Source of the DNA: Selaginella moellendorffii
Lineage: Eukaryota; Plantae; Lycopodiophyta
Assembly: GCF_000143415.4 (NCBI RefSeq)
Contig: NW_003314428.1
Location: 145,584 to 209,583 of the forward strand
Length of the DNA stretch: 64,000 nt
Direction: 5' to 3'
The notes below the pieces were generated by a model. It was not told the origin of the DNA. It did no database searches and worked only from the letters and a program-made list of their open reading frames with translations. The translations under genes and the position numbers were made by a program. Positions 1-64,000 of the stretch are shown piece after piece (the stretch's first letter is position 1; each line of letters begins with the position of its first letter).

Positions 1-1050
1 ATGCTATGGAGTGGATCTGGGATAGCCACTCATGGATGGATAGCATAGTCTTTGAGAGACGGGATTGTAATGCAGGTGGTGTTGGACCACCGATGTGACC
101 AAGGTGAATGGGCATGGCCTAGCGTAACGGGCTGGTATGTCAGTGGTACCTTGGGGTGTCGGTCATGGGATCGAACACATGGAACACTTGGGCCAAGAAC
201 AAAAGTTGAGTGGCGTGGATGCCATTCGTGGGGCTAGCAAGCCGCAAGTTCTAAATAGGACTTATGGAGGTTGTGAATGAGACTCCTCCAAGTGGTCGGA
301 GATGCGAATGGTCGATGCTCCCAGTCCAAGTGTGGGTGGCACTACCTACTTGGATATCTGGTGTGGCTCAACAGGACCTCACTCTATGCCCATGGCTAGA
401 GCACCTAAAGGTAAAAGGCGGGGAGAGTACCCATGAGGCCCGCGTAGGGCCACGGTGTTCCGAAATGTTGTCCCAAAGTCCCAGACTGTGGAAAAGAAGA
501 GGAGTAGCCCTCTGATGTGGTTACTAAGGACACAGTCACACAATGAGGAAGTCCTAGAGGGCAGTGGGACTTAGTGGTCGGGCCCGTGGGCCTTGATCCA
601 GTGGCAGTATTGGCGAACACAGTCAAGGACGAAAAGGGACTTGGTGGGGACCGGAAAGGAGATATTGAGGAGGGCTATTCCCCATGTCTGTGGGCATCCT
701 AAGGATGCTAAGGAGTGGATCTGGGATGACCACTCATGGTCGGATGGCCAGTCTTGGAGAGACGGGATTGCAATGCAGGTGGTGTTGGACCACCAATATG
801 ACCAAGGTGAATGGGCATGGCCTAGTGTAACAGGCTGGTATGTTGGTGGTACCTTGGGGTGTCGATCATGGGATCGGACACGTGGAGCACTTGTGCCAAG
901 TGCAAAGGTTGAGTGGCATGGATGTCATTCTTGGGGCGAGCAAGCCCAAGTTTTGAATTGGACTTATGGAGGTTGTGAATGAGACTCCTCCACAGTGGTC
1001 AAAGGTATGGTTAAGTGACTAAAGTAGAATGGAAAATTTAGTCACTTACA
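1..1050 (+). mobile_element. 3' part of an LTR-A (LARD family) LTR, with internal tandem duplication
   Basis: Matches the distal part of the LTR at 55165-56914 and ends ...TTAGTCACTTACA at 1050. Segment ~1-300 recurs at ~705-1000. Confidence 0.85.
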
Positions 1051-1490
1051 CTGTGGTGCTCTTGGCTCATATGAAGTGGTGCCCCACTTGAGTACCTTGC
1101 AGCTCATTGGTCCTTGCCCTTCCTAGGGGCTTGGGCCTTCCCTTTGGGATGGAAGTGGGGGGGGGGGGGGGGGGTAGAGGTACCCAGACCAGGCTGTTAG
1201 GCCACGATGGTTTGCCCCAGCATCCTGAGGCAAGTGTTGCACCCAAGGCTTGGAATTTAGAGGGTCCCATGATCAAGTTTTGTTGTACCAAGGGATGTTA
1301 GGAACATGGAGGTTTGGTGTGCTTGGCTGCTTGTACTTGTAGAGAGTGTAGTCGAACCTTAAGTCCAGTCTAACCTGGGGAGGGGGATTGGGAGAAATTA
1401 TGGAATCCGTGGATGGATGGCTAACGCTCCGTTACTCATGCAGTGAGTAGCTGAAACCAAGTAAGACCAAGTAGGAGCTTGGGACTTACA
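1051..1490 (+). mobile_element. LTR-B (chromovirus family) LTR fragment
   Basis: Near-identical to ~38230-38630 (GTGGTGCCCCACTTGAGTACC...); contains a poly-G tract and ends CTTACA. Confidence 0.75.
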
Positions 1491-2755
1491 ATTAATTAAT
1501 GATAAAGGAGTTGAAGTCAGCAAACTCCTTAAGCTCATCCAAGAGGTTGCTGGATAGCTTCACGAATGAGATAGAATTTACCATCTTGGATAATGCATCA
1601 GCCACCTTATTGTCACCTCCATTCTTGTACCGGATCTTAATAGACATTTCCTACCGGAACTCTTGCCAACGAGCAAAGCAGCCTCAAAGATCCATATCTG
1701 GAGAGACTAATGATCTGAATCTATATGGAAGTTCGATCCATACAGATAATATTGCCATTTCTTCATAGCAACAATCACAATATACAACTCATTGTTGTGA
1801 GTAGGCTGATTCCATTGTGTGGCATCAAACTTGTGGCTCATGAATGTGAGAGAATGCCTAACTTGAAGCAATACGGCCCCAAAAGCACTATCACTGACAT
1901 TATTGCTCATAATGTCCACCACAATCATCTTATCATTCATTGACCTCTTTAGAACAATCCTTGCTTTGATGTCCAGCCCTATAGCAATGAAAACAATTAC
2001 CTTCTGCCTTGTCTTTCTTTCGCTAGTCCAAACAAAGTTTCTTAGCCTCACTGCCATCTTCATTCTCTGAGCCACAATAGAACAACAGCCTTTTCTTCCT
2101 TGAATATGAAGCATTAGCAAGCTGGTCATCACGTTGACCACCCCGTAGACCATCCTGTTGACCAGAGTTGACCAAGTTGACTGATGGTTTGGGCGAAAAG
2201 ATTTGAGCCTTAGTGATAGCATCAGTCAATGTTGCACAAAAATATCTATCTTCACCTTATCCTCACAAGGATTATGAGACCAACAACTTTCCCACAATTC
2301 CAACCAAGAATCAACCTCTTGCTATCACAAACATCCGGTGATGATTTCCATTCCACAATACCATAATCCTTGGCATGTTTGACGTACCAATGGTAATCAC
2401 GAACATGAGATTGATTCAACCCTTGAGGGTCCATGCAAAGCAAGAAATCCTTAATGAGATTGACAGAATCCTTAACCTCCTTTATGGCGCTCTGAACCGC
2501 AGAAATCTGGCATCCTTGCCACACAATGACATCATCAAGAGTCTCTTCTGCTTCATCATGGCCATCATCAATAACACCATATTCCTCATCAAGATCAATA
2601 TCTTGCTCACCCGCCATCCCCAAAAGAATGTGCTGCTCCGATACCAATGAAACGAACAAGAGAGCAAACCCTAGACCAATCTCCCAACCCTTAAGGCGTT
2701 ATGGCCTTAAATCCCACAGGCTATGAAATATTCTTGGAATATTCCTATGGTTCAT
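1491..2755 (-). mobile_element. Deleted Ty3/gypsy element (family C): LTR end, tRNA-Met PBS, gag start, RNase H remnant
   Basis: Minus-strand PBS TGGTATCGGAGC (~2635-2646) next to an LTR end that matches 11310-11416. ORF begins MAGEQDIDLDEEYGV. RNase H motifs ELYIVIVAMKKWQYYLYG...DSDH and KNGGDNKVADALS. Confidence 0.75.
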
Positions 2756-2929
2756 ATTAATGGGGTACCTCCTCCTCACGTTTGGGCACCGGTATGCAAA
2801 AATCGTCCAGACACTATCTGACATCGTTTTGCATGTAGGTGTTGGATACAGGGAGTTGGTGCTTGTGGGATTGAACCAAACTCTCATTTCGTAGTGCAAT
2901 AGGCTTGGAGTTCAGCTCTAAATTCAGGT

Positions 2930-3380
2930 GTGCTACACCAGTTTAGCCAAGAAAGGCTAGTGTGACCAAGGAAGGCTATATCCAAGTGGTGGGTGATGCT
3001 ATAACCACTAAGGAGTCCAAGGCTAGAGTTAACACAAACGAATAAGTGGGGTAACTTAGTGAAGTGTTCAAGAGATGGCTCTAGCTCCCCCGAGAGATTG
3101 AATGGTCAATGCTCCCAATCCAACTATGGGTGGCACTATCTACTTGGATGCCTGGTATGGCTCATCGGAATCTTGCTCTAGCCTCATGGCTAGGGCACCC
3201 AAAGGCAGAAGGTGGGGAAAGTACCCACGAGGCTCAGGTAGGGCCATGGTGTTTCGAAATGTTGTCTCAACGTCCCAAACTATAGAAAGGAAGAGGAGCA
3301 GTTTTCTTGTGTAGTGACTAATGATGCAGTCATATGGCAAGGAAGTCCCAAAAGTCAATGGGATGTAGTGGTTGCTCAAA
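2930..3380 (+). mobile_element. Degenerate LTR-A fragment
   Basis: Colinear with ~56010-56440. Confidence 0.75.
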
Positions 3381-4123
3381 AATGCATTATGATTGTAAAT
3401 ATAAGTGATAAAGATGCTTGAAGTTATTTCTTGGAAGGGTTAAGCTTACTATCTCATAATGAGATTTTGAAGTTCAAGCCAAAGATGTATCTAGAGTGTA
3501 AAGAGGTAGTAGAACAAGTTGACTTCAGTCATTTGCTCATACCCATATGCTGGTATCTTAGACAATAATAGAAACTCTTTGAATAAACAAAGTGATTGGA
3601 AATAGAGGATGGAAGGAAGGTAGTTGCTGGTGGTAGCCAAAAACCATCTTTGTAAATTGTTCCTTTTGAGCCTCCAGGGTGGATTGGTCTTAAGCCAAAT
3701 CAAAAGATGTCGTGGGACACAGTCAAAAGCTTTGGTTACATAACCCAGGAGTAACACTCAGTTTGCATGAAAAATAGCAGTTCATATGGTTCACTTTTGA
3801 TTCCACCTTGGGAATTAGGGATTTGTGTTTTACACTTACCTTGAGACATGTTGGTTATGGTGGTCTTGCAAGTACTATGCTGTGAAATAGATAGTGGTGA
3901 AGCACTAAACCATTTTATTTATATTTGCTATCAAAAGGTTTGGGTTACAATGCTCAATTTTTTTCTGGAGAACCTTGCTATTGCTTCTTGAGTAATGTGG
4001 TGTTGGATTAATTTTAAGTTTAGTTAGAAAGAGAGTGATTTGAGCTTCACTATGTTATAAAAAAAGTTGGTGGTGTTGGATATTGTAAATCTCTATTAGT
4101 GAGGTGTAACATTTCTGTTGCAT

Positions 4124-4385
4124 TTTCCTACTAAGAGTATGCACTTGATACTAGTGTAAACCCTTTTAGTGGGCTTGCTCATGGTGTGATGAATCATATC
4201 CTTATGATTGAGAGTAATATATTTATAAAGTTTCTTGGTTAAATAATGATTTCCTACTTAGAGTAGGCACTTGATACTAGTGTAAACCTTTTTAGTGGGC
4301 TTGCTCATGGTGTGGATCAATTGATGAATCATATCCTTATAATTGAGAGTAATGTATTTATAAAGTTTCTTGGTTAAATAATGAT
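4124..4385. repeat. Tandem duplication, ~126-135 bp x2
   Basis: TTTCCTACT...GCACTTGATACTAGTGTAAACC...AATAATGAT occurs twice in a row. Confidence 0.9.
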
Positions 4386-5023
4386 CAGCCCTAAAGTGGT
4401 TAATGGTGATGCTAGTCTACTTATTATTAATAGCTTTGTAGTAGTTTTGACTGGGTTCTTGAAAGTGATCCATTATACTAAGCTAGTGTCAGTATCTTAA
4501 TTCCTTGAAAGTTTGAGGTTTTAGAAAGGTTGTAGCATTCATTTGCTATAGCTTGTTGGTGAATTCGTTAGCACTTGGAATAAATTGTGTGTAGTTGAGG
4601 CATTAATAGTGCTAGCACTTATGTTAGTGAAAGTAGCATTGTTATATCGAGTGATAAACAATTTTCTTTAGAGTTTATTTTTTCATGTAATTTTTCTTGT
4701 TAATGTTTTGGCATTATACTAGATCTTGAAGGTGATTGAAGAAGAGTGTAAGGGCAATATGGATATTCAAAAAATGTCTTCATAATAAAATTTTGGGTAT
4801 TCATTAATATTTGTAGAAATTGTTATCAGATGTCAGATATATGGGTATGATGTTAGACATTTATGCATTCTATTTAGTCATGAGAAGTTGTGTTGAGGTG
4901 AGGTGAATGTATATAAGGTTGTAGGTAGGAGGAAATTGATTGAGTCTTGAGAATTTGCATTCGTGGATACCTAAAAACCATTTTGTTTTCATTAGTCATT
5001 GCAAACTAATGAAGGAGTTGGAG

Positions 5024-5157
5024 TTGACTTCAATTAACTTCAATCTTAGTAAGTAGTTTATATAATATTGACTTCAATTAACTTCAATCTTAGTAAGTAG
5101 TTTATATAATATTGACTTCAATTAACTTCAATCTTAGTAAGTAGTTTATATAATATA
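5024..5157. repeat. 44-bp minisatellite x3
   Basis: TTGACTTCAATTAACTTCAATCTTAGTAAGTAGTTTATATAATA repeated perfectly three times. Confidence 0.95.
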
Positions 5158-7385
5158 GCCTAAAAGGGATGCTAAAATTTTGGGCTAATGCAATTGAGTT
5201 GGATAGAGTCTAGAGTTAGAGTACAAAAGTGGCCATTGTGCTTTTTTAGAAAAGACCTTGTGCCTATAATTTTTTTTCAATTTGCCTTGGGTTAGACTAT
5301 ATAAGAGTAATAAAATCTCATTGATCTTCACTTGGTCTTGATGGCTTTACACCTTGGCTGAGGATAGTGATGTCCAACTTTGTTACTTGTAGTTTAGGTG
5401 TTAGTACCTGTATTATAGCTTTACCCATTAGGAGGTTGTATATAAGTCCATTTCATGATCTTCACTTTAGTTTCAATTGAGTGTTAGTTATTCGCAGCTA
5501 GCCTTTATAGTCATACTTAGAGCTATTAACTAAACCTATTAGTAAGCTTATTGCAGTTTGGATTTGAATAGTCATTTAGTTCAGACTTGTTTATATTCCT
5601 ATACATTATACTTAGAGTGTTACCTTTTTGTTAAACAAGTATATAACTCAATGATATAAGTTTTTGTTTGGGTCTTATAAAGGCAAATTGAAGAGTGATT
5701 GTTAGTTGCTTTGTGACTAGTGATTGCTTATAGATTTCATCAAGGATTGTTAACCTTGCTTTGCTGGATGATAATTTAGTAGTGATAAGCTTGCTTATTA
5801 GATAGTATTGTGGAGGTCATGTTGTTGGACTAGCATATTTTTTCCATGTTGGCATATTAATTCCACCTTTGTTAATATTGTTTAGTTGTGTTAGGGTGTA
5901 GTGTTAGATTGTACTAAGGTTAAAAGGTAGTGATTCACTCATTGATATGTTATCTATAATTGGATATTGATGAAGGATTGACCTCGAATACTAAGTAGAT
6001 ATCTTTGACCTTGGTTAGCTTAGTTGCTAAAAAGTTTTAAGTGGTGATTTACTCTTGCTTTCTTTTAGTTTTGTTCTAAAATTGGTGGCAATGAAGTGAT
6101 GCTTTGACATTAACATTGTTGAAGTTGAGATTGGAGTGAGATGCAATATTCTCCATAAGCATATTGAGGAAGTTTGATATTTCCATTTATGGTGATTCAG
6201 ATGGTTGGTGATTGGTTAAACTTCATTGCCTTATTAGAGATTAATATTTTGTTTCATTAGTCTTGATAAAGATGACATGTTCCTTAGATCATGGCGATCA
6301 GCTTGCTCCAACAGGAACTACAAGAAATTCTCACAGCGATCTCCTTGACTTGCACTCTTGATCAGCTTGCAAATGTGACATACATGGAGTTTACAGTTGT
6401 TGCTACTCCAGATTCCTTGTTCTTCAGTACCTTCACTGCTTCTTAATCTGGAGATTAGGGTACCACTTTGTGGCTCAGTTCTTGAGGAAGTAAGGACCTG
6501 CTTGTCAAAATGAAGCAAGCAGTTCTCAGTAGCAAGTGATAAAATCTGTTTCTGGCTCTCACATCCAGAAGATTGGTGGTACTCGTCATAGCGGTAGTTG
6601 TCGTTGTTAAAGTTGAAGATACATAGCTCGCCTCTGTGTCTCTTTCCGTTTCTGCTGGATTCTCCAAGAAAGTTCACTCTACCATTATGGAAACTGTTTG
6701 TCAGGCCTCCAATCCGGTAAGAGGCAAGGCTGAAGCTCTATAACACAGGGAAAAGAGGTTTAGTGAATCGCATAGCACAAGGTATATAAGATCGAATGTG
6801 CTTGGACTCGTACTGTTCATCTTTTTTACTGTAGTTATTATCATTTTCTTTTCCTGATTTTGTTCCTCGGGGCCTTCTTTCAATCCTTACTGTACAAGGT
6901 TTTTTTCTCTCTGCCATGGAAACCTTAGAGAGTCTCTTAGGGTCGACATGAATCAATGACAAGGTATCGCTAAGAAGTACTTTTTAACCTTCAACTCCTG
7001 AGGTGTACCATTAGGAAATGACGGCGAGTGGTTAACGAGAATTCAAATATGTTTCCCAGAAATTAGGTGTGAACGATCTAATACTAACGCGTGAATCTAA
7101 GCAGTAATGAAGAGCCAAGTCGTAATCGTTAATATACAGAAGAAAGAAAGAATCAACAAACCTGTAGATGTATGAGTGCAAAGGTCACAAGAAAAGTATC
7201 AGTAGATCCTCAAGTTAAATTTATGCGTATTAGGATTGTCGCATAGTTTTGCAGAAAATCGTCCATAGGAACTGCATGGAAATAAAAATTAGGCAGCTAG
7301 CACGCTCCTTTTTCTTTTTCTTTTTGTTTAGAAAAGCTCGCTTGCCATAGGTAGAATGTCCTGCATGCAAAAGTCCCTATTTAAA

Positions 7386-9329
7386 TTAATCTCTAAAAGA
7401 GAGAGACCTTAATGTATGTTTGAGTGCCAGAAGATGTGGGCCTGATCCAAAAGCTTGTGCTCGGTACAGTTGAATCGTCAAGCTGCATTGAGCCGAGAGG
7501 CAAAGAAAGTATGTCCTCAACAGATATAACATGCACTGATCCTTTCTCTGAGAAAAAGCCCTGAGAACTGAAGTATCAAAAGATGGCTTACTTGTTTCTT
7601 TTGCCTCCGTCCACATACTAAATGAAGCTTCAAGATCTTGCTTATCAGCATGGTCAAGGCTCTCAAAGTTTCGACTTGCAACACGCAATGATATTGCAGT
7701 TCGGATCAAATGCCTGCACAAAAATCAACTCACATAAATTTAAAAGGTCTTGTGCTCGTACTTGAGAAATCTTTTTCTTTGTTGAAAGTTTAGCTTGTCC
7801 AAAGAGGTTGGTAGGTGAGGCCAAGCATCGATTTCTTCGACTGTATCTTCGGCACTGTTACAACCTGACAGGGATAAGTAATAGGTTTTTCAAACTTATA
7901 CCCAGCACATTCATCTGTCCGTGCTTTGAGTAGCCTTTCGACTTCTAAGTCTTGAATGCAACCATACAAAAACTTCATTGCAGCTTCTGCTGGACCTGTG
8001 CATTCAGCTGCTGCAGATTTTTCTTCAATTACTTCTTTTATTTTCTCTAATTGCTGAAACAGACAGTACAAAGTTGAGTTTTGAGCTTTTAGCATAAAGT
8101 TTCTATTTACCTTTTTTTCTCCCCGAACATCTTCCTTCAATGCTTCATTACGCCCTAATAGTTGTTCCAAGTCTTCTTCCTCCATTTTTCTTTCCATTTT
8201 ATTTGCGAGATATTTCTCTGTTCACACATACTAAAACGTTTGTGATAGTGTTAAACGAGAAATCACCAAACCTCTAAGTTTAAAGACAAGCATCCTCATG
8301 GTCTTTTGATATGTTCCATTTCTTCTTATTAGATCATCTTCAAGCTACGTAAAGTATGCTGAGGTTGAATAAAGCGAAACATAAAAGCCCACTTCTTTTG
8401 CAAGGAGAATATGACGATGCATTCTAATGTTTTCTTCTACAAATTTCTCGTTCTTGTGCAGCAGTCCTTCCGTCTGTTTGATATGCACCACAAGCTCCCT
8501 AGACAGGTGCTCGTTTTCTATTATAGTTTTTTTCGTTTTCTGCATTTATAGCACGTCAATTCGCTTAATGTATCCATACAAGGAAACATACTGCATGGAG
8601 TTGCTCATGCGCTTGTTTTATCATGAGCTTCCTAGTATCCTCTATCCGAACAGCCATTTCCTTTTTAAGTCTTTCTCTTTCCTGAAGTGTTGCTCTTTCT
8701 ACGTCACTTATAGATTCCTGGTGCTCCTTCTTCTCTCTCTCAAGCTGCTCTTTTAAGCTAGTTTAAAGAGAATGATTGCAGAAACTTCCACTGTAAAAAC
8801 AATCGATTACCTCTTTGTTTCTTGTTCCAAAGCTTGCTTGGTCATCGTAAACTCGTTCAGATCTCGCAACTGGACTTGAGCATTGTCAAGCTGTAGCCGA
8901 AGATCTTCCAAAATAAACTTGCATCCATGCCTCATGTCTTGAATCTCTTTTGCTAAAGCCTCTGCGGATTCTGTTTTCTCTGCTTTAAGAGTTGTCAGCT
9001 CTTTTTCCAGACGTCCTGCTTTTTCTCCCTTTATCTTCACCTCTCTGCCAAATGAATGAAGAGACGGAAGTTTTTGTAAAATCCACTTACCCTGTCAAAT
9101 ATATAATAATATCATTGAATTTTTCTCCACGCTCCACGGCTTCAGAACGAATCTGGAGAATACTTCCAGCTAGCTTCTGTGATTCTTCTTCAAGCGCTTT
9201 CAGTTTTTCAAGCAGCTGCAAGATCTCGGCCTCCCTCTCACCGACTTTACGTTTTAAAATAGTTACTTCATCCTCGACAGGACCTTCATCTTTTTTCTTC
9301 CCTCCTTTTCCACCTTTCTTTGGTGCCAT
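7386..9329 (-). CDS. CFAP157: Cilia- and flagella-associated protein 157-like coiled-coil protein (multi-exon; 3' end approximate)
   Basis: ATG at 9329 (MAPKKGGKGGKKK). GT-AG introns include 9045-9090 and 8758-8810. The spliced product carries recalled CFAP157-like blocks in order: DIIIYL, LNEFTMTKQ, LKKEMAVRI, KTKKTIIENEHL, RRNGTYQKTMRML, LPTSLDKLNFQQRKRFL. Confidence 0.75.
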
Positions 9330-11299
9330 ATTGAGACACCTAACAACCCTAAATCCACATTCATTAGGCAATTGTTCATGTTTTAAATGCCCAACTAAGA
9401 AGCATGGGATGGATATATAGGAAACTATTTGGCATTCCTCAAATCGCTGGTTTCCAGCTTGAAATATCTAATCTTGTTAAGTCTTGTAGCATCAGAAATA
9501 TTTTCCTGGGCACACATTCTTGAGAATGGCAGGGATTATTCCTGTGCTGATTTCCCGGCATGTGAACTCTTCATAAAGCGTGAAATTTGCCATATCATAA
9601 ATTCGGAGAAACATTTCAAACACTCGTCGAATCAAGTAAAGCCATATCTTTGCTCAACAATTAAATAAATCTGTTTGTGTTTGGTTACATTGAGCATCAT
9701 CTCAGAAACATTTTGTTTCTTCAGTGATGAACGTGAAAGGCAACCGAAGAACATAGCTCCGTGGATTGAACTGCTGCAGCACTGCAAGCAACACTAGGCT
9801 TCCACAGCATCATGGTGCATCATCACCCAGAAGTAGCCCTGTCGAAGCATCAGCTGAGCCCAGACATAGCTCAGGTGCTAAAGCTTGAAGAACCTCAAGA
9901 ACCTCCTGCTCCAGGCACTGGAGAACGCCATTGGAAGTACGCCAGTATAAGGATCTGGTGAGTAGATGATAGGCTCCGTACCTTAGCTGGGCCGTCCAAA
10001 AGGACAGCCACGTATGCTGAGGCAGAGCCCTCACCCAAGCGACCATGAAGTTGGAGGGTACATGGCATAGCCTGCATGTTGACTGCTGCCACCAGGGATT
10101 GAGAACATGCTTCTGCTTGATTGTGAAATCTGGATGTGATCCAGGAAAGAAGAAGAGCTTTCACACGAAAAATGATATGGCTCCCAAGCAGGATGTGTCA
10201 GAAGTGTCGAAGTGTGTATACCCCTGCGACTACTTTCTTTTCCAGGGTCACATACTTCTGCTCTGAATCTGTGAAAGAGTGTGAAGTGAAGTAGGTAGCA
10301 TGTACGAAGATTTATTGGCAAAATCACACTTGGGCTTGGCATTCAATTTAAAGAGCATTCAAGATAATTCAAATAATGCATTAATGCATTACAAGAAAGC
10401 CATAGTCTCCTTCCTCAAAAGCCATGGATTGGAACAAGGTGATGTAAGCAAAAAGAAATATATGCAACTCAACAAGTTGTAATTGTGACTTTGTGTATTG
10501 AAAGATACTTGTCAGCTAGTCTTTTTAGATATTTTTTCTTACTGTCATGACAGCAGGAGGTGGATACTGTTAATTCCCTTTGTTAGTCTCCACCAAAGCT
10601 AGTAACTAGTAACTAGTAATCACATGTGCACTTGACCAGAAAAGTATAATGACAGAATTTCTAGATATTATTAGTCAAGTATACTTACCTGGTTAGAAAA
10701 ACTCATTCCTTGGCTTGTATTTGCTAGTGCTAAGAACCCCAACAATATTGTGTCTAATCCCTCAATATTGCTAAATGATAAATTGCCATGTCCACTAGAA
10801 CCCTCACTATCATGCCTCTTATGTTGACTATCTCTTGGGATTGGGGGTGATAGCCCAAGCTTTCATGTTACCCTCCAACCTTGCAAAGATTTTTGCCACC
10901 ATTAAAAAATATTGCATTGTGTAATATATGCATTCAATAATGGTCATCTAAGTCTGCCACTTTTCCTGCAATAATATTTATGATATCAACAACAAAATGT
11001 AGAATATGATCCAAGGACTATATAAGGAGGAGCCCCTCAAGATATAAAGCTTTGAAACATAGAGTGTTGTCAATTGGCATTGCGTGGAATTAACTGGGGG
11101 GGCGGGGGTTGATATGGGTGGTTTCAAATATATAGTAAAGATAGTGGTTGGAAGTATAGTGGACAACTAAAACATTAGTTTGGCACTATGTTGCTCTTTG
11201 TTTTTTGGGTCCCTGAACATCATAAGCTGAAGTTTGTGGTGGCTGCTTTACACACGAAGGGGTCAAAGAAGCAGAAGTTCTTTGTGAAGAATTATAGGC

Positions 11300-11540
11300 A
11301 AGGTTGACATAAACTATAGGAATATTCTAAGAATATACCATGGCCTGTGGGATTTAAGGCTGTAATGCCTTAAAGGTTGGGAGGTTGGCCTAGGGTTCAG
11401 TCTCTTATTCGTTTCATTGGTATCAGAGTACGACGTTCTTTAGGATGGTGGATGGTGAGATGTTGATTTTGGTGAGGAGTATGGTGTTAGTGATGATGGT
11501 CATCACGATGAGGAAGAAATTCTTGATGATGTCGTTGTCA
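11300..11540 (+). mobile_element. Family C LTR 3' end + tRNA-Met PBS + gag start (truncated)
   Basis: ...CGTTTCA TTGGTATCAGAG; reverse-complement match to ~2520-2755. Confidence 0.75.
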
Positions 11541-12428
11541 CTTCAAGGTTTACACGGACAATGTGGCAACGAAACACTTCTTGTCACAGCCCGACCTGAG
11601 AGGGAAACAAGGTCGGTTGGCCAATGCTTTGGCCAAGTTTGATTACGAGATTCTGTACAAGCCAGGGAAGAGCAACATCATGGCAGATGTGCTAAGTTGA
11701 AAAGCGAGCTTGAAGTTGGCGATATCCAGCGTGACAGCAACCTTTTGGGACGATGTGCAGACAGCATATGAGAACGATGGTCTAGCACAAGAAGTGTTGC
11801 TGAGGAATTTGGAGGCACGGAAAGCTCACTAGAGAGGTGAGCTGCCAACGGAAGAGAAAACGGGCTATGCGGAATGCAATGGACTCATCTATTACAAGCA
11901 AATGAGGATGTATGTTCCAGAAGGGGAACTAAGGAAGGTTGTCATGACGGACCTCTTGCGGGACACGGTACAGTGCCCAAGACGATGGGCTTACTCAAGA
12001 GGAAATACCACTGGCCAAATATGGCTAAGGATGTCCAAGACTATATAAAGACATGCCCAACATGTCAGTAGGTCAAAGCCGTGACTAAGGCTAGAGGGGG
12101 CTTGTTACAAAGCATCCAATTCCCGATCGTCCGTGGAAATGTCTTATGATGGACTTCATCACGGGACCCCCCCCAAGTGAGGGGTTCGATGCGATATTCG
12201 TGGTGGTGGACCAATTTTCGAAGATGGCACATTTCATACCCACCACAACGAAAGTGGATGCGGAAGGTGTGGTGAAGCTGTTTTTCAAACAAGTGGTTCG
12301 AGTGCGGGGAAGGCCAGAAGAGATTATCTCAGATCGAGATAAGATCTTCACCAGTAGGTTCTGGTGAACTCTCCTGGACCAGTATCGCACCAAGTTGAAA
12401 TTCAGCATAGCCTATCACCCACAGACAA

Positions 12429-12475
12429 GTATGGGGTATTAAGTCAAGTTTGATGGCACTAACACTTCTTGACAG
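12429..12475 (+). other. Putative spliceosomal intron 1 in retrotransposon integrase (47 nt)
   Basis: GTATGG...CACTAAC...TTCTTGACAG. Removal restores YHPQT(N)GQMERVNR (consensus HPQTDGQTERVNR). Confidence 0.8.
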
Positions 12476-12893
12476 ATGGACAAATGGAAAGGGTGAATAG
12501 GTAACTGGAGGATTATTTGTGATGCTATGTCTTGGGAGACCAGACCGATTAGGTAAGTCATTTGGGACTTGCGAAAATGTGTTATAACAACTCACCACAT
12601 TCGAGTATTAGGGTGAGTCCATGAGAAGTCATTAATGGGCGAGCTATTGAAGGTCCTGTGGAACTCGGCGTGGCCGAGTATCATGGAGAGTTACCCGCAG
12701 TGGAGGCATTCACGGCAGAAAGACTCAACATTTGGAATCTAGTGAGGGATTCCTTGGAACGGGCTCAACAAAGGCAAACCAAGTACGCGAACCAGAAGTG
12801 CCGGGATGTAGAGTTCCAAGCTGGGGAAAAGGTGTGGCTGAACACCAAGAACCTCAGGCTACCAAGAGGGATCAGCCGGAAGTTGACCCAAAG

Positions 12894-12944
12894 GTAAGAT
12901 GCATGTATTCCTATAAATGAATTGATCTTGAGTTCCTTAAGCAG
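12894..12944 (+). other. Putative spliceosomal intron 2 in retrotransposon integrase (51 nt)
   Basis: AG|GTAAGA...TTCCTTAAGCAG|GT. Removal restores KLTQRFAGPY (GPY/F module); the unspliced form has an in-frame TAA. Confidence 0.85.
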
Positions 12945-13727
12945 GTTTGCGGGGCCTTATGAGATTGAGGCACAAATCGGTAATTTGGCTTACTGTCTCT
13001 GACTTCCTCAAGAGATGGGAAAGATGCACCCAGTGTTCCACGTGAACTTACTCAAGCCGTACTTTGAGGATCCGCTTCGCAAGGACTAAGTAAGACCTTT
13101 ACCTGAGGTTGTCCAAGGGGAAGAGGCATATGAAGTCGAAGCCATCCTCAATGCGCGCAAGAGCAAATAACAAGGACGCGAGGTGAGAGAGTTCCATGTG
13201 AAGTGGAAAGGATTTCCACATTGCGAAGTAACATGGGAACCGGAGGAGAACTTAGCGAACGTGCGAGATTTAGTGGAGGAATTTCTGCAAGGCAGAACTC
13301 TATATACTTATGCAAAGTTCAATTAAAGTATCAATTTGTGAAGTTGACTAATGGCATTTGTTGGGACCCGAAGGCGCTCCGAAGATAAGCTAATTAGCAT
13401 GGGTTAGCTAAGTCGACCAGGCATAGTGAACTACGCCCAACTCCCCACAGGGATGTCGAATCCGTAGACGTATTCTACGGAGGTTGGGTTCAAGTCCCAA
13501 CCCCCTAGTAAAGCAAGGTTGGGTTCAAGTCCCAACCCCATACTAGGGCGTGGTGGGGTGAGGGGTATAGGGACACCTATATTCCGTTGTCATGGGCTCT
13601 TGGCTGGGGAGGCTAACTTAAGCACACCGCTAAGGGGGGGGATGCCCCCGGAGACATGGTCAACAAGTCGTAGGATAAAAAGAGACGTTCGATGAGGGTA
13701 TCAAACTTCTTCTATGGGTGGTGGAGT

Positions 13728-14421
13728 TGTAAGGAACCAACTCCCCAAGGTGTCATAGGCTAAAGGATCCCCGAAAGCATGACTGAAATGACAAAGAATT
13801 CATTGGATGGGACCGAGTCTGAGATCAAGTCCAAGACCGACTCTGAGACCGAGTTCAAGATAGAGTCCGGGTTCGAGTCCGAGGCCGACTCGGAGACCGA
13901 GTTCGAGGCCGAGTTCGAGACCAAGTTCGAGATAGAGTCCAAGATCTGAGATCGGGTCTGAGACTGAGTCCGAAGTCGAGTCCGAAGTTGAGTCCGAGAT
14001 CGGGTCCGAGATCGAGTCAAGATCGAGTCCGAGACCAAGTCCAAAGTCGGGTTTGAGATCAAGTCCGAGATCAAGTCCAAGACCGAGTCCGAGTACTAAT
14101 ACAAGTCAAGGGGTGAAAAGCCCAAAGTGTGCGTCTCCTCGGGGGGGGGGGGGCACTGCAGGGGGTTCCAAAAATATAGTAGGGATAGTGAGGGCCAGAA
14201 ACCAGCCTTGAAGGAACTCTTAAATGGTGCTTCCAAACAGACTTGAAGTTGAATTGGGTGGGTGGGACTGAGCCTAGACTCCGGTGGTGCTGGAAGGGGC
14301 AACCAAGGAAATGCTCAAGAGCAGGTCCCAATCCCGAAAGGGAAACCGACTACGGGGGTCCCGAGTCATGTGGAGTGGTGGCCCATTTGAGTACCTTATG
14401 GCTCATTGGTCCTCGGCCTTT
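13728..14421 (+). mobile_element. 3' LTR (LTR-B) of the chromovirus, running into an assembly gap
   Basis: PPT ATGGGTGGTGGAGT directly before TGTAAGGAACC at 13728; GAGTCC/GAGACC hexamer array; homologous to ~37740-38290. Confidence 0.85.
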
Positions 14422-14786
14422 NNNNNNNNNNNNNNNNNNNNNNNNNNNNNNNNNNNNNNNNNNNNNNNNNNNNNNNNNNNNNNNNNNNNNNNNNNNNNNN
14501 NNNNNNNNNNNNNNNNNNNNNNNNNNNNNNNNNNNNNNNNNNNNNNNNNNNNNNNNNNNNNNNNNNNNNNNNNNNNNNNNNNNNNNNNNNNNNNNNNNNN
14601 NNNNNNNNNNNNNNNNNNNNNNNNNNNNNNNNNNNNNNNNNNNNNNNNNNNNNNNNNNNNNNNNNNNNNNNNNNNNNNNNNNNNNNNNNNNNNNNNNNNN
14701 NNNNNNNNNNNNNNNNNNNNNNNNNNNNNNNNNNNNNNNNNNNNNNNNNNNNNNNNNNNNNNNNNNNNNNNNNNNNNNNNNNNNNA
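14422..14786. other. Assembly gap (N run)
   Basis: Run of N. Confidence 1.
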
Positions 14787-14869
14787 GTTTTGAAGTTTGT
14801 CATGAGGCGAGGCTATCAAGATTGGGAAAGTAGTTCCTGAGTGTTCAAAGATATGGCTTTGAACAAAAA

Positions 14870-15055
14870 ATATCCAAATATTCTATCCATCATAGTGCTA
14901 AACATTGCTGGATCATTGCATAACCTGAACGGCATGATAAGGAACTCATAAGATCCATACCAAGTCTTAAAGGCTGTCTTCTCCACATCCTGATCTGCCA
15001 CCCGTATCTGATGATACCCGGACTGCAAATCAAGTTGCGTACAAAATTTAGCCTT
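14870..15055 (-). pseudogene. Ty3/gypsy reverse transcriptase fragment
   Basis: LDLQSGYHQIRV...KTAFKTWYGSYEFLIMPFRLCNDPA. Confidence 0.85.
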
Positions 15056-15989
15056 AAGCTCTATTTCGTTAAAGTGGGATTTATTCAGTAAAATGGGACT
15101 AGGTACAAATTTTCAAGTATTTGAAAATGATGTGAAATTATATGTTTTTTGTCTAGGGGCTAGACATATCTGGGGCATAGTGACTAGCGCGGTGACTTTA
15201 TGTCCAGACTGAGTCCATCTGGTTGTATAATAAATCTCATTGTCAAGGTGAACAAACCGAATCTGAAGCTAAAGAAGAGCGATGGCATGCGTGCACACAC
15301 TATTTGTTTGTTCATTGAGCGTGTGGTGAGCTTTCCAAGATGAACGTCATTCCTATTAGCCAGACATATAACTTAATGGTGAGAACATTTAGATATTATT
15401 CAATGTTATCTTTTTCTAACGAATCTAATTGTGAAGGTGTAGCAAGAGGCATTGCTAGTCTGGAGAAGTCATTTAACTCATTTGACCCTTAGTGTATTTT
15501 CACCTTTTTCCCTTTGCACTAGTATATCTTAATACCGGTCTGAGAAATAGAATGGCATGTGCCCTCAGGCCTTTTACTAAATCATATTTGGTAATCAAGT
15601 AAATGGCATGAGGGCACACGCCATTATAAGCCTAAGCGCTAGTGGACACCTCCTTTTTGGTACTCTCAGCGGTACTATCATCCTTCTCCGGGTCAGTTGT
15701 TTTGCTTTGGATTGTTGTCTCTGATGTTACTGGGGCGTTCTCGATAGTTGTTAATGTTGCCGTTTGTTCAGAAAAATGATCACCTAGAGTATAGTACGGG
15801 GAGTTTGGAAGACTTATATATTCTACATCTTCACCTATCTCCTTCTCCGTCTCCTTTTCTGCCTCACTTACAGATTTTGTGCTTGCCATGAGAACGCTCT
15901 TCACCCTAAAATATGGAGTTTGTTGTGTTATAAAAGGAAACCAACACACACGCTGCAAGGGAATGATGGTACATAAAGCACGTAAGCCC

Positions 15990-16470
15990 ATATTGACATA
16001 CATATGAAGTGTTAAAGTGTATTGGTAAAGTGGCTTATTGGGTGCAATTGTCAGCTGGTATTTTATACTAGCTAGTTGAAAGGTGTACTATGTTGAAGTG
16101 AAAAGTCCTTGATATATATAGTTGTGGGATTAGGAGCTTGAGCAGAGTTCCTTAGGAAAGGTGAACACTAGTGTAACTTAACCTTGGGACTTAACCTTGT
16201 TTCAAGACGTAGAGTGGGAAGAGTAACAAGCTTTCTCATAGATATATTGACATACATATGAAGTGTTAAAGTGTATTGGTAAAGTGGCTTATTGGGTGCA
16301 ATTGTCAGCTGGGTCTAGTATTTTATACTAGCTAGTTGAAAGGTGTACTATGTCGAAGTGAAAAGTCCTTGGTATATATAGTTGTGGGATTAGGAGCTTG
16401 AGCAGAGTTCCTTAGGAAAGGTGAACACTAGTGTAACTTAACCTTGGGACTTAACCTTGTTTCAAGACGT
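15990..16470. repeat. Direct duplication of ~220 bp
   Basis: ATATTGACATACATATGAAG...CTTGTTTCAAGACGT at ~15990-16210 and ~16244-16470. Confidence 0.9.
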
Positions 16471-16892
16471 ATCCATACATGTCTTTGGAAAGAAGTGTAA
16501 AGTATAAGAATAAATCAACTCTTTCTTGTACAATCAATTCCAACTGCATCATTCTACTTTTTGAGCTTTTAATGAAGCTTTATGAGCTGTGATATTTCCC
16601 TACTGAAATATTTTCATTGATCCATGGGTCTTATACACCTAATAAAAAGTATCTATTCGTTTTAGAAAAAAACACAAGCATTTTGGCAGTGTGTTGTTAA
16701 GTCTGTTCTGGCAGAGACTAGACTGCAGTATAAGTAGGAACTTTCATGTCTAGGAACATATAATACAAACTTTGGATTACTGTACTGTGAAAAATAGGGG
16801 CTGTTTCAGCCAGCATGCGCCTGCCTCGGCCAGATGCACCATATGACGAATTGCGATGTTTATAGGACACAGGCGTGACTCAGTTTTGGGTT

Positions 16893-18460
16893 TCATTGAT
16901 GAATATTCTGAACATCCGCAAATGGATCGATCTCCGATGAAAAGGCAATGTAATTCACCATGCCAGAAAAGTTGTTATCAAACTTCTCCACCAACAAGCT
17001 GATTTCAGGTGGAGAGACTTTGAGGCCAGCTTTGCTACTCAATGTTTGGCTGAACTGGTGCTTGGTTACATGTCCCACAGCCTTGCTTGCATTCTTTGTC
17101 GTTGCAGCGTCTTCAAAGAAACCTCTCACGGATATCCGCTTTGCTTTACACTCTTTGCGGAGGTCAGCAAGCAAGTCCTGAACCCTCTCCTCCTTTTCGG
17201 GTCCTAAGTACACGATTCCCATCAGAAATCTTTGTGGTGCTAAGCTTGGGATTGGTGGAACCACAGGCACCTGTTGCACGAACGTATTAACAAACTCAAG
17301 AGAAAAGAAGATCTATGTCTTACAGACTGCCATGGAGTCTTTTCAAGTTCTTTGTAGGTAAAACATCTTTCAACTTCGTCACAAAAAGCTGTGTAGCAGA
17401 CGCGCAGCTCAGGGTCCTCCGGTACCCTGTAGCAGTCCATAAGTGCTTTGCAGCCTCGTTTACAAATTTTAATCTTTGCGTTATCTAGGCCAGCTGCAAA
17501 CTGAGCATCATTAATTAGCCTGAGCCTCAAGGGGTCGTAGCCCTTCATAAACTCGCGGACTCTGATCCTGTTTGTGTATACTTGAAACTTGACGTTATTT
17601 TCAGCATCACAAACACAGAAACCATCTGCTTGCACCTATACAACTCTTGCAGATAATAACTTTGGGGAATTGTTTTGCAAAGGAAGAACATCTTACCCGC
17701 CAGTGTTTCATCATTACAAGCTCGAAATCTTTACAAAACGGTATTGTAGATCCAAGGGTGGTGTAATACTCGTTGAAGTCACAGTATGTGACGGGGTCAA
17801 GAAGGCCAAATGACCGCATCAGAAAATTACAAATGGCTTGGTCTAGGGAAGTCTTCTCAGTCATTACTGACGACTGACATCTTGCGTTATAAGTTTCACA
17901 CAGCTTCGACAGGCTACACTGACCTCTTCCTTCCTAGAAAAGCAAAGGAGACTCCTAGTAAAATAAAAACATAAAGTTCAAAGGATGAATTACCAGGTCG
18001 ACTCTTTTGAACGCTTGATTGACTAGATTTTGGCGGAAGCCATTGAGCTTAAAAAACACGAAAGTAAATTATTATGAAGGCATTCATTTCTTAGCACCTA
18101 CCTTGCCTCTCATGCTAAGTAGAAACACCTTAAATTTAAATTTTCCATCCTCAACGTAATCGTTCAAGACGATGGCTAGCTCCTGCAAAAATAAGACAAC
18201 AAAACTCAAGACGCAAATGATGTTTTCGAAAATCCATACACCAGCATTGATATCAACTCCCGTTTGATTGATAAAATCGTCGAAGCGTGTTTTGGGAATG
18301 CAGCCAGCGGGGTCCATCTCCTTTTTTATTTTGGAGATAGCCTGGAAACTAGAAATGAAGACTTGTAATTGTTTATGTTACTAACCGCAAATCCCCTTGC
18401 GCCAATTCGAAGCAGCTGATCTCGGATGCATTCTAGCACAAAATAAATCGGGAGAACCAT
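16893..18460 (-). CDS. Multi-exon EF-hand protein: calcyphosin-like N-half + FAP115-like C-half
   Basis: ATG at 18460 (MVLPIYFVLECIRDQLLRIGARGFA). Calcyphosin-type blocks FLLSMRGK/LNGFRQNLVNQAFKRVD, YNA, FNEYY...DFELVMMKHW. A phase-0 intron at 17636-17696 joins to RIRVREFMKGYDPLR...FTYKELEKTP...FFEDAA...GHVTKHQF...VNYIAFSSEIDP; stop at 16893-16895. Confidence 0.7.
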
Positions 18461-19540
18461 CTCCGCGTGCTCCGAAAAGAAGGTGGTTATTTAGGTCAAA
18501 TCTATTATTATCGTTAATATTCAGTTGCTGGAATTCAAAACTATTTGAAAAAAATCACGGTGGTTCTTCACTCTATAGCTGCCGCACAACAAATCTATAT
18601 TAAGTATAGTTTGTTTAAAACATGTGTGAGATGTATATGTTCCTTTTAGTTCGTTCAGTTTATTCGTTTCGAGGAAATTGAAATCCGAAGTAAATGCACT
18701 GTCGAGAAAATATTAGTACAAGAGATTCTCTTATCTACCTCGCCTTGACGTCTTGTACACAGCTCATAAAAGCATTACCTTGCGTAAGTTCAGTCAAACT
18801 CTATCTGCTCCACTCGTGCCTAGGAGCCCTTAAAAAAAATGGAGTGAATGATCAAGAGTAGCCAAAACTACAATTGCAATTCACATCACCTAAAAGAAAG
18901 AGCACCAGCAGTTAATCCGTAATAAAACAAAAGGCAGCTCAAGTCAAAAGCTCAATAAAGAAGCACTACCATATCACGAGTGCAAGGTGGAGTCAAATTC
19001 AGATGAGGGAGTGTAAATCAAAGCTTGCTGTTGGACGGGAAACGGTGAAACAGCAAATTTTGAAAGTAGTTCTTAGCAAAGAGAAACAGGGATGCTCTGG
19101 ATCGAGAGAGGGAGATCTGCTAGGAATTCAAACAGCTGAGGATGAGTCCTTCGTTTATACCTTCATACTGGATCTTGTGCAGATATAACCAGTACACGTC
19201 CAAACAACCAGGAAAGTTGATGCTATTCAAAGAAAGTGGTGCACACAAATACCACCCATGCAAACTTGCCATTCTCCAGCTTCGCCTACGAGCTGGGGCA
19301 GAGCGAAGTTGAAGAAGATGATATTGCATATTGCATAGAGACGGACCGGTCAGGTTGTGATCTCTGGTTCAGGCTAACTTCTTGAGACATAAAAAATATT
19401 TCCAAAAAATACCCCCTCCCCTCCCAAAAAAAATAAAATTAAAAAACACCAAGGATCAACCGCCGCCTTCTTTTAAATTCCTGACGTGACGTGCTTTTTG
19501 ACGGTTCCCTTGGCCAGCTTCTAGGTTTGGAGTCGCGGCA

Positions 19541-22500
19541 ATGGGTTTTAATGACAGAGACCAACAGACTTGGAGTGTGAGGGATTCAGGAGAGTTGTGG
19601 AGAAAGCCTCGTAAGCTCTCCGAAGGCTCATCTTCATTGTTGTCTACAGATGATCTCAAAGGTTTGCATCTGATTCAATAACTCCAACATTTTACGGAGT
19701 TTTCTCAGCAGGAAAGAAAGACTGGCCTTCATCCAAACAGTTTAAATTGCCCCCTCGTTCACCCAGAACATTGAGGACCTTTCCTCAGGCAGTCAAGCCC
19801 AAATTAGAGCTTACCATTCAATGCTTATCTCCATGTCCGTTAAGTATCGACAATGAAGCGACACTGCACTCGAGTTCTGAAAAGGGTCCAAGTACTGGCG
19901 TACTATGTTCTGCTCAGACAGGGGTAAACGAACAATCCTTTTTGTTCTTTTAGTGAGCCCCTTGAATTCAGGAAGAAGAAGGGGGCACAGCGATAAACCT
20001 GATAGCAGGCGACCGATATAATGAAGATGACAGATTATTTACTGGAATGGACTTGGATAGTCAAAAAGAAATGCTGACAGATGATTCAGAAATTGACTTC
20101 TGGGATTGTCATAAGGAAGAAGCGACACGAACCTTCCCTATCGATGAGATTGATGCAGAAGAATCACTAAAGCTGGACGAAAGCAACAACAGAACCATAT
20201 GTACTTTGAATGGGGAAGTTGTAGTAATGCAAACCAATGTCGCTTACCAACATATTGACAAGGAGACATCAGTTTGTGCTTCTGCATCAAAGGACTACCT
20301 TGAAGGTCAAAAACATGTTCAGGAATATTTTGACTTACAGCTCCAGGCTTCCAGTGATCTTAATGGATTGCAGGATAATAGCACACGAAATGAGAAACTC
20401 GAAAAGCAGCCGAACTTAACCTGGGAAGGAGTAACTAGCAATTCAAAAGATGCTTCAGATGCCATCTTTTCAGTCTCAAGCAAAAGGCGATGGCCAAGAA
20501 CTTCAAAAGTACTGAAAACCTTGACTACTGGAAATAATGATGGTTCTCAAAGCAGAAAAGTGTCGAGGAAGACTGTTCTAAGGAAAACAAGAAGGTTAAA
20601 ATCCAAAAGGGAAAAAATTAAAGCTGAGAAACAGTCAAAAATAAGTGGAACACCTCATGAAAGTCGGTGTCCAGAGACAATGCCAACGCCTGATTTAAAG
20701 CTTGTTGAAGGTCATGGCATAAAGGATAGCTGTACAAAATCCACCTCGCTCTCTGCTGAAAAGGTTTGCAGCATCCTTTCATTTCTTAAGCAGGTCGACA
20801 GCAATAATAATATCACGAAGATGTCTGAAAGAAGTTCACCAAGAACTGTACTAGACCAGGATGATGCCTTTGTTGCCGAATCATGCGTTTCTATTCCTCT
20901 GGAGTCTGCATCCGCCGTTAGTTCAGCCGAAATGGCTTTTGTGGGGATCAAGAACAAGATTAACGAGTTAAAGGAAAAAAATTTAAAACAGAAAAATCAA
21001 ATTATGCAACTCGAAGCTGAGAATGAAACTATACAGATACTAAAAAACAAAGATATTGCAAAGTAAGTAACAGGAGCTTTCAGTGTCTTATCACCAAATA
21101 TGGCCTTCTGCTAGTGAGAAAGAGAAGTACGCCAAGGAATCACATGAACAAGCACAACAGTATAAGGCGGCACTAAAAAAACACTTGTCTATCAATGAAA
21201 AGCTCTTAAAGGACAAAGAGGTGCTCTCTGAAAGATGTTGTAGCCTAGCAATGGCTGAGGCAAAGGTATCAACAAAAAAATAATGAGATTATGGTTTACT
21301 GCGAACACTTCGATACAGTATGAAGAAAAACTGAGAGCTGCCAAAGAAGAATGGGCAATCACCCTAAAAAAGGTCAAGGACATTTTATGAAAAAGGCAAT
21401 AAAAAGTATTTGAATTACAGCAAAAAGAAACGTGGAATGCTAGTGAAAAGGCAAGACGAGAATGTTGGATAGCCAAAAAAACAAAAGAAATTAAAGAAAT
21501 GACTATTGTTGGGCTCGAGCCACATATTGAGTCCATCCATGAGGTACTCTTCTCATCTTAGTCCGATATTATACTGAGAAGTGTGGGCAGAAACATACGA
21601 AAGAAATAGAAGCTTTAGAGGTACACTGCAGTGAAGAGCTAAAGAAGAAACTACATGAACAGCATGCAAACAAATGTGAAGAACTTTGCAAGTTGCGTGA
21701 ACAAATGTTGAAGGTAGATTGAGAGCATCTGGGGGTATTCAATAGTGAGCAACATTCTAACAGGAAAGGGATGAGGTCTTGGACAAGGAGAGGCTTGCCA
21801 CACATCTGAGAATGAACGAGATGGCGGAAAAGTAGGACACTCTTTAAGGCCGACTTGTGATGACACTTCCCCTGTCATCAGATATGAGCAGCAGGCATTA
21901 GATCAAAGGATGCGAATAGCAAACGATCTTGCTCAGCAACTTGAACGTTCAGAAGCTAGTCGCAGGGAGGATAAGCAGTATACACAAGAACTCCTTGCTA
22001 GGTGCAATAAAGAATATGCTCAAAGGTGACGCTGTGCAAGTCAAATCTAGATTACGATATCTTCAATTTTAGAGAGGAAGCTATTCGAAAACAATACGAG
22101 AAACTGCTTAATGAGTGTCAGAGTGCATCCCAAGCAAAAAATCAAGCAATGAAGCATTCCTTTGAGATGGAACAATCAGAATGGAACATCTCACTGAATG
22201 AGCGTATCATGAGGGAAGTGAGAAAAAGAGAACCAGAAATTGAGGCCAGGTATATCGATCTAACACCTGGAACAAAATTTTTTGACAAATTTCTGCGGTT
22301 TAGGTGTATACAGGAGCGTAATAGAGAAATAGATCTTATAATTGATCGCATGGAAAAGGAAAGGAACGAACTTGTTGCTGAGCATCGGAGTGAACAAGCA
22401 AACAGAGTACAAGAACTTCTACAGGAAAATAATGTTTTGCTAAATCAGCTCAAAGAGAAAGAAGAAAATTACATGGATCTTTGCAAAACCGCCCTTGAGG

Positions 22501-23040
22501 AAAGTTTGCATTTTCAAGACATTAAGTTTGTATAAAAATTTAACTGCAGGGAAAGGCACAGTCAAATGCAGAACGGTCAGAAATGAATAAAAGAATGGAA
22601 AAGTTCAAGGACCAACTAAGAAGTCAAGGTTGTGTCATTGAACAGCTTACAAAACAAGTATTTTTTTTCTTTTCAATATTTCTTGAGTTTTAAGTTGCTG
22701 TTTTTTCAGATTGGTTTTGAAAAGCAAGAGTCAGATAAACTCAAGAAAAACTTAGAAGCGTGCATGAAAAGACACGAGCAGGAAATAGAGAATGCGAGAA
22801 TTGAGCTTCAGCAGTCTCGTTGTGAAATGGAGAAGCTTAAAATTCGAAAGGTTTCATTTTTCAAGGCATATGGAATCTCACAATTGATTTCAGGTGGAAG
22901 AACTAGAAGAACTGGAAAATAAGGTCAAGCTGGCAATCGAAAAGAAGAATGAAGTTATTCTTGGTTTGCACAGCGAGTTAAAGTCTGCTCACCAACACAT
23001 TCGACACACGGAACAACTCCTAGAACAAAATGCTAGCTAA
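19541..23040 (+). CDS. CEP131: Centrosomal protein of 131 kDa (AZI1), multi-exon; start codon tentative
   Basis: Spliced blocks KHLSINEKLLKDKEVLSERC, QKETWNASEKARRECWIAKKTKEIKEMTIVGLEP, ERNREIDLIIDRME and C-terminal KVKLAIEKKNEVI...HTEQLLEQ match CEP131 as recalled. Many ~50-nt introns; TAA at 23038-23040. Confidence 0.85.
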
Positions 23041-24849
23041 TATTGTAAGAAAAATGAATTATAAATTTATTTGCCTCTCTCTTTAAGAGGATTGCTATAA
23101 AGTGAAACTCTGGTCCACGTGTCACCAACCTACATCATCTTCTTCACGTTCAAGTACAAACCTTAGCAATTCCAGCGGCAAGATGAGAGAGATTTCGAGA
23201 AAGAAGTATTTAGATGTCAATTCTCATATAAAAGACCACGTAAAACATTGTAACAGTGATTCTGGCGATATTAACACCACCTCATGTGAGATTAACACCG
23301 CTTCAGCTAGATTAACACGAGGGAAGGGCACTCTCCCTCAAGTGTTTTACCTAAAGGGAGGGATTGTGCCGCCCTCTCCAAACTCACTAAATTGGAATGA
23401 TTGGCAGAAGTTAAATCTGAATTGTCTAGATAGTGTAGAGTAGGCAAGACTTATATGGCTCTGTGATCAATCCCAAAATGAAGTGGCTATCAATCATGGG
23501 CGACTATGCAGCGATCACTATCCTCCTCCTGGGATCCTGGAGCCTGCTCCAACTTTTAATTATGGATTTCTTATGTTCCATCTCCAGGATGATGAATTTA
23601 GAATCTCTTGGAACTTTCTATGCAGGCATTTGCTTTCATTTCAAGTACAAGACTTGCAGAATAAAAGAAGCCAGCTTTGATTATCTACAAAACCTTGCTT
23701 TCTAAAGTTTACAGCTATAACTTTCAACTGGTTATTTTAAAATTAATATTAAAATGCTTACTCTTGATGCTAAAATGCTTGAAAATACAATGTACCCAAA
23801 ATATTTTATACTTCTCCAAGCGGAGCTGGGATCCCAGCTAGTACTATTTCAAAACCTTTTATGAGAAATAAAAAAAAAGAATAAAGCAATTTTTATAATT
23901 ATCAATTAAATTAACTCTCTCATTTGCAAAAATTGTATTGAGTCTATGCATGAAATGGAAGCCCACTTTACTCAAACTTTGGAAATTATTATTTAGAGGA
24001 TTCTCCACTACACTATATGAGAAAAAAGATTGTCCACTCACATTAGCAATTGTTAAGTATAGTGTAAAGTTTGTGTGTATTTAGAGAAAGAAGTGCTCCA
24101 CCAAGGAGAACAACAATGACTCAATTTACAAGAAAAGAGTATATTTGTTTGGAAAGAGTATGATTATTTTGGTTTACCCTTTATCAGAGAGATTAAAGTA
24201 GGTTCTGATTTACTGGGAATGTGGTTTAGCTTTCAAAGTTTCTACAGACAGGTGCTTATCCATTACATTTCATAAAAGAGCATTGGGAAACATTGAGTGA
24301 AAGTGAAGTCATTGCCCTTCACATGGTAACGGTTTGAAGTTTCTTCTCCTATAAGGAACTCTCAGCTTGTCCGAGTTTGATACTTACGTTAGCACTTGGG
24401 CTCCTAATGTTCCTAGAGGATTCTTATGCAACTAAATTCAACAGGTGCTAAAGATCATTTGGAGGAATGGCTGTATACCTTTAAGTCGGTGATAGACCTT
24501 GCAATGAGTGCCACAGTCTATGCTCTTATCACTTACACAGCATTCCTTACACGGCCTTGATCGTGTCTGTAGGAAAATCTGGGTTCCAGATCAACAGAAA
24601 AAAAAAACCTTGCTGCTAGAAAAAAAAAAAAAAAAACCAACCAGCAGCTGGTACTTCAGTTTGGTTCTTCCAGGCCTTCTTGAGGGAAATAATAGTTATT
24701 AGCTTCATTAATGCATTGTGTAAAGACGGGAAATAAAAACAATAATCGATGTTATTATTTGTCTGTTTTGTAGAAAATAGGGCAAGAAACTTACCTGGTT
24801 GGCTCTTTTGTGCTCATTTGTGTGAGTCTCAAAGAGTGAGTTTATAGGT

Positions 24850-24945
24850 CGCTGCACTTTTCTTCTGTCATGCCGCATCCATGGAGAGGAAAAATTTATG
24901 TGAAGATTCAGCAGCTAGACAGGCAAATGAAGGAAGCAGGTACCT
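24850..24945 (+). pseudogene. PPR E+ domain fragment
   Basis: Translates HP...KIYVKIQQLDRQMKEAG, matching the HP..IY..L..L...MK.AGY E+ motif. Confidence 0.55.
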
Positions 24946-25484
24946 CTAAGACACCAACGTGGAGGGCATTTTTCGGATAAACAAGAAACAAATGTGACAC
25001 ATCTAATGCCAGAGCTGTGAACCGAATCGTCTCAACCTTGAGGCGTGACTGAATCACCTGCGATATGTAGGAAAGACATTGGAAGGGCTTGTTAGCCAGG
25101 AGACTTTATCATATATACAATGATGGCTGGCTGATAATCCGGTCGGCAATAGGTTCAATGTACTTATTTTAGCCCTCCAAAACACTCGTGCAAGTTAAAG
25201 CAAGAACCCAAGTTTGCCATACGAAGATCACACCAAGCACTGAGCAGCAAAGATGTGGTCCACATTTGCTCAGATTCTCGATGAATTCCATAAGACAATG
25301 TGGGAATCATCAAGCTTGTATACGCTGACCATTTGCCTTTATATATAATCTACTTTTTACTTGATACCACGCTGACCATTTGCCTTTAATCTACTTTTTA
25401 CATTGAAGATCCACCAAAAACCATGTTGCTTGAGGTTCTTTCTCTCGTTGTCTCACATCTTGTACAAAAGCTTGCGTGATACAG

Positions 25485-25620
25485 TACCTGGCCAATGACA
25501 CGCACTTAGCAAAGATGTGAGCTCCACTTCGTTGTGCACAGGGGAGAAGATTCGGCAATGCTGGAGAAGGGATCGGATCAGTGCTTTATTCATTCTACCC
25601 ATTTTTCTGCCCAGCTTTTC
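25485..25620 (-). pseudogene. PPR E-domain fragment
   Basis: NEVELTSLLSAC, paralogous to DEVELTSLLRAC at ~26250-26290. Confidence 0.5.
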
Positions 25621-26091
25621 CTGCATTTTCAATCAAGTCGAGTGACTGATGAACTTGAAAAGCAAATGAAGATACCAGAAAGGCACCTTATGTAAAAGCC
25701 CAGCCTTCACTCAGCCTTTCACTCATCCGATTCCTGAAGGAGGTCCGTAGCAGCCACCTAAGCTCCCGTTGCAAACCTTTTCAAAATGAACCTGCACCCA
25801 AAGCCTGCTTTCTACTTCATTAATGGACTTTACCATCTCGAACTCATCAAAACTGTCACACAAGATTGAATGCACAAGTAGAAAATAACACAAGAACGAA
25901 GTTTAAGAAGCACTTCACAAGAGAAAATGTGTCAGTGAACAGATTATACATTCTCTAAGAGGTTGGCAGCTTCAATCAAGATGGCTGCAAGAAAGTAGAA
26001 TATCACAAAGACACGGCCATGCAAACTTTGGATATAGAAGTGTGCCTGGTTTGAGTTTGGGTGTATGGAACCCGAAAGCCATTTGAACCAG

Positions 26092-26720
26092 CTATATTTT
26101 CGCGTAGTTGCCTGGTGCCAAGAACAGCGTTGTCTCGACCTCCTGTACAAAAGCATTGGAGAGGAGTACATATGGCGATGATCGCGTGGGTGATACGCTC
26201 CCCAGATCCATGGCTGCCTGTGCGGTCTGGTCAGTGTCACAATGCAAACCACAAGCACGGAGCAGAGATGTGAGCTCCACTTCGTCTGGGACGAACAGAA
26301 TGCTCATTGCTAGATCGATCGCGTCGCCCAACCGGCCGATCCGTGCCAGGAGACCCATCATGCACGAAAAGTGTGATCCCTCAGCCCAAACACCGTGATC
26401 CATGAGCAGCGACTGGAAGTGGTGGCAGCTCTCATTGATCACAGAGGACGGTGAGGAGTGTCATGCCATCGGGATCCACTCCCGTTATCCACATTGAGCG
26501 CATTGTTGGAGTTGGATCCATTGTTGGAGTGGCCGGCAATCATTGTGTTCCAGAGCGTCATGTCTGGATTGGCGATGCCGGAGAAGAGAGCCTGCACTCA
26601 CTGGAGCTGCCCGGTCTTGGAATAGACGTTGAACATCACCGTGAGGGACAGCTGATCTGGCTGTGTGGTCGCGGACTGGGTCATGGAGTGGAAGAGATCT
26701 GCGGAGCTCGGATCCCAAGA
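26092..26720 (-). pseudogene. PLS/E-class pentatricopeptide repeat pseudogene
   Basis: HFSCMMGLLARIGRLGDAIDL...PDEVELTSLLRACGLH...SPYVLLSN. Upstream PPR motifs are broken by stops and frameshifts. Confidence 0.8.
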
Positions 26721-27224
26721 CACCAAAGAAGAAAAATTTTCTGTGGTCATTACCTTTGGGTCAAATGGCATAATGCCATAGACTTCCAATTCTCTGTTTA
26801 GCTCTTTCAAGTCTAGTATGCAAAACAAAAGAAAGAAACGGCTTTAGCAACATTTACCAACCAAAGAATTGACATGATGATCTGAGCAAATGCGAGGAAG
26901 TATCACTTCTTTCCCACCTCGGCTGGCACTTCCCTGATTTATAGAAAGTCTACTACAAAGATACTCAAAACTAAGAAACCTCACAAATGCTTATTATCTT
27001 AAATTGTAGTGAATAGCTGTCCACCAGTTTGCATTCGTGTTGTTTTGTGCCAAGTCTGTAACAAAGCAAAGATATATTAGAAATTGAGCAAGAAAGAAAC
27101 AACAAAGCTGTAGTCCAGTGCTAAAACTGCATTCAAAAGGTCACCATAACATATATGAACCTTCAGGTGAAACTTCTCTTAGCCACGAAAACATATATGT
27201 TTAAAGGTTTCCAAGTTAAATTTA

Positions 27225-28430
27225 CTTCACCTCTAAGTCCCAAAGTGGAGCTCAAGATGATGCATGAGGTAGTGGTCAAGGTGGAAATCCAACAAGAGTA
27301 ACAAGTTTGAACTAAAAGCTCTAACTCGGAAAGTCAAAAGCAAGAGTGGACCCACAAAGAAGTGCTCGAGGAGTGAGCACGAATCAATCAATAAGTGAGT
27401 CTTTAGAAAGGGATATGAGACAGACCAACACGTGGACTAAAACTTGGTCCAAGGACCGAGACCAAAACTAAAAAGACAGAGTATAAGTTCGAGTCCAAGT
27501 CTGAGGGTGAAAGCCCAAAGTGATCATCTCTCAGACCTTGGGGGGTTTGGTAAATCCCTATGGGATACTAGGGGAAGGACTCTAGTGGAACCAATTTGGC
27601 TAAGGAAGGGTAGTGTGAGCAAGGAAGGTTACACACATGTGTTGGGTGATGATATAAGCGTTAAAGAGTTCAAGGCTAGAATAAACATGAATGGACAAGT
27701 GAGGTGACTTGGTGAAGTGTTCAAGAACCAGCCCTAGCTCTCCTAGAAAATCAAATGGCCAATTCTCTCAATCCAAGTATAGGTGGCACTACCCACTTAG
27801 ATACCTTATATAGCTTATCAAAACCTTGCTCTAGCCATATAGTTAGGGCACCCTAGTGGCAGAAGATGAGGGGGAGTACCCACAAAAAGTGTGTTGGGCC
27901 ATGGTGTTTTAACATATTGTCCCGAACTCTCAGACCATGGAAAAGAAGACGAGCAGTCCTTTTGCTTAGGGACCAAGGGTTATGGTGAGGATGTCTCAAA
28001 GGTTAGTGGGACTTAGTGAAGGGGCCTTTGGGCCCTAGATCAATGGCAGTGTTGATAAGCACTGCCATGGATAGAGAGAGACTTGGTGAGAAAAAAAAAG
28101 GGATATTAGGGGATAATGTTCCCTATGTCTTAGGGCATCTTAAGATGTTTAAGTGTGGTCATAGGATGACCACTCATGGATAGATTTTCCAATCTCAAAA
28201 AGACAGGACCATGCTATCAGTGTTTTTGTTCTACCATTGAGATATTGAGAATGAACATGCCTTTAGTGTAAAAGGCTAGTATGTTGGTAGAGTACCTTTG
28301 GGTGTTTGAAGTGGGACCAAAAGCATAGAGCACTTAGACCATGTGTGAAGTCGGTGTGGTTGTGGAAGCTAGTAAGTACCCTAAGTCAAGATGAGGACTT
28401 AACGAGGTTGTGAGTGAAACTCCTCTGAGA
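27225..28430 (+). mobile_element. Degenerate LTR-A copy
   Basis: Colinear with 55180-56860, with many C>T changes and a short hexamer array. Confidence 0.8.
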
Positions 28431-29440
28431 ATGCTAACTGATACTTTAAGTACATACCTAAATCCTTGGGTTGTTCTAATATTTATTAAAAGTAACCCCA
28501 ACTACCATTTCAAGGGCATATATCTTCACCCATATTTGACATCCTATAGTTATCAACTCTAGTCTCATATTCATGAGCACTATCCTCAACTATATAAGGA
28601 TACTTTTATGACTCCTTTATTGTCTAGAAGTTCTTATCCTTCATGTGATCCCAACTATAGGTTTTTACCATAACCATATTAGCTAATTTGCTAAGTCAAA
28701 TGTTTATATAGATCACATCCTCAACTCTCTAAGAAAAACCTTCTACTATTCTCGAGATCCTAAAGTCGTTCTCTTATTGGCCCCTTTGTATCCACCACAT
28801 TCCCTACAAGTTCACATATGAACTAAAGTGGAGAGCTACACCCCATGACATGCTATTCTTTAAATGTAGCCCCACTCTTGGGACATTCAAATATCAACAC
28901 CAAATGGTGATATACTTAATGGCTAATATGATTCAGACTAAAGAATAGTTTTGATACAATGTTGTAAGAGATTAAATTTTCCATTCTACTTTAGTCACTT
29001 AACCACACTTTTGACCACTTGAGAATATGAATACAAGAAGTTATATTCAAGTATAGTAGCACCTCAAAAGAATTTATGAGGCTAATGTAAGTGACCAAAT
29101 TTTTCATTCTACCTTAGTCACTTAACCACATCTTCAACCACTTGGAAGAGTCTCATTCATAACCTTTATAAGACCTATTCTCAACTTGGTCCAAGTGCTG
29201 TGATCCTATGATAGACACCCAAAGGTGCCATTGACTTATCAGCCCATTACACTAAGGTTATGTCCATTCAACTTTGTTTCATTGGTAGTCCAAAACCACC
29301 TGTACTACAGTCCCACCTTTCAAAGATTGGGCCATTTATCCATGAATGGTCATTCCAAGACCACATCTTAACATCCTTAAGATGTTCGAAGACATGGGGA
29401 ACACCCTTCCCCAATGTCTCTTCTTCAGTCCCCACCAAGT

Positions 29441-30022
29441 TGTAAGCAACCAAAGGGAACGACTCGAGAGATGATCCTTGGGGTTCAAATATAGAGGGAA
29501 AGGGCCCATGAACAAGAGTGCACCCCCTTTTCCAATCGGTTAAGGGTCTTGGGATATTTGAGGTTAAGCGTCCTTGGGTGTGAATAGTACTGGGCTGGGT
29601 GACCTCCCGGGAAGTCCAAACTCATGAGCTTACATTTGGTATCGGAGCGGTCTCGGGTCCGACTCTGTTGGTTGGCTAGCACATGTTGATTGACATCTGG
29701 CTGGTCCAGTTTGCTCCCGCTGGGCTCGACCCAAGGGGTAGGGTGTCAAGAGAGCGAGGCTCTCGGGAGAGCTGCGGCTCTCAGCTTCTGTTCACGAGGG
29801 CATGAACTTGCAGGGAAGCGTGGTGGATTGTAAGCAACCAAAGGGAACGACTCGAGAGATGATCATTGGGGTTCAAATATAGAGGGAAAGGGCCCATGAA
29901 CAAGAGTGCACCCCCTTTTCCAATCGGTTAAGGGTCTTGGGATATTTGAGGTTAAGCGTCCTTGGGTGTGAATAGTACTAGGCTGGGTGACCTCCCGGGA
30001 AGTCCAAACTCAGGAGCTTACA
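29441..30022 (+). mobile_element. Cassandra TRIM #1, intact (582 bp)
   Basis: 194-bp LTRs 29441-29634 and 29829-30022 (TGTAAG...CTTACA); PBS TGGTATCGGAGC; PPT GGGAAGCGTGGTGGAT; TSD CAAGT on both sides; 5S-like core in each LTR. Confidence 0.95.
29562..29617 (+). promoter_or_regulatory. 5S rRNA-derived Pol III internal promoter (A-box/IE/C-box) in Cassandra LTR
   Basis: GGTTAAGCGTCCTTGGGTGTGAATAGTACTGGGCTGGGTGACCTCCCGGGAAGTCC versus plant 5S AGTTAAGCGTGCTTGGGCGAGAGTAGTACTAGGATGGGTGACCTCCTGGGAAGTCC; repeated in the other Cassandra LTRs. Confidence 0.9.
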
Positions 30023-32651
30023 CAAGTCTCTCTCCAATCATGGCCATGCTCACCAACACTACTATTGGGTTAGGGTTTAAAGGCCCGACCACTAAGTCTT
30101 ATTGTCCTTTAGGACTTCTTCACTATGTGACCATATCCTTGGTCACTACGTAAGAGGACTATTCCTTTTCCTTTCTAGAGTTTAGAGCTTTGGGATGACA
30201 TTTTCAAAATTCCGTGGCTCTATGTGAGCCTCGTAATAACTCTCCTCACCTTCTGCCCTTAGGTGCCCTAGCTATGTGGCTAGAGCAAGGTTTGGAAGAG
30301 CCACCCTAGGTATCCAAGTAGGTAATGCCACCCACACTTGGATTAGGAGTATTGACTATTTGATCTTCTGGGGGAGCTAAAGCCACCTCTTGAACACTTT
30401 ACACCAAGTTACCCCATTTGTCTGTCCATATTCACTCTAGCTTTGGACTCCTTAGTGGTTATATTATCACTTGTGGGTATAGCCTTCCTTGGTCACACTA
30501 ATTTTTCCTAGCTAAATTGGTTCCACTCAAGAAATGAGCATGAAGTAATCGATGAATGAGTCTCTAGAAAGGGACACAAGAAGGATTGACACATGGCAAG
30601 TGTTGTGACATATGGAAGTGTTAGGACCTAGTCCAAGATGGAGTTCAATAAGGAGTTTGAGATGGAGTTTGAGTTGGAGTATGAGAAGGAGTCTGAAATA
30701 GAGTTTGAGATTAGAGAGGTATATGCATTTTGCATCGTGATTTTCGCACAAAGGCATTTCCTGAGTCAGGAATTGAGATCAAGATTTCTCCCGGTCTAAA
30801 TTCTTGACTTGGATGACTGGGCATGTAGTGGTTATATAGGCTGGTGATAGCACGCCAGACCTATCCCTTTTCTATCTTTTTATATCCTTGGCCATAATAA
30901 CATACACTCCACTTGCTCAATATCTACTCTTCTCTTCCATGCCTATCTTACTCACTGCCTTCTGGGGATCAAGGCTGTGAGATGTGCATCAATCTCAGCA
31001 TCAACATCTTTGCAACAGCACATGGCTAAGTATTTCTTTCCTTTTTATGTTTGGATCTAGTTTAGATTAGAGAGGATTCACAAGATCATTGTAGAGGTGA
31101 TTTTGTAGTTTTCCACTTTGGCGACCACGGTGGGATAGGCGAAGTGAAGAGCACCCAAAGAACAAATACTGGAAGCCTTAGCCACAACTAAAAGAACAAG
31201 CCGAAGTCAAGAATCAAGGGAAAAGTCAAAAAGAAACAAAAAGAAGAAAATCGACAAAAATCTACAGCAAGAAGCATGGCAAACATGCTAGAGACCAAGC
31301 GCTTGAAGACTATGATCATCTAGTGATCGCCCACTTCTCAGAAAGTCCAAGCATCTTCCATAACCGCCTCTTGGCGAGAGGTTGATGACAAAGAATATTC
31401 TGCATAACAGAATATTTGAAGAATCTCCGACAAGAAATCAGAGCAAGCAAATGTTAACGAGCATGAAAACATAAAGAACCCTTGAAGATTAAAGCCACCC
31501 AAGTCGCAGAAAACTTGGGGTGTGAGCGTAATCGCTTTTAGTGAGAGGTTGAAGAAAACGAATATATCAAGAATCTGCGACAAAGAAACGACTAAAGAAA
31601 AATTCTAGCAGCTGGCGATGGAGGAAGAATGAAAAAGCACGACTACCCATTTGGAGATACAAGCTGTACAAGATACAAGGATTGTCTTTTGTGTGGTTTC
31701 AGAAATTGTGCAAAACCATACAAGCAATGCTATCCAAAATGGCAATGCAATACTTGCAAGCAAGCGAAAGAAAGACTCTGAATCAGGGATGAAAGTGCTA
31801 CAGTAGAAGAGAGAAAGAAACGGGAAGCAATAGCCAAAGAAGATGACACTAAAAAGAGTAACGATAGTTTAGAAAAAGAAGAGAAACAAAGCTTTGGTTG
31901 CTTTCAAAAACTTCAAGAAACACTTTTGAGACTCTCTTACAAATTGTCTAGCAAATAGGAAGAATGCGAAAATGAGGAAATGTTGAAAGAAAAACATGTT
32001 TACTTCGATTTCTTTGCAACTCGAAGAACCCTGACTTGGGTGTATCGTGGACACATCTTTCAACAGACAATTATCGAATTCCTAGGCATACATAAACATG
32101 AAACTTTTCAACCATTAATGTTTGTTTTCAACACTGATTTGACGAGAGTTATAGCAGGAACAGAGTGTGGAACCATTAAACCACAAGTTCATTGGTTTGT
32201 TGACACACTTAGATTTAGGGATTTTGAAGAAAATGCAAAATTACTTTATCAACTTCTTTAAAGTCCTCTAGGTGTAACTCTACCAACAAGCACCCTTAAC
32301 GAACTATACACTATAGCATATTGGCATCGTTTAGGATGGACAAGAATAGCTGGAGAATTAAGGAATCAAGAACAAGTCAATCAACAAATTCGAATTGAGA
32401 ATTTGAGTTCAAGAAACCGACGGGAACCTCAACAACAATAAATTTTAGAAACGATTTTAAACAAGTACGACAAAGAGGATAAACAAATTCAAGTTGCCGA
32501 GTCGAGCAACCCAGTTAAAGATAACAAAGAACTGAATATCAAAGACACCCCAGAGTTTGAGACATTTGAAGAAGCAGAATACACAGCACCAGATTACTCA
32601 AATCCAGACTCGCCAGAACAACAACTCAACCAACAAAGTCTACAACCGCCT

Positions 32652-33789
32652 ATGGCAATCATTAATCCGATGAGTACAATTGGAAGCATGGTTACATATC
32701 CAATTTTCACAGGAAGTAAGACAGAAGATTCAGAATTACATGTAAAACAATTCAACCAGATTGTCAAAATGAACAATCAAGAACAGCATCAAGACATACT
32801 TTTCCCATACACACTTAAAGGAAAAGCTCTTGAGTGGTATAATACTCTAGAGGATTTTGTACCACATGATGAGAAACTTGAACAATTCAAGGAACAATTA
32901 CCAGCTGGAGGAACACCAGAGGAGCATTATGAGCACATTAAGAATATAAAACAGCAACCAAGGGAAGGAATTCAAGACTATACTAGACGATTCAAATTAC
33001 ATGCAAAGAAATGTAAAGATCTCATTACTGACAAAGGCAAGAGTTTGTCTTATATACAAGGATTACGAGAAGCCTATCGCAACATGATTGCATTGGCTGA
33101 TACACCAGATGAAGAAAGTGTTGATGCACTATCTCAAGGAATCTTAAAACTAAAACGAAGGACATTCTGTTTCAGACTGTAAATTCCAATTACCCAAATG
33201 TCAAATTTGTGATAGAGAAGGACATATAGCCAAGAATTGTCGATATAGGAATATCACCGAAGTTTCAAAAGTAGAAAATGTTCAACGAGGAACACCACGA
33301 CAAAATTATCAAGGAAACAACAATCAAGAACAGAGACCACCAAGAAACTATTATTATCAAGATAATCAACAATATAATCAAGGATATAATCGTGGATATA
33401 ATCCCCCACAAAATCAAGACTATAATCAAGGACAAAATGATTATAGAAGCAATTACAACCAACAACGATACAATGGACACCAAAACAATTATCAACGTCC
33501 ACAATGGAACAACTACAACCAAAGCCAACAAAGGCAATATAACAATTACAACAATCAAGCCTTGCAACAGCATTATCAACCAAGACAAAATCGACCGCAA
33601 GAAAATCAAATTCGACAACAATACAATGCACAAAACCAAAGAGTCAATCAACCTCCTGCTGGAAGACCACCAGCAGCACGAGTAGTTCAACCAGAAGTTG
33701 AAGAACAACTAATGACTGAAGAACTAGAAGTTTTGGCAATCACTAGAACACAATATGAATGTCAACAACCTGATAATTATGAAGAATAA
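32652..33789 (+). pseudogene. gag (frameshifted)
   Basis: YPIFTGSKTED...FPYTLKGKALEWY...IKQQPREGIQDYTRRF; zinc knuckle CQICDREGHIAKNC at ~33198-33240; N/Q-rich tail. Confidence 0.85.
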
Positions 33790-34035
33790 GATGAAAGTGA
33801 TGACGCGATAGAAATCGAGAATACCGAGTGGAAAAAGAGTAAGAAAATACTTAACACCATTCAACAAGAGCTTCGAAACAAAGATCCCGAAATTATTAAT
33901 GATCAAATATACAATCAAGACGACCAAACTCAAGTATTAAGCTTTACTCAAGATGAGCATACAACCATTGTTGAGCACATACTACAGCAGGGAATTACTT
34001 TAACCCTACAGCAAATACTGCAAATAGCACCATAT

Positions 34036-37000
34036 ATGAAAGACCAAATCTTGAAGATCTGTAATCGAAGGATCCCTGAAGCTTGCACACAAGAAAAACA
34101 CCAATCTCAACCAACACAACAAGAACAAGCTGAAAGAATCCAACCTGGTGATTATGATGATAATGTACCTTGTATCAACGTACACATCGGCAAAAATCAT
34201 ATTGAAAGAGTTATCCTTGATGGAGGTTCTGGGGTTAATATCATCGAATATGCACTATGCAAAGCTTTAGGATTGGGCAATATACAAGCTACACCATTCA
34301 ATGTACGCATGGCTGATCAAAGAGTTGTCAGACCAGCAGGCATCATTCGTGATGTCTCTATGACAGTCAAAGGACATAAATTTAAAGTTAACTTTGTTGT
34401 GTTAAAAATGCCAATTGAAGAATCTTCTTACGAAATCTTGTTAGGCAGACCTTGGCTTAACAAAGCTGTTTCTGCACAGTATTGGATGGAACATGAGATA
34501 TGTATCCAATCCCAACAAGGACAAACTAAAATATCAACATTGACAAGCAAGAAAATCTCAAGAAGTTTCCGACCAACACAAGTTCAAGAATACAATTGGC
34601 AAGAAGGCTTAGACAATCTTGAAGAAGCTAAATTATTTGAAGCATATCTTGAACTTAAGGCAATTCAAGAAATTGACCTCAACAGGATACTCCCTATAAC
34701 CAAGTGTCAAGACTATGAAGATTCAAAACAACCTCATTTAAAGAAGAAACATACAACAAAAACTACCGTACAAAAAGCAAGACCAGCGATACAACCCGAA
34801 AAACTACAAACTACAGAATATCACCTAGATATACAAGACAAATCCGCACTCACCACTGAAAATCAAGAATTCAAACTTTGCGTAAATATCAATGACGATA
34901 TTGAAGAATTAAATCTAGGGGTTCCCTCAAACCCACAAAACATCTTAATAGCTACACAACTCGACAAACCATTTAAACTTGAGGCTATTACACTCCTTAC
35001 TAAGTATAAAGATGTCTTTGCGTGGTCATATAAAGACCTCAAGGGTATACCACCTGAATTATGTACACATCAAATCGAATTACTTCCAGGAGTTCGACCC
35101 ATTAAACAAACTGCTTATCGGATGAATCCAACATTTGCTGAGAAAGTAAAAGCTGAAATTAACAAGCTCCTTGAAGTAGGATTCATATATCCAATACAAA
35201 ATGCCCAATGGCTATCACCTTTAGTCATTGTACCCAAGAAAAATGGGAAATTACGTATCTATGTAAACTACAAGAAGTTAAATGATGCCACAACGAAAGA
35301 TGCCTTTCCCATCCCATTTTCAAATGAAATACTTGATGCCGTTGCCGGACATGAGATGTACTCATTTCTTGACGGTTTTTCAGGCTACAATCAAGTACAT
35401 CTAGCTGTCAAGGATCAACATAAAACAGCTTTCATAAGTCCATGGGGAGCATACACATACATGCGAATGCCATTTGGATTAACCAATGCCCCATTTACAT
35501 TTCAACGGATCATTACCGATACCTTCCAAGATTATCTCACAGATTTCATGCGAGTCTTTATGGATGACTTTAGTGTCTTTAGACCTAAAGACAAACACCT
35601 TGAATACCTCGAGAAATGTTTTATCAAATGCAGACAAAACCAAGTTGCTCTGAATCCTGAAAAATGCACTTTCTTTGTTAAATCAGGCATACTATTTGGC
35701 CACATTGTTTCCACTCAAGGCATTCAAATCGATAAAGCTAAAACAGACGTCATTATGAAAATGCAACCACCTTATGATCTTAAAAGCTTGCGTAGTTTTC
35801 TGGGCAAGATGGGTTACCATAGAAGATTTATCAAGGACTATGCCCAAGTCGCTACACCATTAACTAAGTTACTTAAGAAAGACAAATTCTATCACTGGAC
35901 TCAAGAATGTCAGCAAGCATTCTTGATACTTAAAGAAAAACTTACACAGGCACCAATTCTAGTCCAACCAAACTGGACTCAAGAATTTCTTGTACAAGTT
36001 GATGCTTCTGACTATGCGCTAGGAGCAATTCTGTGCCAAAGAAAAGATGATCATCGTGATCACCCAATATATTATGCAAGTCGACGACTTTCTCCACCTG
36101 AAATGAATTATACAACCACAGAAAAAGAAGCCTTAGGCATGATATATGCCTTGACCAAATTCCGACATTATTTACTTTCCAACAAAGTCAAAATATTCGT
36201 TGATCATCAAGCATTGATTCATCTACTCAACAAACCCATCCTTAGCGGATGAATAGCAAGATGGTTTTTGTTATTACAAGAATTCAATTTTGAAATAGTT
36301 CACAAACCAGGCAAATACCATGAACAAACTGATCATCTCAGTAGAATTACAACTGGAGAAAATATACAAGACCCCAATGATTACCTGATTCACATCTTTT
36401 TAAGATTACCACCCACGATACACTTCAAGAAATCTTTAATTATTTAACAACTACAACAGTTCCCACATCATGTACCACGCAAGATCAAAGGAAACAATTT
36501 GTCTTGAGGACATGATGATACTCAGTCGTCGGAGGAAGACTCTATAGAATTGGACATGATAATATATTAAGAAGATGTGTACGTTCACAAGAAGAGATAC
36601 ACACGTTACTAGAAGAAGCCTATGCAGGTTGCTCTGGAGGGCATTTTGCAGAAGAAATTACAGCAAGGAAAATATTGCAAGCAGGCCTATGGTGGCCTAT
36701 ATTATGGAAAGACACTTCATAGTTTTGTCAAACTTGTGATATTTGTCAGCGTACACAATTTCCACCCAAGAAACAAACACAAGAACTGAATCCGACTATA
36801 GCAATGGAACCTTTCCAAAGATGGGGCCTAGATTTTGTAGGACCCATACAAAAGAGCAGAAATGGAAATCAATATATTTTGGTAGCAACAGATTATATGA
36901 CAAAATGGGCAGAAGCCCAACCACTCAAGAAAGCGACAGCAAAGAATACAGCAAAGTTTCTTTATGAAATGATTATCACAAGATATGGACTACCTCGAGA

Positions 37001-37283
37001 AATAGTAATGGATAGAGGAACACATTTCCTCAATGAAACAATCAAGATTTTACTAGACGAATTTTTCATCAAACATAAGAAATCTACACCATATTATCCA
37101 CAAGGTAACGGCCAAGCCGAATCCACAAACAAAACACTCAAGAATATACTGAAGAAAATAGTGCAAACCAATCTTAAAGATTGGGATAATTGAGTGTATG
37201 ATGCTCTTTGGGCTTATAGAACAGCATATAAAGTTTCAACAAATTCAACTCCATTCAAATTAGCTTATGGACTTGAAGCTTTG
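34036..37283 (+). pseudogene. pol: protease, RT, RNase H, integrase core (interrupted by stops and frameshifts)
   Basis: ILDGGSGVNII; LDGFSGYNQ, MPFGLTNAP, FMDDF; VDASDYALG, TEKEALG; WGLDFVGP, YYPQGNGQAE. Confidence 0.95.
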
Positions 37284-38741
37284 TGTAAGCTCCTGAGTTT
37301 GGACTTCCCGGGAGGTCACCCAGCCCAGTACTATTCAAACCCAAGGACGCTTAACTCCAATTATCCCAAGACCCTTAACCGATTGGAAAAGAGGGGTGCA
37401 CTCTTATTCATGGGCCCTTTCCCTCTATATTTGAACCCCTATGGATCGTCTCTCGAGTCGTTCCCTTTGGTTGCTTACAATCCACCACGCTTCCCTGCAA
37501 GTTCACGCCCTCGTGAACGGAAGCTGAGAGCCGCAGCTCTCCCGAGAGCCCCGCTCTCTTGACACCCTACCCCTCGGGTGGAGCCCAGCGGGAGCAAACT
37601 GGACCAGCCAGATGTCAATCAACATGTGGTGTGATTCCCCTAGCCACCCAACAGAGTGGGACTCAAGACCCCTCTGATACCAAATGTAAGCTCCTGGGCT
37701 GGGTGCCCTCCCGGGAAGTCCAAACTCAGGAGCTTACATTAGTCCGAGACCGACTCGGGGACCGAGTTCGAGTCCGAGTTCGAGACCGAGTTCGAGACGG
37801 AGTTCGAGATCCGAAATCGGGTTCGAGACCGAGTCCGAGGTCGAGTCCGAGGTCGGGTCCAAGATCGGGTCCGAGATCGAGTCCGAGATCGAGTCCGAAC
37901 CCGAATCCGAAGTCGGATCCGAAATCGGGTCCGAGATCGAGCCAGAGACTAAGTCCAAATACTAATACGGGTCAAGGGGTGAAAGCCCAAAGCGTGCGTC
38001 TCCCAGGGGGGGGGGGGGCTGCAGGGGGTTCCAAAAGTATAGTAGGGATAGTGAGGTCCAGGAACTAGTTTAGAAGGGACTCTCCAGTGGGGCTCCCAAA
38101 CTGACTTGAGGTTGGGACTGGGACCGAGGGGCCTTGGGTGGGAGTGAGCATGGACTTGGTTGGTGCCGGAGGGGCCATCCAAGGAAGTGCTCAAGAGCAG
38201 CTCCCACTCCCGAAAGGGAAACCGATTGCGGTGCTCCCGGCTCAAGTGGAGTGGTGCCCCACTTGAGTACCATGCGGCTCATTGGTCCTCGCCCTTCCTA
38301 GGGGCTTGGGCCTTCCTTCGGGATGGAAGTGGGGGGCGAGAGGTACCCATACCGGGCCGCTAGGCCACGGTGTTTCGCCTCGGCGTCCTGAAGCAAGTGT
38401 TGCACTCAAGACTTGGGATTTAGAGGGTCCCATGATCAAGTCTTGTGGTACCAAAGGATGTTAGGAACCTGGAAGCTTGGTGTGCTTGGCTGCTTGTGCT
38501 TGCGGGGAGTGTAGCCGAACCTTAAGTCCAATCTAACCCGGGGAGGGGGATTGGGAGTGATTTGGGAATCCGTGGATGGTGGCTAACACTCCATTGCTCG
38601 TGCAGTGAGTAGCTGAGACCAAGTAGGAGCTGGTACCATAGGCGAGAACCTTGGCAAGGGAACTTAGCAAAAGCCAAGGCGGTGTTGGACGGATAGGCGA
38701 GGTAAGCTGGCAAATTGGAAAGGAAAAATTTGTGGCTTACA
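37284..38741. mobile_element. Composite insertion in integrase: Cassandra #2 (minus) + partial LTR-B (plus)
   Basis: Cassandra LTR 37284-37479, internal region and PBS, rearranged LTR end 37685-37738, then LTR-B to ...GTGGCTTACA 38741. CTTTG flanks both ends; removal restores YGLEAL-TPLEY. Confidence 0.9.
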
Positions 38742-38746
38742 CTTTG

Positions 38747-41481
38747 ACACCACTAGAATATACTGTACCATCCTTGAGAATGGCAATTCAGCTGCAAATT
38801 AATCAAGAAGAATCAATCAAGAAAAGATTGGCTATGCTAGAAAAGTTAGATGAAGAAAGATTATATGCTTTATGGACAATTGAAGCCATACAAGCAAGGA
38901 GAAAAGCTTATCACGATAGAAAACAGACTAAAAAGAAAACTGATAGATTTGAAGTTGGAAATTTTGTTCTATGGTATAGAGGAAATGTTGACAAAATCGG
39001 AGGCAAATTGGTACATCAATGGGAAGGACCATTCAAGATCACAAGTATGCAAACACCTGGCACAGCTCATTTAGCAACACTTGATGATGAAGAAATACAA
39101 ATAGTTAATCTCAACAAATTGAGAAAATATCAAGAACCAAGTATAGCGTATATGCTAGCCAAGCACACCATGCTGGAATTGATTACCAATGAAACCGAAA
39201 CAATATACGTTGTCCACAAAACAAGTCCACAACGATTACAAACAACTATACTCAAGCAAAGACTTAGTAAAAATGCAAGAACACAATATGAACAAAACAA
39301 AACAGAGTTAGCCCTAACCCTGACGGCAAGGAAGCGCGCGCTGGAACATCACAAGGGTAAGCTTGAGTTGCAAGCAAATCTTGAGATCACAAGAGTGCTA
39401 GAGAGTGATCGTCAGCTAGGTGCTTTCACCCATCTCAAACGAGTGCATCAGATTCTAAGAAACACACCAATCGAGAGAAACAACAAGAAAGCAAGTAGGA
39501 AAGCAAGTAGAAAAGAGAGTGCCCACAAAAGAAGCAAGAAGAGTGTGTTCACGAGAATAGAAAGAGCACTCATATCTTTTCCTCTATTTGCATCACAGGA
39601 ACAAGAGCATTCTCAACAGCACCAAAGAGTCGACACAATGCGAACCAAGCAAACATCCCAGGCAGAAACCGTCATCCTTTCTCAAAATCTCGAGTGGCAA
39701 TTCAATGACGATGTCAAGAGTTGGACTCGCACTCACGGACTTTGCAACTTTGCAGAACGAATGGAAGGGTATCTCATGAATCAAGTGAGCAACGAGAAGG
39801 CTCACTTGATGGCTCTCGCCACTGGCCAGATTGGACTTAAAGATTCGGAGGTGGCAGCAGCTCTATGTCTCCCAGACGAAGGCGAGCCAGTCTCTGCTCC
39901 ACGCACATGGGCTTTAAGTCACGACATCATGAAAGATCCCGAGAGCTACAACTCGGCGCTTAGTTTGCAATTCTCCAATGTCAAGGACGAGCTCTACAAA
40001 ATATTCAAGTTCCTTGTTCTCAACCTGGAATTTCGGAAGACTGCTACGACAGTGAGCAGATCCGTGGCCTTCATTTACGAGGATCTTCAAGCTGGGAAGA
40101 AAGTGGATTTAGCAGGATATGTGATCCCGAAGTTTCGCAGGGAACTTAAGAAGGTGGCAGGAGAACTCAATGTGAAGAAATGTGTGAGGACACTGGTACT
40201 ACCGTATGTCCGAGCCATCATCACGCACAGAAGTCAAGCCATGGGGATCTACAGTCCACCACCTCTGCTTCCGCAGCACATAGCCACAAAAAGTTCAAAA
40301 CGCCATGCTGAAGAACACTTGGTGAACACCAAGAGGAAAAAGGTCCAACAAAAGACAGTAGCAACTCCACGAAGAAAGACACAGGGACAAGGCCGAAGAA
40401 ATGTTGCGCCTCCACAGATTGATAGTGACAATAGTGATGTGCAAACAATCCAGCACACGGTGCCGAGACAACAACCAACGAGAACCTCTAGATCCAAAAC
40501 AAAACGGCAGCAGAGTTCGGCACCAACACAGCCATCAACGAGGAGCTTGCAGCCTCCTAGCTCACTGCAGCCGGATTTGCCACCATCACCACCGCAGGAA
40601 CCGGCACAACCTCTGTCTCCAGGTACAACAATTCCAGTGGATGATCACATTTTGCTGATGCAGGATATTCTTGAAAATCCTGAGACAGTTACAAATCCAC
40701 CATCCGTTGAGCAGGGGCACAACACTTTTTACGAACCACCCACGGAGCAGACTGCCGAGCAACACCAGCCTCAGCAGCAGCAGCCTCCACCGTTGCAGCC
40801 CGTCAAGCAGCACCAACATTCGTTGCCACAGCCTGCTGAGCAGCCATCTTCACCACACCAGCGTGCTGAGGAGCAGCCATCTTTGCCGCAGCCAACTGAG
40901 TTACAGCAGCCAGCTGAGTCGCAACAGACATTTGCTCCAGACACCACTACCGACAACATGCAGCCTCCTCGTTCAGCAATGCAACGCCAATTTCATCATG
41001 AGCGCGTGAACAACAAGCGCCACCACTACAATTCGGAGCAGCAGGAGCATCATCATCAGGACCAGCAGCAGCCGAAAGTGATCCGTCCCATGCCTACAAA
41101 CTTCCTGGAGCAGTACCATAACTCCAACATGGCGGTGTACACACGGGACGGAATGGAGAGCTTCTTCCGCAATGTTTTTGCACGCCCACACGAGGAGAAA
41201 ATGGCGAGCATGGCTCAAGAACTCGATCAGGTAAAGGGAATCCTTCGCACTATACAGGCTCACGGACTCCCAACACCAAACACCTGCCGAGAATCTTTCG
41301 AGTTAGCGCAGTAGTACCAACTCGAGAATGCCCGCCTCACCAAAGAGAACATGGAGCTCAAGGCCCGACTACAGGTGCTCGAGACTGCCATAAAGAACTA
41401 CACCCGCGACGAGCTTGAGGATTACGAGGAAGAACCAGAGGCTAACACCACAACTGCTACTACCACCACAATGGAAGCTTG
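38747..41481 (+). CDS. Integrase C-terminus fused in frame to a long extra ORF (one TAG at 41312-41314)
   Basis: WEGPFKI...VNLNKLRKY continues without a stop for ~720 codons: globular region (VAAALCLPDEG), basic stretch, P/Q-rich linker, then a coiled coil continuing past the TAG. Confidence 0.75.
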
Positions 41482-43021
41482 AGCTGCAGGAGCCGCTCAA
41501 CTCTAGTTGTCGGAGAGTAGAGAGGTACATGCATTTTGCATCGTGATTTTCGCACAAAGGCATTTCCTGAGTCAGGAATTGAGATCAGGATTTCTCCCGG
41601 TCTAAATTCTTGACTTGGATGACTGGGCATGTAGTGGTTATATAGGCTGGTGATAGCACGCCAGACCTATCCCCTTTCTGTCTTTTTATATCCTTGGCCA
41701 TAATAACATACACTCCACTTGCTCAATATCTACTCTTCTCTTCCATGCCTATCTTACTCACTGCCTTCTGGGGATCAAGGCTGTGATATATGCATCAATC
41801 TCAGCATCAACATCTTTGCAACAGCACATGGCTAAGTATTTCTTTCCTTTTTATGTTTGGATCTAGTTTAGATTAGAGAGGATTCACAAGATCATTCTAG
41901 AGGTGATTTTGTAGTTTTCCAGAGATGGAGTCCAAGGTTGAGCCTAAAATGGAGATCGAGACCAGATCGAGACCAAGACCGAGTCTAAGTCCGAGTCTGA
42001 GTTTGAGTCCGAGCTTGAGTCCGAATAGTAATACAGATTAGGTGAAAGCCTAAAGTGGTAGTCCCCCAAGCGGGGAGTTGTAAGGGGTTCCAAAAGTATA
42101 GTAGGGAGTGTGTGGGGGTTGGACTCCAGTGATACCGGTTTGGTCAAGAAAGGCTAGTGTGACCCAGAAGGATACACCTACATGATGGGTCACGATATAA
42201 CCATTGAGGAGTCTAAGGCTAAAGTGAACATGAATGGACAAATGGGATAACTTAGTGAAGTGTTTAAGAGCTGACTTTAGCTCCCCTGGGAGATCAAATG
42301 GTCAATGCTCCTAATCTAAGTGTGGGTGGTATTACCTACTTGAATATTTAGAACCATTAGAACCTCACTCTAGCCACATGGCTAGGGCATCTAAGGGTGG
42401 AAGGTGGGGAGAGTACCTATGAAGCTCGCATAGGGCCACAATATTTTGAAATGTCGTCCCAAAGCTTTAGACTATGGAAAGAAAGAGGAGCATTCCTCTT
42501 ATTTAGTGACTAAGGATATGGTCACATGGTGAGGAAGTCTCAAAGGATAGTGGGACTTAGTGGTTGGGCTTTCAGACCTTGACCTAGTGGTGGTGTTGAT
42601 GAGCATGGTTGTGATTGAGGAGGGACTTGGTGGGGACTGAAAAAAGGACATTGGGGAAGGGTGTTAATTATGTCTTTGAGCATCCTAAGGATGCTAAGGT
42701 GTGGTCATGGGATGACCCAGTCTTTGGGACATGGGACTATGGTATAGGTGGTCTTGGATTACCAATGAGACAAAGGAAAATAGACATCGCCTTAGTGTAA
42801 CGGGCTAATATATTAGTAGTATCTTTGGGTGTCTTTCATGAGATTAGACACGTGAAGCACTTGGACCAAGTACAAAGGCTGAGTGACACAAAGGCCATTC
42901 ACAATACTAGCAAGTCCCTAAGTTAGAAATAAGAGTTATAAAGGTTGTGAGTGAGATTCTTCCAAGTGGTTAAAGGTGTGATTTAGTGACTAAAGTAGAA
43001 TGGAAAATTTAGTCACTTACA

Positions 43022-44530
43022 ACCATCTCTTTTGAAGTCAGCACCTTTAACTAGGGTCTTTATTCCTTCTATTTGCCAATCCCACTTAGCAAGTCACCTA
43101 GCCAACATAACATGGTCCCATATAGAAGCATGAAAGTCCTCAAATATCAATTTTTATTCAAAGCCATTTCTTTGAATATGCTGGAACCATTTCCCTAATC
43201 TTGATAGCCTCAAGCTTTAAGACCTCACCTATATTGTGCTACTTGAATTTTGGGCATTTCTATGAATCATTTGCACTTATCTCTCTAACTACCATCTTAC
43301 CCAAAATTATTTTCAGAATATTAAAGGGATTCTGTCCTTTAGCTTGCTAAGGCTTTTCCTTTCACAAGCTTTCTATTTGCCATTTTGTCTAATATGGACA
43401 ATTCTATATTTTAGACTCTTCATCACGCCATTATTGCAAGTAGTAAAACCATTGAGCACTTATTTAGTTCTTTACTCCCAACTTGAATTACCACCCTGGG
43501 TTAGGTCTTTGATTTCTACCCCTTTATTACTTGCTTTTGGCTTCATATATTCTGTTCGCTTATGCTCTTTTATGCTAAGAGGGTAGCTTTGCACTTCTTA
43601 CCATGCCTTAACAAGTATTCTTAAGGATGAATTTACTCAATGACCTAGGGAGCGGTTCCTCAATCTAGATATGGTCACCTTATAATTTTATATACCAAGA
43701 TTAGCATTTACTACTCATAGATCCTTATATACTTGTTGCTAGTCATACCAAAATCCTTTTGGCCTTAGTCTATTTTGGATAAATAGATCTCTTTTATCTT
43801 TAGCTCTCAACATCTTGGACATTAGATATCACCTCCTATTCATTATTCTCTAGGGGTTTAGTCCCTTAGGCCTTATCTAATACCTTCATAATATAGAACA
43901 CCACTTTTTTTGTGTTTTAATGTGCTTATATGTTTTAGTGATGGACTTCCTAGACAATAAGCATTTCCTACTATGATACTAACTTGCTATATTGCAACAT
44001 AAGCACATTATCACTTAAGGGATGTATCTAACCTCTTTAAGAAGTTGTAAGAATTTAGCTCCCACTATTTCAACCAATTACTCCAAACCTTTTCTTAGTT
44101 TCTTCATAATTATTATATGTTACAACTCATTGGTGGTGCTTCCACACCTTCATTAATATTTATTAAGCACATGAATCCCATTAGGCTATGCCAATCCTGT
44201 TTCTATTGGGGTTCCTTTGGCAAGAGGTCCTCTTAACTAGCCAACTTGATATTAAGGCATCTTCCCTTGAGATACTTAGTGTTTCCATACTATATAAGTC
44301 TATCTTCATGATATATTTCATTTGTGTCTATGCTTTTTGCTAAGAATATATTTGTCATTCCATATGTCAACTATTGGTTAGCACTTCACCATCGTATTCA
44401 TACATAACCCTTTGCAAAAGTTATTTTCTTTTATAAACACTTTTTTATGACTTTAGTATCATGCCTTCCACCATCAATGAGATACTCACTGTTCTCATGC
44501 ATCAATCTCATGATCTTTTTAGTGCTTCAC
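43022..44530 (-). mobile_element. Degenerate LARD internal region
   Basis: Colinear with ~47840-49370. Confidence 0.75.
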
Positions 44531-44940
44531 TACTTGCATAACCAACATATCTTAAAATAGGAACTCTCAATTACATAATATGAACATGAGCAATGAAATT
44601 ACACCTTATTGCAAGTTATTTCTTGAAGAAGAGAAAATGATTCATGTGTTTAATCCTTAGTCCCTGAAAACTCTCTTTTAGTCTCAACTTTTAAACCTCA
44701 ATTTTTCATTCACATTTCCTTCAATCCAATCTAAGTAAAGTTTACAAAAAAGTATAGCAATGACTATTTGAACTAATAGACTAATCCCTACAATCTTAAT
44801 TGATCACTCATAATCATGCCTAGGAGCAAAGGAACGAGAGCACAGAGCAACTCCCAAGCATACAATCTAGGAGTGAAAGAACTAAAGTAGGGAGCAATAT
44901 AAGAAGAGTTGTAGAGCATCTAGCATCCCACACTAAGACT

Positions 44941-45160
44941 AACACACAAGATAGAGCCAAATAAAATCTAGCACTAAACCATTTTGTTAATATATCCCCA
45001 TATATCCCCCACTAGCAAATGTCCATTGATACTACACTTAGGTGTCCAATAACACACAAAACAGAGCCAAATAAAATCTAGCACTAAACCATTTTGTTAA
45101 TATATCCCCATATATCCCCCACTAGCAAATGTCCATTGATACTACACCTAGGTGTCCAAC
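44941..45160. repeat. 110-bp tandem duplication
   Basis: AACACACAA...AGAGCCAAATAAAATCTAGCACTAAACC...AGGTGTCCAA twice. Confidence 0.9.
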
Positions 45161-45454
45161 AAGAATTCCCTCATGACATTCCTAAAACACCTGCTTGCAA
45201 AATTTTCTTTTGTTGCTCAGTAATATCTGATGGCCCCTCCAAAGGAAATCATCTCAAAAGGAGAAATTTGGGTGAGAGAAGCTAGTAGACATCCTGAAGC
45301 TGTCCCTGTATTCATATTCCCCTCTAATCTATTGTATATACTCACTCTCCTGTGCAGATATCAAGATGAAAGAGATATCACTGGTTTTCAAACCTCCGTG
45401 ACAGTGCATCCGGCAGATTGTTGGTGCTGCCAGGCTTTAACTCGATAGTAAAGT

Positions 45455-46070
45455 CTAGAGTTTGTAGTTGTTCAACCCATAGCATTGTTTCTTGTTGAGA
45501 TGAGCCTGATCAAGAATAAACTTGATGCTGAAATGGTTGGTACATAGGATAAATCTCAAAAGAGTGAGATAATGGCACCACTTGCCAACTGCATGCATCA
45601 CAGCAAGCATCTCTTGCTCATAAAGTGGTTGTCTTGATTCCACCTCTAAGTCTCTAGCTTTTGGAGGCCACCAGGTTCTCTCTCTACTTCAAGATAGTAC
45701 TCATACCAGCATTAGATGCGTCGGTCTTAATAAAATTTTGTAAAAAATCTGGTAAACACAGTAGTGGTGGTGTCTCTATCTTGTGCTTGAGCCACTTATA
45801 AGCAAAATGAGTGTTCTCATTCCCTAAAATCTTGGAAGTATGCAGAGCATAGTGATGGATGTATAATTCTCAATGAACTTATGTAGATAATTGCAGAGAC
45901 CCAAGAATGATTGAAGTTACTTCAGAGATTGAGGTTTTGCTATCAGCCCGAACATATCCTCCTCCGATAACAAATCTAAGGTATTCAATCTCTGACATAC
46001 CAATGGAACACTTGGATAGCTTGATAACTAGCAAGAACTCATCTAGAACTTGAAGCACCTGATGATAAAC
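45455..46070 (-). pseudogene. Ty3/gypsy RT-RNase H remnant
   Basis: KLSKCSIGMSEIEYL; TDASNAG; YEQEMLAVMHAVGKWCHYL. Confidence 0.8.
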
Positions 46071-47617
46071 CTGAAAAGGAATCATGCAAAAAGGCAGTTC
46101 ATCATTGCTTGGAATGTTGCCAAGCGTTGGTGAGGCCAAAAGGAGCCCAGGTACATTTTGAGCTCACAATCTCACAAGCTAAGCTCACAACTTCTTAAAC
46201 ATTAAAAAACTTTAGTTCGTCCTAAACCAACATTTCTTCATTTAATCTACATTTTCAAGTAAATTTGACTAATAAAGGATAAATATAAATTTAGATTGAA
46301 ACACTAAAAACAATCTAAAAACACTTTTGAAGCTCCACAATTGTAAGGCTTGCGTGGTGGATGTGATGGTCCCTTTCAAAATGGAAAACCTATATTGTAC
46401 GATCTTCCTATTTCTAGCTGGTCATGTATGTTAGTCTAATGTTGATATCAGTGGCATTTAGCTCTTTTTCTCAATTTGACTTCACGGCTGGCATCTAGGG
46501 TGTGGTGAGAAGCACTCCTAGTAGCAGCGCTTCATTCAGATATGGGATCCAAGAGATCTGGATGACCCTAGCTCACGCTCTGGAATTAGGGTTCTTGGGC
46601 AGAAGCTAGGGTTAGGGTTCCTGGTGGCTAGGGTTCTGGCTGGTGGCTAGGGTTAGGGTTTGCCCTGTTCTAGGGCTAGGGTTCCTTGGCAGCTAGGACT
46701 TCTAGGGCTGGTAGTGGCAAGTCACTGCAGTGCTAGGAGGCTCATAAGGCATCTCGACGGTGGACGGATAGTTGCAAAAGCTCTAGAAATGGAGTTCTTT
46801 GCCAAGATCTATGCGATCTTGCTTGCCTTGACGCATGATAGAGACGGTAGCAGTCAAGGACTAAAGGAGCTGGATGCTACTTTAGCGGTGACTTGGAGCA
46901 GCTAGGACTTGAAGAAGTTCCCAGCTTTCTGGATTCTCTATGGACGACGATGCATGGTGTCCTGCTTCGAGATGATCGGGAAGGGAGGATTTTTGGAACC
47001 AGTGGCAGGGATTGCTGCCACAAGTGGGGCCAGTGGCGATGTGGTGTGATACATGTAGGGGATCCATATATCTCTTCTCCAGTGCCTGCTTTGGAATTCG
47101 CTCCCTTTGGAGGAGGTTCGTGCCCTTTCCTCATTCCCTACTGCAGGGCTAAGACTCAGTTGAAGATGAGCTAGCGCACTTATCTCGTATGGGAGGCAAG
47201 GTAGCACACTCCAGCCTTGATCTGGAGGATGTTCACACCTTGCTTGGAGCTACAAGTTGGAGCTATGTCATGACTGGACACTATTTTGGGCTCGGAAGCA
47301 TGTTGGTAGTGGAGTGCTCTAGGCAAGTCTCATAGGGCATGGAGCATAGTAGGTGGCTTCAAGTTCTGCGGAGTCACCTGGGATGTGGACGGCCAAAGAG
47401 TAGTGCCGGGCGTTCGTGCTCGTGGAGTGAAGCAGGTGGCCTTAAGTTTCGTGGTGGAGGCACTTGGGAGGCGGATGACCCAAGAGCAACACTGGGTGTT
47501 TGTGCTCATGATTTTGCTGGTTTCATTAGTTACCTTGAGAGTGCACTCTCAAATTTTGTATTACCTCCTAAGGGGATGTGGAGAAATGTATCTATATGTT
47601 GCATCGAACCCAAGCAC

Positions 47618-50600
47618 TAAAGGGTTAGGACTCGAACCCAACCTCCGTATATGCATCTATGGACGGCATCATCTAGGATGCCTGGCGTGACTCCCCACGT
47701 CGGTGCACCAACTTATTCTTAAAGTGTGCTTTAGATCACAACTTAGGAACATAGTTCCTCTGCACTGCCAAGTCCTCTCACTTGACAAGTCTGTGATCAT
47801 GCATGGACTCCTCCATGCTTGGCCCCATGGGCCACCCCTATCAAAGTTAGCACCTTCAACTAGGGGGTTTGTTCCCCTGACTTGCTGATCTTGCTTCGTA
47901 AGTCATCCAACCAACATAACATGGTTTCATGCACAAGCATGAAAGTCTTTGACCATCAACTTTTGTTCAAAGTCATCCCTCTGAACACTCGGGGTCTACT
48001 TCCCCAACGTTGATAGCATTGCCTCATAGCAAGCTTCGATACCACGCTTTTGCTACACCACTCTGATTTCGCATGTTCTATGAACCATTTACCCTTGGCT
48101 TTCTAGGTACTAAGCTACCTAGAATTGTCTTTGGGAACCTTGAAGGAACTCTGTCCCTTAACTTCCTAAGACGTCTCCTTTCGCAAGCTTTCTAATTGCC
48201 ATATGGTTTAACATGGACAATTCCATACTTTAGACTCTCCATGGCATCATGGTTGTTAATAACAACATGCTTAAGCGCCCATTTGATTCTCTACTCCCAA
48301 CTAGTATAACCACCTTAGTTATGCTCTTCAATTCCTATGGTTTGGTTCTATCCCCTTACTACTTGCTTTTGGCCTCACACCTTTGCTTTGGTTATTCTCC
48401 TCTAGACTAGGGGGATAGCTTTGCACTTTCTATCATGCCTTAGCAAGTATTCATAGGGATGAACCTACCCAATAGCCTAAGGAGTGGTTCCTCAATTCGG
48501 GTATGCTCACCTTGTAATCCCACACACCGGGATTAACGTAGGTACTTATGAGCCTTTATATGCCCACACTAGCCTTGCCAAAATTCCATATTTAACTTTG
48601 ACTAATTTGGGTAGACAATCTTCTTTTGTCTCCACAACCTTGGACGTTTAGATAGCACTTTCTATCCATCATTCACTAAGGATTTAATCCCTTGGGCCTT
48701 ATCTATTGCCCTTGCGACAGCAAACACCACCTCCTGGTGTTCTAGAGCATTTGGATGTCTCAATGATGCCCTCTTTGACAATGAGCATTCCCTTTTATGA
48801 TATTGACTTACTATATTGCAACATAAGCAATTTATCCCCTATAAAGGTATATTTAACTTCTTTATGCCAGAAGTCTTAGGTAGCTACCTTCTACCAATTT
48901 AACCAATTATTTTGCACCGTTTGCTTAATTGCCTCATAATTGTCAAGTCCTACAACTCATTGCTAGTGCTTCTACACCTCCATCATTATCTGGGTCACCA
49001 CACTCCAACTGTATGCCTTCTAACTTAGGCTATGCCAATCTTATTTCCATTAGGATTCCTTTGGAAAGGGGTTCTCGTGAACCCATTAACTCACCTTAAG
49101 GCATCACGCCTTGGCACATTTGGTGTCTCCACACCAGCGACTCCACAAACCTACCTTTATGACGTTTCTTACTTGTGTCTAGGTCTTTGCCAAGACTAAT
49201 ACAGTTCTTTCTTATACCAACTATCCATTAGCACTGCAGCATAGAGTTTACACACAACTTTGTGTTAAAGTTGTTATTTTTCTGGGAACACCTTTCCCAC
49301 AACTTTAGTATGGCACCTTCTGCCATCAATGAGATACCCACTATTCTCATACTTGGATCTTATGATCCTCCCCAACTTTCGTGGGGCACAACATACCTTA
49401 GTCCAAATGCTTTTATCAATCCTTTAGGACCATTCCTTGACTCTACTCGAGTCATCCAACATTTTTGGACTTTGCTAATCCTTTGACCGTAAGGCCCTAT
49501 TTTTGAGGTGCTAGCTTGCTAGAATACAACTACATGTAATCCTATTCTACTCATAAGGACCATCTTTGCAAATGTTACTCTAACACTTCATTATTTTTTG
49601 TTCCCTGTGGGCTACCTTTGCCCCTTAGGACTATCCGTCCATATGATGAGAATACCAATTCATTCTCTGAGCACACCCCTAGCTCCTAGGTTGTTCCAGC
49701 ATTTGTTAAAGGTAGTCCCGGCTACCATTTCAAGGACTTATGTCCTCTTCCGTATTTGACCTCCCATGGTCATTAATTTTGATCTCACATTCATGAGCAC
49801 CAAGCTCAACTACATGAGGATAATCTTGTGGCTCATTTATTGCTTTGGAGTCTCTATCTTTCCTGTGATCCCAATTATAGTTGTTTACCACAACTACATT
49901 AACCAGTTTGCTAAATCAAATGCTCATCTGCATCACATCCTCAACTCTTTGATGAAACCTTTATACTGTTCCCAAGATCCCAAAGTCGTTCCCTTACTGG
50001 TCCCTTTTCTATCCACCATATTGCGCACAAGTTCACACATGAACTTGAGTGAGGAGCCATGTCCTCTCGACATGCTACTCCTCAAAGATAGGTCCTTACC
50101 CAGAACCTTCCAATTCCAATACAAGTGGTGATATACTTGGCCAACAATAAGAGTCGGACTAAGGAACAGCTCTGATACCAAATTGTAAGTGACTAATTTT
50201 TCCATTCTACTTTAGTCACTTAATTATACCTCTGACCACTTAGAGGAGTCTCCTTCACAACCTCCATAAGTCCAATTCAGGACTTGGGGCTTGCTCACCC
50301 CGAGAATGGCATCCATACCACTCAACCTTTGCACTTGGTCCAAGTGCTCCATGTGTTTGATCCAATGATCGACACCCCCAAGGCACCACTAACATATCAG
50401 CCTATTACGCTAGGCCTTGCCTATTCACCTAGGTCACATCGGTGGCCCAACACCACCTGCATTGCAATCCTGTCTCTCCAAGACAGGGCCATTTATCCAT
50501 GAGTGGTCATCCTAGATCCACTCCTTAGCAACCTTGGGATGCTTGCAAACATGGGGAATAGCCTTCTCTAATATCTCCTTTCCAGTCTTCACCAAGTCCC

Positions 50601-52669
50601 TTTCTGACCATAGCCGTGTTTGCCAACACTGCCACTGGATCAAGGCCCATAGGCCCGACCACTAAGTCCCACAGTCCTTTGGGACTTCCTCACTGTGTGA
50701 TTGTGTCCTTGATCACCACACTAGAGGGTTGCTCCTCTTCCTTTCCACAGTCTGGGATTTTGGGACAACATTTCAGAACACGGTGGCCCTACGCGAGCCA
50801 CATGGGTACTCTCCCCGCCTTCCGCCTTTGGGTGTTCTAGCCATGGGCTTAGAGCGAGGTTCTGTTGAGCCATGCTGTAAGCAACCAAAGGGAACGACTT
50901 GAGAGATGATCCATGGGGTTCAAATATAGAGGGAAAGGGCTCATGAACAAGAGTGCACCCCCTTTTCCAATTGGTTAAGGGTCTTGGGATATTTGGGGTT
51001 AAGCGTCCTTGGGTTTGAATAGTACTGGGCTGGGTGACCTCCCGGGAAGTCCAAACTCAGGACCTTACATTTGGTATCGGAGCGGTCTCGGGTTCGACTC
51101 TGTTGGTTGGCTTAGGGGAATCGCACCACATGTTGATTGACATCTGGCTGGTCCAGTTTGCTCCCGCTGGGCTCGACCCGAGGGGTAGGGTGTCAAGAGA
51201 GCGAGGCTCTCGGGAGAGCTGCGGCTCTCAGCTTCCGTTCACGAGGGCGTGAACTTGCAGGGAAGCGTGGTGGATTGTAAGCAACCAAAGGGAACGACTT
51301 GAGAGATGATCCATGGGGTTCAAATATAGAGGGAAAGGGCTCATGAACAAGAGTGCACCCCCTTTTCCAATCGGTTAAGGGTCTTGGGATACTTGGGGTT
51401 AAGCGTCCTTGGGTTTGAATAGTATTGGGATGGGTGACCTCCCGGGAAGTCCAAACTACCTGGTATCCAAATAGGTAGTGCCACCCACACTTGGACTAGG
51501 AGCATCGACCATTCGATCTCCTAGGGGAACTAGAGCCGGCTCTTGAATACTTCACCAAGCTACCCCGCTTGTCGGTCCGTGTTCACTCTAGTCTTGGACT
51601 TCCCAGTGGTCAGCTCATCACCCAACACTTGGGTACAGCCTTCCTGGGCCAAACTAGCCTTTCTTGGCCAAACTAGCTTCACTGGGCTCAACCCCCACAC
51701 TCTCCCTACTATTCTTTTGGAACCCCCCACAACATTGGGTTGCTCCTCTTCCTTTCCACAGTCTGGGATTTTGGGACAACATTTCAGAACACGGTGGCCC
51801 TACGCGAGCCACATGGGTACTCTCCCCGCCTTCCGCCTTTGGGTGTTCTAGCCATGGGCTTAGAGCGAGGTTCTGTTGAGCCATGCCTGGTATCCAAATA
51901 AGTAGTGCCACCCACACTTGGACTAGGAGCATCGACCATTCGATCTCCTAGGGGAACTAGAGCCGGCTCTTGAATACTTCACCAAGCTACCCCGCTTGTC
52001 GGTCCGTGTTCACTCTAGTCTTGGACTTCCCAGTGGTCAGCTCATCACCCAACACTTGGGTACAGCCTTCCTGGGCCAAACTGGCCTTTCTTGGCCAAAC
52101 TAGCTTCACTGGGCCCAACCCCCACACTCTCCCTACTATTCTTTTGGAACCCCCCACAATCCCCCCCCCCCCCTCCCCTCCGCCCCTTGGGGACGATTGC
52201 TTTGGGCTTTCACCCAATTGCCTGTATTAGTATTTGGACTCAGACTCGGTCTCAGTCCCGGACTTGGACTTGGACTTGGTCTTGGTCTTGGTCTCAGTCT
52301 TAGTCTCGGTCTCAGTCCCAGTTCCATCTCAGACTCCATCTTGGGTCCATCTTGGTCTCCATCTCGGGTTCATCTTGGGTCCATCTCAGACTCCATCTCG
52401 GGTCCATCTCAGACTCCATCTGAGGTCCATCTCGGGTCTATCTCGGACTCCATCTCGGATCCTCTTTTGTCCCTTTTCTAGAGACTCACTCATTGCTCGC
52501 TTCGTGCTTGTTCCTCCAGCACTTTGTTGGGAGTTCCACTCCCGCTCTTGACCTTTCAAGTCGGAGCTTTTAGTCCAGACATGTTACATTCGTTTGGCTT
52601 TCGCTTTGGCCACTACCACATGGCACCCTTTTAACTGCACTTTGGGGCCTAGGGATTTTGTTTCTCACA
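47618..52669 (-). mobile_element. Truncated LARD copy: 5' LTR-A (50184-52669), tRNA-Met PBS and internal region
   Basis: Reverse complement of ~55165-59480; GCTCTGATACCA at ~50169-50180. Confidence 0.88.
50876..51457 (+). mobile_element. Cassandra TRIM #3 (3' LTR lacks its last ~12 bp)
   Basis: LTR 50876-51069, PBS TGGTATCGGAGC, PPT, second LTR from 51276; 5S cores present. Confidence 0.93.
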
Positions 52670-54127
52670 CCCAGATCCACTCCTTAGCATCATTAGGATG
52701 CTTATGGGCAGGGGGAACAGCCTTCCCCAAGATCCCTTTTTACATTCTCCACCAAGTCCCTTTCTGTCCACTTTCTGTCCATAACCATGTTCACCAACAT
52801 TGCCTCTGGATCAAGGCCCACAGTCTCGACCACCAAGTCCCACTATCCTTTGGGACTTCTCCACTGTGTGACCGTGTCCTTGGTCACCACAACAGAGGAC
52901 TCCTCCTCTTCCTTTCCACAGTCTGGGACTCTAGGACAACATTTCGGAACACCATGGCCCTACGCAGCCTCGTGGGTACTCTCCCTACCTTCCGCCTTTA
53001 GGTGCTCTAGCCATGGGCTTAGAGCAAGGTTCCGTTGAGCCACACCAGGTATCCAAGTAGGTAGTGCCACCCATGCTTGGATTGGGAGCATCAACCATTC
53101 GATCTCCCGGGGGAACTAAAGCCGGCTCTTGAACACTTCACCAAGCTACCCCACTTATTGGTCCGTATTCACTCTAGTCTTGGACATCCCAGTGGTCAGC
53201 TCATCACCCAACACCTGGCCCAGACCTGCTCCATTAGGCTCCAACCCCCACACTCTCCCTACTATACTTTTGGAAACCCCACAGTCCCCCCCCCCCGGGA
53301 ATGATCGCTTTGGGCTTACACCCAACTACCTGTATTAGTATTTGGACTCGGGCTCAGACTCGGGCTCAGACTCGGTCTCGGTCTCGGACTCCATCTCGGG
53401 TCCATCTTAGACTCCATCCCAGACTCCATCCCAACTCCATCTCGGAATCCATCTCAGGTCCATCTCGGGTCCATCTCGGACCCCATCTCAGACTCCATCT
53501 CAGACTTCATCTCGGGTCCATCTCAGGTCCATCTCGGGTCCATCTCGGATCCATCTTAGACTCCATCTCGGACTCCATCTTGGACTCCATGTCGGGTCCA
53601 GCTCGGGTCCATCTCAGACTCCATCTCAGATCCATCTCAGACTCCATCTCAAGTCCAGCTTGGGTCCATCTCGGACTCCATCTCGGATCCATCTCAGACT
53701 CCATCTCGGATCCAACTCAGGTCCATCTCGGACTCCATCTTGGACTCCATCTCGGACTCCATCTCGGATCTATCTCAGACTCCATCTCGGGTCCAGCTTG
53801 GGTCCATCTCGCACTCCATCTTGGACTCCATCTCGGACTCCATCTCAGATCCATCTTGGACTCCATATCGGGTCCATCTCGGATCCATCTCGGACTCCAT
53901 CTCGGGTCCATCTCGGGTCCTCTTGTGTCCCTTTTCTAGAGACTCACTCATTTTTCGCTTCGTGCTTGTTCCTCAAGCACTTCGTTGGAAGTTCCACTCC
54001 CGCTCTCAACTTTTCAAGTCAAAGCTTTTAATCCAAACGTGTTACACTCGATTGGCTTTCGCTTCGGCCACTACCACATGGCACCCTTTCAGCTCCACCT
54101 TGGGGCCTAGGGATTCCATATCTCACA
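52670..54127 (-). mobile_element. Partial LTR-A with long hexamer-derived array
   Basis: Reverse complement of ~55165-56590; terminus ...TCTCACA at 54127. Confidence 0.85.
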
Positions 54128-54534
54128 ATGGATCCTCTCTTAAGTCGTTCTCTTTAATTTCTTACAATCCACTATGGTCTTGTGTAAGTTCACGCCCTCA
54201 TCAACAAAAGCTGAGAGCCACAACCCTCCTAAGAGCCCCCACTCTCTTGACACCCTACCCCTCAGGTCAAGCCTAGCTAGAGTAAACTGGACTTGTTAGA
54301 TGTTAATGAACATGTGGTGCAATTCCCCTAGCCAATCAATAGAGTCGGACCCTCAAGACCCGCTCTGATACCAAATGTAAGCTCCTGAATTTGGACTTCT
54401 CAGGAAGTTTCTTAGCCTAATACTATTCAAACCTAAGGATGTTTAATTTAAGGGTGCACTTATTCATGGGCCCTTTCCTTTTATATTTAAACCCCATGGA
54501 TTGTCTCTCAAGTCATTCTTCTTGGTTACTTACA
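54128..54534 (-). mobile_element. Cassandra TRIM #4 (degenerate, one LTR cut by LTR-A)
   Basis: GCTCTGATACCAAATGTAAGCTCCTGAATTTGGACTTC...; homologous to 37441-37690 and 37284-37479. Confidence 0.85.
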
Positions 54535-55396
54535 AAACTAAAGAAGAGATATTGGGGAAAAGTATTCCCTATGTCTTTAGTCATCCTAAGGATGCTAAGG
54601 TGTGGTCATAGGATGACTACTCATGGACAGATAGCCCCATCTTTGGGAGATGAGACTATGGTATGGATGGTCTTGGATTACTTATGAGGCAAAGGTAAAT
54701 GGATATAACTGTAGTATAATAGGTACCTTTGGGTGTCTATTGTGGGATCAAATATGTGAAGCACTTGGACCAAGTGCAAAGGTTGAGTGGCATATATGCT
54801 ATTTATAAGGCTAGCATATCCCCAAGTTGGGAATAAGACTTATGGAGGTTCTGAGTGAGACTAGGTGTGATTGAGTGATTAAAGTAAAAGGGAAAATTTA
54901 GTTTTTTACAACTTGGTATCAGAGCTGTTGCTTAATCCGACTCGTATGGGTGGTCAAGTATATCACTACTTGATATCAGAACTGGAAGGTCCCAAAAGTG
55001 GATCTATCTTTGAGTAGTATGTTGAAAGGGCATGATTCTCCACTTGAGTTTGTACGTGAATATGTAGGTAGTGTGGTGGATAGAAAGGGGTCAATAAAGG
55101 AACAATTTTGGGATCTTGGGAATAGTAGAAGGTTTTCTTTAAAAAGTTAAGGATGTGATTTATTTGTGAGACACAAAATCCCTAGGCCCCAAAGTGGAGC
55201 CGGAAGGGTGCCATGTGGTGATGGCCGAAGTGAAAACCAAACGAGCGTAACACGTTTGGACTAAAAGCTCCAACTCAAAAGGTTGATAGCGGGAGTGGAA
55301 CTCCCAACAAAGTGCTCGAGGAACAAGCATGAAGCGAGCAATAAGCGAGGCTCCAAAAAGGGACCCAAAAAGGACCAACACATGACACGTGGAAGT

Positions 55397-55918
55397 GTCC
55401 GAGATGGACCCAAGTTCGGGTCTGAAGTGGAGTCCGAGATGGATCCGAAGTGGAGTCTGAAGTGGAGTCCGAAGTGGAGTCCGAGGTGGACCCGAGATGG
55501 AGTTCGAGATGGAGTCCGAGGTGGACCCGAGATGGAGTCCGAGGTGGAGTCCGAGGTGGAGTCTGAGATGGACCCGAGATGGAGTCCGAGATGGACCCGA
55601 AATGGAGTCCGAGATGGAGTCCGAGATGGACCCGAGATGGAGTCCAAGGTGGAGTTCGAGATGGACCCGAGATGGACCCGAAATGGAGTCCGAGATGGAC
55701 CCGAGATGGAGTCCGAGATGGACACGAGATGGAGTCCGAGATGGAGTCCGAGATGGACCCGAGATGGAGTCTGAGGTCGAGACCGAGATTGAGACCGAGA
55801 CCAGAACCGAGACCGAGACCGAGATCGGGACCGAGACCGAGACCGGGGCTGAGGCCGAGACCAAGCCCGAGTCCGAGTCCGAGTCCGAGTCCGAGTCCGA
55901 GTCTGAGTTCGAGTCTGA
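55397..55918. repeat. GAGTCC/GAGATG/GACCC-based tandem array in LTR-A
   Basis: GGACCCGAGATGGAGTCCGAGAT-type units; also at ~61206-61658, 53345-53918 and 52235-52460. Confidence 0.95.
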
Positions 55919-58678
55919 GAGGGTGAAAGCCCAAAGCGTTCGTCTCCCAGACCCGGGGGGTTTGGTGAGCTCCAAAAGTATAGTAGGGGGGGAGGACTGC
56001 AGTGGAGCCAGTTTGGCCAGGAAAGGCCAGTTTGGCTCAGGAAGGCCGGACCCAGTGTTGGGTGATGAGCTGCCCATTGGGAAGTCCAAGACTAGAGTGA
56101 ACATGGACCGACAAGCGGGGTAGCTTGGTGAAGTGTTCAAGAGCCGGCTCTAGTTCCCCCGGGAGATCGACTGGCCGATGCTCCCAGTCCAAATGTGGGT
56201 GGCACTACCTACTTGGATACCTATCGTGGCTCAACGGAACCTCGCTCTAAGCCCATGGCTAGAGCACCTAAACGCGAAACGCGGGGAGAGTACCCATGAG
56301 GCTTGCGTAAGGCCACGGTGTTCCGAAATGTTGTCCCGAAGGCCCAGACTGTGGAAAGGCAGAGGAGTAGTTCTCTGGTGTAGTGACTAAGGATACAGTC
56401 GTGTGGTGAGGAAGTCCCAGAGGACCGTGGGACTTAGTGGTCGGGCCTATGGGCCTTGATCCAGTGGCAGTGTTGGCGAATACGGTCATGGCCAGAAAGG
56501 GGCTTGGTAGGGACCGGAAAGGGGATATTGGGGAGGGCTATTCCCCATGTCTGTGGGCATCCTAAGGATGCTAAGGAGTGGATCGGGGATGATCCCTCAT
56601 AGACGGATGGCCCAGTCTTTGAGAGACAGGACTGTGGTGTAGGTGGTGTTAGACCACCGGTGTGACCAAGGTGAAAGGGCATGGCCTAGCGTAACAAGCT
56701 GGTATGTTGGTGGTACCTTGGAGTGCCGGTCATGGGATTGGACACGTGGAGCACTTGGACCAAGTGCTAAGGTGGAGTGGCATGGATGCCATTCTCGGGG
56801 CTAGCAAGCCCCATGTCTTGAGTTGGACTTATAGAGGTTGTGAATGAGACTCCTCCAAGTGGTCGGAGGTGTGGTTAAGTGACTAAAGTAAAATGGAAAA
56901 ATTAGTCGCTTACATTTGGTATCAGAGCTGTTCCTTAGTCCGACTTTTATTGGTGCTCAAGTATATCACCATTGATGTTGGCATCGGAAGGTCCTAGGAG
57001 TGGGCCTATCCTGGAGGAGTAGCATGTCGAGAGGACATGGCTCTCCACTCAAGTTCATGCGTGAACTTGGGCACAATGTGGTGGATAGAAAAGGGCCAAT
57101 AATGGAACGACTTTGGGATCTTGGGAACAGTATAAGGTCTCCTCAGAGAGTTGAGGATGTGATCCAAATGAGCGTTTGACGCAGCAAACGGGCTAACGTA
57201 GTTGTGATAAACAACTATAGTTGGGATCACGGGAAAGATGTAGACTCCAAAATAATAAAGGAGTTACAAGATTATCCTCATATAGTTGAGGTTGGTGCTC
57301 ATGAATGTGAGACCAGAGGTAATGACCGTGGGAGGTCAAATACAGAAGAGGACTCAAGTCCTTGAAATGGTAGCCGGGGCTACCTTTAATAAATGCTGGA
57401 ACAACCCAAGGAGTTGGGGGGTGTACTTAAACATGAGTTGGTATTCTCATTACATGGACAAGTAGTCATAAGGGGCAAAGGTTGCCCCTAGAGAACAAAA
57501 TCAAGTGTCAGAGTAACACTTATGAAAATAGTCCTTTTGAGTAGGACAGGAATGCAAGAAGTGTATTCCAGTGAGCTAGTGCCTCACAAGTAGGACCTTA
57601 TGGGTCTGTGGATTAACCAAGTCCAAAACTGCTAGATGACTCAAGTAGAGTCAAGAGATGGTCCTAAAAGAACTGATGGAAGCATTTGGACTGAGGTGTG
57701 TGGTACCCCATGAAGGATGGGGGGGGGGATCATAGGATCCAAGGATGAGAACAGAGGGTATCTCATCGATGGCAAAATGTGCCATGCTAAAGTCGTGGGA
57801 AAGGTGTTCCCAACAAGAAAACAACTTTGACACAAAGTTGTGTGTGACCTCTATGGTGCAGTGCTAACGGATGGTCGGTTTGAGAAAGAGTGGTATTGGT
57901 CTTGGCAAAGACTTAGACACAAAGAAGAAGTGTCATAGAGGTAGGCTCGTGGAGCTGATGGTGTGGAGACACCAAATGTGCCAAGGTGTGATACTTTGAG
58001 GCTATGTTGGTGGGTTCATGAGAACCCCTTGCCAAAGGAATCCCAATAGAAATGGGAATGGCATAGCCTAAGTTGCAGAGCATGCAGTTGGAGTGTGGTG
58101 ACCCAGATAATGATGGAGGTGTGGAAGCACCAGCAATGAGTTGTAGGATTTGACAACTACGAGGCAACTAAGCAAGAGGTGCAAAATAATTGGTTAATGG
58201 GTAGAAAGTAGCTACCCAAGCCTTCTTAATGGCATAAGGAAGTGGATATACCCTTACGGGGGATAAGTTGCTTATGTTGCGATATAGTAAGTCAATGTCA
58301 TAAAAGGAAATACTCATTGTCAAGGAAGCCGTCATTGGGACACCCGAACACTCTAGAACACCAGGAGGTGGTGTTTGATGTCGCGAGGGCAGTAGATAAG
58401 GCCCAAGGGACTAAATCCCTAGCGAATGATGGATAGTAGGTGCTATCCAAATGTCCAAGGTGGCGAAGACAGGAGAAGACTATCTACTCGAATTGGACAA
58501 AGCCAAAAATAGAATTTTGGCAAGGCTAGCAATGGGCATGCAATGGCCCGTAAGCAACAACGTAATCCCGGTGTGTGGGATTATAGGGTGAGCATACCTG
58601 GATTGAGGAACCACTCCCTAAGCTATCGGGTAGGTTCATCCCTAAGATACTTGCTAAGGAATGATAGAAAGTGCAAAG

Positions 58679-58964
58679 NNNNNNNNNNNNNNNNNNNNNN
58701 NNNNNNNNNNNNNNNNNNNNNNNNNNNNNNNNNNNNNNNNNNNNNNNNNNNNNNNNNNNNNNNNNNNNNNNNNNNNNNNNNNNNNNNNNNNNNNNNNNNN
58801 NNNNNNNNNNNNNNNNNNNNNNNNNNNNNNNNNNNNNNNNNNNNNNNNNNNNNNNNNNNNNNNNNNNNNNNNNNNNNNNNNNNNNNNNNNNNNNNNNNNN
58901 NNNNNNNNNNNNNNNNNNNNNNNNNNNNNNNNNNNNNNNNNNNNNNNNNNNNNNNNNNNNNNNN
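58679..58964. other. Assembly gap (N run)
   Basis: Run of N. Confidence 1.

Positions 58965-64000: not shown

Follow-up and report, generated by a model that had tools for sequence, protein, structure and literature searches.

Cassandra and a hybrid LARD family as putative parasites of a Galahad-type chromovirus lineage in Selaginella moellendorffii

Results

Retroelements at the locus

The window, by which we mean the entire 64,000-nt stretch of Selaginella moellendorffii DNA that was analyzed (positions 145,584 to 209,583 of contig NW_003314428.1), holds a decayed chromovirus, a family of LARDs, four copies of the TRIM Cassandra and a non-chromovirus Ty3/gypsy element (Table 1).

Table 1. 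Retroelement features of the window (position 1 is its first nucleotide)
Feature	Positions	Strand	Remarks
Chromovirus pol 3' fragment: RNase H end, integrase, SH3-like region, chromodomain	11560-13302	+	PF00385, E 3.4e-15
Chromovirus intron, GT-AG, 47 nt, in integrase core	12429-12475	+	skipped in one X16 contig, covered in DNA run X1
Chromovirus intron, GT-AG, 51 nt, 5' of GPY motif	12894-12944	+	skipped in the same X16 contig
Chromovirus 3' UTR	13303-13727	+	homologous to LARD 59282-59667
Chromovirus hairpin, spacer, PPT	13687-13727	+	hairpin 13687-13706; motif position
Chromovirus 3' LTR	13728-14421	+	cut by N gap 14422-14785; mixed loose contig ends at 13728 mark the LTR start
LARD leader, copy C	28735-28960	-	Cassandra-homologous
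Cassandra copy 1	29441-30022	+	194-nt LTRs, 5-bp TSD; antisense in LARD LTR; hairpin at 29790
Non-chromovirus Ty3/gypsy element	30712-41921	+	in-window control; non-Met PBS, no chromodomain
Cassandra copy 4	37286-37739	-	5' LTR is an inverted terminal piece; hairpin 37501-37518
Chromovirus-type solo LTR	37741-38743	+	82% to 13876-14420
AGGA-loop hairpin of non-chromovirus element	41479-41500	+	17 nt 5' of its 3' LTR
LARD leader, copy B	49955-50180	-	Met PBS; Cassandra-homologous
Cassandra copy 2	50876-51457	+	antisense in LARD LTR; hairpin 51237-51254; 3' LTR lacks last 12 nt
Cassandra copy 3, older	54128-54534	-	antisense in LARD LTR; own 3' LTR cut by LARD LTR
LARD leader, copy E	54914-55164	+	interrupted by LARD A; Cassandra-homologous
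LARD A, complete, 7.5 kb	55165-62654	+	LTRs 55165-56914 and 60974-62654; 5-bp TSD
LARD A leader	56917-57115	+	Met PBS, then Cassandra-collinear internal domain, PPT and first 30 nt of Cassandra LTR
LARD hairpin, spacer, PPT	60933-60973	+	37/41 nt identical to chromovirus block

The chromovirus survives in the window only as a 3' fragment (about 11560-14421), decayed by stops and a frameshift. The 5' part of pol is absent, no gag, reverse transcriptase (RT) or primer-binding site (PBS) of its own lies within the window, and just the RH end and INT of the gag-PR-RT-RH-INT order are visible there. The chromodomain is situated at the integrase C-terminus, 5' of the polypurine tract (PPT), with aromatic residues at the cage positions. 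Two GT-AG inserts sit at points where homologous integrases run uninterrupted, and one contig of run X16 skips exactly the 47 and 51 nt of both, in agreement with the initial annotation, which had described the element as intron-bearing. As raw RNA reads are nearly absent from this stretch (9 and 1 reads in the raw RNA runs, with 0 splice joints), the case for splicing is this single contig of a run that is RNA only by guess. In the DNA run X1, 23,064 contigs match the chromovirus stretch, inserts included, and the family is by this count abundant.

Two contigs of run X7 display a chromovirus-type LTR end followed by a tRNA-Met PBS, which was accordingly observed behind an LTR 82% identical to that of the fragment and not on the 13728 fragment itself. 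The chromovirus leader is visible for only about 20 nt past this PBS, so that a Cassandra-like leader may also exist in the chromovirus itself. The solo LTR at 37741-38743 lacks its first ~150 nt. Two candidates for the missing 5' end were rejected, namely 1052-1490 as a 5' LTR, which has no PBS after it, and the PBS at 11418, which belongs to another LTR type. This other LTR family has Met PBSs at 2646 (minus strand) and 11418 (plus strand), and at 11309-11560 an LTR end and PBS of this family directly adjoin the RNase H fragment of the chromovirus. Sister families with the same LTR promoter core exist: a 34-nt LTR core 5' of the poly-G tract (37976-38009) is common to the chromovirus, the LARD and at least one further family, which has deep coverage in runs guessed to be RNA. 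The long "ORFs" at 14192-14421 and 58679-58964 extend over N gaps in the chromovirus LTR and the LARD interior, respectively, and are artefacts.

In its LTR of more than 1 kb with a poly-G tract, its Met PBS and its group I chromodomain the chromovirus has Galahad-type traits. The earlier label "Galadriel-like" is borne out to the extent that this structure fits SM1-Galahad; a quick tree of 108 rows and 103 columns, in which Galadriel had no named reference, did not place the element, which falls in no starred set (51/104 forks open). Its best identity is 60%. A search with the chromodomain alone returned no matches.

LARD A combines two LTRs, PBS, PPT and TSD with a length of more than 4 kb and no detected gag or pol, as is characteristic of LARDs. 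Its coding capacity was probed with Pfam, which gave no match, and by tblastn with 8 pol proteins, which gave none under E 0.5; the longest stop-free frame is 105 aa, 286 nt of the element being hidden in the N gap at 58679-58964. The family is multi-copy, copies A and B being 84% identical over 2.5 kb, with further fragments elsewhere.

Cassandra copy 1 is 582 bp long, with a PPT, a 5-bp TSD and no coding region. All four copies have a Met PBS, and their internal domains span 194-205 nt. The 5S rRNA model (RF00001) matches 5 Cassandra LTRs; one match, of 38.2 bits, reaches the gathering score (cut-off 38) and the other four fall below it. The model has no match in copy 3, whose internal domain stands at K 0.22 from that of copy 2. 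The 5' LTR of copy 4 (37686-37739) is a 54-nt piece with an internal inversion, both ends of which read as LTR termini. This antisense copy and the adjacent chromovirus-type solo LTR share one 5-bp TSD pair (37281-38748) inside the non-chromovirus integrase, an arrangement left either by a single composite integration or by nested insertion and a later deletion between the 6-nt ends that the two have in common. At 50726-52159 there is a 428-nt tandem duplication of LARD LTR sequence, 99-100% identical, with Cassandra in one unit and the other empty; the two units may represent a filled and an empty allele that the assembly placed side by side.

The non-chromovirus element, which we provisionally label OTA-like, is itself inserted in a LARD LTR. 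It was considered as a Cassandra helper and rejected on account of its different PBS, its different ends and the lowest block score (see below).

A hairpin 5' of the PPT

The initial annotation had drawn attention to a hairpin with an AGGR loop, followed by a PPT, at 13687 (chromovirus), 60933 (LARD), 51237 and 29790 (Cassandra). These strings are present as reported, and the LTR starts at 13728, 60974 and 51276 each lie 21 nt past the stem, in keeping with the reported spacing of about 21 nt. Two more Cassandra blocks occur on the minus strand, one intact at 37501-37518 and one degenerate at about 54190. The stem is a perfect 8 bp in the LARD and 7 bp in Cassandra, the two differing by one compensatory pair or by two, according to the register chosen, and that of the chromovirus has one mismatch and one G-T pair. 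The motif pattern has 9 matches in the window against 0.98 expected, a pattern derived from the motif itself, with 4/9 matches not at a PPT. Folding of 7 whole pre-LTR segments did not rise above shuffles (z -1.1 to +1.3), and we rejected folding energy as evidence for the hairpin. In a 250-nt context the stem is predicted with a probability of ~0.95 or more in the LARD, the non-chromovirus element and the Cassandra block at 51237; the chromovirus copy reaches about 0.6, and the Cassandra block at 29790 stays below 0.1. Likewise rejected as evidence of covariation was a count of 76/78 paired cells, because the 13 rows behind it were chosen for having the hairpin. As for the other shared traits named at the outset, the tRNA-Met PBS is present in both Cassandra and the LARD, and the CTTACA terminus is seen in the LARD, Cassandra and two chromovirus-type LTRs (ending at 38743 and 1490); the N gap conceals the terminus of the LTR that starts at 13728.

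We then compared outside Ty3/gypsy loci, fetched by integrase similarity with the motif left out of the query (19 from a viral collection and the best 80 of 543 from metagenomes). Junctions were located in 51/99 loci, 8 by an LTR pair and 43 by an error-prone PPT rule, and 48 loci were dropped. A hairpin was scored on at least 5 Watson-Crick pairs and a purine-GG-purine loop 15-40 nt 5' of the LTR. Within this sample of viral and best-scoring metagenome loci it was recovered at 24/51 junctions against 404/10,200 shuffles (4.0%), at 6/8 of the junctions fixed by an LTR pair, and in 9/24 families delimited at 70% integrase identity, the remaining 27/51 junctions falling outside the rule; 22 of the 24 hairpin junctions place the loop 22-29 nt from the LTR. 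Two loci missed by the junction rule (L013 and L017) form perfect AGGA hairpins and cluster with a protein of Tanacetum (97% SH-aLRT), a group which we take to be Tekay-like. One large outside chromovirus family (L001-L005, L044, L054, L072, L074, L079, L086, L091, L092, L097) has a variant hairpin, the loop of which measures 3 to 5 nt, contains GGA and lies 23-24 nt 5' of the LTR. Scans of viral contigs with the Tanacetum pol protein, the exact hairpin-PPT pattern and the non-chromovirus integrase gave no matches. In published rosid Cassandras the loop reads AGGA or AGGG, and the stems of Malus and Prunus differ by a compensatory change (PMC7215508).

The hairpin had been put forward as a common cis signal used by one helper, a reading to be abandoned if the motif were equally common in unrelated gypsy/copia families. 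Its presence in many unrelated gypsy families, as well as in the non-chromovirus gypsy element of the window, means that it is not private to one helper, and the claim of specificity largely falls in this comparison of gypsy families. We are confident that the hairpin is generic among gypsy elements; it is thus an old and widespread gypsy feature that Cassandra shares, and, in a comparison confined to gypsy and leaving copia aside, it puts Cassandra on the gypsy side and names no family.

Sequence links among the three elements

The LARD and chromovirus 3' UTRs align with 261/418 identical columns (62%; score 219.5 against a shuffle maximum of 76) and their LTRs with 228/379 (60%). The last 41 nt before the LTR are far more alike, at 37/41, a level that 0/355 windows of the UTR reach (mean 26.1). 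The LARD very probably stems from this chromovirus lineage.

At its other end the LARD resembles Cassandra. All four LARD leaders are collinear, from the shared Met PBS onward, with the whole Cassandra internal domain, its PPT and ~30 nt of its LTR. In pairwise comparisons of leader and Cassandra, 15/16 pairs outscore all 100 shuffles, and profiles of either element match 3/4 copies of the other in each direction (E 7e-8 to 9e-5). We hold with high confidence that the LARD leader is homologous to Cassandra. None of the four leaders retains the 4-nt loop or the TG junction; since loop and TG are present in distant Cassandras, their absence from the LARD is probably a derived condition, and this speaks for capture. 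The notion of a 5S remnant in the LARD leader was rejected, 37-187 of 200 shuffles scoring as high. Around the LTR end and PBS, LARD and Cassandra are moreover identical over 21 nt, and recombination at the DNA level could for that reason likewise produce such a hybrid.

The direct similarity between Cassandra and the chromovirus is slight. The terminal 55 nt of Cassandra (42 before and 13 into the LTR) score 18 against the chromovirus and 13 against the LARD. Among 53 outside junctions the highest score is 8, and the non-chromovirus element, which is the one other family of this genome in the ranking, scores -13.5. The margin comes mostly from the LTR end: the 42 nt before the LTR alone score 7.5 vs 6.0 for L013. 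The hairpin-PPT blocks match at 26/40 (score 27.5 against a shuffle maximum of 25.5). The first nucleotides of the LTRs match at 12/13, within the shuffle range for local alignment and above all 53 outside junctions (maximum 9). TRIM-partner pairs have been reported to have 79-98% LTR identity (PMC4717578); between Cassandra and the chromovirus only the terminal 13 nt and CTTACA match, and long LTR identity to a helper is not expected for Pol III TRIMs (PMC10886601).

Ages and nesting

Pairs of LTRs differ by K2P distances of 0.021 and 0.023 in Cassandra and 0.028 in the LARD. For the element that contains the chromovirus-type solo LTR, K is 0.018, and the solo LTR is younger than that element. 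The LTR ages in the window overlap; they do not discriminate, because the non-chromovirus element is of the same age. All four Cassandras are antisense in LARD or chromovirus LTR sequence, which makes up 22% of the window (chance 0.002-0.009, post hoc). Three independent insertions (29441, 50876, 54534) lie, all antisense, at LARD LTR positions of about 1270, 992 and 1280. We rejected this nesting as proof of a shared integrase, the test being post hoc and the non-chromovirus element being in a LARD LTR as well.

Discussion

A chromovirus lineage as candidate helper

Cassandra is among the oldest and most widespread parasites of plant retrotransposons, and a previous account states that nothing indicates which family mobilizes it (PMC10886601). 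The initial annotation had suggested a single chromovirus helper that mobilizes both LARD and Cassandra in three tiers. The lineage holds up as a good candidate, on the strength of the LARD-chromovirus homology, the Cassandra-like LARD leader, the best-ranked terminal block, the Met PBS and the overlapping ages; the shared hairpin is no evidence for it. The tiers find no support, as the LARD encodes nothing, and both parasites would therefore depend directly on an autonomous element; we saw no sign that Cassandra depends on the LARD. Given that the LARD shares its LTR and 3' UTR with the chromovirus and its leader with Cassandra, both parasites are likely to be copied in trans by this lineage. 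We posit that a single Galahad-type chromovirus lineage is likely exploited by two parasites, Cassandra and the LARD, and that the LARD is likely a hybrid of chromovirus and Cassandra-related parts. As far as sequence comparison can tell, the helper of Cassandra probably belongs to this lineage, and we lean slightly against its being this exact family. Counted against the proposal are the second Met-PBS family in the window (2646, 11418) and the near-random distribution reported for Cassandra in pear (PMC4079214).

In the mechanism we envisage, a Galahad-type chromovirus would supply Gag, RT, RNase H and integrase to both parasites, its enzymes priming them with tRNA-Met and recognizing similar PPTs and TGTAAG/CTTACA-type ends. 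The LARD would have descended from the chromovirus lineage, its cis block being kept by selection, and its ancestor would have acquired the Cassandra segment through a switch at the 21-nt identity of LTR end and PBS. The switch may have been by template switching in a shared particle, which we put at roughly even chances, or by DNA recombination, and the spare priming site in the LARD leader would have decayed thereafter. On this account the LARD would be another parasite, and one into which elements often insert, instead of a middle tier. As to the hairpin, its fixed distance and the known role of tracts upstream of the PPT make us favor, if only somewhat, an action in the RNA at plus-strand priming, where it would help set the plus-strand primer. 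Purine tetraloops of retroviral packaging signals bind nucleocapsid, and a role as nucleocapsid or packaging site is possible and carries less of our confidence. Taken in its entirety, the scenario is tentative: Cassandra may parasitize Galadriel/Galahad-type chromoviruses and be co-packaged with them, one template switch at the primer site may have founded a LARD family with a disarmed Cassandra as its leader, and the mimicked purine-loop hairpin may represent an undescribed Ty3/gypsy cis element that extends from fungi to plants.

The strongest rival is that Cassandra is a generalist, which with generic gypsy signals (Met PBS, hairpin, G-rich PPT and TG..CA ends) uses several Met-primed families, the LARD leader having arisen by DNA recombination at the shared PBS and being uninformative about particles. 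It owes this rank to the sister families noted above and to our having compared only one other family of this genome. The generic nature of the hairpin favors it, as do the Met PBS in all four Beta chromovirus clades (PMC3605345), the wide differences among Cassandra PPTs from different plants (PMC10853983), and a sugar-beet preprint that takes a network view and argues for generalist mobilization (10.64898/2026.03.01.708851). The 21-nt identity at the LARD/Cassandra junction and the location of 4/4 Cassandras inside LARD or chromovirus LTRs would furnish substrates for the recombination. However, the captured segment runs in the sense direction from the PBS, unlike the 4 insertions, every one of which is antisense, and the 12/13 terminal match exceeds every one of the 53 outside junctions (maximum 9). 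We regard generalist use as unlikely.

Descent could also have run in the opposite direction, with the Cassandra internal domain of this genome derived from a chromovirus or LARD leader instead of captured by it. In its favor, the homology is collinear from the PBS onward, and the few bases that follow the chromovirus-type PBS look to the eye like those of the LARD leader. TRIMs can moreover arise by deletion (PMC4717578), and Cassandra-like TRIMs without 5S occur in Asteraceae (PMC10853983). Nevertheless, rosid Cassandras possess the looped hairpin, PPT and TG junction, so that the LARD state looks derived, and an identity of ~55% in non-coding DNA would be hard to retain since the origin of Cassandra; this polarity is improbable. 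Least probable of all is a family-specific hairpin by which one chromovirus family mobilizes LARD and Cassandra in three tiers, for even though loop, 21-nt spacing and stem base are the same in all three elements, the Cassandra block ranks nearest to chromovirus and LARD, and the block is highly conserved between the latter two, the hairpin recurs in 9/24 outside families (from the 19 viral and best 80 of 543 metagenome loci) and in the non-chromovirus gypsy of the window, and the LARD has no proteins to offer.

Comparison with known systems

The capture of a Cassandra leader by a descendant of a chromovirus, our preferred reading, can be set beside several known systems. Like known Cassandra TRIMs (PMC7215508, PMC10853983, PMC10886601), the window copies have a 5S-derived LTR segment and a Met PBS; at 582 bp they are close in size to fern Cassandras (565-606 bp; PMC10853983), and as in rosid copies a looped hairpin lies 5' of the PPT (PMC7215508). 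A Cassandra in a lycophyte would exceed the range of monocots, dicots and ferns given in PMC10853983. Unlike earlier accounts of Cassandra (PMC10886601), the present one offers a candidate lineage together with a LARD bearing a Cassandra-type leader.

SM1-Galahad, a Galadriel-clade element of Selaginella moellendorffii, resembles the window chromovirus in its ~1.1 kb LTR with poly-G, its Met PBS and its group I chromodomain (PMC3350952). Its ORF ends after the integrase core and is followed by two short ORFs, as two introns would give (PMC3350952). That paper reports neither introns nor parasites (PMC3350952), and we liken the two elements by description, not by sequence. Tcn1 elements, for their part, are mostly self-priming (PMC6317226).

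In the LARD/partner pairs Dasheng/RIRE2 and BARE-2/BARE-1 an element of more than 4 kb without coding capacity shares its LTR and 3' region with an autonomous relative, as is the case here (PMC4079214, 10.64898/2026.03.01.708851); unlike in those pairs, the leader of the window LARD is homologous to a TRIM of another lineage. Complex elements formed by template switching (PMC1950507) provide a precedent for two RNAs recombining during reverse transcription into a fused element, as is proposed here. The parents of those elements were of one family and a third LTR was retained (PMC1950507), whereas the parents in the present case differ, only 30 nt of the second LTR are recognizable and the product became a family.

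The T-box/U-box of retroviruses, Ty1 and Tf1 (PMC10085805) is likewise a conserved element just 5' of the PPT, and a pyrimidine-rich spacer follows the stem in our elements too. The T-box/U-box is a short linear tract (PMC10085805), in contrast to the stem described here, whose purine loop lies 22-29 nt from the LTR. A full-text literature search, largely of papers outside subscription, turned up neither an account of the pre-PPT hairpin nor one of a LARD leader derived from Cassandra. The stem-loop, which in unrelated gypsy families keeps a nearly constant distance from the PPT, offers a cis element whose part in reverse transcription or packaging can be tested, and it can serve as a marker that assigns gene-less elements to the gypsy side. 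The hybrid LARD family, for its part, is a fossil link that names the lineage to test as helper of Cassandra.

Other features of the window

The non-chromovirus element has ~700 aa of extra sequence (38642-41314) fused in frame after its integrase tail, with no match in Pfam. Two compact host genes with short introns lie on the minus strand at about 6300-9330 and 16890-18450, one coiled-coil-like by eye and one with a weak EF-hand match.
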